Both the position numbers and the translations under genes were made by a program. DNA of 64,000 bases, taken from contig JAUCBJ010007057.1 in NCBI GenBank assembly GCA_032718475.1, forward strand, positions 1-64,000, read 5' to 3'. Position 1 is the first letter of the stretch, and every line of letters starts with the position of its first letter. The stretch is from Nemertoderma westbladi (Eukaryota; Animalia; Xenacoelomorpha). Of the stretch, positions 1 to 64,000 are shown piece by piece. Under the pieces are notes generated by a model, which worked only from the letters and a program-made list of their open reading frames with translations, was not told where the DNA came from and ran no database searches.

Positions 1-110
1 TATGTTTACTGGAAAGAGACCAGAAACTGTCCGGAAACTATGGAAGGCAAGATACTCTTCCTACGACCACTTCCCTAATCCGACAAATATCTAGGGACTC
101 CATAACGTGA
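1..110 (+). CDS. pol: C-terminal end of Gag-Pol polyprotein, copy A (partial)
   Basis: Frame from position 3 reads CLLERDQKLSGNYGRQDTLPTTTSLIRQISRDSIT*, matching the C-termini of the 2701-aa and 2703-aa ORFs. Confidence 0.9.
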   Translation, partial: CLLERDQKLSGNYGRQDTLPTTTSLIRQISRDSIT

Positions 111-1368
111 TAGCATGTGGAGTGGGCGTGTGGCTATATCATTTTATATTGTTTTTATTTTATATTTATGTATGTATTATTATGTAATTTTATTATAATC
201 GTTTTCTTTAATTTTATTTGGTAGAATGTTATTTTAGAATATTTAGTAAATTAGTGCAATATATTAGTGTTTATTACGTACATAATTACTTATAATATAT
301 ATTTAGTGCGACGGCAAGAAGTAATTATTTTCTCTTTCCTTACTGTCCGTATTATATTATAAATGCGAGACTATAGTAAGATGACATGTCAGTACTTCTT
401 AAAGTACAGTAAAGCCACTACTATATTTAAGTATTATTGGTAGGCAGAGTATTAGGAATGCAAAGTTCAGATCCTCGTGTCTCGGCTAAACCAAGCTCTG
501 GGTAGACCTTGGAAACGACTTGCCTCTTCACACTGACATTGCTTCGTGCGATATTGCTCTTCTACCTTATAACAAATAATACATATAGTAGCGTGATGTC
601 CCTCTAACAGTAGCGTAAATCGCAAATAAATCTGTTAAACTTTTGACCATCTGTAATTCTAGTCGATTAAGCTATCGTGGCACCCACCGATATACTTGAA
701 AGACAAATTCTAGAATCAGTGGTTAACGTCCCCAGACTTGCTCTGGAATAAAATTTATGTCAATTTAACATCAAATAATAAAATTCACGGGAATAAATTA
801 AATTCATATTTAAATGAATTTCATAAATTGTCATTTTGTGCAATTTATAACATTCCCAAAATTCCAGTAATTAATAGATCATGGGAGCGGAGATTCATAT
901 TGAGTGTATTAGAGTGTGAGAATCTCCAGCATATAGTCAATAGCCGATAAAATTTATAAAATCATGCATAAAGAGGATATTGACAATTAAAGAATTACTA
1001 TTAAATAACATCCCAGATCTGTATGCATGAGGATTGCCCTAATTCTACCGCTAGTTTTCCATAATGTCACCATGGCAACACCCACGCTAGAATTAGAAGC
1101 AAGTTAAAAGAACAATAAAAAGCTTGCCCCATTGCGTAGCATAAGAGTATACATAGCGCACTATTAGTATCCAAGGATACATAGTAAATACGTGACATTC
1201 TGGAAGACACTGACTAACGGACAAATGGCATGCATGTGTGCAGTAAGTAATGATTGTATGGAATTTGTGCGTTTATAGGTGAATGTTACTACTAAAGTGT
1301 GTTTACAGTAGCTAATCGCAATTGTAAAATAGCCCTAACTCTACCGAGATAACCTCAAGTGGATTCAA

Positions 1369-1522
1369 GCCTTTGGGACGGACAGTGGTGGGACTTGTGC
1401 CGGTTATCGTTGTCGTGCTGTGCTACATGTTGGCGTAAACACTGCGACAGCGGTACATCGGCGCTGAGAAACCCACTGTCCGGGGGCAAAAAGCCTAGTA
1501 GGAAGCGACGCCCGCTTACCTA
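1369..1522 (+). promoter_or_regulatory. Conserved structured RNA element upstream of accessory ORF2 (IRES-like candidate), copy A
   Basis: Nested stems GGACAGTGG/CCACTGTCC, GCCGGT/ATCGGC and TATCGTTGTCG/CGACAGCGGTA, plus hairpin TAGG-AAGCG/CGCTT-A-CCTA. Kept in copies B and C with G-U pairs and compensatory changes. Confidence 0.55.
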
Positions 1523-1565
1523 AAATATTAACTTATATTGATATTAACAAACTCAGATAGCAGAT

Positions 1566-2378
1566 ATGACGGAATTGATAGAAGATGACCTTGGTATTAG
1601 AGAGCGATATACTCTACCTTTACAAGCGTTTGTGGATAGCTTGATACGCGGTGAAGCTGATCCGACTATTACGGAGGACGATGGTCGCTATATCGAACCG
1701 CCGATGTCCCAGGAACAACTTACGCGCGAAGCGGACTATAGAAAATTCACCGCTCGCTATACGAATCGTAATGGTACGTATATGGACTTCTTAACTACCG
1801 GCCATCCTACCGATTTACATGATACCGATGATGTAGACACCGAAAGGGAAATGGTTTTATTCCAATATCATACTCAGCGGAATCGTAATGATAAACCGAG
1901 AATAGAACACGAGAACTCTATTCGCAACCTACTCGACAGAGAAAATGTTGAAGAACCCGATAAGCGTATCAACTTCAACGACTACGTGGAATTTTTGCGG
2001 GAAACCTATCTCAATATTGTCAGTCAACAGAACTTAGAGACTCGATATCCTCAAGGTATCCATCACGATCCCATGGTAGAACTCAAACGACTCTATTTCA
2101 CCATGATGTATCTTACCGCAGATCGTCCACTGCCTGTTGTCCCGGACAGTTTTGAACAAATGGAAGAGTATTGCAAAACTGGAGAACGATCACCCGCGTT
2201 TCCTCTGCAGGATGTACGTCTTTGGTATTATTGTGACTCATGTCCTAGACCTAACCAGCAAACGGAAAGACATAAACATCCGCGGAGACGTTGTGCTAAA
2301 CACAGTTTTACGCGTTATACTTACGGGAGTTTCGAGCGAAACCTGTTCGACGTATCCCCTGCGATCGCCCGTTTATAA
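1566..2378 (+). CDS. Retrotransposon accessory ORF2, 270 aa, unknown function (acidic N-terminus, C-terminal CxxC...H...CxxH cluster)
   Basis: Open ORF with homologues at the same position in copy B (36961) and copy C (53057, -), all starting MTELIED. Confidence 0.75.
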   Translation: MTELIEDDLGIRERYTLPLQAFVDSLIRGEADPTITEDDGRYIEPPMSQEQLTREADYRKFTARYTNRNGTYMDFLTTGHPTDLHDTDDVDTEREMVLFQYHTQRNRNDKPRIEHENSIRNLLDRENVEEPDKRINFNDYVEFLRETYLNIVSQQNLETRYPQGIHHDPMVELKRLYFTMMYLTADRPLPVVPDSFEQMEEYCKTGERSPAFPLQDVRLWYYCDSCPRPNQQTERHKHPRRRCAKHSFTRYTYGSFERNLFDVSPAIARL

Positions 2379-2396
2379 CGATCGCTAAATAAACCC

Positions 2397-3110
2397 ATGA
2401 TCAGAGTTCCGGAATACTCGGTCAGACCTCCCCATTTCCCCGTGAAACCTCAAACTCTTGATCCTAACAGTATTACAGATCCTCCCGAATTATACTCACT
2501 GTTCAAGGATTTGGTGTTACCCGAGCAGCTAATCGGTGGTGCTCCGGCGGTAGGTTCGTTAGATATTCGACCATCCTATTTAACCGGATTGGGACGCGGA
2601 CATCTAATCTCGCCTTTTAATCCTTACAACCGGCCAGGATTAACGCCGATACAACCTGCCACGGAAGTCGAGGAGAGTGTCATTAGAAACGCTCTAGACG
2701 CCATCCGACAGAAAATCGGAAAGGGAACCCAGGATTTTCTAGAGAAACGTAAATTACAGCAGCAGGTCCAATCGGTAAAAGAGCTAGCCTTGCCGCAGTT
2801 TGATAGAGAAATCCAAAACCTCGAAGAGGACATCGAGCTTGGACGTACGTATTCTCTACAGGAGTTTCTGGAAGAACGCTTGCAGAAACAAGCGGAGGAG
2901 AATCAACTGGAGGAGAGGCATACGGAAATGGATGAGAGAGAAGAAGCCGCTTTAGCCCAACCCGAAACTGGGAAGCGAACGCTGATTTACATTGTGATTC
3001 ACGCCATCGCTATTACCCTGGACGCGCCTACGAAGGAGTTTATGCGTTCCATCCATATTTGTTTGCCTCCGTCGAGCAGAAATCGCGCCTATCAAGTTAT
3101 GAACTATTGA
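2397..3110 (+). CDS. Retrotransposon accessory ORF3 (Pro-rich N-terminus, E/Q-rich coiled-coil-like region); genuine to ~2961, then out-of-frame read-through into ORF4 sequence after a deletion
   Basis: Degenerate homologue in copy C (~51700-52230, -) and a ~60-bp remnant in copy B (37344-37403). From ~2962 the DNA matches copy B ORF4 at ~38891. Confidence 0.65.
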   Translation: MIRVPEYSVRPPHFPVKPQTLDPNSITDPPELYSLFKDLVLPEQLIGGAPAVGSLDIRPSYLTGLGRGHLISPFNPYNRPGLTPIQPATEVEESVIRNALDAIRQKIGKGTQDFLEKRKLQQQVQSVKELALPQFDREIQNLEEDIELGRTYSLQEFLEERLQKQAEENQLEERHTEMDEREEAALAQPETGKRTLIYIVIHAIAITLDAPTKEFMRSIHICLPPSSRNRAYQVMNY

Positions 3111-3640
3111 AGCGCGTTGGAGAATGTATTTCAACCAAATATGTGCGTAAATTTCTCAGGAGCATTAATCCGAGTGACATCCAGTCTTACAACTTAATAA
3201 ACTTTATCCGTCAAGACCCTGCCTATGGAGACTTATTCGTCAACTCACACCCTGAGTTACAAGAGGTATATCGACGGCCTTACGAGTATCGAGCCCGCGA
3301 ACGCGAGTTAGAAAGAACCATTAAACCAAGGAAGTTTCTAACTGCCTATGGTCCACCCACGGCCCTCGTTCAGACCACTCGTAAAGGACCCGTAAGAGCG
3401 GCTGTCTTGAAACGAGCTCTCAAAGCCGTTAGACCCCTCTCCCCGGACGTTGATGTCCATCAACCCGGTACTTCGACCGGCGGATATACCGATCGCAATC
3501 CCATACCTTCTGACGCAATCATATTGCACCCTTCACCCAGGAGTTATAGCCCTCCTAGTAAAGTGGCTCGCCCCAAAGAGAAAAGGACTCTTGCTAGCTT
3601 CAAAAAACTGCGTAAACGCCGTCCGCGCAAGAAAGACTAA
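2962..3640 (+). pseudogene. 3' remnant of accessory ORF4, copy A (5' part deleted)
   Basis: Translates to WEANADLHC...FASVEQK...KKLRKRRPRKKD*, homologous to the C-terminal ~225 aa of the 594-aa ORF at 37785-39569. Confidence 0.85.
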
Positions 3641-3718
3641 CTGTTTAGAGTATTTTTGTATTTTAGAAACTGTGATTTTGTATATTTTATAGACTTAAAT
3701 CCCATTTTCTGGGAGCGG

Positions 3719-4980
3719 TGTAAAAGCTTTTGTGGGATAACTGATACGTTTGCCTATGCTGGCCAGTTCCCCCCCAGGCGCTGGAATACTCTAAAAAAGG
3801 TTTTCTAACTGTATATATATTCCCCTCGCCCGCAAGGTACCTTTACAGGTGTTTTAACGGACATAAAAATCATTCTGCTATATACGTGTTTTAGCGGACA
3901 TGGTAAGACAAAAAACTTGTAATGCACCAACCACCTTTCACAGCTTAGCCGTGATGATTCATATTACGACATCTAGCAGCTGGTTGCTGACATGGAAACA
4001 GCCATTGGCCGCGTGGTTCTTTGTTTGGCTTGGGCCAATCAGGGCGGTTTTTCCTGTCGACGTGTAGCTTTTTAGTCGATCATAAGGAGAGTGTTCAGTC
4101 TTACTGTTTTAGAGTTGATACTTTGTTGTTATTGCTGTCTAAGCCAGAAACACCGGCATTTTTGGATAGATACTGCTGTACCGTAAACTGCTTGAATTAT
4201 CGAAAGTATAAACTGTTACCTAACTAAACTCACTGACTTAAATCACTCACTAATCTCACGAATCGAATATCACCTAACTCATTAATCATATTGTTTGTAC
4301 TGTTATTTTACCGTCAGTTATTAATTGTAAATATTTGTTGATGGAAATATTGCTATTTGGATAATACGGATAAATCACCCAATTCCCAATTTTCTTGATA
4401 ACACTACAGGTTAGAGAGACCGGCTATATATAACAATTGCGATTTATATTAATGTGGTGTGTATTGAATCCAATGTTATTTAGCAGACCCTACGTGAGTC
4501 AATTACTGCTCTCTTTATGTGTGATCAAATGTACTGACTGTCGGCAGAATAGTGTGTATGATTGTGATTGGTAACAAAGTATTTCCTAAAGAATACGTTT
4601 TATACTTTAATCATAAGCAGTATCGTTGCGTTTAGTATAAGTCTTAGTTCTGTTTAAATAGATAAAGCGCCACGTCCTAAAGGAACTGTTAATATTTCCC
4701 GAAAGCCAATAATATCTGTCAGAGATTAATTATTAACGATCTATCGAATAATACATTAGGTATACACTGCAACCTTACACTGTAATAATCCAATTCAAGC
4801 ATCCGAATTCAGTCTCCCGGGTGTAGATCCATCGGGTGAATGATCGCGCATGGGCTGACTTCGGCTAATGTTTTGCGTATTAGCATAAATTATTGTCGTA
4901 TGCTAAAGTGGTTTTAATTAACTAAAAGACATATAAATTTTGGCAGGTTAAACTGCTAAAGGTCTTCGAAAGCGCGAACA
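3719..4980 (+). repeat. 3' LTR of copy A (~1.26 kb)
   Basis: TGT...ACA termini, preceded by the PPT-like TGGGAGCGG. The 3' half is clearly homologous to the LTRs of B and C. Confidence 0.9.
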
Positions 4981-5140
4981 TCCATAGTGGGGTGCGTTTT
5001 TGCCGAGTCAGCTCTCGGGGCAAATACCATACCCTGGTTTGCCATTCCACAGGGTGGGTGTCGCAGTGGTGTCAGATAAGAGGCCCATCACCCATACCTA
5101 CTCTGGCGCAGATGACCCACCATTGGCTGTGCAGCTCATC

Positions 5141-5207
5141 TGCTACTACTACTAGGATCGGCATGCTGCATTGCAGCTGCATTTTTAAGAATGCTGTGCC
5201 GGCTTGC
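5141..5207 (-). mobile_element. 3'-terminal fragment of RTE-like LINE with (TAG)n tail
   Basis: ATCGGCATGCTGCATTGCAGCTGCATTTTTAAGAATGCTG is shared with the LINE 3' end at ~10765-10805. Confidence 0.7.
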
Positions 5208-6433
5208 TGGTGCCGGTGTCATCTGCTGCGCCATGCCCTGTATCCCTGCTGCCATGTACAAATTTTGAACAAATTGAAATGTGAAATTTGACAAATTTTG
5301 CAAAATTTTAAATACCATGAGGCTGGGGTAGATTTATATGAAAGTCACAATTTCACATTTTGTGTTTGTTTCCAACCTATTTGACATTATATATTTGCAT
5401 CTTCCTTAATTTTTATTAAAAATACAAAATATCTGGGATTTTCAAAACTGGCATTGCCTTTCAAAAAATTCGAAATTTTCAAGTGTCGTGAGGCCCGCTT
5501 AGAATTTTTCTAAATCAAAAATTTTTTTTTGCAAAGTTAGTTTAGACTGATTTGGCATCAGAAAAATAGTGCTTCCCTTAAAAATAAAGAAATAAAATTG
5601 TTTCACTCCACCCTAATGTACAAGTCGCAGTGAAGTGCACTCAGAGTGGACATGAGAACACTCTACTCCTGACCAGCCATTGGTAGATCACCATCTGCCT
5701 GGCCAGGCCATATACCCATGCAGCCAAGTATATGGGTCCTTAATCCAGGACCAAGCGCGTCCTTATCCCAGAACGAAGGGGGTCCTAGTTACAGGGCCAG
5801 ATTTGCCCTAGTAAGAGGGTCTATGCAGCTACAGGTGGCACCTCCTTTATGCTGCATGGAGGTGGCAAGTTTTCTTGATCAATGACCTAGAATACTTGAC
5901 CTATAAGCAAGGTATGGGAAAACGGTTTCCATATTTGGATTCAGCATGAAATTCTGCATTAGATAGGATGTTTCAAAAATTAGAAAATCAGAAAATGCGC
6001 AACCCCCACCCCCCTATCTTCAAGCTTCTGGCAAAATAAATACCGCATTGCAGTCATAAATAACCCCCATATACACCATGTCCCAGAATAGTGTCGTAAT
6101 TCAGTGACACCCCCAACCCCCCCCCCCCCCCCCCCCCTAATTTTTCTACAAATGTTATTGAAATTGCATGAAATTTGAAACAGATCTAGTTTCACCTCCC
6201 GACCACTGACTGGGTGAGCCAGAATTATTATTTTTGCTTTCTATCTTTACCTACAACATATTATATCAGTCCCACTGCAGTTATTATTCTGTTTGTTGGT
6301 ACTGCTAGAAAACTGGCCATGCAAGGAATCCAAATATGTAACACAATTTGAATTTCGTTGAAAAATCGCTGAGATATGATGAGCGATCAAATGTTGCATG
6401 GTTTTGCACCTGCGCGAGGATATTTTATTCTAT

Positions 6434-6542
6434 TTAAGGTGTAATATGGTTTTGTTCAGAAATGGAAAAAATGAGAAAGCGCGTCACCGGCGCTTTCTCA
6501 TTTTTTCCATTTCTGAACAAAACCATAATATTACACCTTTAA
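6434..6542. repeat. Near-perfect ~110-bp palindrome (small hairpin MITE)
   Basis: AAGGTGTAATATGGTTTTGTTCAGAAATGGAAAAAATGAGAAAGCGC followed by its reverse complement, with TTAA at both ends. Confidence 0.85.
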
Positions 6543-7412
6543 TTACAGTTGCATTAACAGCTCAACTCCAATTCATTTATTTCTATTTAATAAATGCATC
6601 ATATTCTGGAACATTTTGTTTATCCAAATACGTAGCTGAGCAACAATCCATTACATCTTTAATTATACTATTACTTAGCTATTCATACATTAACAAAATG
6701 TTCAGAATATGTTGTATTTATTAATAGAATAAAATAGCCTCGCGTCGTTGCAAAACCATGCAACATTTGAACGCTTATATCTCAGCTATTTTTCAACGAA
6801 ATTCAAATTGTGTTAAATATTTGGTGTCGGCGTTACGTTGTGCCGACAGTGTCGGCATTACGTTGTGGCGACAGTGTGGCCGGCTAAAACCTAAATATAA
6901 ATAGGAGACTGTAGGATAAATCAGCTTAGTTTCTGACAAAATACAGCAATTACCATTCATCATCCATTTCGACCTATGTCTACCTGTACTGTACTCAATC
7001 CTGCAATAAGTCAATACAGCAATAACGTACTGCTCACTGCTGTTAGTTGCTGTACGTACGTGGTTGGCCTAGCTTCAGAAATGGATATTTTGCATCCCGA
7101 TTTTACATTTTGTATCTAAGTTTTATTTATGGATTTCATCAATGCAATTGCATTGTAATGTTTGCTAATCATTAAACAATTAATTAGATGACTTATAAAT
7201 TGTGTCGCCATTTAAATAATAGGCCTCTCGCCATGTAACAGACCCAGGTACTATAGAACTAGAATTAGAACGCCTTCAGACAGTGTCGTCCTTTCATTAT
7301 GACTCTATACTGAAGCTACACAAAGGTGCAGGATAAGGTGAGAAACGATTATCTAATAATAACACACACAATCAGATTATTATACATACTCCTCCTTTAG
7401 CAAAGGATTACG

Positions 7413-8397
7413 TGTCCACACTTCGAAATAGTCAACATTTCGAAAAAACCATGTCAACACTTCGAAATGGTCAACACTTCGAAATTGTCAACCCTTCGAA
7501 ATTGTCAACACTTCGAAATGGTCAACACTTCGAAATTGTCAACACTTCGAAATTGTCAACACTTCGAAATGGTCAACCGAAATGGTCAACACTTCGAAAT
7601 TGTCAACACTTCGAAATGGTCAACACTTCGAAATTGTCAACACTTCGAAATGGTCAACACTTCGAAATGGTCAACACTTCGAAATGGTCAACACTTCGAA
7701 ATGGTGAACACTTCGAAATGGTCAACACTTCGAAATTGTCAACACTTCGAAATGGTCAACACTTCGAAATGGTCAACACTTCGAAATGGTCAACACTTCG
7801 AAATTGTCAACACTTCGAAATTGTCAACACTTCGAAATGGTCAACACTTCGAAATTGTCAACACTTCGAAATTGTCAACACTTCGAAATGGTCAACACTT
7901 CGAAATTGTCAACACTTCGAAATTGTCAACACTTCGAAATGGTCAACACTTCGAAATTATCAACACTTCGAAATGGTCAACACTTCGAAATGGTCAACAC
8001 TTCGAAATGGTCAACACTTCGAAATTGTCAACACTTCGAAATGGTCAACACTTCGAAATGGTCAACACTTCGAAATGGTCAACACTTCGAAATGGTCAAC
8101 ACTTCGAAATGGTCAACACTTCGAAATGGTCAACACTTCGAAATGGTCAACACTTCGAAATGGTCAACACTTCGAAATTGTCAACACTTCGAAATGGTCA
8201 ACACTTCGAAATGGTCAACACTTCGAAATGGTCAACACTTCGAAATGGTCAACACTTCGAAATTGTCAACACTTCGAAATGGTCAACACTTCGAAATGGT
8301 CAACACTTCGAAATGGTCAACACTTCGAAATGGTCAACACTTCGAAATGGTCAACACTTCGAAATTGTCAACACTTCGAAATGGTCAACACTTCGAA
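7413..8397 (+). repeat. 17-bp minisatellite GTCAACACTTCGAAAT(G/T), ~58 units
   Basis: Directly visible tandem array. It explains the repetitive ORFs at 7412, 7467 and 7786. Confidence 0.97.
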
Positions 8398-8888
8398 AGG
8401 AATTTAGAAATAATAATGAAATAATAGAATAATAGTAATAATAACGAAAACTAAGTTTCGTATTTATTTTTGTTACCATTTAATTAATTATATTGTATTT
8501 GGGATAAAATTAAATCCAATGAGATATATATGTTTCATGACCCACTTTGCTAGAATATACTGGGATTCAAAAAGTTTGGGCGTTGATTTCATCAGCAGTG
8601 ACTTACCACTGCACTACTGTCTCCGGCGTGCTACAGACCTGTGTAGGTGAAGATTTTTAATTTTATTCTATTAACTGAAATGATAGTACCAAAGTTAAAA
8701 ATAAATATTTCGAAATAATATTTCTTATTACTAAAAAACTTACATAATTAGTAATTGTTCTTATGTTCGTACTTACTACCGGTAATACCATATACTAATT
8801 CTATAACCCAACCTTAACCATATATAGTTAAAATTTTATTTGTATTTTAAAATATACTATTATTCTATTTACATTCAAATATTTCTTT

Positions 8889-8990
8889 TTCGAAGTATTG
8901 ACATGGTCTTTCGAAGTATTGACATGGTCTTTCGAAGTGTTGACATGGTCTTTCGAAGTATTGGCATAGCCTTTCGAAGTGTTGACATGG
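8889..8990 (-). repeat. 21-bp tandem repeat x5 (TTCGAAGTRTTGACATGGTCT), inverted relative to the 17-bp array
   Basis: Core TTCGAAGTGTTGAC is the reverse complement of GTCAACACTTCGAA. Confidence 0.9.
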
Positions 8991-10502
8991 GGTAAATATT
9001 TACAATAAAACCATCCAACTCCCTTAATAGCCTGTGTGCTGTATCAACGCCTCAGTGGCAGTGGGCGGTCTCCAGTACTGCAAGGCCCAACTCATCTCGG
9101 GGTAAATTAGCCAGCAATCTGTCAATAATAAAAATGAAAGCGAGCCGACATTTAGTCAGAGCAACCAAATATGTAGATGGCCAAGGAGGACAGTGTGGAT
9201 TTAGCTGAGTCGAGTTAAAACGCCTAACCAAAATGACCAAATAGCCCATAGGAATACGACTACATTTATTTGGTTATTTTGGCCACCAAAATGGCCAAGT
9301 TAACGCTTATTGGGATTGCGGCTGCATAAAACGCCCCGATGTAATGGCCTAAGTCAGGCCTGGGGGGCGTGGGGGGCGGGATATCATTTATATATTTTTT
9401 TAATTCATCTGTATCTTGAAACAGTTAGGCCTACCTATGTTTTAAAAACCGAGATTTCTTTTTCATGCTGAAAGTTTCAAATTTTTTTGAAAATGTTGAA
9501 AATGAAATTAGAAATTAAAATTTTGACCATGTTGACACTGTCGGCGCAACGTAACGACGACACTGTCGGCATAAAGTTATGCCGACACTGTCGGCACAGT
9601 GTCGGTACAGCGTTTACACCACCAACAAACAGCTATAAGGTAGAAGAACAAATGCGGTGGGATTGGTGTAATATTTCCGGGGAGACACTTTTTTTAAACG
9701 CTTGTAGCTAAAGATTGAAAGCAAAAAAGAAAATTCTAGCTCTCCCAGTCAGTGGTCGGAAAGTGAAATTCTCTCTGCAAGTGACCATGAATTTAAATCC
9801 CACATATATTGAGCATCTTCAAGGACGAATCTTCATGGGACTTGAATATCGGTGTTATCATCAACCATTTTAGTCAAACTTGCAAAAAGTATACACAACC
9901 ACACTATTGTTATTATTGTTATCATATTTATTATTGTTATTGTTATCATTATTGTGGTCAATAAGATTTTCTAAATCCTCTTTAATGTCGTCTAAGAATC
10001 CTTTCCAGGGTCGCTTAGAATTAACTATTTGTTTTGTTTCTCACCAAAGAAAGCTTTGAAGTAGTTGCGGTCATGATTACTTTGAGTTTTTATACTTTCT
10101 TTGTTAAAATGTGAAAATATATCCCTATCAGCGCCACTTTGTAAATTACGGATCAGATTCTGCCACACTGTTTTCCTTCTATTGGTGTCAATAAACTTCC
10201 CTGCTCTACAGTTCCATATAATTAATTTCAGGCTTTTCTGTAGCCTCAGCCAAATTTCGTCAGGCATTTAAATTCCATATTTGATCAGATGGCATTATAA
10301 AGAAGAATCTAAAATAAATCAACTCCACTTTTCACAAATTGCAAATATGAACACGTTTGTAATAAATATTGGAAAGCCTTCAACAATTTTGCAGCAAAGG
10401 CGTCCAATTCTAGAATACATTATACAAAGTATATCGCCCAATTACACATTAATCAAACTATATATGAACCAAAATTGTGAATCAACTTTTGATGTAAATT
10501 GA

Positions 10503-10632
10503 TGAACTTGAGACGTGACTTGACAGAATTGTGATGTAACTTTATAAGCGACTTTTGGTACAACTTGACAAACTTTTAACACGACTTTGCGAACTTGAGA
10601 CGCGACTTTTTATGAAACTTGACGAACTTGTG
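10503..10632 (+). repeat. Degenerate short tandem repeats (GAACTTGAGACGYGACTT-like)
   Basis: Recurring AACTTGA and CGACTTT motifs. Confidence 0.5.
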
Positions 10633-10751
10633 CCAGCGAAAATGGCGTTGAAGTGAAACGCCAATCCCTATATGCTTGTTGAGCAGGTTTTTAGTCGCTT
10701 ACTTTATCTTAAGTACCTTTATGGTTTTATATTAGTATTGAGCTGGGAGGA

Positions 10752-12780
10752 ACTATTACTAGTATCGGCATGCTGCATTGCAGCTGCATTTTTAAGAATG
10801 CTGTACCGGCTTGTCGACAAAATTGCGCCGCCACAACTCCCTATCAACCATGACATTTGCTAGATCATCCGCATCTTCAAGGGCAGTGTCCTTTAAGATG
10901 CGTCTCAAGAAGGTCATGGGCTGTCCACCATGCTTGTTCACTCCATGAGGCTGCCAAAGTACAAGATTATGCACTGGCTGGTCCTCACGGCGAAAGCAAT
11001 GTCCTCCAAAGCGGAGGCGATTTTGTTCTAGTGTCAAGCTTGGGGGAACCAATGAGACACCTCCAATGTTATATAGTGTCTGGTTGGAGATGTGTGCATT
11101 GTACTTGACACAATGAACCCGGCGTAGCATTCTTGTGAATGTGCTATCCAGAGATTTGGTGTCATCAGCAGTTAGAGCCCAGCATGGACTCCCATAGAGG
11201 AGTACTGGAACTACTGCTGCTCTAAATAATCGGACCTTAAGTTTCCGATTAATTCTCGGTGACTTCCAAATCCGGGAAAGCCTATTCAAGGCTGCCCATG
11301 CCTTTCCCTTACGTATTCGAAGGTCCTCACCTGACTTCCGGATCCATGATCCCAGGTAACAGAAGTCGTCCACATGCTCAAGCATACCATCCTTTGAGCG
11401 TATGCTCATCCGATCAGAGACTTGCTGAGAACTTTCAAAGTTAACTGTCAAAATTTTGCTCTTTCTGGAGTTAATAAAAAGACCAACACTCGAAGCAGCA
11501 TGTTCTAATGAGCTGAGGAGCCGTTGGGCTCTAGTGATTCTGAGAGTACTCCTAAGTCATCAGCAAAGTCTAGATCAGTTAGGTACTTGGCAGGATTTCC
11601 TCGACTTCTGGAGCCAGTAGGTGGAGTTATCATCACCCCATCATCATTATGATGATCTAAGGACATGCGTAGAACATAGTCAACCACAATTATGAACAAG
11701 AATGGTGCAAGTGTGTCTCCCTGGAGGACGCCCCATAACACTTCAAATGGTTCAGTGTCACCATCAACAGTAGACACAAATGTTGTCGAACCATCGTATA
11801 CTGATCCGATTGCTGCAATAATTTCATCAGGAATCCCATATAATGAAAGTATGCTGAACATACGTGAGCGGGAGACTGAATCATAGGCCTTGAAGAAGTC
11901 AACAAAGATAACAGCCAGATGCCTGTCTTTCTTTTTTGATAACTCTTCAATTATCCTTCTAAGTGCCAAAATTGGCTCCATTGTCCCACGACCTTTACGG
12001 AACCCATTCTGATTTCCACGGAGTAGTCTCTCAATGGGATCCCTGATGCGATTTAATATAATTCTATTGTATAGCTTTGCAGTAATCAAGATCAATGAGA
12101 TTCCCCGAAAAGAACCATAGAGTGTTAGGTTGCCCTTCTTGGGAACTGGCACCAACTTATTTGTTTTCATTTCTTGTGGGACTCTTGTTGTATGGTACAT
12201 GTCTACTATGATGGGATAGATGAGCTTTAAACACTCAGGTATTTTAAAGACCTCAGGGGGAACACCATCTACTCCACTGGCACGATTGGTCTTAATGCTC
12301 TTTGCAGCAGCCTTCACTTCTGCAAAGGAGATATCGCCAATGGGAATATCTGGGAGTACAGACTCAGACACTTGTACTTCTATAAAGTTATCAGGCCATA
12401 CCCTGTCATTATTGAGGAGCTTTTCAAAGTGGGCCTTCCAACCATTATTGAGGCGATCGGCTGGTGATTCAGCCTTAACCTTGGTGGTTGGTTGGCTTTT
12501 CCGCCCAGTAAGCAAGTTGATCGATTTCCATGCCTGGGATGATTGCCTGCTGTCGTCAGCATCATTGATGGCATCAACCTGTTAGATTATTAGCTCCTGT
12601 AGATTAACAGAGTACTGCCTGTTCAGGGACCTAGATGCAGCCTTAACTGCATTCTTGGCCGCTGTAGTCTGTTTGAGTCGGGACTCTTTCTGCGCCTTAT
12701 ATAGGTCATTTCGGCACTTCTGGATTTTGTTTTCAGTCCAGGGGGCCCTTTTCCTGTTTCGAGGGTAGGGAGGAACACTC
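10752..12780 (-). mobile_element. 5'-truncated non-LTR retrotransposon (RTE-like), RT pseudogene
   Basis: Non-LTR RT motifs FRGISL, QNGFRKGRGT, FVDFFKAYDSV, GVLQGDTLAPFLF, DFADD, FCYLGS and LLYGS. Frameshift near 11520-11535 (the frame continues AQRLLSSLEHAASSVGLFINSRKSK) and a stop near 12582. Short 3' UTR with a TAG-rich tail. Confidence 0.9.
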
Positions 12781-13357
12781 ATATAGAATTGAGAAACGTT
12801 CCTCTGGGGGGCGTTCTTGACCGCAAAAGGGCCAACGATCTGATAACTTTATGTTCATCCAGCCTAAAAACAATGTGTTTTTAGATCTAAAACCAAATGT
12901 TTTGGTTAATCGATCCAATTCACTGCACAACCAAATAAATATATAATCCAAACATGAAATACAATGTTATCACTAATTACGCAATAATTATGCAATTAAC
13001 AATTTCTAACTAACATATAAACTAACTATTATTGAGAGTATTGTAATCGGAATGAATAAGGTATTGTCTGAATCACGAGTCTAAATCAGAAGCATTCTAC
13101 ATTTACTGTACTGTTCAGAAGTAATAAATGCTACCTTTTATTTCAAAATATTATTGTTTTTGAAATCACCCATTATCTTTCCCATTATTATTTATAATAA
13201 ATTGTTATTATTGTTCTTTCACCCAATCTTGAGATATTGATCCCAACACTAATACTCTTTTCCTTCAAACTTATTCTAGTTTTTTGTTCTTGAGAAATAG
13301 CTGAAATATGTCGCAAAGGTTTACAAACGTCGCATGCTTCTTCCAGTACAAACGACA

Positions 13358-14590
13358 CTATTTACTACCTTTATTTAAAATCATAGATAGTAAAAAGTAA
13401 CATGTCACAATGAGTAAATATGTCAATGGGAACACAATTTTTGAAATTCTGTCGATCTTTAAAGGAAATTCTCTTGGATTGTGTTTATTCAATGACGATG
13501 CTGAGTTATTTGAGACAATGTTTGCATTGTTTGAAGCCTGGTTTGCGTTGTTTCGATTAGGAAACATGGTAGGGTCATAATCGCTGTATTTCGCATAATG
13601 ACAAACAAAAGCAAATTCCACTAAACTTCCGAAAATGTAGATATAGCCAATAGCAAAAATTATATCTAATGATTTAAGGTAAGCGACTTTTGGTAAACGT
13701 GAATATGTGCTCAAAACGAGAGTAGTCAAAGTTAGGAGAGTTGTTATTGATAGAGCTGCCCTGGCTGCCACTGAACGATAATCAACCCAAAACTGAATCC
13801 AAGATAAAATGACCACAAGGTTGAATGGAAAGTATATGGATATTATGTAGGCTGTTGTTGATCGTTCGAATGTAAAATCAACTACTAGTGTAGAGAAGTA
13901 CCCATAAGGATATAACGTTTCCTCTTCACTCCATGTAACATCAGACTGATGGATGTCTTTATGGTCAATCATTTGAAGATTACCATATATTTGCACAGCG
14001 CGGGTCTCATTAAATGTGTAAATTATTTCAGTATTGGGATAGGAATAACTTTCCATTCTCATTGGGCACCACTGTGTATCAATAGGGTAGTACCTAAAGT
14101 TGACCTTACATTTAATTTGTGCCCTGGCTCTTTGTGAGTGGTATATGTTGCCATCTGGACTTACTGCTATAAAACTATTTGCCATTGGTTCTCTGAAGAC
14201 AATCATTTCAATTGTGTTAGGAAAGAATAAATCTGGCTTCCATATTAAATCCGAGAAATCGCCACTAAATATCATAGGATTTTCATCACTGTACGATGTA
14301 TCATTGTAAGAAAGTCGTTGATCCATCCAGTTCATTCTCAAATACATGTCTATTTTAAATGTTTGGGTAATCTCATCAATACTTTCCATAGCATATATAC
14401 CAACACTGATTTTTACAGTCATTGGTGTTCCTCTAATTCCAGGCTTTGCTAATTTATTATAGTCTTTTGACAGAAGCATATCTGTAAGATTCGCCATTGA
14501 GTTAAATGCAGCATCACCTTGTAGGGTAATCGAAAGAACAACAATTAAAGCTGAAACATCATACAACATGGTGAAATATTTAAATTGCAT
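13358..14590 (-). CDS. Cys-loop ligand-gated ion channel subunit, GABA-A/anion-channel-like, single exon, 410 aa
   Basis: Hydrophobic N-terminal signal-like segment, IWKPDLFF, Cys-loop CKVNFRYYPIDTQWC, loop B ESYSY, M1 (YFPFNLVVILSWIQFWV), M2 (AARAALSITTLLTLTT), M2-M3 PKVAYLKSLD, M3 ending LVEFAFV, and M4 after IDRISKIVFP. Confidence 0.93.
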   Translation of the reverse strand: MQFKYFTMLYDVSALIVVLSITLQGDAAFNSMANLTDMLLSKDYNKLAKPGIRGTPMTVKISVGIYAMESIDEITQTFKIDMYLRMNWMDQRLSYNDTSYSDENPMIFSGDFSDLIWKPDLFFPNTIEMIVFREPMANSFIAVSPDGNIYHSQRARAQIKCKVNFRYYPIDTQWCPMRMESYSYPNTEIIYTFNETRAVQIYGNLQMIDHKDIHQSDVTWSEEETLYPYGYFSTLVVDFTFERSTTAYIISIYFPFNLVVILSWIQFWVDYRSVAARAALSITTLLTLTTLVLSTYSRLPKVAYLKSLDIIFAIGYIYIFGSLVEFAFVCHYAKYSDYDPTMFPNRNNANQASNNANIVSNNSASSLNKHNPREFPLKIDRISKIVFPLTYLLIVTCYFLLSMILNKGSK

Positions 14591-14809
14591 TGCAGTATGT
14601 TGTCTTATAGTAAACCAATTATATATTGTGATAAGAAAAGCAAAATAGAATAATTAAATTATTTCAAATCACTATTAATAAAAGCAAACAGTTTAAAATC
14701 TATGATCATTAACAATTTAAATATAGTAATTACAGTAATACTGATACAAATAAATAAATCTATATTGGTTCCTTCGAAAGTTAAACTATTGTAGATATTT
14801 TACAGTTGA

Positions 14810-16590
14810 TGACCTGTCTGGCCAAAACACTACGAGAATGGACAGATTGTGAAAGTCGGACAAGAGGGGCCCAGTCTACATCTCCCCAGTTGTCCAGCAT
14901 CCACACCTAGGCTCTCATAACCCCTGAAGAGTATGAGGCAAATCATTAAACTAGACTCACTAAACACAAGGACCCTCACCACAGCAATGCGGCAAAAATA
15001 ACCAACAGCACTTCCTGATAGATTGCATCTTACTTTACTATAATCGGCATCAAAGGGACATGGGATGAAGTCTGTGCAAGAAGTTAGCTCCACTACGGTC
15101 GAGAAAGGGTCGAGAAGGGTTGGAAGAAGCTCCAAGCTAATGGGAGGTGGATGTACATTTGTCTAGATTTCAGTTGATGACAGAGTTGCAAGTGTTGGAG
15201 TTGGTCGCTGTCGAAATCCTATTGCATATGCAGCATTGTATAAGGTCGACCAATTCACTGATAGAATCATCTGCTGCCACTTCTCATGCTATGGTAGGAA
15301 GGGAAACAAGTTGATTTTAATTGATGTTTTTTATTCCCACACAAGTACTGATTACAAAACAATTGTAGACAATTTTTTACAATAATCTTCACAAGGTGGG
15401 TGATTGGTTAGATCAACCTGCTTTTTTTGAAGTCCATTGCCTCTCAGATAAAGTTCGCCTTGGGTGTACAACAATTATGTAGAGGAAATTTATAGGAATT
15501 CATCCTTTCATCAATCACCCTTGCATTGTGCGTAATCTCTGGCCTTACGATCAAAGACAACTATATTTTTTTCTAGTTTACTATTTCTGAAGAAGTATAG
15601 GAACTTAATGTCTCAATGCCTCACAGTGCTACATTTCCAAACTTACCATTGTCTTGTTATGTGCAGAAATAAACTAAGTATTTGTTCAAACAAGACTGTT
15701 AAAAGACCATGATGTTTAATGACCATGATGCATGAAGAACCCTAGTGTAATGGAAACCTTATCTATTAGGTTCAACCGTTTTAACACACACTGGTCAGTG
15801 ATGTGAGTGATGCAGCCAATAAGAGTTTCCATACAACAGAAGCCCAACCAACAAGCATTAGAGGTTGAGTAAATCAACTTATGTTAAAGTTGCAGTCAAA
15901 GATGCATTAGCAGCACTGAGTCGACAGTACTCTGACAATCAGGCTTATCTATCTAGTCAATAAGTGAATTCCATCCATCAATACCACCGGTGAAAGTAGG
16001 AGATATGCTTTGGCAAGGCGAGATATCAATCTTCTATCTGGTAAGGTAACAACGGTATCTCCCAGCTGATCGTCTGGCTGGCTTAAAGCTCACTTTGAGA
16101 AAATGTGCAATAATGATCGAGTACTTCCTGATGATTAAGATTCAGTGGGCACTACTGAAGAACCGAGCTCGCTCGACCTAGTAGTAGTAGTCATACTTCC
16201 TGATGACTTCGTTATATACATTATGTGGTTTCCTACATCCCCGCAGGCGATATCACATTTTTTGAAGTAGAAACTGCTGAATACATCCTCTAGTATACAA
16301 GATCCATGAATGCTTACTCCTAATCCATCCCATTCTGAAACAATATGTACTATACAAAGGCCCCACCACAAGAAATGAGACCTAACAAGCAGAACAAGTC
16401 CTTAAAGAAGTAAGACTTAAGACTGATTGTATAATCAGTCTTATATTGAATGCAACTGACCTTTTCAACAGAATAATATTGTACCATATAAGGGATACTG
16501 TTTAAAGGTTCGGATAGCAAGTAGGAAGGTTTCATAAATGAATATTGAAGAATGGTCTACAAGGAAAGACAGGCATCTAGCCATAATCTG
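14810..16590 (+). mobile_element. Heavily degenerate RTE-like LINE relic of the same family as 10752-12780
   Basis: Patches match the minus-strand LINE: CAGCTGATCGTCTGGCTGGCTTAAAGCTCACTTTGAGAAA..AATAATGATCGA (ADRL..WKAHFEK..NNDR) and AAAGACAGGCATCTAGCC (KDRHLA). Boundaries are approximate. Confidence 0.65.
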
Positions 16591-17613
16591 TATACACATG
16601 TTTCAATGTTTCAATGTCTTTTGTCTTCTTGTTATTAACAAAGAGACCATTCGTCACTAGAGGCAACTTCTTCTGAGCTGTGTAATTTTGAAGGATGTTG
16701 AACGTAGATCACAATGGTAATGAATGGAAATGATGCTAGTGTGTTTTCCTACATGATACCAATCTGAACTTCAAATGAATCTGTGATGCCCTGTGAAGTG
16801 GAAACGAATGCCATTAATCCGTCAAAAATTGATCTTAGCGGATCAAATCAATGATTTCATCAGCGCGCCTCTTGGCCTTATTCTTGAAAAGTGACATCCA
16901 ATCGGATGTATCAGTGCATTATGTTAGCATATCATGTCTATCTCTGTCTATCTGGAAGTTGGTATCATTGTTGTTTTGTGGTTTTGGTGCATCAATGATC
17001 TGGGCAGTGTAAGTAAAGATCCCACAGAGAAGCCCTCCATCCCCATCTTAAATTTACCCATCAAAATTAGGAATAGGCCCACTTATCTGTTCTCGACTGG
17101 ATATCATACTGGTGGACTAATCTATTCATTTCCAGATTTCGTCCCCTGAGAATGCCTTCATTTCCCGAGCCATGGTTGACCTTCTGATAACTGATTGCTT
17201 GCCATTAAGTTATATTATCAATTCTGCTATGGCCGGGTGTATCCCCATATTATATTGATGTGTTTGTTAAATCACACTGTTTGTGCTTATTTTCAATAAA
17301 ATGCATATGCAAATGAGATTGATAGGTATGGGTATTGTGAGAAGGGAACATTTTAAACTACGGTAAGTCGGCAAGTAAGTTGTAATTTGGTGATTTTAAT
17401 GCTTAATTAATGATAAATAAATGTATTGAATATATAATAAATTGGCCACAATGCTTAAAGAAAACTACTGTGCTGTAAACAAAAGTAATACATTATTTTT
17501 AAAATAAATGAGGTGCGTTGATTTTAATGAGAATGAATTTATTAGTCACTTAATATTATTATTAACATAAGTTTACCTATATTATTGCTTATCATATATA
17601 TTCTTCATTTGTG

Positions 17614-17733
17614 TTAATTAAAGATAACAATAGTAAAGGTTTTCAACCTACCGGTCTGCATCAGACTATATAACTAGCAACTCATTAGCAGACCGGTAGG
17701 TCGAAAACGTTTACTATTGTTATCTTTAATTAA
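17614..17733. repeat. Inverted repeat with ~46-bp arms containing a hammerhead-like core
   Basis: Arms 17614-17659 and 17688-17733 differ at 2 positions. The minus strand reads CTGATGCA-GACC-GGTA-GGTT-GAAAAC. Confidence 0.8.
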
Positions 17734-17768
17734 TATAATAAACCAGCTAAAGACCCTCAATATTTTAT

Positions 17769-20700
17769 TTTATTTCTACCATCCATACACTATGTTACCG
17801 CTGGTTAATGCCTACCACTTCATCCGTTCATTTATTTCTACCATCCATACACTATGTTACCGCTGGTTAATGCCTACCACTTCATCCGTTCGTTTATTTC
17901 TACCACCCATACACTATGTTACCGCTGGTTAATGCCTACCACTTCATCCGTTCGTTTATTTCTACCATCCATACACTATGTTACCGCTGGTTAATGCCTA
18001 CCACTTCATCCGTTCGTTTATTTCTACCACCCAGACACTATGTTACCGCTGGTGAATGCCTACCACTTCATCCGTTCGTTTATTTCTACCATCCATACAC
18101 AATGTTACCGCTGGTTAATGCCTACCACTTCATCCGTTCGTTTATTTCTATCATCCATACACTATGTTACCGCTGGTTAATGCCTACCACTTCATCCGTT
18201 CGTTTATTTCTACCACCCAGACACTATGTTACCGCTGGTTAATGCCTACCACTTCATCCGTTCGTTTATTTCTACCACCCATACACAATGTTACCGCTGG
18301 TTAATGCCTACCACTTCATCCGTTCGTTTATTTCTATCATCCATACACTATGTTACCGCTGGTTAATGCCTACCACTTCATCCGTTTGTTTATTTCTACC
18401 ACCCAGACACTATGTTACCGCTGGTTAATGCCTACCACTTCATCCGTTCGTTTATTTCTACCACCCATACACTATGTTACCGCTGGTTAATGCCTACCAC
18501 TTCATCCGTTCGTTTATTTCTACCATCCATACACTATGTTACCGCTGGTTAATGCCTACCACTTCATCCGTTCGTTTATTTCTACCACCCAGACACTATG
18601 TTACCGCTGGTGAATGCCTACCACTTCATCCGTTCGTTTATTTCTACCATCCATACACAATGTTACCGCTGGTTAATGCCTACCACTTCATCCGTTCGTT
18701 TACTTCTACCATCCATACACAATGTTACCGCTGGTTAATGCCTACCACTTCATCCGTTCGTTTATTTCTACCATCCATACACTATGTTACCGCTGGTGAA
18801 TGCCTACCACTTCATCCGTTCGTTTATTTCTACCATCCATACACAATGTTACCGCTGGTTAATGCCTACCACTTCATCCGTTCGTTTATTTCTACCACCC
18901 AGACACTATGTTACCGCTGGTTAATGCCTACCACTTCATCCGTTCGTTTATTTCTACCACCCAGACACTATGTTGCCGCTGGTTAATGCCTACCACTTCA
19001 TCCGTTCGTTTATTTCTACCATCCATACATTATGTTACCGCTGGTTAATGCCTACCACTTCATCTGTTCGTTTATTTCTACCACCCAGACACTATGTTAC
19101 CGCTGGTGAATGCCTACCACTTCATCCGTTCGTTTATTTCTATCATCCATACACTATGTTACCGCTGGTTAATGCCTACCACTTCATCCGTTCGTTTATT
19201 TCTACCACCCAGACACTATATTACCGCTGGTGAATGCCTACCACTTCATCCGTTCGTTTATTTCTACCATCCATACACTATGTTACCGCTGGTTGATGCC
19301 TACCACTTCATCCGTTCGTTTATTTCTACCACCCAGACACTATGTTACCGCTGGTTAATGCCTACCACTTCATCCGTTCGTTTATTTCTACCATCCATAC
19401 ACTATGTTACCGCTGGTTAATGCCTACCACTTCATCCGTTTGTGTATTTCTACCACCCAGACACTATGTTACCGCTGGTTAATGCCTACCAATTCATCCG
19501 TTCGTATATTTCTACCATCCATACACTATGTTACCGCTGGTTAATGCCTACCACTTCATCCGTTCGTTTATTTCTATCATCCATACACTATGTTACCGCT
19601 GGTTAATGCCTACCACTTCATCCGTTCGTTTATTTCTACCATCCATACACTATGTTACCGCTGGTTAATGCCTACCACTTCATCCGTTCGTTTATTTCTA
19701 CCATCCAGACACTATGTTACCGCTGGTTAATGCCTACCACTTCATCTGTTCGTTTATTTCTATCATCCATACACTATGTTACCGCTGGTTAATGCCTACC
19801 ACTTCATCCGTTCGTTTATTTCTGCCATCCATACACTATGTTACCGCTGGTTAATGCCTACCACTTCATCCGTTCGTTTATTTCTACCATCCAGACACTA
19901 TGTTACCGCTGGTTAATGCCTACCACTTCATCCGTTCGTTTATTTCTACCATCCATACACTATGTTACCGCTAGTTAATGCCTACCACTTCATCCGTTCG
20001 TTTATTTCTACCATCCATACACTATGTTACCGCTAGTTAATGCCTACCACTTCATCCGTTCGTTTATTTCTACCATCCATACATTATGTTACCGCTGGTT
20101 AATGCCTACCACTTCATCCGTTCGTTTATTTCTGCCATCCATACACTATGTTACCGCTGGTTAATGCCTACCACTTCATCCGTTCGTTTATTTCTACCAC
20201 CCATACACTATGTTACCGCTAGTTAATGCCTACCACTTCATCCGTTCGTTTATTTCTATCATCTATACACTATGTTACCGCTGGTTAATGCCTACCACTT
20301 CATCCGTTCGTTTATTTCTACCATCCATACACTATGTTACCGCTGGTTAATGCCTACCACTTCATCCGTTCGTTTATTTCTACCACCCATACACTATGTT
20401 ACCGCTGGTTAATGCCTACCACTTCATCCGTTCGTTTATTTCTACCATCCATACACTATGTTATCGCTGGTTAATGCCTACCACTTCATCCGTTCGTTTA
20501 TTTCTACCATCCATACACTATGTTATCGCTGGTTAATGCCTACCACTTCATCCGTTCGTTTATTTCTACCATCCATACATTATGTTACCGCTGGTGAATG
20601 CCTACCACTTCATCTGTTCGTTTATTTCTACCACCCATACACTATGTTACCGCTGGTTAATGCCTACCACTTCATCCGTTCGTTTATTTCTACCATCCAT

Positions 20701-23700
20701 ACACTATGTTACCGCTGGTTAATGCCTACCACTTCATCCGTTCGTTTATTTCTACCATCCATACACTATGTTACCGCTGGTTAATGCCTACCACTTCATC
20801 CGTTCGTTTATTTCTACCATCCATACACTATGTTACCGCTGGTTAATGCCTACCACTTCATCCGTTCGTTTATTTCTACCACCCATACACTATGTTACCG
20901 CTGGTTAATGCCTACCACTTCATCCGTTCGTTTATTTCTACCATCCATACACTATGTTATCGCTGGTTAATGCCTACCACTTAATCCGTTCGTTTATTTC
21001 TACCATCCATACACTATGTTACCGCTGGTTAATGCCTACCACTTCATCCGTTCGTTTATTTCTACCATCCATACACTATGTTATCGCTGGTTAATGCCTA
21101 CCACTTCATCCGTTCGTTTATTTCTACCATCCATACATTATGTTACCGCTGGTGAATGCCTACCACTTCATCTGTTCGTTTATTTCTATCACCCATACAC
21201 TATGTTACCGCTGGTTAATGCCTACCACTTCATCCGTTCGTTTATTTCTACCATCCATACACTATGTTACCGCTGGTTAATGCCTACCACTTTATCCGTT
21301 CCTTTATTTCTACCATCCATACACTATGTTACCGCTGGTTAATGCCTACCACTTCATCCGTTCGTTTATTTCGACCACCCATACACTATGTTACCGCTGG
21401 TTAATGCCTACCACTTCATCCGTTCGTTTATTTCTACCATCCATACACTATGTTATCGCTGGTTAATGCCTACCACTTAATCCGTTCGTTTATTTCTACC
21501 ATCCATACACTATGTTACCGCTGGTTAATGCCTACCACTTCATCCGTTCGTTTATTTCTACCATCCATACACTATGTTATCGCTGGTTAATGCCTACCAC
21601 TTCATCCGTTCGTTTATTTCTACCATCCATACATTATGTTACCGCTGGTGAATGCCTACCACTTCATCTGTTCGTTTATTTCTATCACCCATACACTATG
21701 TTACCGCTGGTTAATGCCTACCACTTCATCCGTTCGTTTATTTCTACCATCCATACACTATGTTACCGCTGGTTAATGCCTACCACTTTATCCGTTCCTT
21801 TATTTCTACCATCCATACACTATGTTACCGCTGGTTAATGCCTACCACTTCATCCGTTCGTTTATTTCTACCATCCATACACTATGTTACCGCTGGTTAA
21901 TGCCTACCACTTCATCCGTTCGTTTATTTCTACCACCCATACACTATGTTACCGCTGGTTAATGCCCACCACTTCATCCGTTCGTTTATTTCTACCACCC
22001 ATACACTATGTTACCGCTGGTTAATGCCTACCACTTCATCCGTTCGTTTATTTCCACCACCCATACACTATGTTACCGCTAGTTAATGCCTACCACTTCA
22101 TCCGTTCGTTTATTTCTTACCACCCATACACTATGTTACCGCTAGTTAATGCCTACCACTTCATCCGTTCGTTTATTTCTACCATCCATACACTATGTTA
22201 CCGCTGGTTAATGCCTACCACTTCATCCGTTCGTTTATTTCTATCATCCATACACTATGTAACCGCTGGTTAATGCCTACCACTTCATCCGTTCATTTAT
22301 TTCTACCATCCATACACTATGTTACCGCTGGTTAATGCCTACCACTTCATCCGTTCGTTTATTTCTACCACCCATACACTATGTTACCGCTGGTTAATGC
22401 CTACCACTTCATCCGTTCGTTTATTTCTACCACCCATACACTATGTTACCGCTGGTTAATGCCTACCACTTCATCCGTTCGTTTATTTCTACCACCCATA
22501 CACTATGTTACCGCTAGTTAATGCCTACCACTTCATCCGTTCGTTTATTTCTTACCACCCATACACTATGTTACCGCTGGTTAATGCCTACCACTTCATC
22601 CGTTCGTTTATTTCTACCACCCATACACTATGTTACCGCTGGTTAATGCCTACCACTTCATCCGTTCGTTTATTTCTACCACCCATACACTATGTTACCG
22701 CTAGTTAATGCCTACCACTTCATCCGTTCGTTTATTTCTTACCACCCATACACTATGTTACCGCTAGTTAATGCCTACCACTTCATCCGTTCGTTTATTT
22801 CTACCATCCATACACTATGTTACCGCTGGTTAATGCCTACCACTTCATCCGTTCATTTATTTCTACCATCCATACACTATGTTACCGCTGGTTAATGCCT
22901 ACCACTTCATCCGTTCGTTTATTTCTACCACCCATACACTATGTTACCGCTGGTTAATGCCTACCACTTCATCCGTTCGTTTATTTCTACCACCCATACA
23001 CTATGTTATCGCTGGTTAATGCCTACCACTTCATCCGTTCGTTTATTTCTACCACCCATACACTATGTTACCGCTGGTTAATGCCTACCACTTCATCCGT
23101 TCGTTTATTTCTACCACCCATACACTATGTTACCGCTAGTTAATGCCTACCACTTCATCCGTTCGTTTATTTCTTACCACCCATACACTATGTTACCGCT
23201 GGTTAATGCCTACCACTTCATCCGTTCGTTTATTTCTACCACCCATACACTATGTTACCGCTGGTTAATGCCTACCACTTCATCCGTTCGTTTATTTCTA
23301 CCACCCATACACTATGTTACCGCTAGTTAATGCCTACCACTTCATCCGTTCGTTTATTTCTACCATCCATACACTATGTTACCGCTGGTTAATGCCTACC
23401 ACTTCATCCGTTCGTTTATTTCTTACCACCCATACACTATGTTACCGCTAGTTAATGCCTACCACTTCATCCGTTCGTTTATTTCTACCATCCATACACT
23501 ATGTTACCGCTGGTTAATGCCTACCACTTCATCCGTTCGTTTATTTCTATCATCCATACACTATGTAACCGCTGGTTAATGCCTACCACTTCATCCGTTC
23601 GTTTATTTCTACCATCCATACATTATGTTACCGCTGGTGAATGCCTACCACTTCATCCGTTTGTTTATTTCTACCACCCATACACTATGTTACCGCTGGT

Positions 23701-23865
23701 GAATGCCTACCACTTCATCCGTTCGTTTATTTCTACCATCCATACACTATGTTACCGCTGGTTAATGCCTACCACTTCATCCGTTCGTTTATTTCTATCA
23801 TCTATACACTATGTTACCGCTGGTTAATGCCTACCACTTCATCCGTTCGTTTATTTCTACTATCC
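17769..23865 (+). repeat. 62-bp satellite array, left part (~98 units)
   Basis: Unit TATTTCTACCATCCATACACTATGTTACCGCTGGTTAATGCCTACCACTTCATCCGTTCGTT repeated head to tail. Confidence 0.98.
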
Positions 23866-25043
23866 TGTAAAGGCTTTTGCGTAATTAGCCGGTTATTTTC
23901 CCCGTAAAGTACTCTGTAGTTGGTTTAGCAGGCATAAAAGGCCGTGTCCTTACTGTACTGTTGTTTTAGAGGACATAAAAGCCATTTCTTCTGTATGTGT
24001 ACTTTAACGGACATGATTAGCAATTTTATGACGCAATGCGCCAAATCCTCTGTAAACAGTGTAGCTACCATGACGACGGCGAACAGCTGATGCTGTACAC
24101 GTGTAGATTTTCTTTGTTCTCTGTGCCTTCTTTGTTCGGTCGACCAATCAGAGCGTTTTTGCCTCTGTGTTGGAGATATATACAAACTCGTGGAGTTGAG
24201 TCAGTATGTGATTTTGTCCACAGCCTACAACACCGGCGTGGAACCTCCGTGTTTCAGTCTTTAGTCCAACATTAGTAGGCTTAATTATAGAACGTATATC
24301 CGTTATCATACCATACCTCACTCACTTAACATATCTCATACCAATTCTGCATTCATAACCATTCATACCTTAAACTTTGTACTGCTATTTACTGTCGGTT
24401 ATTCATTATATTTGTTGATGGAATATTATATTTGGAATACTGATAAACAATCAGACACCCCAATCTTCTTGATATACTAAAGGTTAGAGAGACCGGATAC
24501 ATATAACGATTGCGACTTACATTAAGTGGTTTGAAGTGAATCTAATGCTATTTTATAGGCCCTACACGTATTGTCTGTTGTTCTCCTTATATGTGACTAA
24601 AATTATTGAAGGTCGGCAGATTAGTGTGCAGCATTGTGCAGTATTGTGTATGATCGTGATTGATAACGAAGCATCTCCTAAAGAATGTGCCATATACGTG
24701 AATCTATAGCCATCCCGTTGTGTCTAGTTTAAGTCATAACTCTGTTTATATATTTAGAGCGCCACGTCCTAAAGGAACTGTTAATATTTCCCGAAAGTGA
24801 ATAATATTTGTCAGAGATTATATATATTACGATCAGTCGAATAATACAGTAGGCCTACCCCGCAATACGGTTAGGCTCCCGAATCCAGTCTCCCGGGTAT
24901 ATCCAGCGGGTGAATGATCGCGCATAGACTGGTTTCGGCTAATGTAGTGTATCAAATACTTGTCATAGGCTAAAGACTATCTATCATCTAAAAGACATCC
25001 AAATTTGGCAGGTTAAACTGCTAAAGGTCTGAAAGCGCAAACA
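23866..25043 (+). repeat. 5' LTR of copy B (1178 bp)
   Basis: Direct repeat of 39648-40832 with scattered substitutions and small indels. Confidence 0.96.
24144..24205 (+). promoter_or_regulatory. Putative LTR core promoter (CCAAT box, TATA-like TATATA, Inr-like TCAGT)
   Basis: CCAATCAG at 24144 is conserved in the LTRs of A, B and C. TATATA at 24177 and TCAGT at 24201. The start site is inferred only. Confidence 0.45.
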
Positions 25044-25064
25044 ATAACGGATATAGCTTCTGTA
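25044..25064 (+). other. Non-canonical primer-binding-site position, complementary to LTR 24286-24306
   Basis: ATAACGGATATAGCTTCTGTA versus TATAGAACGTATATCCGTTAT gives 12 contiguous Watson-Crick pairs adjacent to the LTR, 18/21 overall plus one G-U. No TGG start. Confidence 0.65.
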
Positions 25065-25322
25065 TTGCAGTAGGCAATAAAGCTGAAGTACCGGCCAACC
25101 GGTACCCAGTAGGCCTGACTACCTAACCACCCGGACCGGTACCTACAGCAGTACAGGTACAGCAGTATTATTCGATTTTGATTATTATATACCAGTAGGT
25201 CTTAATAATTAATCGGGGACGCCTGGTTTTTATTGGGATTTTACTTAGGCCTATTTCTGTCAGTTTTATTTATTTGTAGGCTAATATTGAGCAGAAGGCG
25301 TGTAAGCCTGCTCAGATTGTAC

Positions 25323-25900
25323 AGACAATTTGTAGGCTGGACTGTTGTCTGACTGTTGTTAAGTCTGAAGAGACTGTAGTGTGTGTAGAGCATATGTCCG
25401 AAAAAGTACTAGTTAGGAAAGTAGGGGCTGCCAGTGCTGTGAGGTGAACCCCCTCGAAAGAATAAGTCGTACTACTCGGTTAGAACGCATAGTAACTAAC
25501 CATTTCGGAGTCTGCATATACTGTAGTGTATTTAGGCTTGATAGTAGTCTGTCAGCGTTTGGTCTGTACTTTGTTTGTGTAGTTTGTATGGGTAGCGTAA
25601 TATTTCTTACTTAGATAATTTGTAGGCTGGATTTTGTCTGGCTGTTGTTAGGTCTTGAGAGATTTCGGTGTGTGTAGAGTGTATGTCCGATAAAGTGCCA
25701 GTTGGGAACGTAGGGGCTTCCAGAGCTGTGAGGTAAACCCCCTCGAAAGAATAAGTCGTCCTACTAGGTTAGGACGCATACTAACTAACCATTTCGGAGT
25801 CTGCATATACCGTAGTTTGTTTGGGCTTGATAGTAGTCTGTCAGTATTTGGTCTGCATTTTGTTTGAGTAGTCTGTACGCGTAGCGTAATATTTATTATT
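25323..25900 (+). repeat. ~290-bp tandem duplication in the 5' leader
   Basis: Units start at 25323 and 25613 (AGAYAATTTGTAGGCTGGA) and stay colinear to TAGCGTAATATTT. Confidence 0.9.
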
Positions 25901-26842
25901 CAGAGTTTATGCGATTATTCGCAACATTCATTCCACAAGTTTATTCCTACAGTAATTGTGCTTGTTATATATACCGTTATAGTTAAACTAACCCCGGTAC
26001 TACATCAGGGCTGCTTGGCGTAGGTAAAGACTGGAGATTTTATGATTTGGTCACTCCGGCAGATACCGTGGTTCTTTTATCTGTTCAAGTATTTTTAACT
26101 ACTGATTATTTGTTGTATAAGTACTTGTACCTAATTTAGGGTTTAGTGTACAGTGCTTTCCGAAGGTGATTAGTGTGTAGGCAGTATATTTGTGTTGTAA
26201 AGTGGTTAATAGGCACATTGGTTCTGGTAGACCGCGGTAATTAACTTCTAGGTAGGAACACTCCGTGATACATAATGTAGTACTTATAGCGATACGGCTA
26301 TAAGTCGTCAGACGGTGGTATTTTCCTATCTGGACAACGCAGTATATTTACTACTACTTATTATTTTCAAATACCGTAGTACCCTGTCCTTTGTAATAAC
26401 CAGATATTCTAACCCTTTGTTAGGCTGGTTAGAAGACTTCTTGTAAAATTACCCTAAAAATTCGTACTTGTAAATTTTGTGTTTATTTAGAGATTGTAAT
26501 CTCAACCCGGATTGTACGTAATTTGTAGTATTAAGTAACTTAGGTAAATTAGAATTATTTGTTTTAGTGTCCAACAAGTAGCACTCCACTGAGAGCGCAC
26601 AGCTTCTGTGTAGTGACTCCCCCCAGAAATAATAACATTTATTTCAAATATTGACAAAACCCATTAAACGGGTATATATATATTATAAATCAACTCAAAG
26701 ATTTATAAATAGTAGGCCTGCCATACAACAATTAGGTCTAAATATCAGTTGGACTACTGCTTAAATAACGGTAATAAAGTAAGTTAAAGTAACCAAGTAA
26801 CCCCTGAAATTTCAGAAATTCAGTTATTCTAAAATAACTGAC

Positions 26843-27090
26843 ATACCGGTATTAACGATAGGCCTATTATATATTTATAAATTTAGGCTGAAATTATACC
26901 GGTATTCTGTAATCAATTCTAGTCTGTAATTATACTTATATATATACTATAAGTGTAAGCTGTATACCGGTATTCACGATAGGCCTATTATATATTTATA
27001 TATACTTGTGCTGGAATTACATACCGGTATTCTGTGACAAACCTAGTCTGTAATAATACTTATATATACTATAAGCATACCGGTATTCTA
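26843..27090 (+). repeat. ~120-bp imperfect tandem repeat with five TACCGGTA palindromes upstream of gag
   Basis: TACCGGTA at 26844, 26897, 26965, 27022 and 27078. The same set is present in copy C at ~62960-63200. Confidence 0.8.
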
Positions 27091-27222
27091 ATATATTATA
27101 TATATATCACGCTACACTGAGTAGCAGTATCGGTAATTAATTACTAGGCTAACAGTGATACTGAATTACTAGACTTGCTTAAACTGTAATATAGCAGTAG
27201 GCATTCAACTGTACAAACGAAC

Positions 27223-30200
27223 ATGTCTGACACAAAGCAAAACCTGTCAGACAGTCTCTTAGATACAACCATCTGTGACCCAGACAGGAGTGTGGAACGT
27301 GTTAGACCGAAGTTCAACTCACCTCCTACTGTAAGAAAGATCATTCCCCCAGTAGTAATATCAGAACCTAGGCTGGTCCAACACCGTTGGTCTGTCATAG
27401 GCACTAGAGCTCAGGTCAAGCGGGACCAAGAAGCAGCGGAACCGCAACAACCCGCGAGCCAAGAACTTATTTCTCAATGGCCCGACAGCTCCAGTAGTGC
27501 GGATACTGTAGAGCTGACACCCGAGCACGGAGCAAAGATGATAGATGCGGTTTATTCGGACCCCCTTCTCATCCTTCCTGCAGCCATACTCACTAGGTTA
27601 TTGATTGCGGTGGAAGAACACCAGATCGATTGGGCGAGAAATAAGCGATCGACCAAAGATAGTTATGCGGGATATACAAGGGAAGAACTGAAGTCTATTG
27701 TCGAGTCGCAATGGAACTTCCCCGGACCCGGACTCCCGTTTGACTTATCGGAAGCTGCCTGGGAAGACATACACAGGATGGGAGTGACAAAGGAAACCAG
27801 CGATCCAGCTGTGTGGAAGAGGTCAGCAGCCGGATACACACAGGGATTCTTCAGCTCCATGGAGCGATTAAAAGAACAACTGTTTCAACAACCCCAAGGA
27901 CCTCAAGAGCAGGGACAGCTGCTTTATCAAGTTAGAGAAAGAATTCTACGAATCAGGCTAATCTTATCGGCCTTTGAGGAGGCTTCTAAAAGAAGACAAG
28001 ACACGTCGTTGCAAGTTGCCGTAAAGACTTGGTTTCAACGGGTGAGTCTCCAGGTTCAAGGAACGGCTCAGTGGAAAGCTCAGCTGGAGGAGCGCTCAAC
28101 CCATGGAGAATCAACAGACGCTACTTTTTCCCAAGTGGAAAGTGAAGCGACGGCAGAGAAACCGCATAAGAGGGATGCCATTGACATCTATCTGTCAGAC
28201 TATCAACGTTCTTTAGGTGATGAAGAGTTCAGGAGAAGGCTGGATGGACTTAGCCCTAATAGTGAAGGAACCCAGCGTGTGTTGGACGCCATCGATGTGG
28301 ATATGAGAGCTGCGAACCAAGCTAAATTTGATGAACAACTCCGCATCGCTAGAGTCCAAGAAGAACAAGTAAAGAAAAAACGTATAGATGACAGAAAGAT
28401 AGCAGCAGCGGCAGCAGCAGAAGCAGAAGCAGAAAGAAAGGCGGCAGAAGCAGCGGCAGAGGCAAAGGCGGCAGCGGCAGAGGCAAAAGCGGCAGAGGCA
28501 AAGGCGGCAGCGGCAGAGGCAAAAGCGGCAGCAGCGGCAGAAGCGGAAAGAAAGATAGCGGTGGCAGAAGCAGAACGGAGAGCGGCTGAAGAGATCGCCC
28601 AACTAGAGTTGGAAAATCTTCAAGAGAGGCAAGATAATTTTAATAAACAGTTAACACCTAGTAATATGCAGATGATGAGTCGATCTACTCCCAAAAGACA
28701 AGGTTATACATCATCTGAGGAAGGCAATACCACCGATCATGAAGGCGGAGGAAATAGATCTCGTCTAAGCAGACGTAGAAGAATATCCCACCGCCAGAAA
28801 CTGCCTGATTTGCCCCCAGCTGTTAGAAAACAACTAAATAACACAAACTTAGGTAGTACAGAACCCACAGACCAAATAATTGAAATAGAAAGACTCCCTA
28901 CTATAGTAGATGAGCCTGAAATAATTAGGCCTGTTCCCGAAGCCACCCCTTCGGTGATAGAGACACCTGTACTCCCTGAACCTACCTCTAAATTCCCTCT
29001 GCACAGCACTAAGCTATCTGTGCCACACAGAACCACCCTTGAAAATGTTCATGTCCTGGACTCCGAGGGAAATATTAATGATTTGTCGCCCGTTGTCCCT
29101 CGTCGGCCCGCTACAACGTTGGCGGCTCCTGCTTCGGTGGTCGAGTGGGTGGATGAGGGACGATGGGGGATGGATCTCCTGCTCGGGCAGATGCAGGAGA
29201 CTGTTCAGCAATTCAAGGGCACAGTAAGGGAAAGTAGGTTAGAGTTGCAAGAAGTGCAGCAAAGAATCGCGCTAGAACATGATAAATTAGTAAATACACA
29301 AAAGGGTATACCACCACCCCCTGTAACAATGTGTCAACCTGTTAGGTCTGAAGTGTTTCATGCGCAAGGTGTGGAGCCTACACGCATATATACTGCTAGC
29401 GAAGTAGAAACTCCTATAGTGAACCCTATTAAGGGTAATTATAGACCTGTTGATAATGATATTCCCTATAGACCTGATCATAATCCGAGAAATTTATATA
29501 CCGATAACTCGATATTGAATAACACGATGGCCCAAGAAAGTTTTACGCGTCAAATGGCTAGAACTGAAGCACGTCAAGCGGTAAAGGTTGGAGAGATCGT
29601 CAAGTTCAATGGAGATGAGATGAAATGGTTACCTTTTAATGAATATTATAAAGATAACATACAGAAATCTGTACTATCTAATGGAGAGAAACTTAGATTC
29701 CTCATCGAGTGCTTGGAAGGATCTCCCAAGTTAATGGCGTTAAAGTTTATTGGACATCCAGACGGATTAAGACAAGTTTGGGATACACTAAACATCAGGT
29801 ATGGTAATAGGAATAACATAGCTAAATATTTGTATGCAAAATTAGTAGCGCCCCGAAAGTTCATTAGCAGCGGGATAATAGAGTTTTCCGATGAGATTCA
29901 AGAGATCTGTAGACAATTAGATTGGTTAGGTAAGTCTCATGAATATCAGAGTTCTATGGTTATTGGAGCTGTGGCTTCTACTTTACCGAAGGGTGGAGTA
30001 GGTACACGCTGGGATAAGAAAGTGTTATATATGATGGAACAACAACGACGAGACCCTACCATGGCTGATCTCATGTCATTCCTAGATGGAGAAGTGCTAT
30101 TACAGCTCCTAAAACAGTCCAGAGAGAAGACACCGGAAAACAAGGTAAGTGAGAAACCCGTCTCTAGGAGAAAGGTAACACCAGTGTGTTATACAGATGA

Positions 30201-33200
30201 CGGCGAAAGCCAGACTTCTCAAGGAGAGGATAGCGGGAAAGACACTGAAAGATCTTATTATGTCAATAAAACGCCTAAAGAACAGGTAAGTAAATTCAAG
30301 TCTCGAACCAATGACAGGAGAGAACAGGTAAGAAAAACTCCTCCTACGTCTCCCAAGAGAATTCAGGTGAGAAAGCCCGAAGAAAGAATGAGTGTGCACA
30401 ATGTTATTCAAAATAAAGTAAGTAACATCAAACCGAAATGTGCGTTATGTGACGGGACCCACCGTTTGAATATGTGTGATGAATTCCTGAAGAAATCATT
30501 AACGGAGAGACGAGAAGTCATGTGGGATAAGCGGTTGTGTTATAATTGCCTCAGACAAGGACACCAACGGCGAACCTGTTACTCCGACACAAGGTGTGCA
30601 AAGTGCGGTGCGAAACATCATATCTTGTTGCACACTGAATTTGAGCGAAACAGCCAGAGTCAGGTAAGTGATTCCGAACTACATGTCCAATTCAGTGATG
30701 TGAACGACACTGACCAAAGTTCTGAGATGGAAGGATTCTATACAGATGAATTCTCCGACGAAGGTGAATCCTGTTACATGATAAATACCGCAGTGTATCG
30801 AGCACTTACGTATGAAAAACACACAGACAGCGACCTCACCCTCACTACTTCTGATCGACAACCATCTTGGAAAGCGCCACCTTCCAATGTAGGAATCCGA
30901 GAATTTCCTGTAGTACAGGTAAGGGTCCACGGACCTAAAAGGAGTTATGTAGTGAACGCCCTCCTTGACTCCGGTAGTACAGGAACATTCATCGACAAAG
31001 AACTAGCCGAAGACATCTTTGCTGGACAACCCAAGTTCCGAACTAAGCTAAACATGTCAGGAATTATGCAGGTTTGGAAATCTACAGTAATCGCGGATTA
31101 TTATGTAGGTGCGTTGTCCACCCCCCAGGATGAACTAGGAGAACATAGTATAAGGTCAGTAAAAAGGGTGGCGATAAAGAACTTCGCTACCACCCAAGTG
31201 GAACCTTATAACTGGGATGAGGACGATTTCACCCAGCAGCTGGAAATACCTAGATTCAACACCGATTACCCTGGAGTGCAAATACTCATCGGTCAAAACG
31301 CGCATGAAGCGCTCGAGACATTGGAGAAACGGCCCGCTCAACCGCAACCACTACAAGCTTATGCGGGAAGAACTAGAGTGGGTTGGTACTTTACTGGCCC
31401 TTCCCGTAGAACTCTCATGGAAAGATTACCGAAAGACCAGGTATGTCAAGTGAGAGAATGGGAAGTCGAGGGCAGTGAGTTAGATGATCTAACTGAGGGA
31501 ACACCATACTCCTCAGATAATGACGATGTCCACCAACTTTTCGATGAGAAGAATACCATTGATCTCCTTAAGGAAAACGAGACTTGGCAAAACCAAGTGA
31601 ACTTATGTCAGCTCCTTCTTCCATCAGAACGAGACGACTATAACGACGAACTTAATGACGTCATTGAACGTTATAATGCCAAGACTCGGGATGAACATGC
31701 CGTACGATTCTTTACTCAAGAGGCTGTAGAGCCCAATTCCTACGATAAGGCCCTATCGGTAGAGGAAGAAAGAGCCAAGCAGATCCAAGAGACAACTACA
31801 CGTTTTCTTAAAGATCAAGGTAGATATGAGATTGGTCTACCTTTCCGAAAGCGAGAACCAAAGTTCGTAAACAACAGACCCTTGGCGGAGAAAAGAATTG
31901 CTCAACTACATCGACGCCTTACGGCAAATTCTTCAGCTAAAGAAATGTATCAAACGCAGTTGAAGAAATTTATTAGCAAGGGATATGCGGAGCTAGTACC
32001 GGAAGAAACACCTATAACTGAGAGAACGTATTATTTAACTCACCATCATGTTCCCAAACCCGGTAAACCCCATGAAGTACGAGTGGTGTTTGACGGCTCC
32101 GCCCTCTATATGGGCCAATCCCTTAATTCTGAATTGTTACCCGGACCCAACTTACTCCAATCCTTGTTGGGAATACTCTTAAGATTAAGACAATATTCAA
32201 TTGCTTTCGCCTCAGATATAGAAGGCATGTTCTTACAAGTCAAGGCGCTGGATAGGGATCGAGATAGCCTACGATTTCTGTGGTGGCCTGAAGGAGACCT
32301 CAACCAGAAACCGGTGGAGTACTGGATGACCATCCAGGCTTTTGGGATAATCTCAAGCCCTTCAAACGCCTGTTCAGTGGTGCGCACCACTGCGGATGAC
32401 AACCGAGACGCCTTCTCTAAAGAGGTGATTGACAACATCAAGCGGGATATATACATGGACGACAATCTAAAGTCCCTTCCATCAGTCGAAGAAGCTATCG
32501 ATGTCGCTAAAGGAACGGTAGAGTGCTTAAAAAGAGGTGGATTTCGATTAACTAAATTCACCATTTCACACACCAATTCGATCCCGGTAGAAGATCGAGG
32601 AGCGAAAGACCTGGATCTAATAAAAGACGATCTCCCAGAAACTAAGACCCTTGGTTTGAAATGGGACACCGAAAGAGATATCCTGTTTTTCCAACTAAAA
32701 CAGCGAGATAATCCAGTTCGGACTAAATGGATTTGTTTAAGTATCCTGAGCACTTATTTCGATCCATTAGGATTTATTAGCCCAGTTATATTGATTGCTC
32801 GGAGTTTAGTACAACAAATGTGGCTTGAAAACCACTCATGGGACGATCCACTTAAGGGAGAATTGTTAAAGAAGTGGATGAAATGGGAAGATTCTCTACC
32901 AGCCATCGAGAACTTTATAATTTCCCGTTCATATTTTGGTCATGTTCTCCCTACGTATTCCTATCAACTCCATGTGTTTGGAGACGCCAGCGATATGGGA
33001 ATAGGTATAGTAGCCTACCTAAGGGTGGAAACTCCGGACAGAATCAAAGTCGCCTTGGTTACCTCTAAGGCACTGATAAACAACAAGTTGAAAGTTCCTC
33101 GAGCGGAGTTAAAGGCGGCGCTATACGCTACAGCCATCGGCCGGAATGTAACAGAACAGATCGACTATCCACTGGAGAAAACTGTCTATTGGACCGACGC

Positions 33201-35328
33201 TTTGCTCGTGTTGGAGTATATAACCAATGAAGTCTGTCAGTTCAGCGTCTTCGTTACCAACAGAGTAGCCATTATACTCAGTCGCACAATGATGGATCAA
33301 TGGAGACATTGCCCCGGAACGATTAATCCAGCAGACATCGCCTCCAGGGGAGCAACTCCACAAGAACTGGTAGATACTCCAGACTGGCTAGGTGGACCCG
33401 ACTTCCTCTACAAAGAAGAAGAAGAATGGCCTCCTCATCTTACTACAGCAGAGATTAGACAGGCCAAGGGAGCGGAGAAAGTCAAACCTAAAACTCGGGC
33501 GAGTAAATCGAAGTTATTCAAACCTATGGTAGATCTGTCTGTACTACATACTTCCGGAGACGACGCTTTGGATCAGAAACCCACAGCCATAGATAAGTCT
33601 ATTGTGGAAATCCGTGAGAAGGATTGGAAATCTGGAATACCAGACGTCTCGCAAGGACTCTCACCTCTTCTGCAGAGAGCGATACATCACTACAGTTCCT
33701 GGAATCGGCTCTGTAAGGCCGTTACATATTTAAAGAGATGTTTTCACCATCACTACTCCGGGATGAAGGCCAAAGGTGATACCGCTCCAATAACATCAGT
33801 GCAGGTCCATGTTATTAAAGATCTTCCCAAATATAAGATATCCGACAGGTTTCTGAAGGAGAAGATCAGTTATCAGGAGCATGAAGAAACCAACAAGCAG
33901 ATGCTGAGACTCCTGCAATGCTATGAGGATTCCGATAAGTATTTCCTGTTGTTGAGAAATCCACAGATGCGCTTAAGGGATCGTTTCTCTAGCACAATGA
34001 TAGATGGGTTGATACGTGTGGGAGGAAGATTAACGAATGCTCCATTATCCTTTGACACTAAATTTCCCATACTCATTAGAAATCTTGAAATACAAGTCAA
34101 GATGATTGTAGACGTTCACAGCAAACTTTATCATGCTGGTAGGGAACGAGTTCTTAGCGAAATTCGAACTCGCTATTATTTTTATAAACCCCGTAGAGCT
34201 CTGAACCAAGTTCTTAGGAACTGCATACCCTGTAGGAAAGCATTCAGTAGGCCTTTAACACAGCGAGAGGCAGAATTACCTAGGGAACGAGTAAGCTTCT
34301 ATGAACCACCCTTTACTAATACCGGTGTGGATTTATTTGGCCCTATTGAAGTATATCGTGCTAGGACTATAGTCAAGAGATGGTGTGTCATCTTTGTTTG
34401 TATGACTTGTAGAGCTATCCATCTCGACATGGTGAACGATTTATCTACCAACAGCTTTCTATTAAGCTTACGACGACAGATCGCTCGCTTTGGCACTAGT
34501 AACACGATGAGATCTGATAAGGGAACAAACTTCATTGGTGCCAACAATGAAATCAAAGCTTACGTCAAAGATTGGAACCAAAGACAGGTGGACGATCAGC
34601 TACGAGTAACAGCGTCTAGCTGGACCTTCAACGCCGCCGACGCCCCTTGGTGGGGAGGAAGTTGGGAGAGATTAATAAGAAGTGTGAAGACAGCATTTCA
34701 CTTTATAGTGCCTTGCCGCGCGTATCTCACCAACGAACTTTTGCGGACGTTAATGGAGGAAATCGCCGCCTATCTCAACGAGAGACCGCTTATGCCAGTC
34801 TCATCGAGTCCCGATTCCCTGGAAGCGCTAACACCCGCGCATTTCCTACTGAAGAAACCTGTAGCCATGCTCCCACAATCGGAAATCACAGACGGAGACG
34901 AATACTGCCGGCAAACTTGGCAACTCATGCAGTTGTTATCCCGTCGTTTCGCTGACCATTTCGAAAAACATTATCTGCCCACGCTACAACTTCGAACTAA
35001 GTGGTTTGCGCAGCAAGAAAACGTCAGCGCTGGAGACATGGTTCTTATTGTGGATGTAGATCTTCCACGTAAGCGGTGGCAGACAGGTCGTATCATCGAG
35101 ACTCACATCTCGGATGATGGTTTGGTGCGATCGGTAGAACTCGTCGTCATGCGACGTAACGTCAAGAAACCGGGAATTGTCTTCGAGACACAGCAGCTCA
35201 ATCGCCCAGTTGGTCGTTTATGTTTACTGGAAAGAGACAGAGAACTCTCCGGAAACTATGGGAGGCAAGATACTCTTCCCACGACCACCTCCCTAATCCA
35301 ACAAACATCTAGGGACTCCCCAACTTAA
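27223..35328 (+). CDS. gag-pol: BEL/Pao Gag-Pol polyprotein, 2701 aa
   Basis: DUF1759-like FNGDEMKWLPF. BEL triple knuckle (CALCDGTHRLNMC, CYNCLRQGHQRRTC, CAKCGAKHHILLH). Protease LLDSGS. RT RVVFDGS, SDIEGMFLQV and YMDD. Pao RNase H HVFGDAS, PRAEL and NPADIASRG. Integrase H..H..CIPC, GVDLFGP, SDKGTNF and WERLI. Confidence 0.97.
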   Translation: MSDTKQNLSDSLLDTTICDPDRSVERVRPKFNSPPTVRKIIPPVVISEPRLVQHRWSVIGTRAQVKRDQEAAEPQQPASQELISQWPDSSSSADTVELTPEHGAKMIDAVYSDPLLILPAAILTRLLIAVEEHQIDWARNKRSTKDSYAGYTREELKSIVESQWNFPGPGLPFDLSEAAWEDIHRMGVTKETSDPAVWKRSAAGYTQGFFSSMERLKEQLFQQPQGPQEQGQLLYQVRERILRIRLILSAFEEASKRRQDTSLQVAVKTWFQRVSLQVQGTAQWKAQLEERSTHGESTDATFSQVESEATAEKPHKRDAIDIYLSDYQRSLGDEEFRRRLDGLSPNSEGTQRVLDAIDVDMRAANQAKFDEQLRIARVQEEQVKKKRIDDRKIAAAAAAEAEAERKAAEAAAEAKAAAAEAKAAEAKAAAAEAKAAAAAEAERKIAVAEAERRAAEEIAQLELENLQERQDNFNKQLTPSNMQMMSRSTPKRQGYTSSEEGNTTDHEGGGNRSRLSRRRRISHRQKLPDLPPAVRKQLNNTNLGSTEPTDQIIEIERLPTIVDEPEIIRPVPEATPSVIETPVLPEPTSKFPLHSTKLSVPHRTTLENVHVLDSEGNINDLSPVVPRRPATTLAAPASVVEWVDEGRWGMDLLLGQMQETVQQFKGTVRESRLELQEVQQRIALEHDKLVNTQKGIPPPPVTMCQPVRSEVFHAQGVEPTRIYTASEVETPIVNPIKGNYRPVDNDIPYRPDHNPRNLYTDNSILNNTMAQESFTRQMARTEARQAVKVGEIVKFNGDEMKWLPFNEYYKDNIQKSVLSNGEKLRFLIECLEGSPKLMALKFIGHPDGLRQVWDTLNIRYGNRNNIAKYLYAKLVAPRKFISSGIIEFSDEIQEICRQLDWLGKSHEYQSSMVIGAVASTLPKGGVGTRWDKKVLYMMEQQRRDPTMADLMSFLDGEVLLQLLKQSREKTPENKVSEKPVSRRKVTPVCYTDDGESQTSQGEDSGKDTERSYYVNKTPKEQVSKFKSRTNDRREQVRKTPPTSPKRIQVRKPEERMSVHNVIQNKVSNIKPKCALCDGTHRLNMCDEFLKKSLTERREVMWDKRLCYNCLRQGHQRRTCYSDTRCAKCGAKHHILLHTEFERNSQSQVSDSELHVQFSDVNDTDQSSEMEGFYTDEFSDEGESCYMINTAVYRALTYEKHTDSDLTLTTSDRQPSWKAPPSNVGIREFPVVQVRVHGPKRSYVVNALLDSGSTGTFIDKELAEDIFAGQPKFRTKLNMSGIMQVWKSTVIADYYVGALSTPQDELGEHSIRSVKRVAIKNFATTQVEPYNWDEDDFTQQLEIPRFNTDYPGVQILIGQNAHEALETLEKRPAQPQPLQAYAGRTRVGWYFTGPSRRTLMERLPKDQVCQVREWEVEGSELDDLTEGTPYSSDNDDVHQLFDEKNTIDLLKENETWQNQVNLCQLLLPSERDDYNDELNDVIERYNAKTRDEHAVRFFTQEAVEPNSYDKALSVEEERAKQIQETTTRFLKDQGRYEIGLPFRKREPKFVNNRPLAEKRIAQLHRRLTANSSAKEMYQTQLKKFISKGYAELVPEETPITERTYYLTHHHVPKPGKPHEVRVVFDGSALYMGQSLNSELLPGPNLLQSLLGILLRLRQYSIAFASDIEGMFLQVKALDRDRDSLRFLWWPEGDLNQKPVEYWMTIQAFGIISSPSNACSVVRTTADDNRDAFSKEVIDNIKRDIYMDDNLKSLPSVEEAIDVAKGTVECLKRGGFRLTKFTISHTNSIPVEDRGAKDLDLIKDDLPETKTLGLKWDTERDILFFQLKQRDNPVRTKWICLSILSTYFDPLGFISPVILIARSLVQQMWLENHSWDDPLKGELLKKWMKWEDSLPAIENFIISRSYFGHVLPTYSYQLHVFGDASDMGIGIVAYLRVETPDRIKVALVTSKALINNKLKVPRAELKAALYATAIGRNVTEQIDYPLEKTVYWTDALLVLEYITNEVCQFSVFVTNRVAIILSRTMMDQWRHCPGTINPADIASRGATPQELVDTPDWLGGPDFLYKEEEEWPPHLTTAEIRQAKGAEKVKPKTRASKSKLFKPMVDLSVLHTSGDDALDQKPTAIDKSIVEIREKDWKSGIPDVSQGLSPLLQRAIHHYSSWNRLCKAVTYLKRCFHHHYSGMKAKGDTAPITSVQVHVIKDLPKYKISDRFLKEKISYQEHEETNKQMLRLLQCYEDSDKYFLLLRNPQMRLRDRFSSTMIDGLIRVGGRLTNAPLSFDTKFPILIRNLEIQVKMIVDVHSKLYHAGRERVLSEIRTRYYFYKPRRALNQVLRNCIPCRKAFSRPLTQREAELPRERVSFYEPPFTNTGVDLFGPIEVYRARTIVKRWCVIFVCMTCRAIHLDMVNDLSTNSFLLSLRRQIARFGTSNTMRSDKGTNFIGANNEIKAYVKDWNQRQVDDQLRVTASSWTFNAADAPWWGGSWERLIRSVKTAFHFIVPCRAYLTNELLRTLMEEIAAYLNERPLMPVSSSPDSLEALTPAHFLLKKPVAMLPQSEITDGDEYCRQTWQLMQLLSRRFADHFEKHYLPTLQLRTKWFAQQENVSAGDMVLIVDVDLPRKRWQTGRIIETHISDDGLVRSVELVVMRRNVKKPGIVFETQQLNRPVGRLCLLERDRELSGNYGRQDTLPTTTSLIQQTSRDSPT

Positions 35329-36762
35329 CAACGGCTGGAGTGGGTGTATGACTATATTTTATATTTGTTTTATTCTTTTATATTTATGTATATATTATTA
35401 TGTAATTTTATTATAATCGTTTTCTTTAATTTTATTTAGTAGAATGTTATTTTAGCGATTATTTAGTAGATTAGTGCAATATATATTCGCGTTTATTACT
35501 TAATTACTTATACATTATATATTTAGTGCAACGGCGAGAAATAATTCTTTTTCTCCTTCCTTACTGTCCGTATTACATTACAAATACGTAACTACAGTAA
35601 GATGAAATGTCCGTACTTATTAAAGTACAATAAAGCTCCTACTATATTTAAGTATTATTGGTAGGCAGAGTATTAGGAATGCAAAATTCAGATCCTCGTG
35701 TCTCGGCTAAACCAAGCTCTGGGTAGACCTTGGAAACGACTTGCCTCTTCTCACTGACATTGCTTCGTGCGATATTGCTCTCATACCGTATATTAAATAA
35801 TACATATAGTAGCGTGATGTCCCTTTAACAGTAGCGTACAACGCAAATAAATCTGTTAAACCCTTTGACCATCTGTAATTCTCGTCGATTAAGATATCGC
35901 GGCACCCACCGATATACTTGAAAGACAAATTCTAGAATCAGTGGTTAACGTCCCCAGACAAGTTCTGGAATAAACTGGTGCCCATCCTAAATATTAATTA
36001 TTAATATTTACAAAATCTGTCAAATTTTAGATCCTTTAAAATTCTAGTCGATTAAGATATCGTAGCACTTACCGATACTCTTAAAAGGACAAAATTCCTA
36101 GAATCTAGGATCCCAGTCCCCAGACACATTCTGGGATAAAATTACGTCTATTTAACATTAAATAATAAAAATTACGGGAATAAATTTAAATTCATATATT
36201 TCAATGAATTTAATAAATTGTCATTTTATACAATTTATAACATTCCCAAAATTCCATTAATTAATAGATCATGGGAGCGGAGATTCACTCTATTAAGTGT
36301 ATTGGTGTGCGAGAATCTCCAATATATAGTCAATAGCCGATAAAATTCATAAAATCATATATAGAGAGGATATTGACAATTAAAGAATTACTATTAAATA
36401 GCATCCCAGATCTGTATGCATGAGAATTACCCTAATTCTACCGCTAGCTTTCCATAATGTCACCATGGCAACAACCACGCTAGAATTAGAAGTGAGTTAA
36501 AAGAACAATAGAAGGCTTGCCCCATTGAATAGCATAGGGAATAAATAGCGCACTGCTAGTATCCAAGGATACATAATAAATAAAGTGACATTCTGGAAGG
36601 TACTGACTAACGGACAAATGGCCCGAATGTGTACAGTTTATGGCAGTTGTGTTGAATTTGTGCGTTCATAGGTGAATGTTACTGCTAAAGTGTGTTTACA
36701 GTAGCTAGTCGCAATTGTGAAAGTAACCCTAACTCTCCAGAAAGAACCTGAAGTACATCTAA

Positions 36763-36919
36763 GCCTTTGGGACGGACAGTGGAGTGACTTGTGCCGGTTA
36801 TCGTTGTCGTTGTGTAGCTACATCGTTGGCGAAAGCACAGCGACGACGGTACATCGGCGCTGAGGATCTTGCGCTGTCCGGGGGCAAAAGAGGGGTAGGC
36901 AGCGACGCCCGCTAGCCTA
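36763..36919 (+). promoter_or_regulatory. Conserved structured RNA element upstream of ORF2, copy B
   Basis: 16-bp stem TATCGTTGTCGTTGTG/CACAGCGACGACGGTA (with G-U pairs) inside CGGACAG/CTGTCCG, followed by hairpin TAGGC-AGCG/CGCT-A-GCCTA. Confidence 0.55.
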
Positions 36920-36960
36920 ATATATAAACTCATTATAATATTGATAAACTCATAGCAGAT

Positions 36961-37403
36961 ATGACTGAGTTGATAGAAGATGATCTTAGTATCAGGGAGC
37001 GATATACTCTACCTTTACAAGCGTTTGTCGATAGCTTGATACGCGGCGACGCTGGTCCAACTACTACGGAGGATGATGGTCGTTATATCGAACCGCCAAT
37101 GTTCCCGGAGCAACTTACGCGTGAATTGGATTATAGAAAGTTCACCGCTCGCTATATGCATCGTAATGGTACGTATATGGACTTCTTAACTACTGGCCAT
37201 CCTATCGATTTACACGATACGGACGATGTAGATACCGAAAGGGAAAGGGTTTTATTTAAATATCATACCCAGCGGAGTCGGCACGATGAACCGAGAATGG
37301 AACACGAGAATTCTATTCGAAATCAACTCGAAAGATAGAATGTGGAAGAAGGCTTGTAAAGACAAATAGAGGAGAACCACTGGAGAAGAGACATGGGTTA
37401 ATG
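36961..37403 (+). pseudogene. Accessory ORF2 of copy B, truncated (premature TAG, then deletion joining to an ORF3 remnant)
   Basis: 125 aa match copy A ORF2. After TGGAAGAA (37343-37350) the sequence matches copy A 2877-2930. Confidence 0.85.
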
Positions 37404-37784
37404 TCCAGGGTCCATAATGTGAATAGTTTTCCCCAGGGCACGGGTGCTCGCGGGCGGTCTCCTTCGGGAGGCTGTAATTTTCTCTTCCTTCATCGTTTTC
37501 CTGTAATTATTGTGATCAGTGTCACAATTAAAAGGCAAGAATGAATGATGACGTGACGGAAAACATGTCCATTGTGGTATCTTATGGATACTACCATATA
37601 TCCTCCCTCCTCTTTACTTCCCTTATCCCTCTATACATCGCTATTGAAAATACAACATACTTCGTCCCACCTTCTCTTCCCAACGCGCTCGGAGCTTTGG
37701 GAGACGATCGACCGATCATTGTCGTATCGTGGTATTGATCATACCGCCTCTTAATAAACCTCCCATCCCTTACTATTAATCTGG

Positions 37785-39569
37785 ATGCTCATATTGGAGA
37801 ACATTCCATACCCTTTCGTTGATACTCAGCTGATTGCTCCCTGGGCAGAAGGCCGAGGTTTCTTCCGCACAATGTATGCCAATACACCCAGCAGCATTAC
37901 TAAAGTACAACGAACCTCCATCGGACATCTTGCCTTTCAAGAATACGGATGGAATTTCAAGGTTGGAAATCCTATAAATTACCAACAAGTATATGGAGAT
38001 CATTATTCTCGTTTATACTTTGATGGACCATTGACTGCACCTGGCGCCGTGTATAGCTTTATGAGTGTTCCACTTCGTCCCTCCTTAGCTATATACACGA
38101 TCTTTGAAAACGCAGCACTTGCCGGTTGGCTAGCCGATGTGTGCAGTCGTACCATACGCGCCCATCCATTAATACTTGGAACCAAACTCGCCAAGTTAGA
38201 TGAACACAATAAATTCATCCGCTTCGAATGTTTCAGGCGCTTTCTGACTCCGTTCCGTAACGTTGATAGTCAGTTCAAGGACCGCGCTCTGACCAAACTC
38301 AGCCTAAGAGACTCAGCTGCGGAGAAGCTAAACAGCGCGGGATTTGCTCTCTTTCAGGACGTTTGTATACAGAACTTACATTCATCTGTTATACAAAGAC
38401 CCCGAATACCCACAGGTTATTCTGTCGTGGAAGTTCAGACAGTGGGTCCGCTTGCGGAGACAGCCGCACCTACCTCAGCTATGCAATTGGAAGACGAACC
38501 AATCTGCTTAGAGTCTGAAGCGATCCAGCCTACAGCGCCCCGGAGCAGCGATAACGATTACGTCTTGGAGTGGTATCAAGGTCCACAATGTCTCACCGCA
38601 TACGATTATCGACACGCCAACTATGTTTCTCGAAAACGTTGTCGATTATGCGCATCGAGAGACCATTTCACCCCTATGGACTCAGACGTACCCTGCTCCT
38701 ATTTCCACGAACAGCCGATGATGGAGATCTATTGTGCGTATTGCAGACTTAATAACTCGCATATTTTTGCAGTCTGCCCCCAATTTATGACCCAATGTCA
38801 CCACTGTCAACTTAAAGGACATGCCAGTTATAATTGCCCCTTTAACCGCGATTTAGAAAGCGTAGATGAGATGATTACCCTGCGCTACATCCGAGCTTGG
38901 GAAGCGAACGCGGATTTACATTGTGAGGCCCGCCATCGCTACTACCCTGGACGCTCTTACGAGGGAGTTTACGCGTTCCATCCTTATTTATTCGCGTCTG
39001 TGGAACAAAAAACACGCACACCGAGTTACGAACTAATGAAGCGTGTTGGTGAGTGTATTTCCACCAAATTTGTTCGAAAATATCTTAGGAACGTCAATCC
39101 TAATGATATTACTTCATACCATTTGATCAATTACATCCGTCAAGACCCTGAGTATGGCGATTTATTTATCAACTCGCACCCTGAGTTACAGGAAGTATCT
39201 CGACGGCCCTACGAATATCGAGCCCGAGAACGCGAGCTGGAAAGAACCATTAAACCAAGGAAGTTTCTCACCACTCACGGTCCGCCTACCGCCATTGTCC
39301 AGACGACCCGTCAAGGACCCGTAGGAGCTGCTGTCCTAAGACGCGCCCTAAAGGCCGTTAGACCTCGCTCCACTGAAGTTGATATCGATCAACCAGGTAC
39401 CTCGACCGGAGGATACACCGATCGTAATCCTAAACCTTCTGATGCAATTGTATTGCACCCTTCACCCAGGAGCTACAGCCCTCCTAGTAAAGTGGCTCGC
39501 CCCAAAGAGAAAAGGACTCTTGCTAGCCTCAAAAAACTGCGTAAACGCCGTCCGCGTAAGAAAGACTAA
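37785..39569 (+). CDS. Retrotransposon accessory ORF4, 594 aa, triple CCHC-type zinc-knuckle protein with basic C-terminus
   Basis: Long open ORF with motifs CRLCASRDH(x9)C, CAYCRLNNSHIFAVC and CHHCQLKGHASYNC, ending KKLRKRRPRKKD. Substitutions versus the copy A remnant are conservative. No signal peptide or TM segment is evident. Confidence 0.85.
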   Translation: MLILENIPYPFVDTQLIAPWAEGRGFFRTMYANTPSSITKVQRTSIGHLAFQEYGWNFKVGNPINYQQVYGDHYSRLYFDGPLTAPGAVYSFMSVPLRPSLAIYTIFENAALAGWLADVCSRTIRAHPLILGTKLAKLDEHNKFIRFECFRRFLTPFRNVDSQFKDRALTKLSLRDSAAEKLNSAGFALFQDVCIQNLHSSVIQRPRIPTGYSVVEVQTVGPLAETAAPTSAMQLEDEPICLESEAIQPTAPRSSDNDYVLEWYQGPQCLTAYDYRHANYVSRKRCRLCASRDHFTPMDSDVPCSYFHEQPMMEIYCAYCRLNNSHIFAVCPQFMTQCHHCQLKGHASYNCPFNRDLESVDEMITLRYIRAWEANADLHCEARHRYYPGRSYEGVYAFHPYLFASVEQKTRTPSYELMKRVGECISTKFVRKYLRNVNPNDITSYHLINYIRQDPEYGDLFINSHPELQEVSRRPYEYRARERELERTIKPRKFLTTHGPPTAIVQTTRQGPVGAAVLRRALKAVRPRSTEVDIDQPGTSTGGYTDRNPKPSDAIVLHPSPRSYSPPSKVARPKEKRTLASLKKLRKRRPRKKD

Positions 39570-39638
39570 CTGTTTAGAGTATTTTTATATTTTAGAAACT
39601 GTGATTTGTTATATTTTATAGACTTAAATCCCATTTTC

Positions 39639-39647
39639 TGGGAGCGG
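39639..39647 (+). other. Polypurine-tract position (TGGGAGCGG) abutting the 3' LTR
   Basis: The same sequence lies immediately before TGTAAA in all three copies. Confidence 0.7.
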
Positions 39648-40832
39648 TGTAAAGGCTTTTGCGTAATTAGCCGGTTATTTTCCCCGTAAAGTACTCTGTA
39701 GTTGGTTTAACAGGCATAAAAGGCCGTGTCCTTACTGTACTGTTGTTTTAGAGGACATAAAAGCCATTTCTTCTGTATGTGTACTTTAACGGACATGATT
39801 AGCAATTTTATGACGCAATGCGCCAAATCCTCTGTAAACAGTGTAGCTACCATGACGACGGCTAACAGCTGATGCTGTACACGTGTAGCTTTTCTTTGTT
39901 CTCTGTGCCTTCTTTGTTCGGTCGACCAATCAGAGCGTTTTTTGCCTCTGTGTTGGAGATTGTATATAGAAACTCGTGGAGTTGAGTCAGTATGTGATTT
40001 TGTCCACAGCCTACAACACCGGCGTGGAACCTCCGTGTTTCAGTCTTTAGCTCCAACATTAGTAGGCTTAATTATAGAACGTATATCCGTTATCATCACT
40101 CATACCTCACTCACTTAACATATCTCATACCAATTCTGCATTCATAACCATTCATACCTTAAACTTTGTACTGCTATTTACTGTCGGTTATTCATTATAT
40201 TTGTTGATGGAATATTATATTTGGAATACTGATAAACAATCAGACACCCCAATCTTCTTGATATACTAAAGGTTAGAGAGACCGGATACATATAACGATT
40301 GCGACTTACATTAAGTGGTTTGAAGTGAATCTAATGCTATTTTATAGGCCCTACACGTATTGTCTGTTGTTCTCCTTATATGTGACTAAAATTAGTGAAG
40401 GTCGGCAGATTAGTGTGCAGCATTGTGCAGTATTGTGTATGATCGTGATTGATAACGAAGCATCTCCTAAAGAATGCGCCATATACGTGAATCTATAGCC
40501 ATCCCGTTGTGTCTAGTTTAAGTCATAACTCTGTTTATATATTTAGAGCGCCACGTCCTAAAGGAACTGTTAATATTTCCCGAAAGTGAATAATATTTGT
40601 CAGAAATTATATATATTACGATCAGTCGAATAATACAGTATGCCTACCCCGCAATACGGTTAGGCTCCCGAATCCAGTCTCCCGGGTATATCCAGCGGGT
40701 GAATGATCGCGCATAGACTGGTTTCGGCTAATGTAGTGTATCAAATACTTGTCATAGGCTAAAGACTATCTATCATCTAAAAGACATCCAAATTTGGCAG
40801 GTTAAACTGCTAAAGGTCTGAAAGCGCGAACA
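39648..40832 (+). repeat. 3' LTR of copy B (1185 bp)
   Basis: Direct repeat of 23866-25043. Confidence 0.96.
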
Positions 40833-41689
40833 CATCCATACACTATGTTACCGCTGGTTAATGCCTACCACTTCATCCGTTCGTTTATTTCTACCATCCA
40901 TACACTATGTTATCGCTGGTTAATGCCTACCACTTCATCCGTTCGTTTATTTCTACCATCCATACATTATGTTACCGCTGGTGAATGCCTACCACTTCAT
41001 CTGTTCGTTTATTTCTATCACCCATACACTATGTTACCGCTGGTTAATGCCTACCACTTCATCCGTTCGTTTATTTCTACCATCCATACACTATGTTACC
41101 GCTGGTTAATGCCTACCACTTTATCCGTTCCTTTATTTCTACCATCCATACACTATGTTACCGCTGGTTAATGCCTACCACTTCATCCGTTCGTTTATTT
41201 CTATCATCCATACACTATGTTACCGCTGGTTAATGCCTACCACTTCATCCGTTCGTTTATTTCTACCATCCATACACTATGTTACCGCTGGTTAATGCCT
41301 ACCACTTCATCCGTTCGTTTATTTCTACCACCCATACACTATGTTACCGCTGATTAATGCCTACCACTTCATCCGTTCGTTTATTTCTACCATCCATACA
41401 CTATGTTACCGCTGGTTAATGCCTACCACTTCATCCGTTCGTTTATTTCTATTATCCATACACTATGTTACCGCTGGTTAATGCCTACCACTTCATCCGT
41501 TCGTTTATTTCCACCATCCATACACTATGTTACCGCTGGTTAATGCCTACCACTTCATCCGTTCGTTTATTTCTACCATCCATACACTATGTTACCGCTG
41601 GTTAATGCCTACCACTTCATCCGTTCGTTTATTTCTATTATCCATACACTATGTTACCGCTGGTTAATGCCTACCACTTCATCCGTTCG
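40833..41689 (+). repeat. 62-bp satellite array, right part (~14 units)
   Basis: Same unit, resuming in register after the TSD. Confidence 0.97.
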
Positions 41690-42001
41690 ATTAAATATTT
41701 ACGTATACAAATACAGTACATTATCGTTATTTTGTACCTTTAACATGTATAAATTCACAGCTATTATATTTACTTATTAAATTTGTTAAATTATTGAAAT
41801 AGATACTTTTATCGCAGAAATAAATATATTAAATGCCAAAGAAAAAACTGGTGTACCACTAAAGAATAAAATAATATAAACGTTAATGTGAAAGCTGCCT
41901 AAAATATATTCTGGCTTCCTTTAGCGCATCCTTTACCTTCATTTGGAGACCAATCAATATAAACTGTAACGTAACTAACCTAACCCATCAAGCTCAGGCA
42001 A

Positions 42002-42590
42002 TACACCATGTCCTGGAATATAGTATCGTTATTCAGGTACATGCTCCCTCCCCACCCCCCCCCCCCCCCCCCCCCCCCCCCCAAAAAAAGAAAATTCAAT
42101 TCTACAAATCTTGATGATATTGCATCAAATTTGAAACATAGATAGTTTCTCCTCCTTCCTTCTCCGTGGGTGAGAATTTTTATTCAGATTATTTATTTTC
42201 GCTTTCGTTCTTTCGCTACAAGTACATATATTTTGAAAAAATATCTTCATCGATATTACCTCAGTCGCACTGCAGTTACTTCTCAGTCTTATAAATACTC
42301 GTTCGTACTCGTTGGAAACCTTGCGTTGCAACGATTCCAAATATGTAAAAATATTTCAATTTGGTTGGGAAATAGCCAAGATATGGGCCTTCGAAAGTTG
42401 CATGTATTTGCTTCCACTGCAGGCCAATTATTCTATTTAATAAATACACCATGTTCTGGAACATTTTGTTTATGTATGAATATCCACGTACTAGTATTAT
42501 TATTAGAGGCATTGCACTGTTGCCCAGCTACTTATGAGATAAACAAACTGTTCTAGAACATGGTGTATTTATTAAATAGAATAAATGGCC
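42002..42590. mobile_element. MITE-like dispersed repeat related to 6072-6760
   Basis: Shares TACACCATGTCC..poly-C..AAATTTGAAACA and the TTCTATTTAATAAAT..TTCTGGAACATTTTGTTT hairpin. Confidence 0.55.
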
Positions 42591-42761
42591 TGGCTTTACT
42601 GATAGTTACGGAAAATCTAGCAAAAGTTTTGCGATAGTGATTTGCAGGAGCGCAATTTTGATGTTGAGCATTATTGCATTATTGAACATTATAAGCAATT
42701 ATTCTCACTGCAGTAGGCCGATTGTGGATATAAGTTTGTAAGTATGCCTACCAACCTAAAA

Positions 42762-43393
42762 GTAAAGTATTTTATTCCAAAATTGTAACATTACTCAACG
42801 CCGTTAGTATTAACAGCGAGTTGTTATTTAGCACTTTACAACTTTAGAGGACATTTGAAGCATTGTATTGGCCTGTACATTTAGTATTGTATTTGGTGTT
42901 ATTGTTTACGTGGTAACCAATGGCGGCGTTAAGTAATGTCCACTAAGGTGACATTACTTAACGCCGTCATTGGTTACCACGTAAACAATAGGTAGAAATT
43001 TGCCTGACAGCCAGATAGGCCTACTGCATTACCTACCGGTAGGCGGGGTATAGCTATTATTAACCAGTAGCTAAATTATTAACATGGATCCAAACACCAC
43101 TATAAATATAAGCTAACTTATTTATAACATAATTTATGTCATTTTTACATTTATTTATACAGCAACTAATATAATTTGTGCAGTTTCTATCACTTATAAT
43201 GTATATGTACAATCATTTCGTAATGTTACAATTTTGGAATAAAACTACATACATACTTGTTGCAAAGTACTTTACAGTGTTCTGATCCTCGTGACTTTAT
43301 TTTCACTCACTCACTAAACGTTCGTGTAACAAAGTCACTCGGATCATCACACTGTAAAGTGCTACTTTACACACAAGTATGTAAATAGTTATT
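42762..43393 (+). mobile_element. ~630-bp composite palindromic repeat (MITE-like), copy 1
   Basis: Inner inverted repeats TTTTATTCCAAAATTGTAACATTAC, central palindrome 42901-42989 and terminal hairpin 43250-43383. An inverted copy lies at 45424-46068. Confidence 0.75.
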
Positions 43394-44229
43394 CTTTACA
43401 TGCTTAAACTTTATTTAAACTATAAAAAATATTTGATTTAAACAGGACTTTGGATAAACAACGAATTCATAAACTTTAATAAATATTTTCTAATTTTCAT
43501 AAAGTAGAGAGGAATTATACACAAAAAAGTCTCTCCATACTTTATAGTACTGTAACTAATCTATAAACCCCAACTCACATTGAAAACGCTGCCACCTAAC
43601 AGCTAAATTTGTCAAATAAAAAAATGCGAATGTTTATTGTGGATAGATAGAACGGCGATGAAAGTCGTGATGATTCGACTTGTACATATTAATGGTTCAT
43701 TTAACGGAAACGGAGTGTTGTGACTGGAGGAAACAGCATATAAACTATTCAAACTGAACAATTTAGACAGCGAATTTGATAAGATAAATCGATAAATGAC
43801 ATGAAGGCAAGGGAGGGGAGCCTTAACTTCATTACTGTTTGTTTCGTGAGCAGTTAATGTAGTTCCCCTAAAAACATCAGTGTCATGCAGCAATTACTTG
43901 CAGCTTTGCAATTTTTATTGAGGAAGTTCTGACATTGTTAGGAACCAAATTAAATGCGAAATCGATTTATGCCAACAATATCCACGAATAATATAACTGA
44001 AATTCAAATTATCCATAATTTATTTGCTCTACCATGGAATACTAAATATACACGGAACCAGATAGATGTCCGATACACTGTAGATAACTAAGTATAATAA
44101 CTCTATAGATAACTAAGTATAATAACTCTATAATAGCTTATTTTATCTTATGTACATTACTAATTCGTTTTAAAGTGTAACATTACTAATTCGTTTTAAA
44201 GTGTAACATTACGAATTCGTTTTAAAGTA

Positions 44230-45119
44230 CACCATAATCCCTTAATACAACAACCATTTTTAGGGGGTCGGAGCCCCCCCCCCCCCCCCCCTAATTTTTT
44301 TCAAATTTCAATAAAATGCTACGAAATTCGGTATGATGATAGATCGACACCTTTTCTTACTGGTGGCCTGACCGGATTTTTCAATTTCTCAGTTATTTCC
44401 ATACAACAATCCCTTAAAAAATGTCTATTTAGCAATGTTTAACCACCTCCCGTAGACTTTATTTTTACGTCTTTGAAATGTATTCTAGATATCATTCGAA
44501 GCGCCTTCGTCTGTAGATTCCGAATCTGAAAACCGTTTTAAATTTAACCAATAATTGGTAAAGATATTATCAAAATACTATTGTGTAAATTTAGAGACCT
44601 AAATCGCTATAATTCTGATGTTTTGTTGTCTTTATTCTAGAATATTCATTATTATTTAGCTGAGCGTTTAAAACTCTCCATCTTGTTTTTTCATTATCCA
44701 TAATTAATATTCTAGAATTGAGTAAATAAAACATTAGAATTATAGCGATTTACGTCACAAAAATTTACACCTTAATATTTTGATAATATCTCCGGAAGTT
44801 CTTGGTGAAATTTTCAACGGGTTTCATATTCGGAATCTGCAGATGAAGGCGGTTCTAATGATATCTAGATCTCATTCCAAAGACGAAAAATAAAGCTGAC
44901 GGAGGTGGCTAAATATTGCGAAATAGGCGATTTTTAACGGCTTGTTGTATCGAAATAGTTCATAAATTAAAAAATCCGGCCAGGCCACCAGTAAGAAAAG
45001 GTATCGATCTTTCATCATACTAAATTTCGTAGCATTTTATTGAAATTTGAAAAAAATTATGGGGGGGGGGGGGGGGCTCCGACCCCATAAAAATGGTTGT
45101 TGTATTAAGGGAGACGGTG
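44230..45119. mobile_element. TA-flanked palindromic MITE (~890 bp, Tc1/mariner-type target)
   Basis: Long inverted arms CACC..TCCCTTAATACAACAACCATTTTTA..GGTCGGAGC(C)n, with TA on both sides. Confidence 0.85.
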
Positions 45120-45141
45120 TATACATATTACTAATTCGTTT

Positions 45142-45400
45142 ACACCATTTCGCTTGATACAACAACCATTTTTAGGGGGTCGGGGCGCCCCCCCCCCCCC
45201 CCCTAATTATTTTAAATTTCAATTAAATGCTAGGGAATTTGGTATGATGATTACATAGCTGCAACAAGCTGTTGAATAATTTAGCAATGCTTAGCAACGC
45301 ATCTCGGTCGAATTTATTCTAGAATGTAATTCATCCAGAACCGCAGAAATCTGAAAACCGTTTTTAATTTCATCAAAAATTACCAAAGATATTATAATAA
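45142..45400 (+). mobile_element. Truncated second copy of the 44230-45119 MITE left arm
   Basis: CACCATTTCGCTTGATACAACAACCATTTTTAGGGGGTCGG matches the left arm, with internal deletions. Confidence 0.7.
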
Positions 45401-45423
45401 CTTGGGGATTGGAATACTTTGGA

Positions 45424-46068
45424 ATAATAACTATTTACATACTTGTGTGTAGAGTAGCACTTTACAGTGTGATGATCAGAGTGGCTTTGTTACACGAACG
45501 AATGTTAGTGAGTGAGTGAAAATAAAGCTACGAGGATCAGAACACTGTAAATTACTTTGCAACAAGTATGTATGTAGTTTTATTCCAAAATTGTAACATT
45601 ACAAAATGATTGTACATATACATTATAAGTGATAGAAACTGCACAAATTATATTAGTTGCTTTATAAATAAATGTAAAAGTGACATAAATTATGTTATAA
45701 ATAAGTTAGCTTATATTTATGGTGGCGTTTGGAGCCATGTTATAATAATATAGCTACGCCCTACTAGTTATTAATAGCTATACCCCGCTTACCGGTAGGT
45801 ACAGTAATGCAGTAGGCCTATCTGGCTGTTAGGCAAATTTCCACCAATTGTTTACGTGGTAACCCATGACGGCGTTAAGTAATGTACCCTTAATGGACAT
45901 TGATTAACGCCGTCATGGGTTACCACGTAAACAATAACACCAAATACAAAATGTACAGGCCAATACAATGCTGTAATGTCCTCTAACGTTGTAAAGTGCT
46001 AAATAACAACTCGCTGTTAATACCAACGGCGTTGAGTAATGTTACAATTTCGGAATAAAGTACTTTAC
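45424..46068 (-). mobile_element. ~630-bp composite palindromic repeat, copy 2 (inverted)
   Basis: Reverse complement of 42762-43393. Confidence 0.75.
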
Positions 46069-46527
46069 AGCATTAACACGCATGTGCTGCATATATATAC
46101 TAGTATGTGTATGTTAGAGGGTGCAGGCTCCACTGGGTCAATGACCTCTGTGGATACAGCCACGGGTAACTGGCGACCAGGACTACTTCTGGCACGCCCC
46201 CTAGTTGAATTAATTTACTGACATTAAAGATACCATGGAACATAACATAAACTACAGAGCGCTTACTATACGACTCAAGGCCGCACGCAGAAACATTAAG
46301 ATCTGTTGCTTGCAATACCGCGCAAGAAAAAGTGCTGCTAGACCTACAAGACACTCCCATCTATGAAACACACTGTCCCAAACTTTACTTATATATAATT
46401 ATATTTCTCTATGCTTCGAAATATTTATGTCATTACGATATTTTAGTCATACGCATGACAGCCAGACATAATTTTCAGTAGTAATTTGTTATATAAACAC
46501 ATTATAGTCAATACTAAAGGCCTTTAA

Positions 46528-47439
46528 CCCTATTTGGCCCGGGGGGGGTTCATTTTAGAAATTTTTTGTAATTCATCTCTATCTTTGAGTCAGATTTGTT
46601 GGGAAAACCAAGATTTCGTAACTAAAATTTTATGGGCTATCCAAAAGAGCAAATGCCATTTACATGGCTATGTTAGTTTTCGTGTTGTGGTCCCTTTCTG
46701 GCACCCATTTCCAGTATTTTTCGTGCTAAGACATTTCAAAAGTTTTTATGGCTCAAATTTATTTATTTGCGGTATTTAGAGTTTTTTTGGATGCTGTTCA
46801 CGATTATAGAACTCAATTATAACATTCGATAAAATTTTCGGTAATTTTGATTGTACCCCCTGGGGCACGACAAAAACAAACATTGCAAATATGATAATGA
46901 AAAATCACCACAAAATTAAATTGATCTTATGACCATATGAGTTTTTGGGATGCTGATCAAGAATATGGCATTGAAATATATCAGATTAGGGATTAGGGAA
47001 GTTTGGATATGTGTCAATGCGCGGTACGAAAAATACAAGTAGAACAAATTTTATAATTAAAAATCATTACCAAATCAACCTGGTTTTAAGACATTATGGG
47101 TTTTCTGGGACGTTCATCACGAATATGACACTCAAAAATATCGTATAATCCAACCAAATTCGATTTATTTTTCGTCCCACCAGACCAGCACCCAAAACGA
47201 TAGTTGCGTTACCACGAATGATTTTTATCGTAATCAGCGACATCGAAAACCAGTATAGCTTCCGAATTATAAAACCAAAAACAAAATTGTTTAGTTTGAC
47301 ATTTTTTAAGTTGGAGGCCTACTTTTCATCCTGGGGACCAAAATAACACCAAAAATTATGTATCGTAATCAGCTACCTCGAAAACCCTTATACTATGAAA
47401 TTGTAATTTTTGAGCCAAGATCTAAAAAATTTGATAGGG
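46528..47439. mobile_element. piggyBac-like non-autonomous element
   Basis: TTAA|CCCTAT ... ATAGGG|TTAA termini. Internal repeated GGATGCTGWTCA and inverted ATCGTAATCAGC motifs. Confidence 0.7.
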
Positions 47440-47859
47440 TTAAGAATTTCCTTGAAAATGAAACATTAGAACCTTGAGGTAATGTAAGTATTGGTAGTGA
47501 GAATTATTTTATGCGACTGTTGAGAACAAAATAATACTTATATTGATCATAATAATTGGTTGCGGTATTTATTTAAATAAGAATGTTTCACTGAATGTGA
47601 ACAATCAATAAACAATCAATCAGTCTCTCACTCACCCAAAATCCGAATACAGTAATTACAAATAAATAATATAATACAAATATAAGGCAACAGCATTTAA
47701 TCACTTTCGAATGTCAGAGATATTGATTTGGCCACCTGACTGTTTATAACAACTATTTATTCTAAACAATTTCTTTCCGAGATATAGAGGAATCTGCAGG
47801 CTTAAAGGAAGATAAACTGCAAATAAAAATATCATTTGCGGGATATATAGTACCGTCAT

Positions 47860-48839
47860 AATACACAGTAGGCCTACAATAAACTGTAGGCCTACAATAC
47901 ACAGTAGGCCTACAATACACAGAAGGCCTACAATACACAGTATGCCTACAATACACAGTATGCCTACAATACACAGTAGGCCTACAATACACAATAGTCT
48001 TACAATACACAGTATGCCTACAATACACAGTAGGCCTACAATACACAGTAGGCCTACAATACACAGTAGGCCTACAATACACAGTAGGCCTACAATACAC
48101 TACAGGCCTACAATACACAGTAGGCCTACAATACACAGTAGGCCTACAATACACAGTAGGCCTACAATACAATGTAGGCCTACAATACACAGTAGGCCTA
48201 CAATACACAGTAGGCCTACAATACACAGTAGGCCTACAATACACAGTAGGCCTACAATACAATGTAGGCCTACAATACACAGTAGGCCTACAATACACAG
48301 TAGGCCTACAATACAATGTAGGCCTACAATACACAGTAGGCCTACAAATACACAGTAGGCCTAAAATACACCGTAGGCCTACAATACACAGTAGGCCTAC
48401 AATACAATGTAGGCCTACCATACACAGTAGGCCTACAATACACAGAAGGCCTACAATACAATCTAGGCCTACAATACACTGTAGGCCTACAATACACATT
48501 AGGCCTACCGTACACAGTAGGCCTACAATACACAGTAGGCCTACAATACAATGTAGGCCTACCATACACAGTAGGCATACAATACACAGTAGGCCTACAA
48601 TACAATGTAGGTCTAAAATACACAGTAGGCCTACAATACACAGTAGGCCTACAATAAAATGTAGGCCTACAATACACAGTAGGCCTACAATACACAGTAG
48701 GCCTACAATACACAGTAGGCCTACAATACACTGTACGCCTACAATACACAGTAGGCCTACAATACACAGTAGGCCTACAATACACAGTAGGCCTACAATA
48801 CACAGTAGGCCTACAATACACAGTAGGCCTACAATACAA
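47860..48839 (+). repeat. 18-bp minisatellite AATACACAGTAGGCCTAC (~54 units)
   Basis: Directly visible tandem array. Confidence 0.97.
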
Positions 48840-49215
48840 TATCGTTACTACTGTTGGTTCACATGTTAATTCTGAAAAAAATAAATGATGTCGTTATTTT
48901 GCAGACAACCATTTAGTAAATTTAAACAAATTTTCTAAGTTTCGGTTCAAATCACGGTTTTTGGGTAACAATTAGGTTATATTATGCCAAAATTAAACAA
49001 AAAAAGCCACCACTGTCAGTTAGAGAAATATAAGTTTCATATATGATTTATACATTATGATTTAGTGAGTTTAAAATTTTTATAATTTAAAACATTAAGG
49101 GAAACTAGCAGGTTACAGTGGCGGTGTTTTCTAACCAAAACAATTAACGAAACTTTATTTCATATGCGACCAATTTGCGCCGTTTAAAGAGCACTTTTTA
49201 CACTTACCTGTCAAC

Positions 49216-49636
49216 GTGCGCCGCTATGTGCGCCGCTATGTGCGCCGCTATGTGCGCCGCTATGTGCGCCGCTATGTGCGCCGCTATGTGCGCCGCTATG
49301 TGCGCCGCTATGTGCGCCGCTATGTGCGCCGCAATGTGCGCCGCTGTGTGCGCCGCTGTGTGGGCCGCTGTGTGCGCCGCTATGTGCGCCGCTATGTGCG
49401 CCGCTATGTGCGCCGCTATGTGCGCCGCTATGTGCGCCGTTGTGTGGGCCGCTGTGTGGGCCGCTGTGTGGGCCGCTGTGTGGGCCGCTGTGTTCGCCGC
49501 TATGTGGGCCGCTGTGTGCGCCGCTGTGTGCGCCGCTATGTGCGCCGCTGTGTGGACCGCTCGCTGTGTGGGCCGCTGTGTGCGCCCCTGTGTGCGCCGC
49601 TGTGTGGGCCGCTGTGTGCGCCGCTATGTGCGCCAC
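49216..49636 (+). repeat. 12-bp GC-rich minisatellite GTGCGCCGCTRT (~35 units)
   Basis: Directly visible tandem array. Confidence 0.96.
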
Positions 49637-49689
49637 TATCTGAGTTGAGTACAGTACATTATATAATAAATTTAGTCAACTGGGCAACA

Positions 49690-49925
49690 GGACATTGCTT
49701 TCGCCGGGAGGACCAGCAAGTGGGAAATAAGCATGACTTTTAAGAGGCCTCTTAAAGGGCACTGGCGCAGAAACTCGACTAGCCGGCATAGCATTCTTTA
49801 TGCCCACTGCATAACAGCGAGCCAATTGTAGATTGCATTGCGGTGGTACAAAAATATTTTTGTTAAGCCAGCATAATCTCAATCTGCAGCAGCAATGCAG
49901 CAGGCCGATTATAGATAGATAGAGA
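49690..49925 (+). mobile_element. Degenerate 3' fragment of RTE-like LINE
   Basis: Encodes GHCFRREDQ, as in the LINE at ~10975-11005. Ends TGCAGCAGCAATGCAGCAGGCCGAT plus (TAGA)n. Confidence 0.65.
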
Positions 49926-50281
49926 CAGCGCTGCCTTTACCAAATAGATACCCACGAACAAACAACCTGATCTAATAATTTTATAAAGTCAGTAGGGAGT
50001 TTATCTGCATTATGGTTTAATTTTTGTATAATTTACTTAGATATTGTTAATATATAATAACCTTCTTATAAAATGATAAATATAAAATATAATAGAGTGA
50101 AGTCATGGAATGCTATAGAGATCTCTATATAGCATTCGATGAGTGTTGTATTATACATAAAAATATATGTCTCTACCACACCAATAAATCTGTAATTTTT
50201 TGCTTGTAATATTCTTTACAAATTTAATTTATAATACTCGCTCTCCGTTAATATTTTTTATTGTCTACCATTTTACCCCGC

Positions 50282-51462
50282 TGTTCGCGCTTTCAGACCT
50301 TTGGCAGTTTAACCCGCCAAATTAAGATGTCTTCTAGATATTAAATCGTTTTTAGTCTATGACAAGTATTTGATTCACTACACTAGTCGAAACCAATCTG
50401 TGCGCGACCATTCACCCGCTGGATATTCCCGGGAGATTGGGTTCGACGGTTTAATTTTATTGCTATGTAAGCCTAATGTATTATTCGACTGACAGTATTA
50501 TATAATCTCTGACAATATTATTCACCTTCGGGAATATTAACAGTTCCTTTAGGACGTGGCGCTTTATCTATATAAACAGAGTTATGACTTAAACTACTCA
50601 CAACGATATGGCTTAATTATAATTCACATATATGGCGCATTCTTTAGGAATTGCTTCTTTAACAGACTCACTCATACACAATGCTGCACAATACTGCACA
50701 CTAATCTGCCAATCTTCATTGATTTTAGTCACATATAAAAGGAACACAGACTGACTCATGTAGGGTCTATCAAATAACATTAGATTCACTTCAAACCACT
50801 TTAACATAAGTCACAATCGTTTATCTGTAACCCTTCTCTCTTACCTTCGGTATATCAAGAATATTGGGTTTCGGGGTTATTTATCGTTATTCCAAATATA
50901 ATAATTCATCAACCATATTATGAAGAACTGACAGTAAATAGCAGTATAAAACAACAACTGAACACTGATTGTTATGAGTTTGCAATGTTTCAGCAGTCAG
51001 TATGTATGATCAGTTAGCAGTTAAAGGATATATGTCCTTATAATTAAACCTACTAGTGTAAGACTAAAAACTGAAACACGGAGGTGCCAAAAGCCGGTTC
51101 TTAGGCTCTGGGCAAAAACATAACACTGAACTACTGAGTTTCTGTATATACCTCCAACACAGAGACAACAAACGCTCTGATTGGTCAACCTGAACAACGA
51201 GAGAACAAAGAAACAAAGAAACGTCGACGTGGCAATATCAGCTGCTAGCCGTCGTCATGGTAGCGACACTGTTTTCAAGAGTATCGAGCTTTTACGTCAC
51301 GGAATTACGGATTATGTCCTCTAAAGTACAAATACAGAAGAAATAGCTTTTATGTCCGCTAAAACACCAGTACAGCAAGGACACGGCCTTTTTATGCCTG
51401 GTAAACCAACTACAGAGTATTTTAAGGGAAAATAACCGACTAATTACGCAAAAGCTTTTACA
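50282..51462 (-). repeat. 3' LTR of copy C (~1181 bp)
   Basis: Reverse complement reads TGTAAAAGC...GCGCGAACA and is preceded by TGGGAGCGG. Confidence 0.92.
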
Positions 51463-51540
51463 CCGCTCCCAGAAGATGGGATTTAAGTTTATAAAATATA
51501 ACAAATCACAGTTTCTAAAATATAAAAATACTCTAAACAG

Positions 51541-53057
51541 TTAGTCTTTCTTGCGCGGACGGCGTTTACGCAGTTTTTTAAAGCTATCAAGAGTCATTTT
51601 CTCTTTGGGGGAAGCCACTTTACTAGGAGGGCCATAACTCCTGGGTGAAGGGTGCAATATGATTGCATTAAAAGGTTTGGGTTTACGGTCGGTGTCTCGT
51701 CCATTTCGATATGCTTCTCCTCGAGCTGATTTTCCTCCGCTTGTCATGGAATACGTTCGTCCAAAACTCTCGCAGAGAATAGGGTTTTCTAAGCTTGATA
51801 TCTTCTTTGAGATTCGAGGTTTCCCAATCGAACTGAGAGAAGGCCAATTTGTTTATCGATTGGACTTACTGTTGTAACTTACGTTTATCTGAACAAACGC
51901 AGGTTTCTTTTTGATCTTTATAGAATAGCGTTTACCTCGTTTCGTACAACGCTCTCCTTCACCTTGATGAAGGGTTGTATCGCGTTAAACGGGACGACCA
52001 TACGGTTGGATAGTGATATTAGGTGTCTGCGTCATAATCCAGCTAGGTAAGATGGGCGGCTAGCTAGAAATCACTGTCGGAGTGTTACCGATTAATTGTT
52101 AGGGTAGCACTAGATCTTGAACAGTGAATACTGTCCGCGAGGATCCGCGACACCACCAGGATCGCAGGTCTGAGGTCCAACTAAGGAATGAGGAGGTTTG
52201 ACCGAGTATTCCGGGACTCTGATCGTAGGTTTACTCTAGGATCGTTAGAGCCGAGTGAGCATAGGTGATACGTCAAACAAGTTTCGCTCGAAACTCCAGT
52301 AAATATAACGAACACAACTGTGTTTAACACAACGTTTCCGTGGATGTTTATGTCTTTCCGTTTATTGGCTGGGTCTAGGGCATTTACCGTAATAATACCC
52401 AAAAACGTACGTCTTGTAGGGGAAACGCGAGTGATCTTTCTCCAGCTTACAATATTCCTCCATCCGTTCGAAGCTATTCGGTACAACAGGTAGCGGTCGA
52501 TCGGCGGTAAGATACATCATAGGGGAATCGAGCCGTTTGAGTTCTACCATGCGGTCATGATGTATACCTTGAGGATATCGAGTTTCTAGATTTTGTTGAC
52601 TGGCAATATTGAGATATGTTTCTATCAGGAATTCCAGATAATCGTTGAAGTCGCTGCGTTTATCCGGCTCCTCAACGTCTTCTCTTTCGAGTCTGTTTCG
52701 AATAGAATTCTCGTGTTCCATTCTCGGTTTATCGTTCCGCCTCCGCTGGGTAGGATATTTCAATCGTACCATTTCCCTTTTGGTGTCGACATTGTCCGTA
52801 TCGTGTAAATCGATAGGATGACCAGTAGTTAAGAAGCCCATATACGTACCATTACGCTGCGTATATCGAGCAGCGAATTTTCTATAGTCCAACTCTCGCG
52901 AGAGCTGCACTTGGGACATTGTCGGTTCGATATAACGACCATCGTCCTCTGCAGCAGTTGGACTAACGTCGCCGCGTATTAAGCTATCAACAAACGCTTG
53001 TAAAAGTAGAGTATATCGCTCCCCGATACCAAGACCATCTTCTATCAACTCCGTCAT
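51541..53057 (-). pseudogene. Accessory cassette of copy C: frameshifted ORF2, degenerate ORF3, last ~50 codons of ORF4
   Basis: MTELIEDGLG ORF at 53057-52362. ORF3-like DNA runs to ~51697 and joins TDRKPKP...KKLRKRRPRKKD*. Confidence 0.85.
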
Positions 53058-53101
53058 GTCTGCTATATATGAGTTTATCCATATTATAAGGAGTTTATAT
53101 T

Positions 53102-53257
53102 TAGGCTAGCGAGCGTCGCTGCCTACTCCAATTAACCCCCGGACAGTACGAGATCCTCAGCGCCGATGTGTCGTCGCCGCGGTACTTTCGCCAACGACGT
53201 AGCCGCACAACGACAACGACAACCGGCACAAGTCACTCGACTGTCCGTCCCAAAGGC
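53102..53257 (-). promoter_or_regulatory. Conserved structured RNA element upstream of ORF2, copy C
   Basis: Same stems as in A and B. TATCG/CGGTA is replaced by TGTCG/CGACA, a compensatory change. Confidence 0.55.
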
Positions 53258-54713
53258 TTAGATGTACTTCAGGTTTTCCTTGGAGAGTTAGGTTACTTTT
53301 ACGATTGCGACTGGCTACTGTAAACACACCTTAGCAGTAACATTCACCTATAAACTCACAAATACCACACACACAACTTGTCACAAATTACACACATTCG
53401 GGCCATTTGTCCGTTAGTCAATGCCTTCCAGAATGTCACTGTATTAGTATGTATCCTTGGATACTAGCAGTGCGCTATTTATTCCCTATGCTATTCAATG
53501 GGACAAGCTTTCTATTGTTCTTTTAACTCAATTCTAATTCTAGCGTGGTTGTTGCTATGGTGACATTATGCAAAGCTAGCGGTAGAATTAGGGTGATTCC
53601 AATGCATACAGATCTGGGATGTTATTTAATAGGAATTCTTTAATAGTCAATGTCCTGTTTATACATGACTTTACGAATTTTATCGGCTATTAACTATGTT
53701 TGGGAGACTTTCGTACACGCCATACGCATAATAATATAAATCTCCGCTCCCTTGATCTATTAATTAATGGAATTTTGGGAACTGTTATAAATCGCGTAAA
53801 ATGGCAATTTATTAAATTCATTAAAAGACATGAATTTAAATTTATTCCCTGAAATTTTATTATTTGATAATTAAATGGGCATATTTTGATTCTAGAACAT
53901 GTCTAGGGACACAAGATCCTTAATTCTAAGAAAATTGTCTCTTTAAGAATATCGGTAAATGCTACGATATCTTAATTGACTAGAATTGTTGAAGGATCTG
54001 AATTTTACAGATTTTGACTTATTTGATTTGTAAATATTAACTAATTAATATTTGAGATGGGCACCGATTTATTCCAGAACTTGTCTGGGGACGTTAACCA
54101 CTGATTCTAGAATTTGTCTTTCAAGTATATCGGTGGGTGCCGCGATATCTTAATCGACTAGAATTACAGATGGTCAAAGGGTTTAACAGATTTATTTTGC
54201 GTTATACGCTACTGTTAAAGGGACATCACGCTACTATATGTATTATTTAATATACGGTATGAGAGCAATATCGCACGAAGCAATGTCAGTGTGAAGAGGC
54301 AAGTCGTTTCCAAGGTCTACCCAGAGCTTGGTTTAGCCGAGACACGAGGATCTGAACTTTGCATTCCTAATACTCTGCCTACCAATAATACTAAAATATA
54401 GTAGTGGCTTTATTGTACTTTGGTAAGTACAGACATTTCATCTTACTGTAGTTACGTATTTATAATATAATACGGACAGTAAGGAAAGAGAAAAAATAAT
54501 TATTTCTTCGCCGTCTCACTAAATATAATATAAGTAATTACGTACGTAATAAACACGAATATATTGCACTATTCTACAAAATAATCGCCAAAATAATATT
54601 CTACTAAATTAAATAAAACGATTATAATAAAATTACATAGTAATACATACATAAATATAAAAATGATAAAAATAATATAAAATAATAGAGTCACACGCCC
54701 ACTCCGAACGATA

Positions 54714-57700
54714 TTAAGTTGGGGAGTCCCTAGATGTCGGTTGGATTAGGGAAGTGGTCGTGGGAAGAGTTTCTTGCCTTCCATAGTTTCCGGAGAGCTC
54801 TCTGTCTCTTTCCAGTAAACATAAACGTCCCACTGGGCGATTGAGCTGCTGAGTCTCAAAGACTATCCCTGGTTTCTTAAAGTTCCGCCGCATGACGACG
54901 AGCTCTACAGATCGCACCAAACCATCGCTCGAGATATAAGTCTCGATGATACGTCCTGTTTGCCATCGCTTACGTGGGAGATCGGGGTCCACAATAAGCA
55001 CCATGTCTCCAGCGCTGACGTTTTCTTGCTGCGCAAACCACTTAGTTCGAAGTTGTAGAGTGGGCAGGTAATGTTTCTCGAAATGGTCAGCGAAACGACG
55101 GGATAGCAACTGCATAAGTTGCCAGGTTCGACGGCAGTACTCGTCTCCGTCTGTAATCTCCGATCGTGGGAGCATGGCTACGGGTTTCTTCAGTAGAAAG
55201 TGCGCGGGTGTTAGCGCTTCCAGGGAATCAGGATTTGAAGAGACTGGCATAAGCGGTCTTTCGTTGAGATAGGCGGCGATTTCCTCCATTAACGTCCGCA
55301 ATAGTTCGTCGGTGAGATAAGCGCGACAAGGCACAATAAAGTGGAACGCAGTCTTCACGCTCCTAATCAATCTCTCCCAACTTCCTCCCCACCAAGGGGC
55401 GTCGGCGGCGTTGAAGGTCCAGCTAGACGCTGTTATCCTTAGCAGATCGTCCACCTGTCTTTTGTTCCAGTCCTTTACGTAAGCTTGAATTTCATTGTTG
55501 GCGCCAATGAAGTTCGTTCCCTTATCCGATCTCATCGTGTTACTGGTTCCGAAACGAGCGATCTGTCGTCGTAAACTCAACACGAAGCTGTTGGTGGATA
55601 GATCGTTTACCATATCGAGATGGATAGCTCTACAAGTCATACAAACGAAGATGACACACCATCTCTTGACTATAGTCCGGGCACGATATACTTCAATAGG
55701 GCCAAATAAATCCACACCGGTATTAGTAAAGGGTGGTTCATAGAAGCTTACTCTTTCCCTAGGTAATTCTGCCTCTCGCTGTGTTAAAGGCCTACTGAAT
55801 GCTTTCCTACAGGGTATGCAGTTCCTAAGAACTTGGTTCAGAGCCCTACGAGGTTTATAAAAATAATAGCGAGTTCGAATTTCGCTCAGAACTCGTTCTC
55901 TACCAGCATGGTACAGTTTGCTATGAACATCTACAATTATCTTGATTTGTATGTCAAGATTTCTAATAAGTATGGGAAACTTAGTGTCAAAGGATAATGG
56001 GGCGTTTGTTAGCCGACCCCCAACACGTATTAACCCATCTATCATGGTGCTAGAGAAGCGATCCCTTAAGCGCATCTGTGGATTTCTTAACAACAGGTAA
56101 TACTTATCGGAATCCTCATAACATTGTAGAAGTCTCAGCATCTGTTTGTTGGTTTCATCATGCTCCTGGTAACTGATCTTCTCCTTTAGAAACCTGTCGG
56201 ATATCTTGTATTTAGGAAGATCTTTAACAACATGGACTCTTGCAGATGTTGATGGAGCATCATCACTATGGGTCTTTGTCCCGGAGTAACGATGATGAAA
56301 ACATCGTTTTAAATAGGTGACGGCTTTACAGAGTCGATTCCAGGAACTGTAGTGACGTATCGCTCTCTGCAAGAGAGGTGAGAGTCCTTGCGCGATATCT
56401 GGTATTCCAGATTTCCAATCCTTGTCACGGATTTCCAAGACTTCTTTCGTCGTGGCGGTGGGTTTCTGATCCAAAGCATCATCTCCGGAAGTAAATAATA
56501 CAGATAGATCAACCGCAGGTTTAAACAACTTCGATTTACTCGCTCGAGTTTTGGGTTTAACTTTCTCCGCTCCCTTGGCCTGTCTGATCTCTGCTGTTGT
56601 GAGATGAGGAGGCCATTCTTCTTCTTCCCTGTAGAGAAAGTCGGGTCCTCCTAACCATTCGGGAGTATTGACCAATTCCTTTGGAGTCGCTCCTCGGGAC
56701 GCGATGTCTGCTGGATTAATCGTTCCGGGGCAATGTCTCCATTGGTCCATCATCGTGCGACTAAGTATGATGGCTACCCTGTTGGTAACGAAGACACTGA
56801 ACTGACAGACTTCATTGGTTATATACTCTAACACGAGTAAAGCGTCGGTCCAATAGACAGTTTTCTCTAATGGATAGTCAATCTGTTCGGTTACATTCCG
56901 GCCGATGGCTGTAGCGTATAGAGCCGCTTTTAACTCCGCTCGAGGAACTTTCAACTTGTTGTTGATTAATGCCTTAGAAGTAACCAAGGCGACTTTGATT
57001 CCATCCGGAGTTTCCACTCTTAGGTAGGCTACTATACCGATTCCCATATCGCTGGCGTCTCCAAACACATGGAGTTGATAGGAATACGTAGGGAGAACAT
57101 GACCAAAATATGAACGGGAAATTATAAAATCCTCGATGGCCGGTAGAGAATCTTCCCATTTCATCCACTTCTTCAATAATTCTCCCTTAAGTGGATCGTC
57201 CCATGAGTGGTTTTCAAGCCACATTTGTTGTACCAAACTTCGAGCAATCAATATAACTGGGCTAATAAATCCCAATGGATCGAAATAAGTGCTCAGTATA
57301 CTTAAGCAAATCCGTTTGGTTCGAACTGGATTATCTCGCTGTTTTAGTTGGAAAAACAGGATATCTCGCTCTGTGTCCCATTTCAAGCCGAGTGTCTTGG
57401 TCTCTGGCAGATCATCTTTGATCAAATCGAGATCTTTCGCTCTGCGATCTTCCGCAGGGATCGACTCCAGAAACTCACGGGAGTTGCTGGTGAATTTGGT
57501 TAATCGAAATCCACCTCTTTTTAAGCACTCTACCGTTCCTTTAGCGACCTCAATGGCTTCCTCAACTGATGGGAGGGACTTCAGATTGTCGTCCATGTAT
57601 ATGTCTTTCTTGATGTTGTCGATCACTTCCTTAGAGAAGGCCTCTCTGTTGTCCTCTGCAGTGGTACGCACTACCGAACAGGCGTTGGAAGGGCTTGAGA

Positions 57701-60700
57701 TTATCCCAAAGGCCTGGATGGTCATCCAGTACTCCACCGGTTTCTGGTTGAGGTCTCCTTCGGGCCACCATAGAAATCGTAAGCTATCCCGATCCCTATC
57801 CAACACTTTGACTTGCAAGAACATGCCTTCTATATCGGAGGCGAAAGCAATCGAATATTGTCTCAATCTTAAAAGAATTCCCAACAAAGATTGAAGCAAG
57901 TTGGGTCCGGGTAACAATTCAGAGTTAAGGGATTGACCCATGTAAAGAGCGGAGCCATCAAACACTACTCTCACTTCATGTGGTTTACCGGGTTTAGGAA
58001 CGTAATGGTGGGTTAAGTAATACGTTCTTTCAGTCACAGGTGTTTCTTCCGGTACTCTCTCCGCGTATCCCTTACTAATGAATTTTTCCAGCTGTGTTTG
58101 ATACATTGCTTTAGCTGAAGAATTAGCTGTAAGGCGTCGATGGAGTTGCGCGATTCTTTTTTCCGCCAGGGGTCTATTATTGATGAACTTCGGTTCTCTC
58201 TTGCGAAAAGGTAAACCGACTTCGTATCTTCCTTGATCTTTGAGGAAACGTATAGTTGTCTCTTGGATCTGCTTGGCCCTTTCCTCTTCCACCGACAAGG
58301 CTTTATCGTAGGAATTGGGCTCTACCGCCTCTTGCGTAAAGAATCGTACAGCATGTTCATCTCGAGTCTTGGCATTGCAACGTTCAATGACGTCATTTAA
58401 CTCGTCGTTATAAGCTTCTCGTTCAGAGGGATAGAGAAGTTGACATAAGTTAACTTGGTTTTGCCAAGCCTCGTTTTCCTTAAGGAGATCGATGGTATTC
58501 TCCTCATCAAAAAGCTGGTGAACGTCGTCGTTATCTGAGGAGTATGGAATTCCCTCAGTTGAATCGTCTCCTTCACTAGCATCATCTTCCCATTCACTCA
58601 CCTGGCAGACTCTCTCTTGCGGTAGTCTTTCTCGGAGTGTTCTACGGGAAGGGCCAGTAAAGTACCAACCTACTCTAGTTCTTACCGCATAGGTCTGTAG
58701 GGGCTGCGGTTGAGCAGGCCGTTTCTCTAATGTCTCCAGCGCCTCATGCGCGTTTTGGCCGATGAGTATTTGCACTCCAGGATAATCAGTCTGGAATCGA
58801 GGTATGTTAAGATGTTGGATGCTCTCATCCTCGTCCCAATTATAAAGGTCTGCTTGAGTAGTAGCGAAGTTCTTTATAGCCACCATTTTCACTGACCTTA
58901 TGCTGTGTTCTCCTAGTTCGTCTTGGGGGGTGGACAACGCTCCTACATAATAATCAGCTGTTACTGTAGATTTCCAAACTTGCATAATGCCTGACATGTT
59001 GAGCTTAGTTTGGAACTTGGGTTGTCCAGCAAATATATCTTCAGCTAACTCTTTATCGATGAATGTTCCTGTGCTGCCGGAGTCCAGGAGGGCGTTCACT
59101 ACATAACTCCTCTCAGGTCCGTGAACCCTTACTTGCACCACAGGAAACTCTCGGATCCCTACATTGGAAGATGGCTCTTTCCAAGATGGTTGTCGCTCAG
59201 AAGTAGTTAGAGTAAAGTCGTTATCTGGATCCTTTTCATATGTGAGTGCTCGATACACTGCGGTATTTATCATGTAACAGGATTCGTTTTCGTCGGAGAA
59301 CTCGTCTGTATAGAATCCTTCCATCTCAGATTGATCAGTGTCGTTCACATCACTGAATTGGACATGTAACTCGGAATCACTCACCTGATTCGGACTATTT
59401 CGATCGAATTCAGCGTGCAACAAGATATGATGTTTCGCACCACACTTTGCACACCTTATGTCAGAGAAACAGGTTCGCCGTTGGTGTCCTTGTCTGAGGC
59501 AATTATAACATAACCGCTTATCCCACATGACTTCGCGTCTCTCTGTTAATGATTTCTTTAGAAATTCATCACACCTATTCAAATGGTGGATCCCGTCGCA
59601 CAGCGCACATTTCGGTTTGATGTTACTTACCTTATTCTGAGTCACATTGTGTACACTTGCCTTTTCTTCGGGCTTTCTCACCTGAATTCTCTTGGGAGAC
59701 GTGGGAGGAGTTTTTCTTACCTGTTCCCTCCTGTCATTTGTTCGAGACTTGAATTTACTTACCTGATCTTTAGGCAATTTATTCACGTAATAAGATCTAT
59801 CCGTGTCCTTCCCGCTATCTTCTCCTTGAGAAGTCTGGCTTTCGCCGTCATCGGTATAACATACTGGTGTTACTTTTCTCCTATAGACGGGTTTTTCACT
59901 TACCTTGCTTTCCGGTGTCTTCTCTCTGGACAGTTTCAGGAGCTGTAATTTCACTTCTCCATCTAGGAATGACATGAGATCAGCCATGGTAGGGTCTCGC
60001 CGTTGTTGTTCCATCATATATAACACTTTCTTATCCCAGCGTGTACCTACTCCACCTTTAGGTAAAGTAGAAGCCACTGCTCTAATAACCATAGTGTTCT
60101 GATACTCATGAGACTTACCTAGCCAATCTAATTGTCTGCAGATCTCCTGGATCTCATCGGAAAACTCGATAATTCCGCTACTAATAAACTTTCGGGGCGC
60201 TACTAATTTTGCATACAAGTACCCAGCGATATTATTCCTATTACCATACCTGATGTTTAGCGTATCCCAAACTTGTCTTAATCCGTCTGGATGTCCAATA
60301 AACTTTAACGCCATTAACTTGGGAGATCCATCCAAGCACTCGATGAGGTATCTAAGTTTTTCTCCATTAGATAGTACAGAGTTCTGTATGTTATCTTTGT
60401 AATATTCATTAAAAGGTAACCATTTCATCTCATCTCCATTGAACTTGACGATCTCTCCCACCTTTACCGCTTGCCGGGCTTCGGTTCTAGCCATTTGACG
60501 CGTAAAACTTTCTTGGGCCATCGTGTTATTTAATATCGAGTTATCGGTATATAAATTTCTCGGATTATGATCAGTTCTATATGGAATATCATTATCAACA
60601 GTTCTATAATTACCCTTAATAGGGTTCACTATAGGAGTTTCAACTTCGCTAGCAGTATATATGCGTGTAGGCTCCACACCTTGCGCATGAGATACTTCAG

Positions 60701-62825
60701 ACCTAACAGGTTGACACATTGTTACTGAGGATGGTGGTATACCTCTTTGTGTGTTTACTAATTTATCGCGCTCTAGCGCGATACTTTGCTGCACTTCTTG
60801 CAACTCTAGCCTACTTTCCCTTACTGTGCCCTTGAACTGCTGGACAGTCTCCTGCATCTGTCCGAGCAGGATATCCATCCCCCGCCGTCCCTCGTCCACC
60901 CATTCGACCGCCGAAGCGGGAGTCGCCAACGTTGTAGCGGGCGGACGATGGACAACGGGCGACAAATTATGAATATTGCGCTCGGGACCCAGGACCTGAA
61001 CTGTCTCTGGGGCAGTTCTACGGGGCACAGGTAGCTTAGTGCTATGCAGAGGGAATTTAGAGGTAGTCTCAGGGAGCACAGGTGTGTCTATCACCGAAGG
61101 GGTGATTTCAAGAACAGGCCTAATTATTTCAGGCTCATCTACTATAGTAGGGAGTCTTTCTATTTTAATTATTTGGTCTGTGGGCTCTGTACTACCTAAG
61201 TTGGTGTTATTTAGTTGCCTTCTAACAGCTGGAGCCAAATCAGGCAATTTCTGACGGTGGAATGTTCTTTTACGTCTGCTTAGACGAGATCTATTTCCTT
61301 TGCCTTCAGTATCGGTGGTATCGCCTTCCTCCGATGATGTATATCCCTGTCTTTTGGGAGTAGATCGATCCATCATCTGCATATTGCTAGCCGTTAACTG
61401 TTTATTTATGCAGTCTTGATTCTCCTGAATGTTTTCCAATTCTAACTGGGTGGTTTCTTCAGTCGCTCTCCGTTCTGCTTCTGCCACTGCCTCTGCCGCC
61501 TTTCTTTCAGCTGCTGCTTCTGCCAAGGTCGCCTTTGCTTCTGCCGCTGCCTCCGCCGCCTTTGCCTCAGCCGCTGCCGCTTTTGCCTCTGCTGCTGCCT
61601 CTGCCGCTGCCACTTTTCTTTCTGCTTCTGCAGCTACCACTGCTGCTTTCTTTCTGTCTTCTATACGTTTTTTCTTTACTTGTTCTTCTTGGACTCGTGT
61701 CAGGCGGAGTTGTTCATCAAATTTAGCCTGATTCGCAGCCCTCATTTCCACATCGATGGCATCCAACACAAGCTTGGTTCCTTCGCTATTAGGGCTAAGT
61801 CCCTCTAACCTTCTCCTCAACTCGTCATCACCTAAAAAACGCTGATAGTCTGACAGATAGATGTCAATGGCATCCCTCTTATGTGGTTTCTCTGCCGTCG
61901 CTTCACTTTCCACTTGGGAAAAAGTGGCGTCTGTTGATTCTCCATGGGTTGATCGCTCCTCCAGCTGAGCTTTCCACTGAGCTGTTCCTTGAACTTGGAG
62001 ATTCACCCTTTGAAACCAAGTCTTTACGGCAACTTGCAACGACGTGTCTTGTCTTCTTTTAGAAGCCTCCTCAAAGGCGGATAAGATTAGCCTAATTCGC
62101 AGAACTCTTTCTCTAACTTGATAAAGCAGCTGTCCCTGCTCTTGAGGTCCTTGAGGTTGTTTAAACAGTTGTCTTTCTACTCGCTCCATAGAGCTGAAGA
62201 ATCCCTGTGCGTATCCGGCTGCGGACCTCTTCCATACAGCTGGATCGATGGTTTCCTTGGCTACTCCCATCCGGTGTATGTCTTCCCAGGCAGCTTCTGA
62301 TAAATCAAACGGGAGTCCGGGTCCGGGGAAGTTCCATTGCGACTCGACAATAGACTTCAGTTCTTCACTCGTGTATCCCGCGTAACTATCTCTCTTTGAC
62401 CGTTGACTTCTCGCCCAATCGATCTGGTGTTCTTCCACCGCGATCAATAACCTAGTGAGTACGGCTGCAGGAAGGATGAGAAGGGGATCCGTATAAGCCG
62501 CATCCGTCATCTCTGCTCCGCGCTCGGGTGTCAGCTCTACAGTATCCTCACTACTGGAGCTGCTGGGCCGCTGAGGTATAAGTTCTTGACTCGCGGGTTG
62601 TTGCTGTTCCGCTGCTTCTTGGTCCCGCTTGACCTGAGCTCGGGTGCCTATGATAGACCTACGATGTTGGACTAGCCTAGGTTCTGTTATTACTACTGGA
62701 GGGATGACCTTCCTCACAGTGGGAGGTGAACTGAATTTACGACCAGACGGTTGTACGTCTCTATCTGAGTCGCAGATAGTTACATCTAATATACTGTCTG
62801 ACAGGTTCTGCTTAGTATCAGACAT
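54714..62825 (-). CDS. gag-pol: BEL/Pao Gag-Pol polyprotein, 2703 aa, apparently intact
   Basis: Same domains as 27223-35328. Retains the KFTSNS and TKR motifs that are altered in copy B. Confidence 0.97.
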   Translation of the reverse strand: MSDTKQNLSDSILDVTICDSDRDVQPSGRKFSSPPTVRKVIPPVVITEPRLVQHRRSIIGTRAQVKRDQEAAEQQQPASQELIPQRPSSSSSEDTVELTPERGAEMTDAAYTDPLLILPAAVLTRLLIAVEEHQIDWARSQRSKRDSYAGYTSEELKSIVESQWNFPGPGLPFDLSEAAWEDIHRMGVAKETIDPAVWKRSAAGYAQGFFSSMERVERQLFKQPQGPQEQGQLLYQVRERVLRIRLILSAFEEASKRRQDTSLQVAVKTWFQRVNLQVQGTAQWKAQLEERSTHGESTDATFSQVESEATAEKPHKRDAIDIYLSDYQRFLGDDELRRRLEGLSPNSEGTKLVLDAIDVEMRAANQAKFDEQLRLTRVQEEQVKKKRIEDRKKAAVVAAEAERKVAAAEAAAEAKAAAAEAKAAEAAAEAKATLAEAAAERKAAEAVAEAERRATEETTQLELENIQENQDCINKQLTASNMQMMDRSTPKRQGYTSSEEGDTTDTEGKGNRSRLSRRKRTFHRQKLPDLAPAVRRQLNNTNLGSTEPTDQIIKIERLPTIVDEPEIIRPVLEITPSVIDTPVLPETTSKFPLHSTKLPVPRRTAPETVQVLGPERNIHNLSPVVHRPPATTLATPASAVEWVDEGRRGMDILLGQMQETVQQFKGTVRESRLELQEVQQSIALERDKLVNTQRGIPPSSVTMCQPVRSEVSHAQGVEPTRIYTASEVETPIVNPIKGNYRTVDNDIPYRTDHNPRNLYTDNSILNNTMAQESFTRQMARTEARQAVKVGEIVKFNGDEMKWLPFNEYYKDNIQNSVLSNGEKLRYLIECLDGSPKLMALKFIGHPDGLRQVWDTLNIRYGNRNNIAGYLYAKLVAPRKFISSGIIEFSDEIQEICRQLDWLGKSHEYQNTMVIRAVASTLPKGGVGTRWDKKVLYMMEQQRRDPTMADLMSFLDGEVKLQLLKLSREKTPESKVSEKPVYRRKVTPVCYTDDGESQTSQGEDSGKDTDRSYYVNKLPKDQVSKFKSRTNDRREQVRKTPPTSPKRIQVRKPEEKASVHNVTQNKVSNIKPKCALCDGIHHLNRCDEFLKKSLTERREVMWDKRLCYNCLRQGHQRRTCFSDIRCAKCGAKHHILLHAEFDRNSPNQVSDSELHVQFSDVNDTDQSEMEGFYTDEFSDENESCYMINTAVYRALTYEKDPDNDFTLTTSERQPSWKEPSSNVGIREFPVVQVRVHGPERSYVVNALLDSGSTGTFIDKELAEDIFAGQPKFQTKLNMSGIMQVWKSTVTADYYVGALSTPQDELGEHSIRSVKMVAIKNFATTQADLYNWDEDESIQHLNIPRFQTDYPGVQILIGQNAHEALETLEKRPAQPQPLQTYAVRTRVGWYFTGPSRRTLRERLPQERVCQVSEWEDDASEGDDSTEGIPYSSDNDDVHQLFDEENTIDLLKENEAWQNQVNLCQLLYPSEREAYNDELNDVIERCNAKTRDEHAVRFFTQEAVEPNSYDKALSVEEERAKQIQETTIRFLKDQGRYEVGLPFRKREPKFINNRPLAEKRIAQLHRRLTANSSAKAMYQTQLEKFISKGYAERVPEETPVTERTYYLTHHYVPKPGKPHEVRVVFDGSALYMGQSLNSELLPGPNLLQSLLGILLRLRQYSIAFASDIEGMFLQVKVLDRDRDSLRFLWWPEGDLNQKPVEYWMTIQAFGIISSPSNACSVVRTTAEDNREAFSKEVIDNIKKDIYMDDNLKSLPSVEEAIEVAKGTVECLKRGGFRLTKFTSNSREFLESIPAEDRRAKDLDLIKDDLPETKTLGLKWDTERDILFFQLKQRDNPVRTKRICLSILSTYFDPLGFISPVILIARSLVQQMWLENHSWDDPLKGELLKKWMKWEDSLPAIEDFIISRSYFGHVLPTYSYQLHVFGDASDMGIGIVAYLRVETPDGIKVALVTSKALINNKLKVPRAELKAALYATAIGRNVTEQIDYPLEKTVYWTDALLVLEYITNEVCQFSVFVTNRVAIILSRTMMDQWRHCPGTINPADIASRGATPKELVNTPEWLGGPDFLYREEEEWPPHLTTAEIRQAKGAEKVKPKTRASKSKLFKPAVDLSVLFTSGDDALDQKPTATTKEVLEIRDKDWKSGIPDIAQGLSPLLQRAIRHYSSWNRLCKAVTYLKRCFHHRYSGTKTHSDDAPSTSARVHVVKDLPKYKISDRFLKEKISYQEHDETNKQMLRLLQCYEDSDKYYLLLRNPQMRLRDRFSSTMIDGLIRVGGRLTNAPLSFDTKFPILIRNLDIQIKIIVDVHSKLYHAGRERVLSEIRTRYYFYKPRRALNQVLRNCIPCRKAFSRPLTQREAELPRERVSFYEPPFTNTGVDLFGPIEVYRARTIVKRWCVIFVCMTCRAIHLDMVNDLSTNSFVLSLRRQIARFGTSNTMRSDKGTNFIGANNEIQAYVKDWNKRQVDDLLRITASSWTFNAADAPWWGGSWERLIRSVKTAFHFIVPCRAYLTDELLRTLMEEIAAYLNERPLMPVSSNPDSLEALTPAHFLLKKPVAMLPRSEITDGDEYCRRTWQLMQLLSRRFADHFEKHYLPTLQLRTKWFAQQENVSAGDMVLIVDPDLPRKRWQTGRIIETYISSDGLVRSVELVVMRRNFKKPGIVFETQQLNRPVGRLCLLERDRELSGNYGRQETLPTTTSLIQPTSRDSPT

Positions 62826-64000
62826 GACTATGTATACCGTTGAATGTCTACTGCTGTATTACAGTCTGAGCAAGTCTAGTAACTCAGTATTAACTGCTAG
62901 CCTAATAATTAATTACCGGTACTGCTACTCAGTGTAGCGTGATATATATATAATATATTAGAATACCGGTATACTTATAGTATATATAAGTATTATTACA
63001 GACTAGGTTTATCGCAGAATACCGGTATAATTTTAGCACAAGTATATATAAATATATAATAGGCCTATCGGGAATACCGGTACACAGCTTACAGTTTATA
63101 GTATATATAATTCTGGAATAGAATTAATTATAAGTACCGGTATAATTTCAGCCTAAATTTATAGAAATAAAGATAATAGGCCTATTGTAAATACCGGTAT
63201 ATCAATTATTTTAAATAACTGAATTTCTGAATTTCAAGGGTTACTTGGTTACCTTACTTACTTTATTACCGTTATTTGAGCAGTAATCCAACTGATATTG
63301 AGACCTAATTGTTATATGGTAGGCCTACTATTTATAAATCGTTAGATTTGATTTATAATATATATATACCCGTTTTAATGGGTTTTGTCAATGTTTGAAA
63401 TAAATGTTATTATTTCTGGGGAGTAATCACTACACAAAGCGGTGTGCTTTCAGTGAAGTGTTACTTATAGGACACTAAAATAAATAATTCTAATTTACCT
63501 AAGTTACTTAATACTACAAATTACGTACAAGTCGGGTTGGGATTACAATCTCTAAATAAACACAAAAATTTACAAAAAACACAAAATACGAATTTCAGGG
63601 TAATTTTACAAGAAGTCTACAAACCAGCCTAACAAAGGGTTAGAAAACCGGTTATTACAACGGACAGGGTACTACGGTATTTGAAATAATAAGTAGTAGT
63701 AAATACACTGCGTTGTCCAGATAGGAAAATACCACCGCCTGACGACCTATAGCCGTATCGCTATAGGTTCTACGTTATGTATCACGGAGTGTTCCTACCT
63801 AGAAGTTAATAGAGCTAATCGAACGTGCCTATCAACCACTTTACAACACAAATATAATGCCTACACTAATTACTTCGGAAAGTACTGTACACTAAACCCT
63901 AAATTAGGTACGAGTACTTGTACAACAGATAATCAGTAGTTAAATATACTTGAACAGCTAAAAGAACCACGGCATCTGCTGGAGTGACCGATGCACAAAA

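Follow-up and report, generated by a model that had tools for sequence, protein, structure and literature searches.

A BEL/Pao retrotransposon family with three additional genes under purifying selection between pol and the 3' LTR

Results

A three-gene cassette downstream of gag-pol

The window, i.e. the whole 64,000-nucleotide stretch of DNA analysed, contains three copies (A, B and C; Table 1) of a BEL/Pao family of LTR retrotransposons, and we conclude with high confidence that this family has three extra selected genes between pol and the 3' LTR. In all copies, gag-pol is followed by a spacer and then by the sense-strand reading frames ORF2, ORF3 and ORF4 in constant order and on a constant strand. 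The first-pass annotation had proposed three related copies, each carrying all three ORFs; the copies, the order and the strand were borne out, but no copy has the full set intact. Copy A has a whole ORF2, a partial ORF3 and only the final 223 codons of ORF4. In copy B, ORF2 ends at a stop after 125 codons, ~50 bp of ORF3 are left and ORF4 is whole. In copy C all three are broken (ORF2 has 2 indels and 2 stops; ORF3 lacks a start codon and has 8 indels and 4 stops; just the last ~50 codons of ORF4 are present). Because the losses differ from copy to copy, the cassette is a composite read across copies. Gag-pol is open in copies B and C despite the cassette losses, a copy-specific pattern on which the first-pass annotation had not remarked.

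Adding the 913 bp kept only in copy A to the 16,967 bp of copy B gives an intact element of at least 17.9 kb, in agreement with the proposed ~18 kb or more. The description of the family as giant stands to this extent but not as a claim of exceptional size, given that an automated survey has BEL/Pao elements of up to 22.8 kb. The spacer, proposed to be ~1.5 kb, is 1,455, 1,632 and 1,656 bp long in A, B and C, respectively. The ORFs are not explained by chance: none of 1000 shuffles of positions 35329-39647 yielded a sense ORF of at least 270 aa, the longest being 173. The family appears to be of very high copy number, with 40,219 matching contigs from one public run. When contig depth is summed, it falls below the level of the spacer at positions 37338-37671 and in ORF4, but this depth does not equal copy number.

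Table 1. Features of the three element copies in the window
Feature	Copy	Position	Strand	Description
Element	A	1-4986	+	BEL/Pao LTR retrotransposon
ORF2	A	1566..2378	+	270 aa, whole; acidic, C-terminal Cys/His cluster
ORF3	A	2397..2961	+	~188-190 aa before deletion; Pro-rich start, then charged helical-type sequence
ORF4, final 223 codons	A	2969..3640	+	open
Element	B	23866-40832	+	BEL/Pao LTR retrotransposon; 16,967 bp
5' LTR	B	23866..25043	+	1,178 bp, TG...CA
Leader	B	25044..27222	+	2.2 kb, includes 289-bp tandem duplication
gag-pol	B	27223..35328	+	single open frame, 2,701 aa: DUF1759, triple Cys-His box, protease, RT, RNase H, integrase
Spacer	B	35329..36960	+	non-coding; between-copy divergence below synonymous sites
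ORF2	B	36961..37338	+	cut after 125 codons, decaying
ORF3 remnant	B	37343..37394	+	behind microhomology deletion
390-bp stretch	B	37395..37784	+	unique to B within the window: ORF3 end or ORF3-ORF4 intergenic
ORF4	B	37785..39569	+	594 aa, whole in B only
ORF4 zinc knuckles	B	38640..38837	+	three, CCHC-type, aa 286-304, 317-331, 338-351; then helical segment common to P0002
ORF4 basic tail	B	39462..39566	+	15 Lys/Arg among the 35 C-terminal residues; present in all three copies
Purine-rich tract	B	39640..39647	+	short, 5' of 3' LTR, identical in A, B and C
3' LTR	B	39648..40832	+	1,185 bp
Element	C	beyond 64000 to 50282	-	BEL/Pao LTR retrotransposon
Cassette remains	C	51541..53057	-	broken ORF2, broken ORF3, last ~50 codons of ORF4
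gag-pol	C	54714..62825	-	single open frame

BEL/Pao membership and non-coding regions

The Pol motifs of copy B follow the BEL/Pao order PR-RT-RH-IN, and its Gag has the triple Cys-His box (motifs at aa 1073, 1106 and 1125) that is defined as a BEL/Pao Gag trait in the accessible part of PMC554778. Peptidase_A17 (E 6e-35), DUF5641 (E 3e-19) and DUF1759 (E 1e-10) were all detected above the Pfam cut-off. These three domains, the LLDSGS and LIG protease motifs, YxDD, DAS, the TG...CA LTRs and the single gag-pol frame are shared with canonical BEL/Pao elements (PMC8742986; for Sinbad, PMC554778 in the part available). No relatives of Pol were found in the viral contigs scanned. Judged by its LTRs, which are 99.2% alike (9 mismatches in 1,178 aligned bases plus 7 gap bases), copy B is a recent insertion; it is flanked by a 5-bp target-site duplication (4/5 bases alike) within a satellite. 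Between copies the LTRs match at only 71-82%. No TGG-starting site, as in a canonical primer-binding site, is found in the ~155 bases behind the B 5' LTR, the sole 5' end in the window.

Leader and spacer contain no small conserved ORF of at least 30 aa with an ATG common to the copies, the Rfam search gave two matches at chance level only and the tRNA search gave none. A TATA-like box lies at position 36921, 40 bp upstream of ORF2, within the constrained spacer of B.

Selection on ORF2, ORF3 and ORF4

The dN/dS values are far below 1 for all three ORFs, i.e. 0.15 (CI 0.08-0.31) and 0.17 (0.11-0.26) for ORF2, 0.20 (CI 0.10-0.31) for ORF3 and 0.11 (CI 0.06-0.17) for the ORF4 tail, next to 0.12 for gag-pol, 0.87-1.98 for off-frame controls and 0.65-1.05 for the spacer, demonstrating that ORF2, ORF3 and ORF4 are under purifying selection. 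The excess of third-position changes noticed earlier in the ORF4 tail was confirmed, with 22, 12 and 78 differences at codon positions 1, 2 and 3 over 223 codons. Because a dS of 0.43-1.19 has built up between copies with few amino-acid changes, this selection acted within the family. In comparisons with copy C, the last ~50 codons of ORF4 gave a dN/dS of 0.44-0.66 with wide intervals, and these codons may be kept for RNA signals adjoining the purine tract. As only copy B keeps the knuckle region, selection in that region is read from the public contigs only. Among the best-supported contig entries, gaps are absent from 11 of the 12 pieces listed within ORF4 but occur in all seven listed spacer-only pieces of more than 100 nt, and 8/10 listed differences in ORF4 are synonymous versus 2/8 in the cut ORF2 of B.

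Hydropathy and relationships among the ORFs

The proposed lack of a signal peptide or TM anchor holds for the preserved parts of the ORFs (highest 19-residue hydropathy 0.46, 1.08 and 1.31) but is limited to these, because the C-terminus of ORF3 is missing from all copies. The proposal that this BEL/Pao lineage has several genes under selection downstream of pol, none of them resembling env in the preserved parts, is supported. Over its first 180 aa, ORF3 contains no signal peptide, cysteine or N-glycosylation site, and neither these residues nor ORF2 or ORF4 resemble viral fusogens. One frame of the 390-bp stretch of copy B has a borderline hydrophobic run (1.83) that is not assignable to the ORF3 frame. 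We rejected ORF2 and ORF3 as a single broken gene, the intervening stop being common to A and C, and a comparison gave no signal for the three ORFs as paralogs.

ORF4 contains zinc knuckles and has a single distant relative

ORF4 contains three CCHC-type zinc knuckles, the first with an atypical 9-residue spacing, and ends in a basic tail that is likely a nuclear or nucleolar signal; both had been overlooked in the first-pass annotation. The knuckle domain alone matches Pfam zf-CCHC_3 at E 7e-4, below the curated cut-off. Among 1.84 billion proteins, the sole relative of ORF4 is P0002 (locus L001), a weak match (E 3.2e-4, 27-30% identity over ORF4 aa 219-406). In both proteins, a helix and a conserved aromatic motif come after the three knuckles; unlike ORF4, P0002 carries this module twice, behind an unrelated N-terminal domain, and is a singleton on an LTR-like contig of 3,685 bp without pol. 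In a shuffle test picked after the alignment had been viewed, the likeness beyond the knuckles was reached by 0/2000 shuffles for repeat 2 and failed for repeat 1 (422/2000). An ORF4/P0002 profile had 12 matches, exclusively to RNA-binding knuckle proteins, including LIN28 (E 0.002), Air2 (E 0.03) and retroviral nucleocapsids. Look-alikes in the atlas include AIR2-like clusters at 0.76-0.77, and all score below 0.9, i.e. at the level of leads.

Searches limited to proteins of 0.55-1.75 times the query length returned no homologs for ORF4 (0/3,326 candidates) or ORF2 (0/237), and the P0002 knuckle region matched only itself among 549 candidates. The scans of viral and metagenome contigs gave no relatives of ORF2, ORF4, Pol or the ORF4/P0002 domain alignment, and ORF3 had no match there or in Pfam, PHROGs and PDB. 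In the searches run, none of the three ORFs matched a named protein beyond generic knuckles. Neither Pfam nor PDB gave an exonuclease or esterase (DEDDy/GDSL) match for ORF2-4. The predicted folds are poor (pLDDT 32.6 for ORF4 alone and 53.8 for the domain alignment); with the predicted domain fold Foldseek found no match at E 0.001, and the best VIA Z was 4.2. An origin of the ORF4 knuckles from the element's own nucleocapsid was rejected, the likeness being at the Cys/His level only (3/500 shuffles) and the spacing different. ORF2 and ORF3 gave no signal of relatedness to P0002, and an exonuclease domain suspected by eye in the P0002 N-terminus was unsupported.

Deletions recur in other copies

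In copy B, a deletion at about 37342 with 8 bp of microhomology removed about 913 bp, comprising the end of ORF2 and most of ORF3. Its junction is bridged by a diverged public contig (X1 record 4, 17 other letters), as is the deletion junction of copy C (X5 record 26, 40 other letters). That X5 is an RNA run is only a guess, and the contigs are uninformative on splicing, starts and levels. Because the deletion junctions recur in other copies, the pattern suggests that the cassette products act in trans. That they are dispensable most of the time fits replicating deletion forms equally well.

Discussion

Of the big LTR groups, BEL/Pao has received the least study, and it has been described as simple, with env as the sole regular addition. 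The element described here does not match the canonical belpaovirid plan: it has four genes and at least 17.9 kb versus one to three genes and 4.2-10 kb, a descriptive range, in the ICTV profile (PMC8742986), its extra genes lack env features in the parts preserved, and no canonical primer-binding site was seen in copy B. Extra coding between pol and the 3' LTR is shared with the env-bearing elements roo, Tas, Cer7 and the mosquito Anakin-type BELs with a chuvirus glycoprotein; in the accessible parts of the sources (PMC13524379, PMC554778, PMC7642597) these extras are membrane glycoproteins of viral origin, whereas ORF2-4 have no signal peptide or anchor in their preserved parts. In the bdelloid Juno and Vesta elements, the env position is likewise taken by soluble genes other than env, which individual families have gained or lost, but these elements are Gypsy-like and have a single ORF3 with a recognisable DEDDy or GDSL enzyme, neither of which was detected in ORF2-4 (PMC5408684, accessible part). 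DrFV-1, with three ORFs after pol, the fish foamy-like proviruses, planarian Burro and plant Retand and Ogre are likewise large LTR elements with several function-unassigned extra ORFs; they belong to the Retroviridae or Metaviridae, not to BEL/Pao, and we claim no sequence likeness to ORF2-4 (PMC2774666, PMC6431247, PMC11963269, in the parts available). Non-env extra ORFs are already known in other LTR clades, and what would be new is a BEL cassette of three: no BEL/Pao element with several non-env ORFs was found in the accessible literature, which excludes Repbase, Dfam, GyDB and most subscription papers. On a smaller scale, BEL additions other than env would already exist in Cer13, which has an exonuclease-like region, and in Cer7, which has an extra ORF. 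If the interpretation is true, the step from simple to complex genomes seen in retroviruses and a few Gypsy lineages also occurred in BEL/Pao.

We tentatively propose, at a confidence somewhat short of probable, that ORF2-4 are accessory RNA-handling genes that would function in a CERV/Rev-like manner. CERV, a Cys-rich accessory protein located in the nucleus, is required for exporting the RNA of Cer1, a Gypsy element of C. elegans; compared by description, it is similar to the cassette in having no outside homologs, a Cys-rich putative zinc finger and a basic nuclear signal, and it differs in belonging to a Gypsy element and in being encoded by one spliced gene that shares sequence with Gag and has a C4-type finger (PMC10309623, accessible part). 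In this model, ORF4 would work in the nucleus as an RNA-binding helper on the element's own very long unspliced RNA and would promote the export or stability of this RNA in the way that CERV serves Cer1, and ORF2 with its Cys/His cluster and ORF3 with its Pro-rich, charged helical sequence would be partners in the same job. The three genes might be expressed from sub-genomic RNAs, as the TATA-like box and the constrained spacer hint, and acting in trans they would allow copies lacking the genes to be replicated with protein from whole copies. The boldest form of this idea, in our view unlikely as a whole, is that the family would be the first 'complex' belpaovirus, with a trans-acting, non-env three-gene cassette driven by an internal promoter of its own, an RNA-binding domain of three knuckles that has had no name so far and that unrelated mobile elements have in common, and a few whole copies serving a swarm of cassette-deleted copies that make their own Gag-Pol. 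ORF4 and P0002 mark a zinc-knuckle module without a name whose RNA target is testable, and the natural deletion series with open gag-pol lets the need for the genes in cis or in trans be asked.

Alternatively, and with lower probability, the cassette might counter host silencing or RNA decay, ORF4 mimicking or jamming the Air2/LIN28-type knuckle adaptors of exosome, uridylation or piRNA pathways and so protecting all copies in trans. Air2 and LIN28 lead the profile matches, AIR2-like clusters appear in the atlas, the family is of very high copy number and, in the accessible part of PMC5408684, bdelloid LTR elements have RNA-processing ORF3s; however, the matches depend on Cys/His spacing, the atlas scores stay below 0.9 and the exonuclease-like P0002 N-terminus is unsupported. 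Moreover, counter-defence genes often evolve fast, yet the dN/dS values of the ORFs are at the low level of gag-pol.

It is improbable that ORF4 serves as an additional nucleocapsid or as part of the particle, helping to package or chaperone the unusually long genome together with ORF2 and ORF3 in a structural role. Tandem knuckles spaced as in nucleocapsids and a genome well above the ICTV range would suit such a function, but Gag has its own triple Cys-His box, the basic tail suggests a nuclear site, and copy B, 17 kb long and without ORF2 and ORF3, inserted recently by the measure of its LTRs.

Still more doubtful is a cassette for cell-to-cell spread in which ORF3 is a membrane or fusion protein that stands in for env, its anchor lying in the lost C-terminus. 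The env position of the cassette, the missing ORF3 end and the borderline hydrophobic run in B would be in keeping with this, and elements that lose env-like genes are known to go on copying. However, that run is not assignable to the ORF3 frame, 180 aa of ORF3 lack env hallmarks and ORF2 and ORF4 look soluble. Small non-env fusogens are known in Gypsy elements (bioRxiv 2025.03.14.642691), but ORF3 is longer than FAST-like proteins of 63-107 aa.

Equally doubtful and already weakened is the explanation that the ORFs are hitchhiking, decaying passengers, i.e. a nested element or captured host genes selected before capture: no copy has kept the cassette complete, the ORFs have a higher CpG observed/expected ratio (1.06-1.49) than gag-pol does (0.82) and the P0002 contig lacks pol, but no host homolog was found, there is no sign of a nested insertion (positions 35329-39647 contain no 12-bp inverted repeat, and the ORFs have a constant position in three copies with strongly diverged LTRs), synonymous changes accumulated between copies with few amino-acid changes, and the GC3 of the ORFs (0.41-0.48) is like that of gag-pol (0.43) and unlike that of a nearby host gene (0.32).

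The structure of the element and its cassette

The window, repeat-rich DNA in which a Cys-loop channel gene marks an animal host, holds three related LTR-element copies (A, B and C; see the table). Their gag-pol is a single open frame of ~2,700 aa in B and in C that matches Peptidase_A17 (E 6e-35), DUF5641 and DUF1759 in Pfam and has the BEL/Pao motif order, i.e. triple Cys-His box, LLDSGS/LIG, YMDD, DAS and integrase motifs, as defined in the part of PMC554778 used here. The LTRs of B (1,178 and 1,185 bp) differ at 9 aligned bases and 7 gap bases. The TGG-starting primer-binding site missing from B would reflect either a local loss in this copy or unusual priming. In places, agreement of the A LTR with B and C drops to 71-77%, and the mosaic pattern of copy A suggests recombination between subfamilies.

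The first-pass annotation described three further sense ORFs (ORF2, ORF3 and ORF4) between the spacer that follows gag-pol and the 3' LTR. Their sizes, common order and strand are borne out, and the ORFs are not due to chance, given that 0 of 1000 shuffles of 35329-39647 yielded a sense ORF of 270 aa. The statement that all three copies carry ORF2-4 was worded too strongly: the ORFs are real, but no single copy has all three. In A, ORF2 is complete (270 aa), ORF3 breaks off at ~188 aa and ORF4 is reduced to its final 223 codons; B retains 125 codons of ORF2, ~50 bp of ORF3 and the whole of ORF4 (594 aa), and shows a ~913-bp deletion at an 8-bp microhomology and 390 bp without a match in A or C; and in C, ORF2 has two indels and two stops, ORF3 has eight indels, four stops and no start codon, and ~50 codons of ORF4 are left. 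The end of ORF3 is absent from A, B and C. Individual copies repeatedly lose parts of the cassette and gag-pol remains open. A reading of ORF2 and ORF3 as one broken gene was rejected, because both A and C have the intervening stop; they are therefore separate genes. The full-length element would come to at least 17,880 bp, in agreement with the earlier estimate of roughly 18 kb or more when intact.

Features of the window, of ORF4 and of contig L001
Feature	Position	Strand	Remarks
Copy A	1-4986	+	3' part only
Mosaic part of A	3488-4986		92.7% match to C over final 245 internal bases
Minisatellites	7453-8398; 47860-48838; 49216-49639		units of 17, 18 and 12 bp
Non-LTR retrotransposon RT region	10792-12581	-	frameshifted; RVT_1, DUF6451
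Cys-loop ligand-gated channel gene	13358-14653	-	intronless; glycine/GABA-A type (Pfam E 3e-40); alone among repeats
62-bp satellite around B	17769-23865; 40833-41693		98 units before, 14 after
Copy B	23866-40832	+	both LTRs; 16,967 bp
Stretch after 5' LTR of B	25044-25200		no TGG-starting primer-binding site, despite LTRs 99.2% alike
Duplication in leader of B	25323-25898		289-bp tandem, 86% alike
Gag N-terminal extension	27223-29600		~800 aa ahead of DUF1759; unusually long
Ala/Glu-rich repeat in this extension	28401-28546
Best-conserved spacer part	35529-35930		91-99 of 100 bases, B vs C; non-coding
Duplicated ~130-bp unit	35877-36140		in B and C; single in A
Nested inverted repeats	42762-46068		652-bp arms at 91%; inner palindrome 44228-45121
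Copy C	from beyond 64000 to 50282	-
Three ORF4 knuckle motifs	aa 286-304, 317-331, 338-351
P0002 gene and following features (L001)	124-2025, 2057-2232, 3390-3685		gene, then purine run and stretch with 8-bp inverted repeat at its bounds; acidic ORF 1.1 kb farther on runs off contig

Selection and variation among copies

dN/dS was obtained from pairwise counts between copies with bootstrap intervals. The values are 0.15 (A-B, 129 codons) and 0.17 (A-C, 266 codons) for ORF2, 0.20 for ORF3 (A-C, 167 codons), 0.11 for the ORF4 tail (B-A, 223 codons) and 0.12 for gag-pol (B-C, 2,690 codons), and all five intervals end at or below 0.31. ORF2 between B and C, both decaying here, gave 0.35 (0.19-0.67), and the last ~50 ORF4 codons compared with C gave 0.44 and 0.66, both intervals including 1. 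With 0.11-0.20 for ORF2-4, far below the controls (0.87-1.98 in six off-frame and 0.65-1.05 in six spacer readings), the earlier description of these genes as selected holds: selection has preserved three soluble-looking genes in this lineage as strongly as gag-pol. The spacer diverges by ~0.10-0.15, less than the synonymous sites of gag-pol (0.39, B-C), and is therefore constrained too. A TATA-like box lies 40 bp ahead of ORF2 in B, with a close variant in C and a weaker one in A. The best-conserved spacer part, kept better than synonymous sites, is possibly an RNA or promoter element.

The stretch is present, whole or partly, in six sequencing runs from three organisms; in one run 40,219 contigs match 35000-40000. 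Contig depth is not a measure of copy number. Of 30 bins across 35000-40000, all are covered in runs X1 and X3, 28 in X5 and 8 in X6. Among the best 32 of 51,585 pieces, 11 of 12 inside ORF4 are gap-free and all seven spacer-only pieces >100 nt have gaps; among the best 40 of 489 difference rows, changes are synonymous in 8/10 cases in ORF4, 5/7 in pol and 2/8 in the truncated ORF2 of B. The deletion junction of B is spanned by a contig that differs at 17 letters. A 736-nt contig of organism B (an organism code, not the copy), differing at 40 letters, spans the junction of C; another contig departs from C at its junction and continues for 327 nt. At several ORF3 frameshift sites of C the contigs disagree, and the share that departs from C ranges by run from a few percent to almost all. 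Bridged and unbridged junctions and mixed frameshift sites therefore indicate that there are lineages of deleted as well as of less deleted forms.

The ORF proteins and a relative of ORF4

In the preserved parts of ORF2-4 no 19-residue hydropathy exceeds 1.31; the claim that signal peptides and TM anchors are lacking stands for these parts, but the ORF3 end, lost in every copy, lies outside this reading. ORF2, an acidic protein, carries a Cys/His cluster at its C-terminus, and ORF3 is Pro-rich, then charged; neither had relatives in the searches run (for ORF3, Pfam, PHROGs, PDB and viral contigs). The knuckle domain of ORF4 matches zf-CCHC_3 below the curated cut-off (E 7e-4), and the protein has 15 Lys/Arg among its last 35 aa. 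A word-index search of proteins 0.55-1.75x the query length found no relative of ORF4, and HMMER against 1.84 billion representatives matched one protein only (E 3.2e-4), P0002, an unnamed singleton encoded on the 3,685-bp contig L001, in which the three knuckles, helix and aromatic motif of ORF4 are present twice. Using a region picked after the alignment was seen, post-knuckle ORF4 beats 2000/2000 shuffles against P0002 repeat 2 and is not significant against repeat 1 (422/2000 shuffles). With an E limit of 10, a profile of the ORF4/P0002 stretches matched 12 solved sequences. All of them belong to RNA-binding proteins with knuckles: LIN28, Air2 and retroviral nucleocapsids. The predicted folds are poor (pLDDT 32.6 for ORF4, 53.8 for the domain alignment), and fold searches with these low-pLDDT models gave no clear match. 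L001 has LTR-like hints after the P0002 gene and no pol; this gene may be the last of another LTR element.

Comparison with known elements and possible function

Smaller non-env additions occur in Cer13 and Cer7. The ICTV belpaovirid plan comprises one to three genes in 4.2-10 kb (PMC8742986), in contrast to gag-pol plus three ORFs in at least 17,880 bp here. Size alone is no record, because the automated survey in PMC3118150, in the part considered, gives a maximum BEL/Pao length of 22,762 bp (median 7,382), and its set may include long elements with extra ORFs. The extra BEL/Pao ORFs reported in the relevant parts of PMC13524379, PMC554778 and PMC8220671 are env-like. Non-env extras are described, in the sections drawn on, for bdelloid elements with DEDDy and GDSL ORF3s (PMC5408684), DrFV-1 with three unknown ORFs (PMC2774666), Burro and Ogre (PMC6431247) and a FAST-like sORF2 (bioRxiv 2025.03.14.642691), but in LTR groups other than BEL/Pao. 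As to whether the architecture had already been described, no BEL/Pao element with several non-env ORFs was found in the literature searched, Repbase, Dfam and GyDB being outside this scope. With its accessory cassette, this BEL/Pao element is a complex one, and the proposal of a 'complex' BEL lineage with several selected accessory genes is sound; any regulatory role, like the function of the cassette in general, is putative.

Combining these data, we tentatively suggest that ORF2-4 would be expressed from sub-genomic RNAs and that ORF4 would be a nuclear RNA-binding protein, the likeliest target of which would be the 17-18 kb unspliced RNA of the element itself. ORF4 would support export or stability of this RNA, as the part of PMC10309623 used here describes for CERV, the nuclear accessory protein of the Gypsy element Cer1 of C. 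elegans, and would act in trans, allowing cassette-deleted copies to ride along. Taken jointly, we give these steps somewhat less than an even chance. Counter-silencing by mimicry of Air2/LIN28-type adaptors, proteins found among the profile matches, is unlikely and yet the strongest rival. The retroviral nucleocapsids in the same set would fit an auxiliary nucleocapsid, which we regard as improbable. For an env substitute, the anchor would have to lie at the ORF3 end that all copies lack, the preserved parts being of low hydropathy; this reading is still more doubtful. Equally doubtful is passenger DNA, to which the CpG content of the ORFs, exceeding that of gag-pol, would point, but selection accrued between element copies, the position is fixed among copies, inverted termini are absent and ORF GC3 resembles that of gag-pol.

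Other features of the window

The stop-free frames in the 17-, 18- and 12-bp minisatellites are not genes and are produced by the repeats themselves. The nested inverted repeats are likely MITE or foldback elements.
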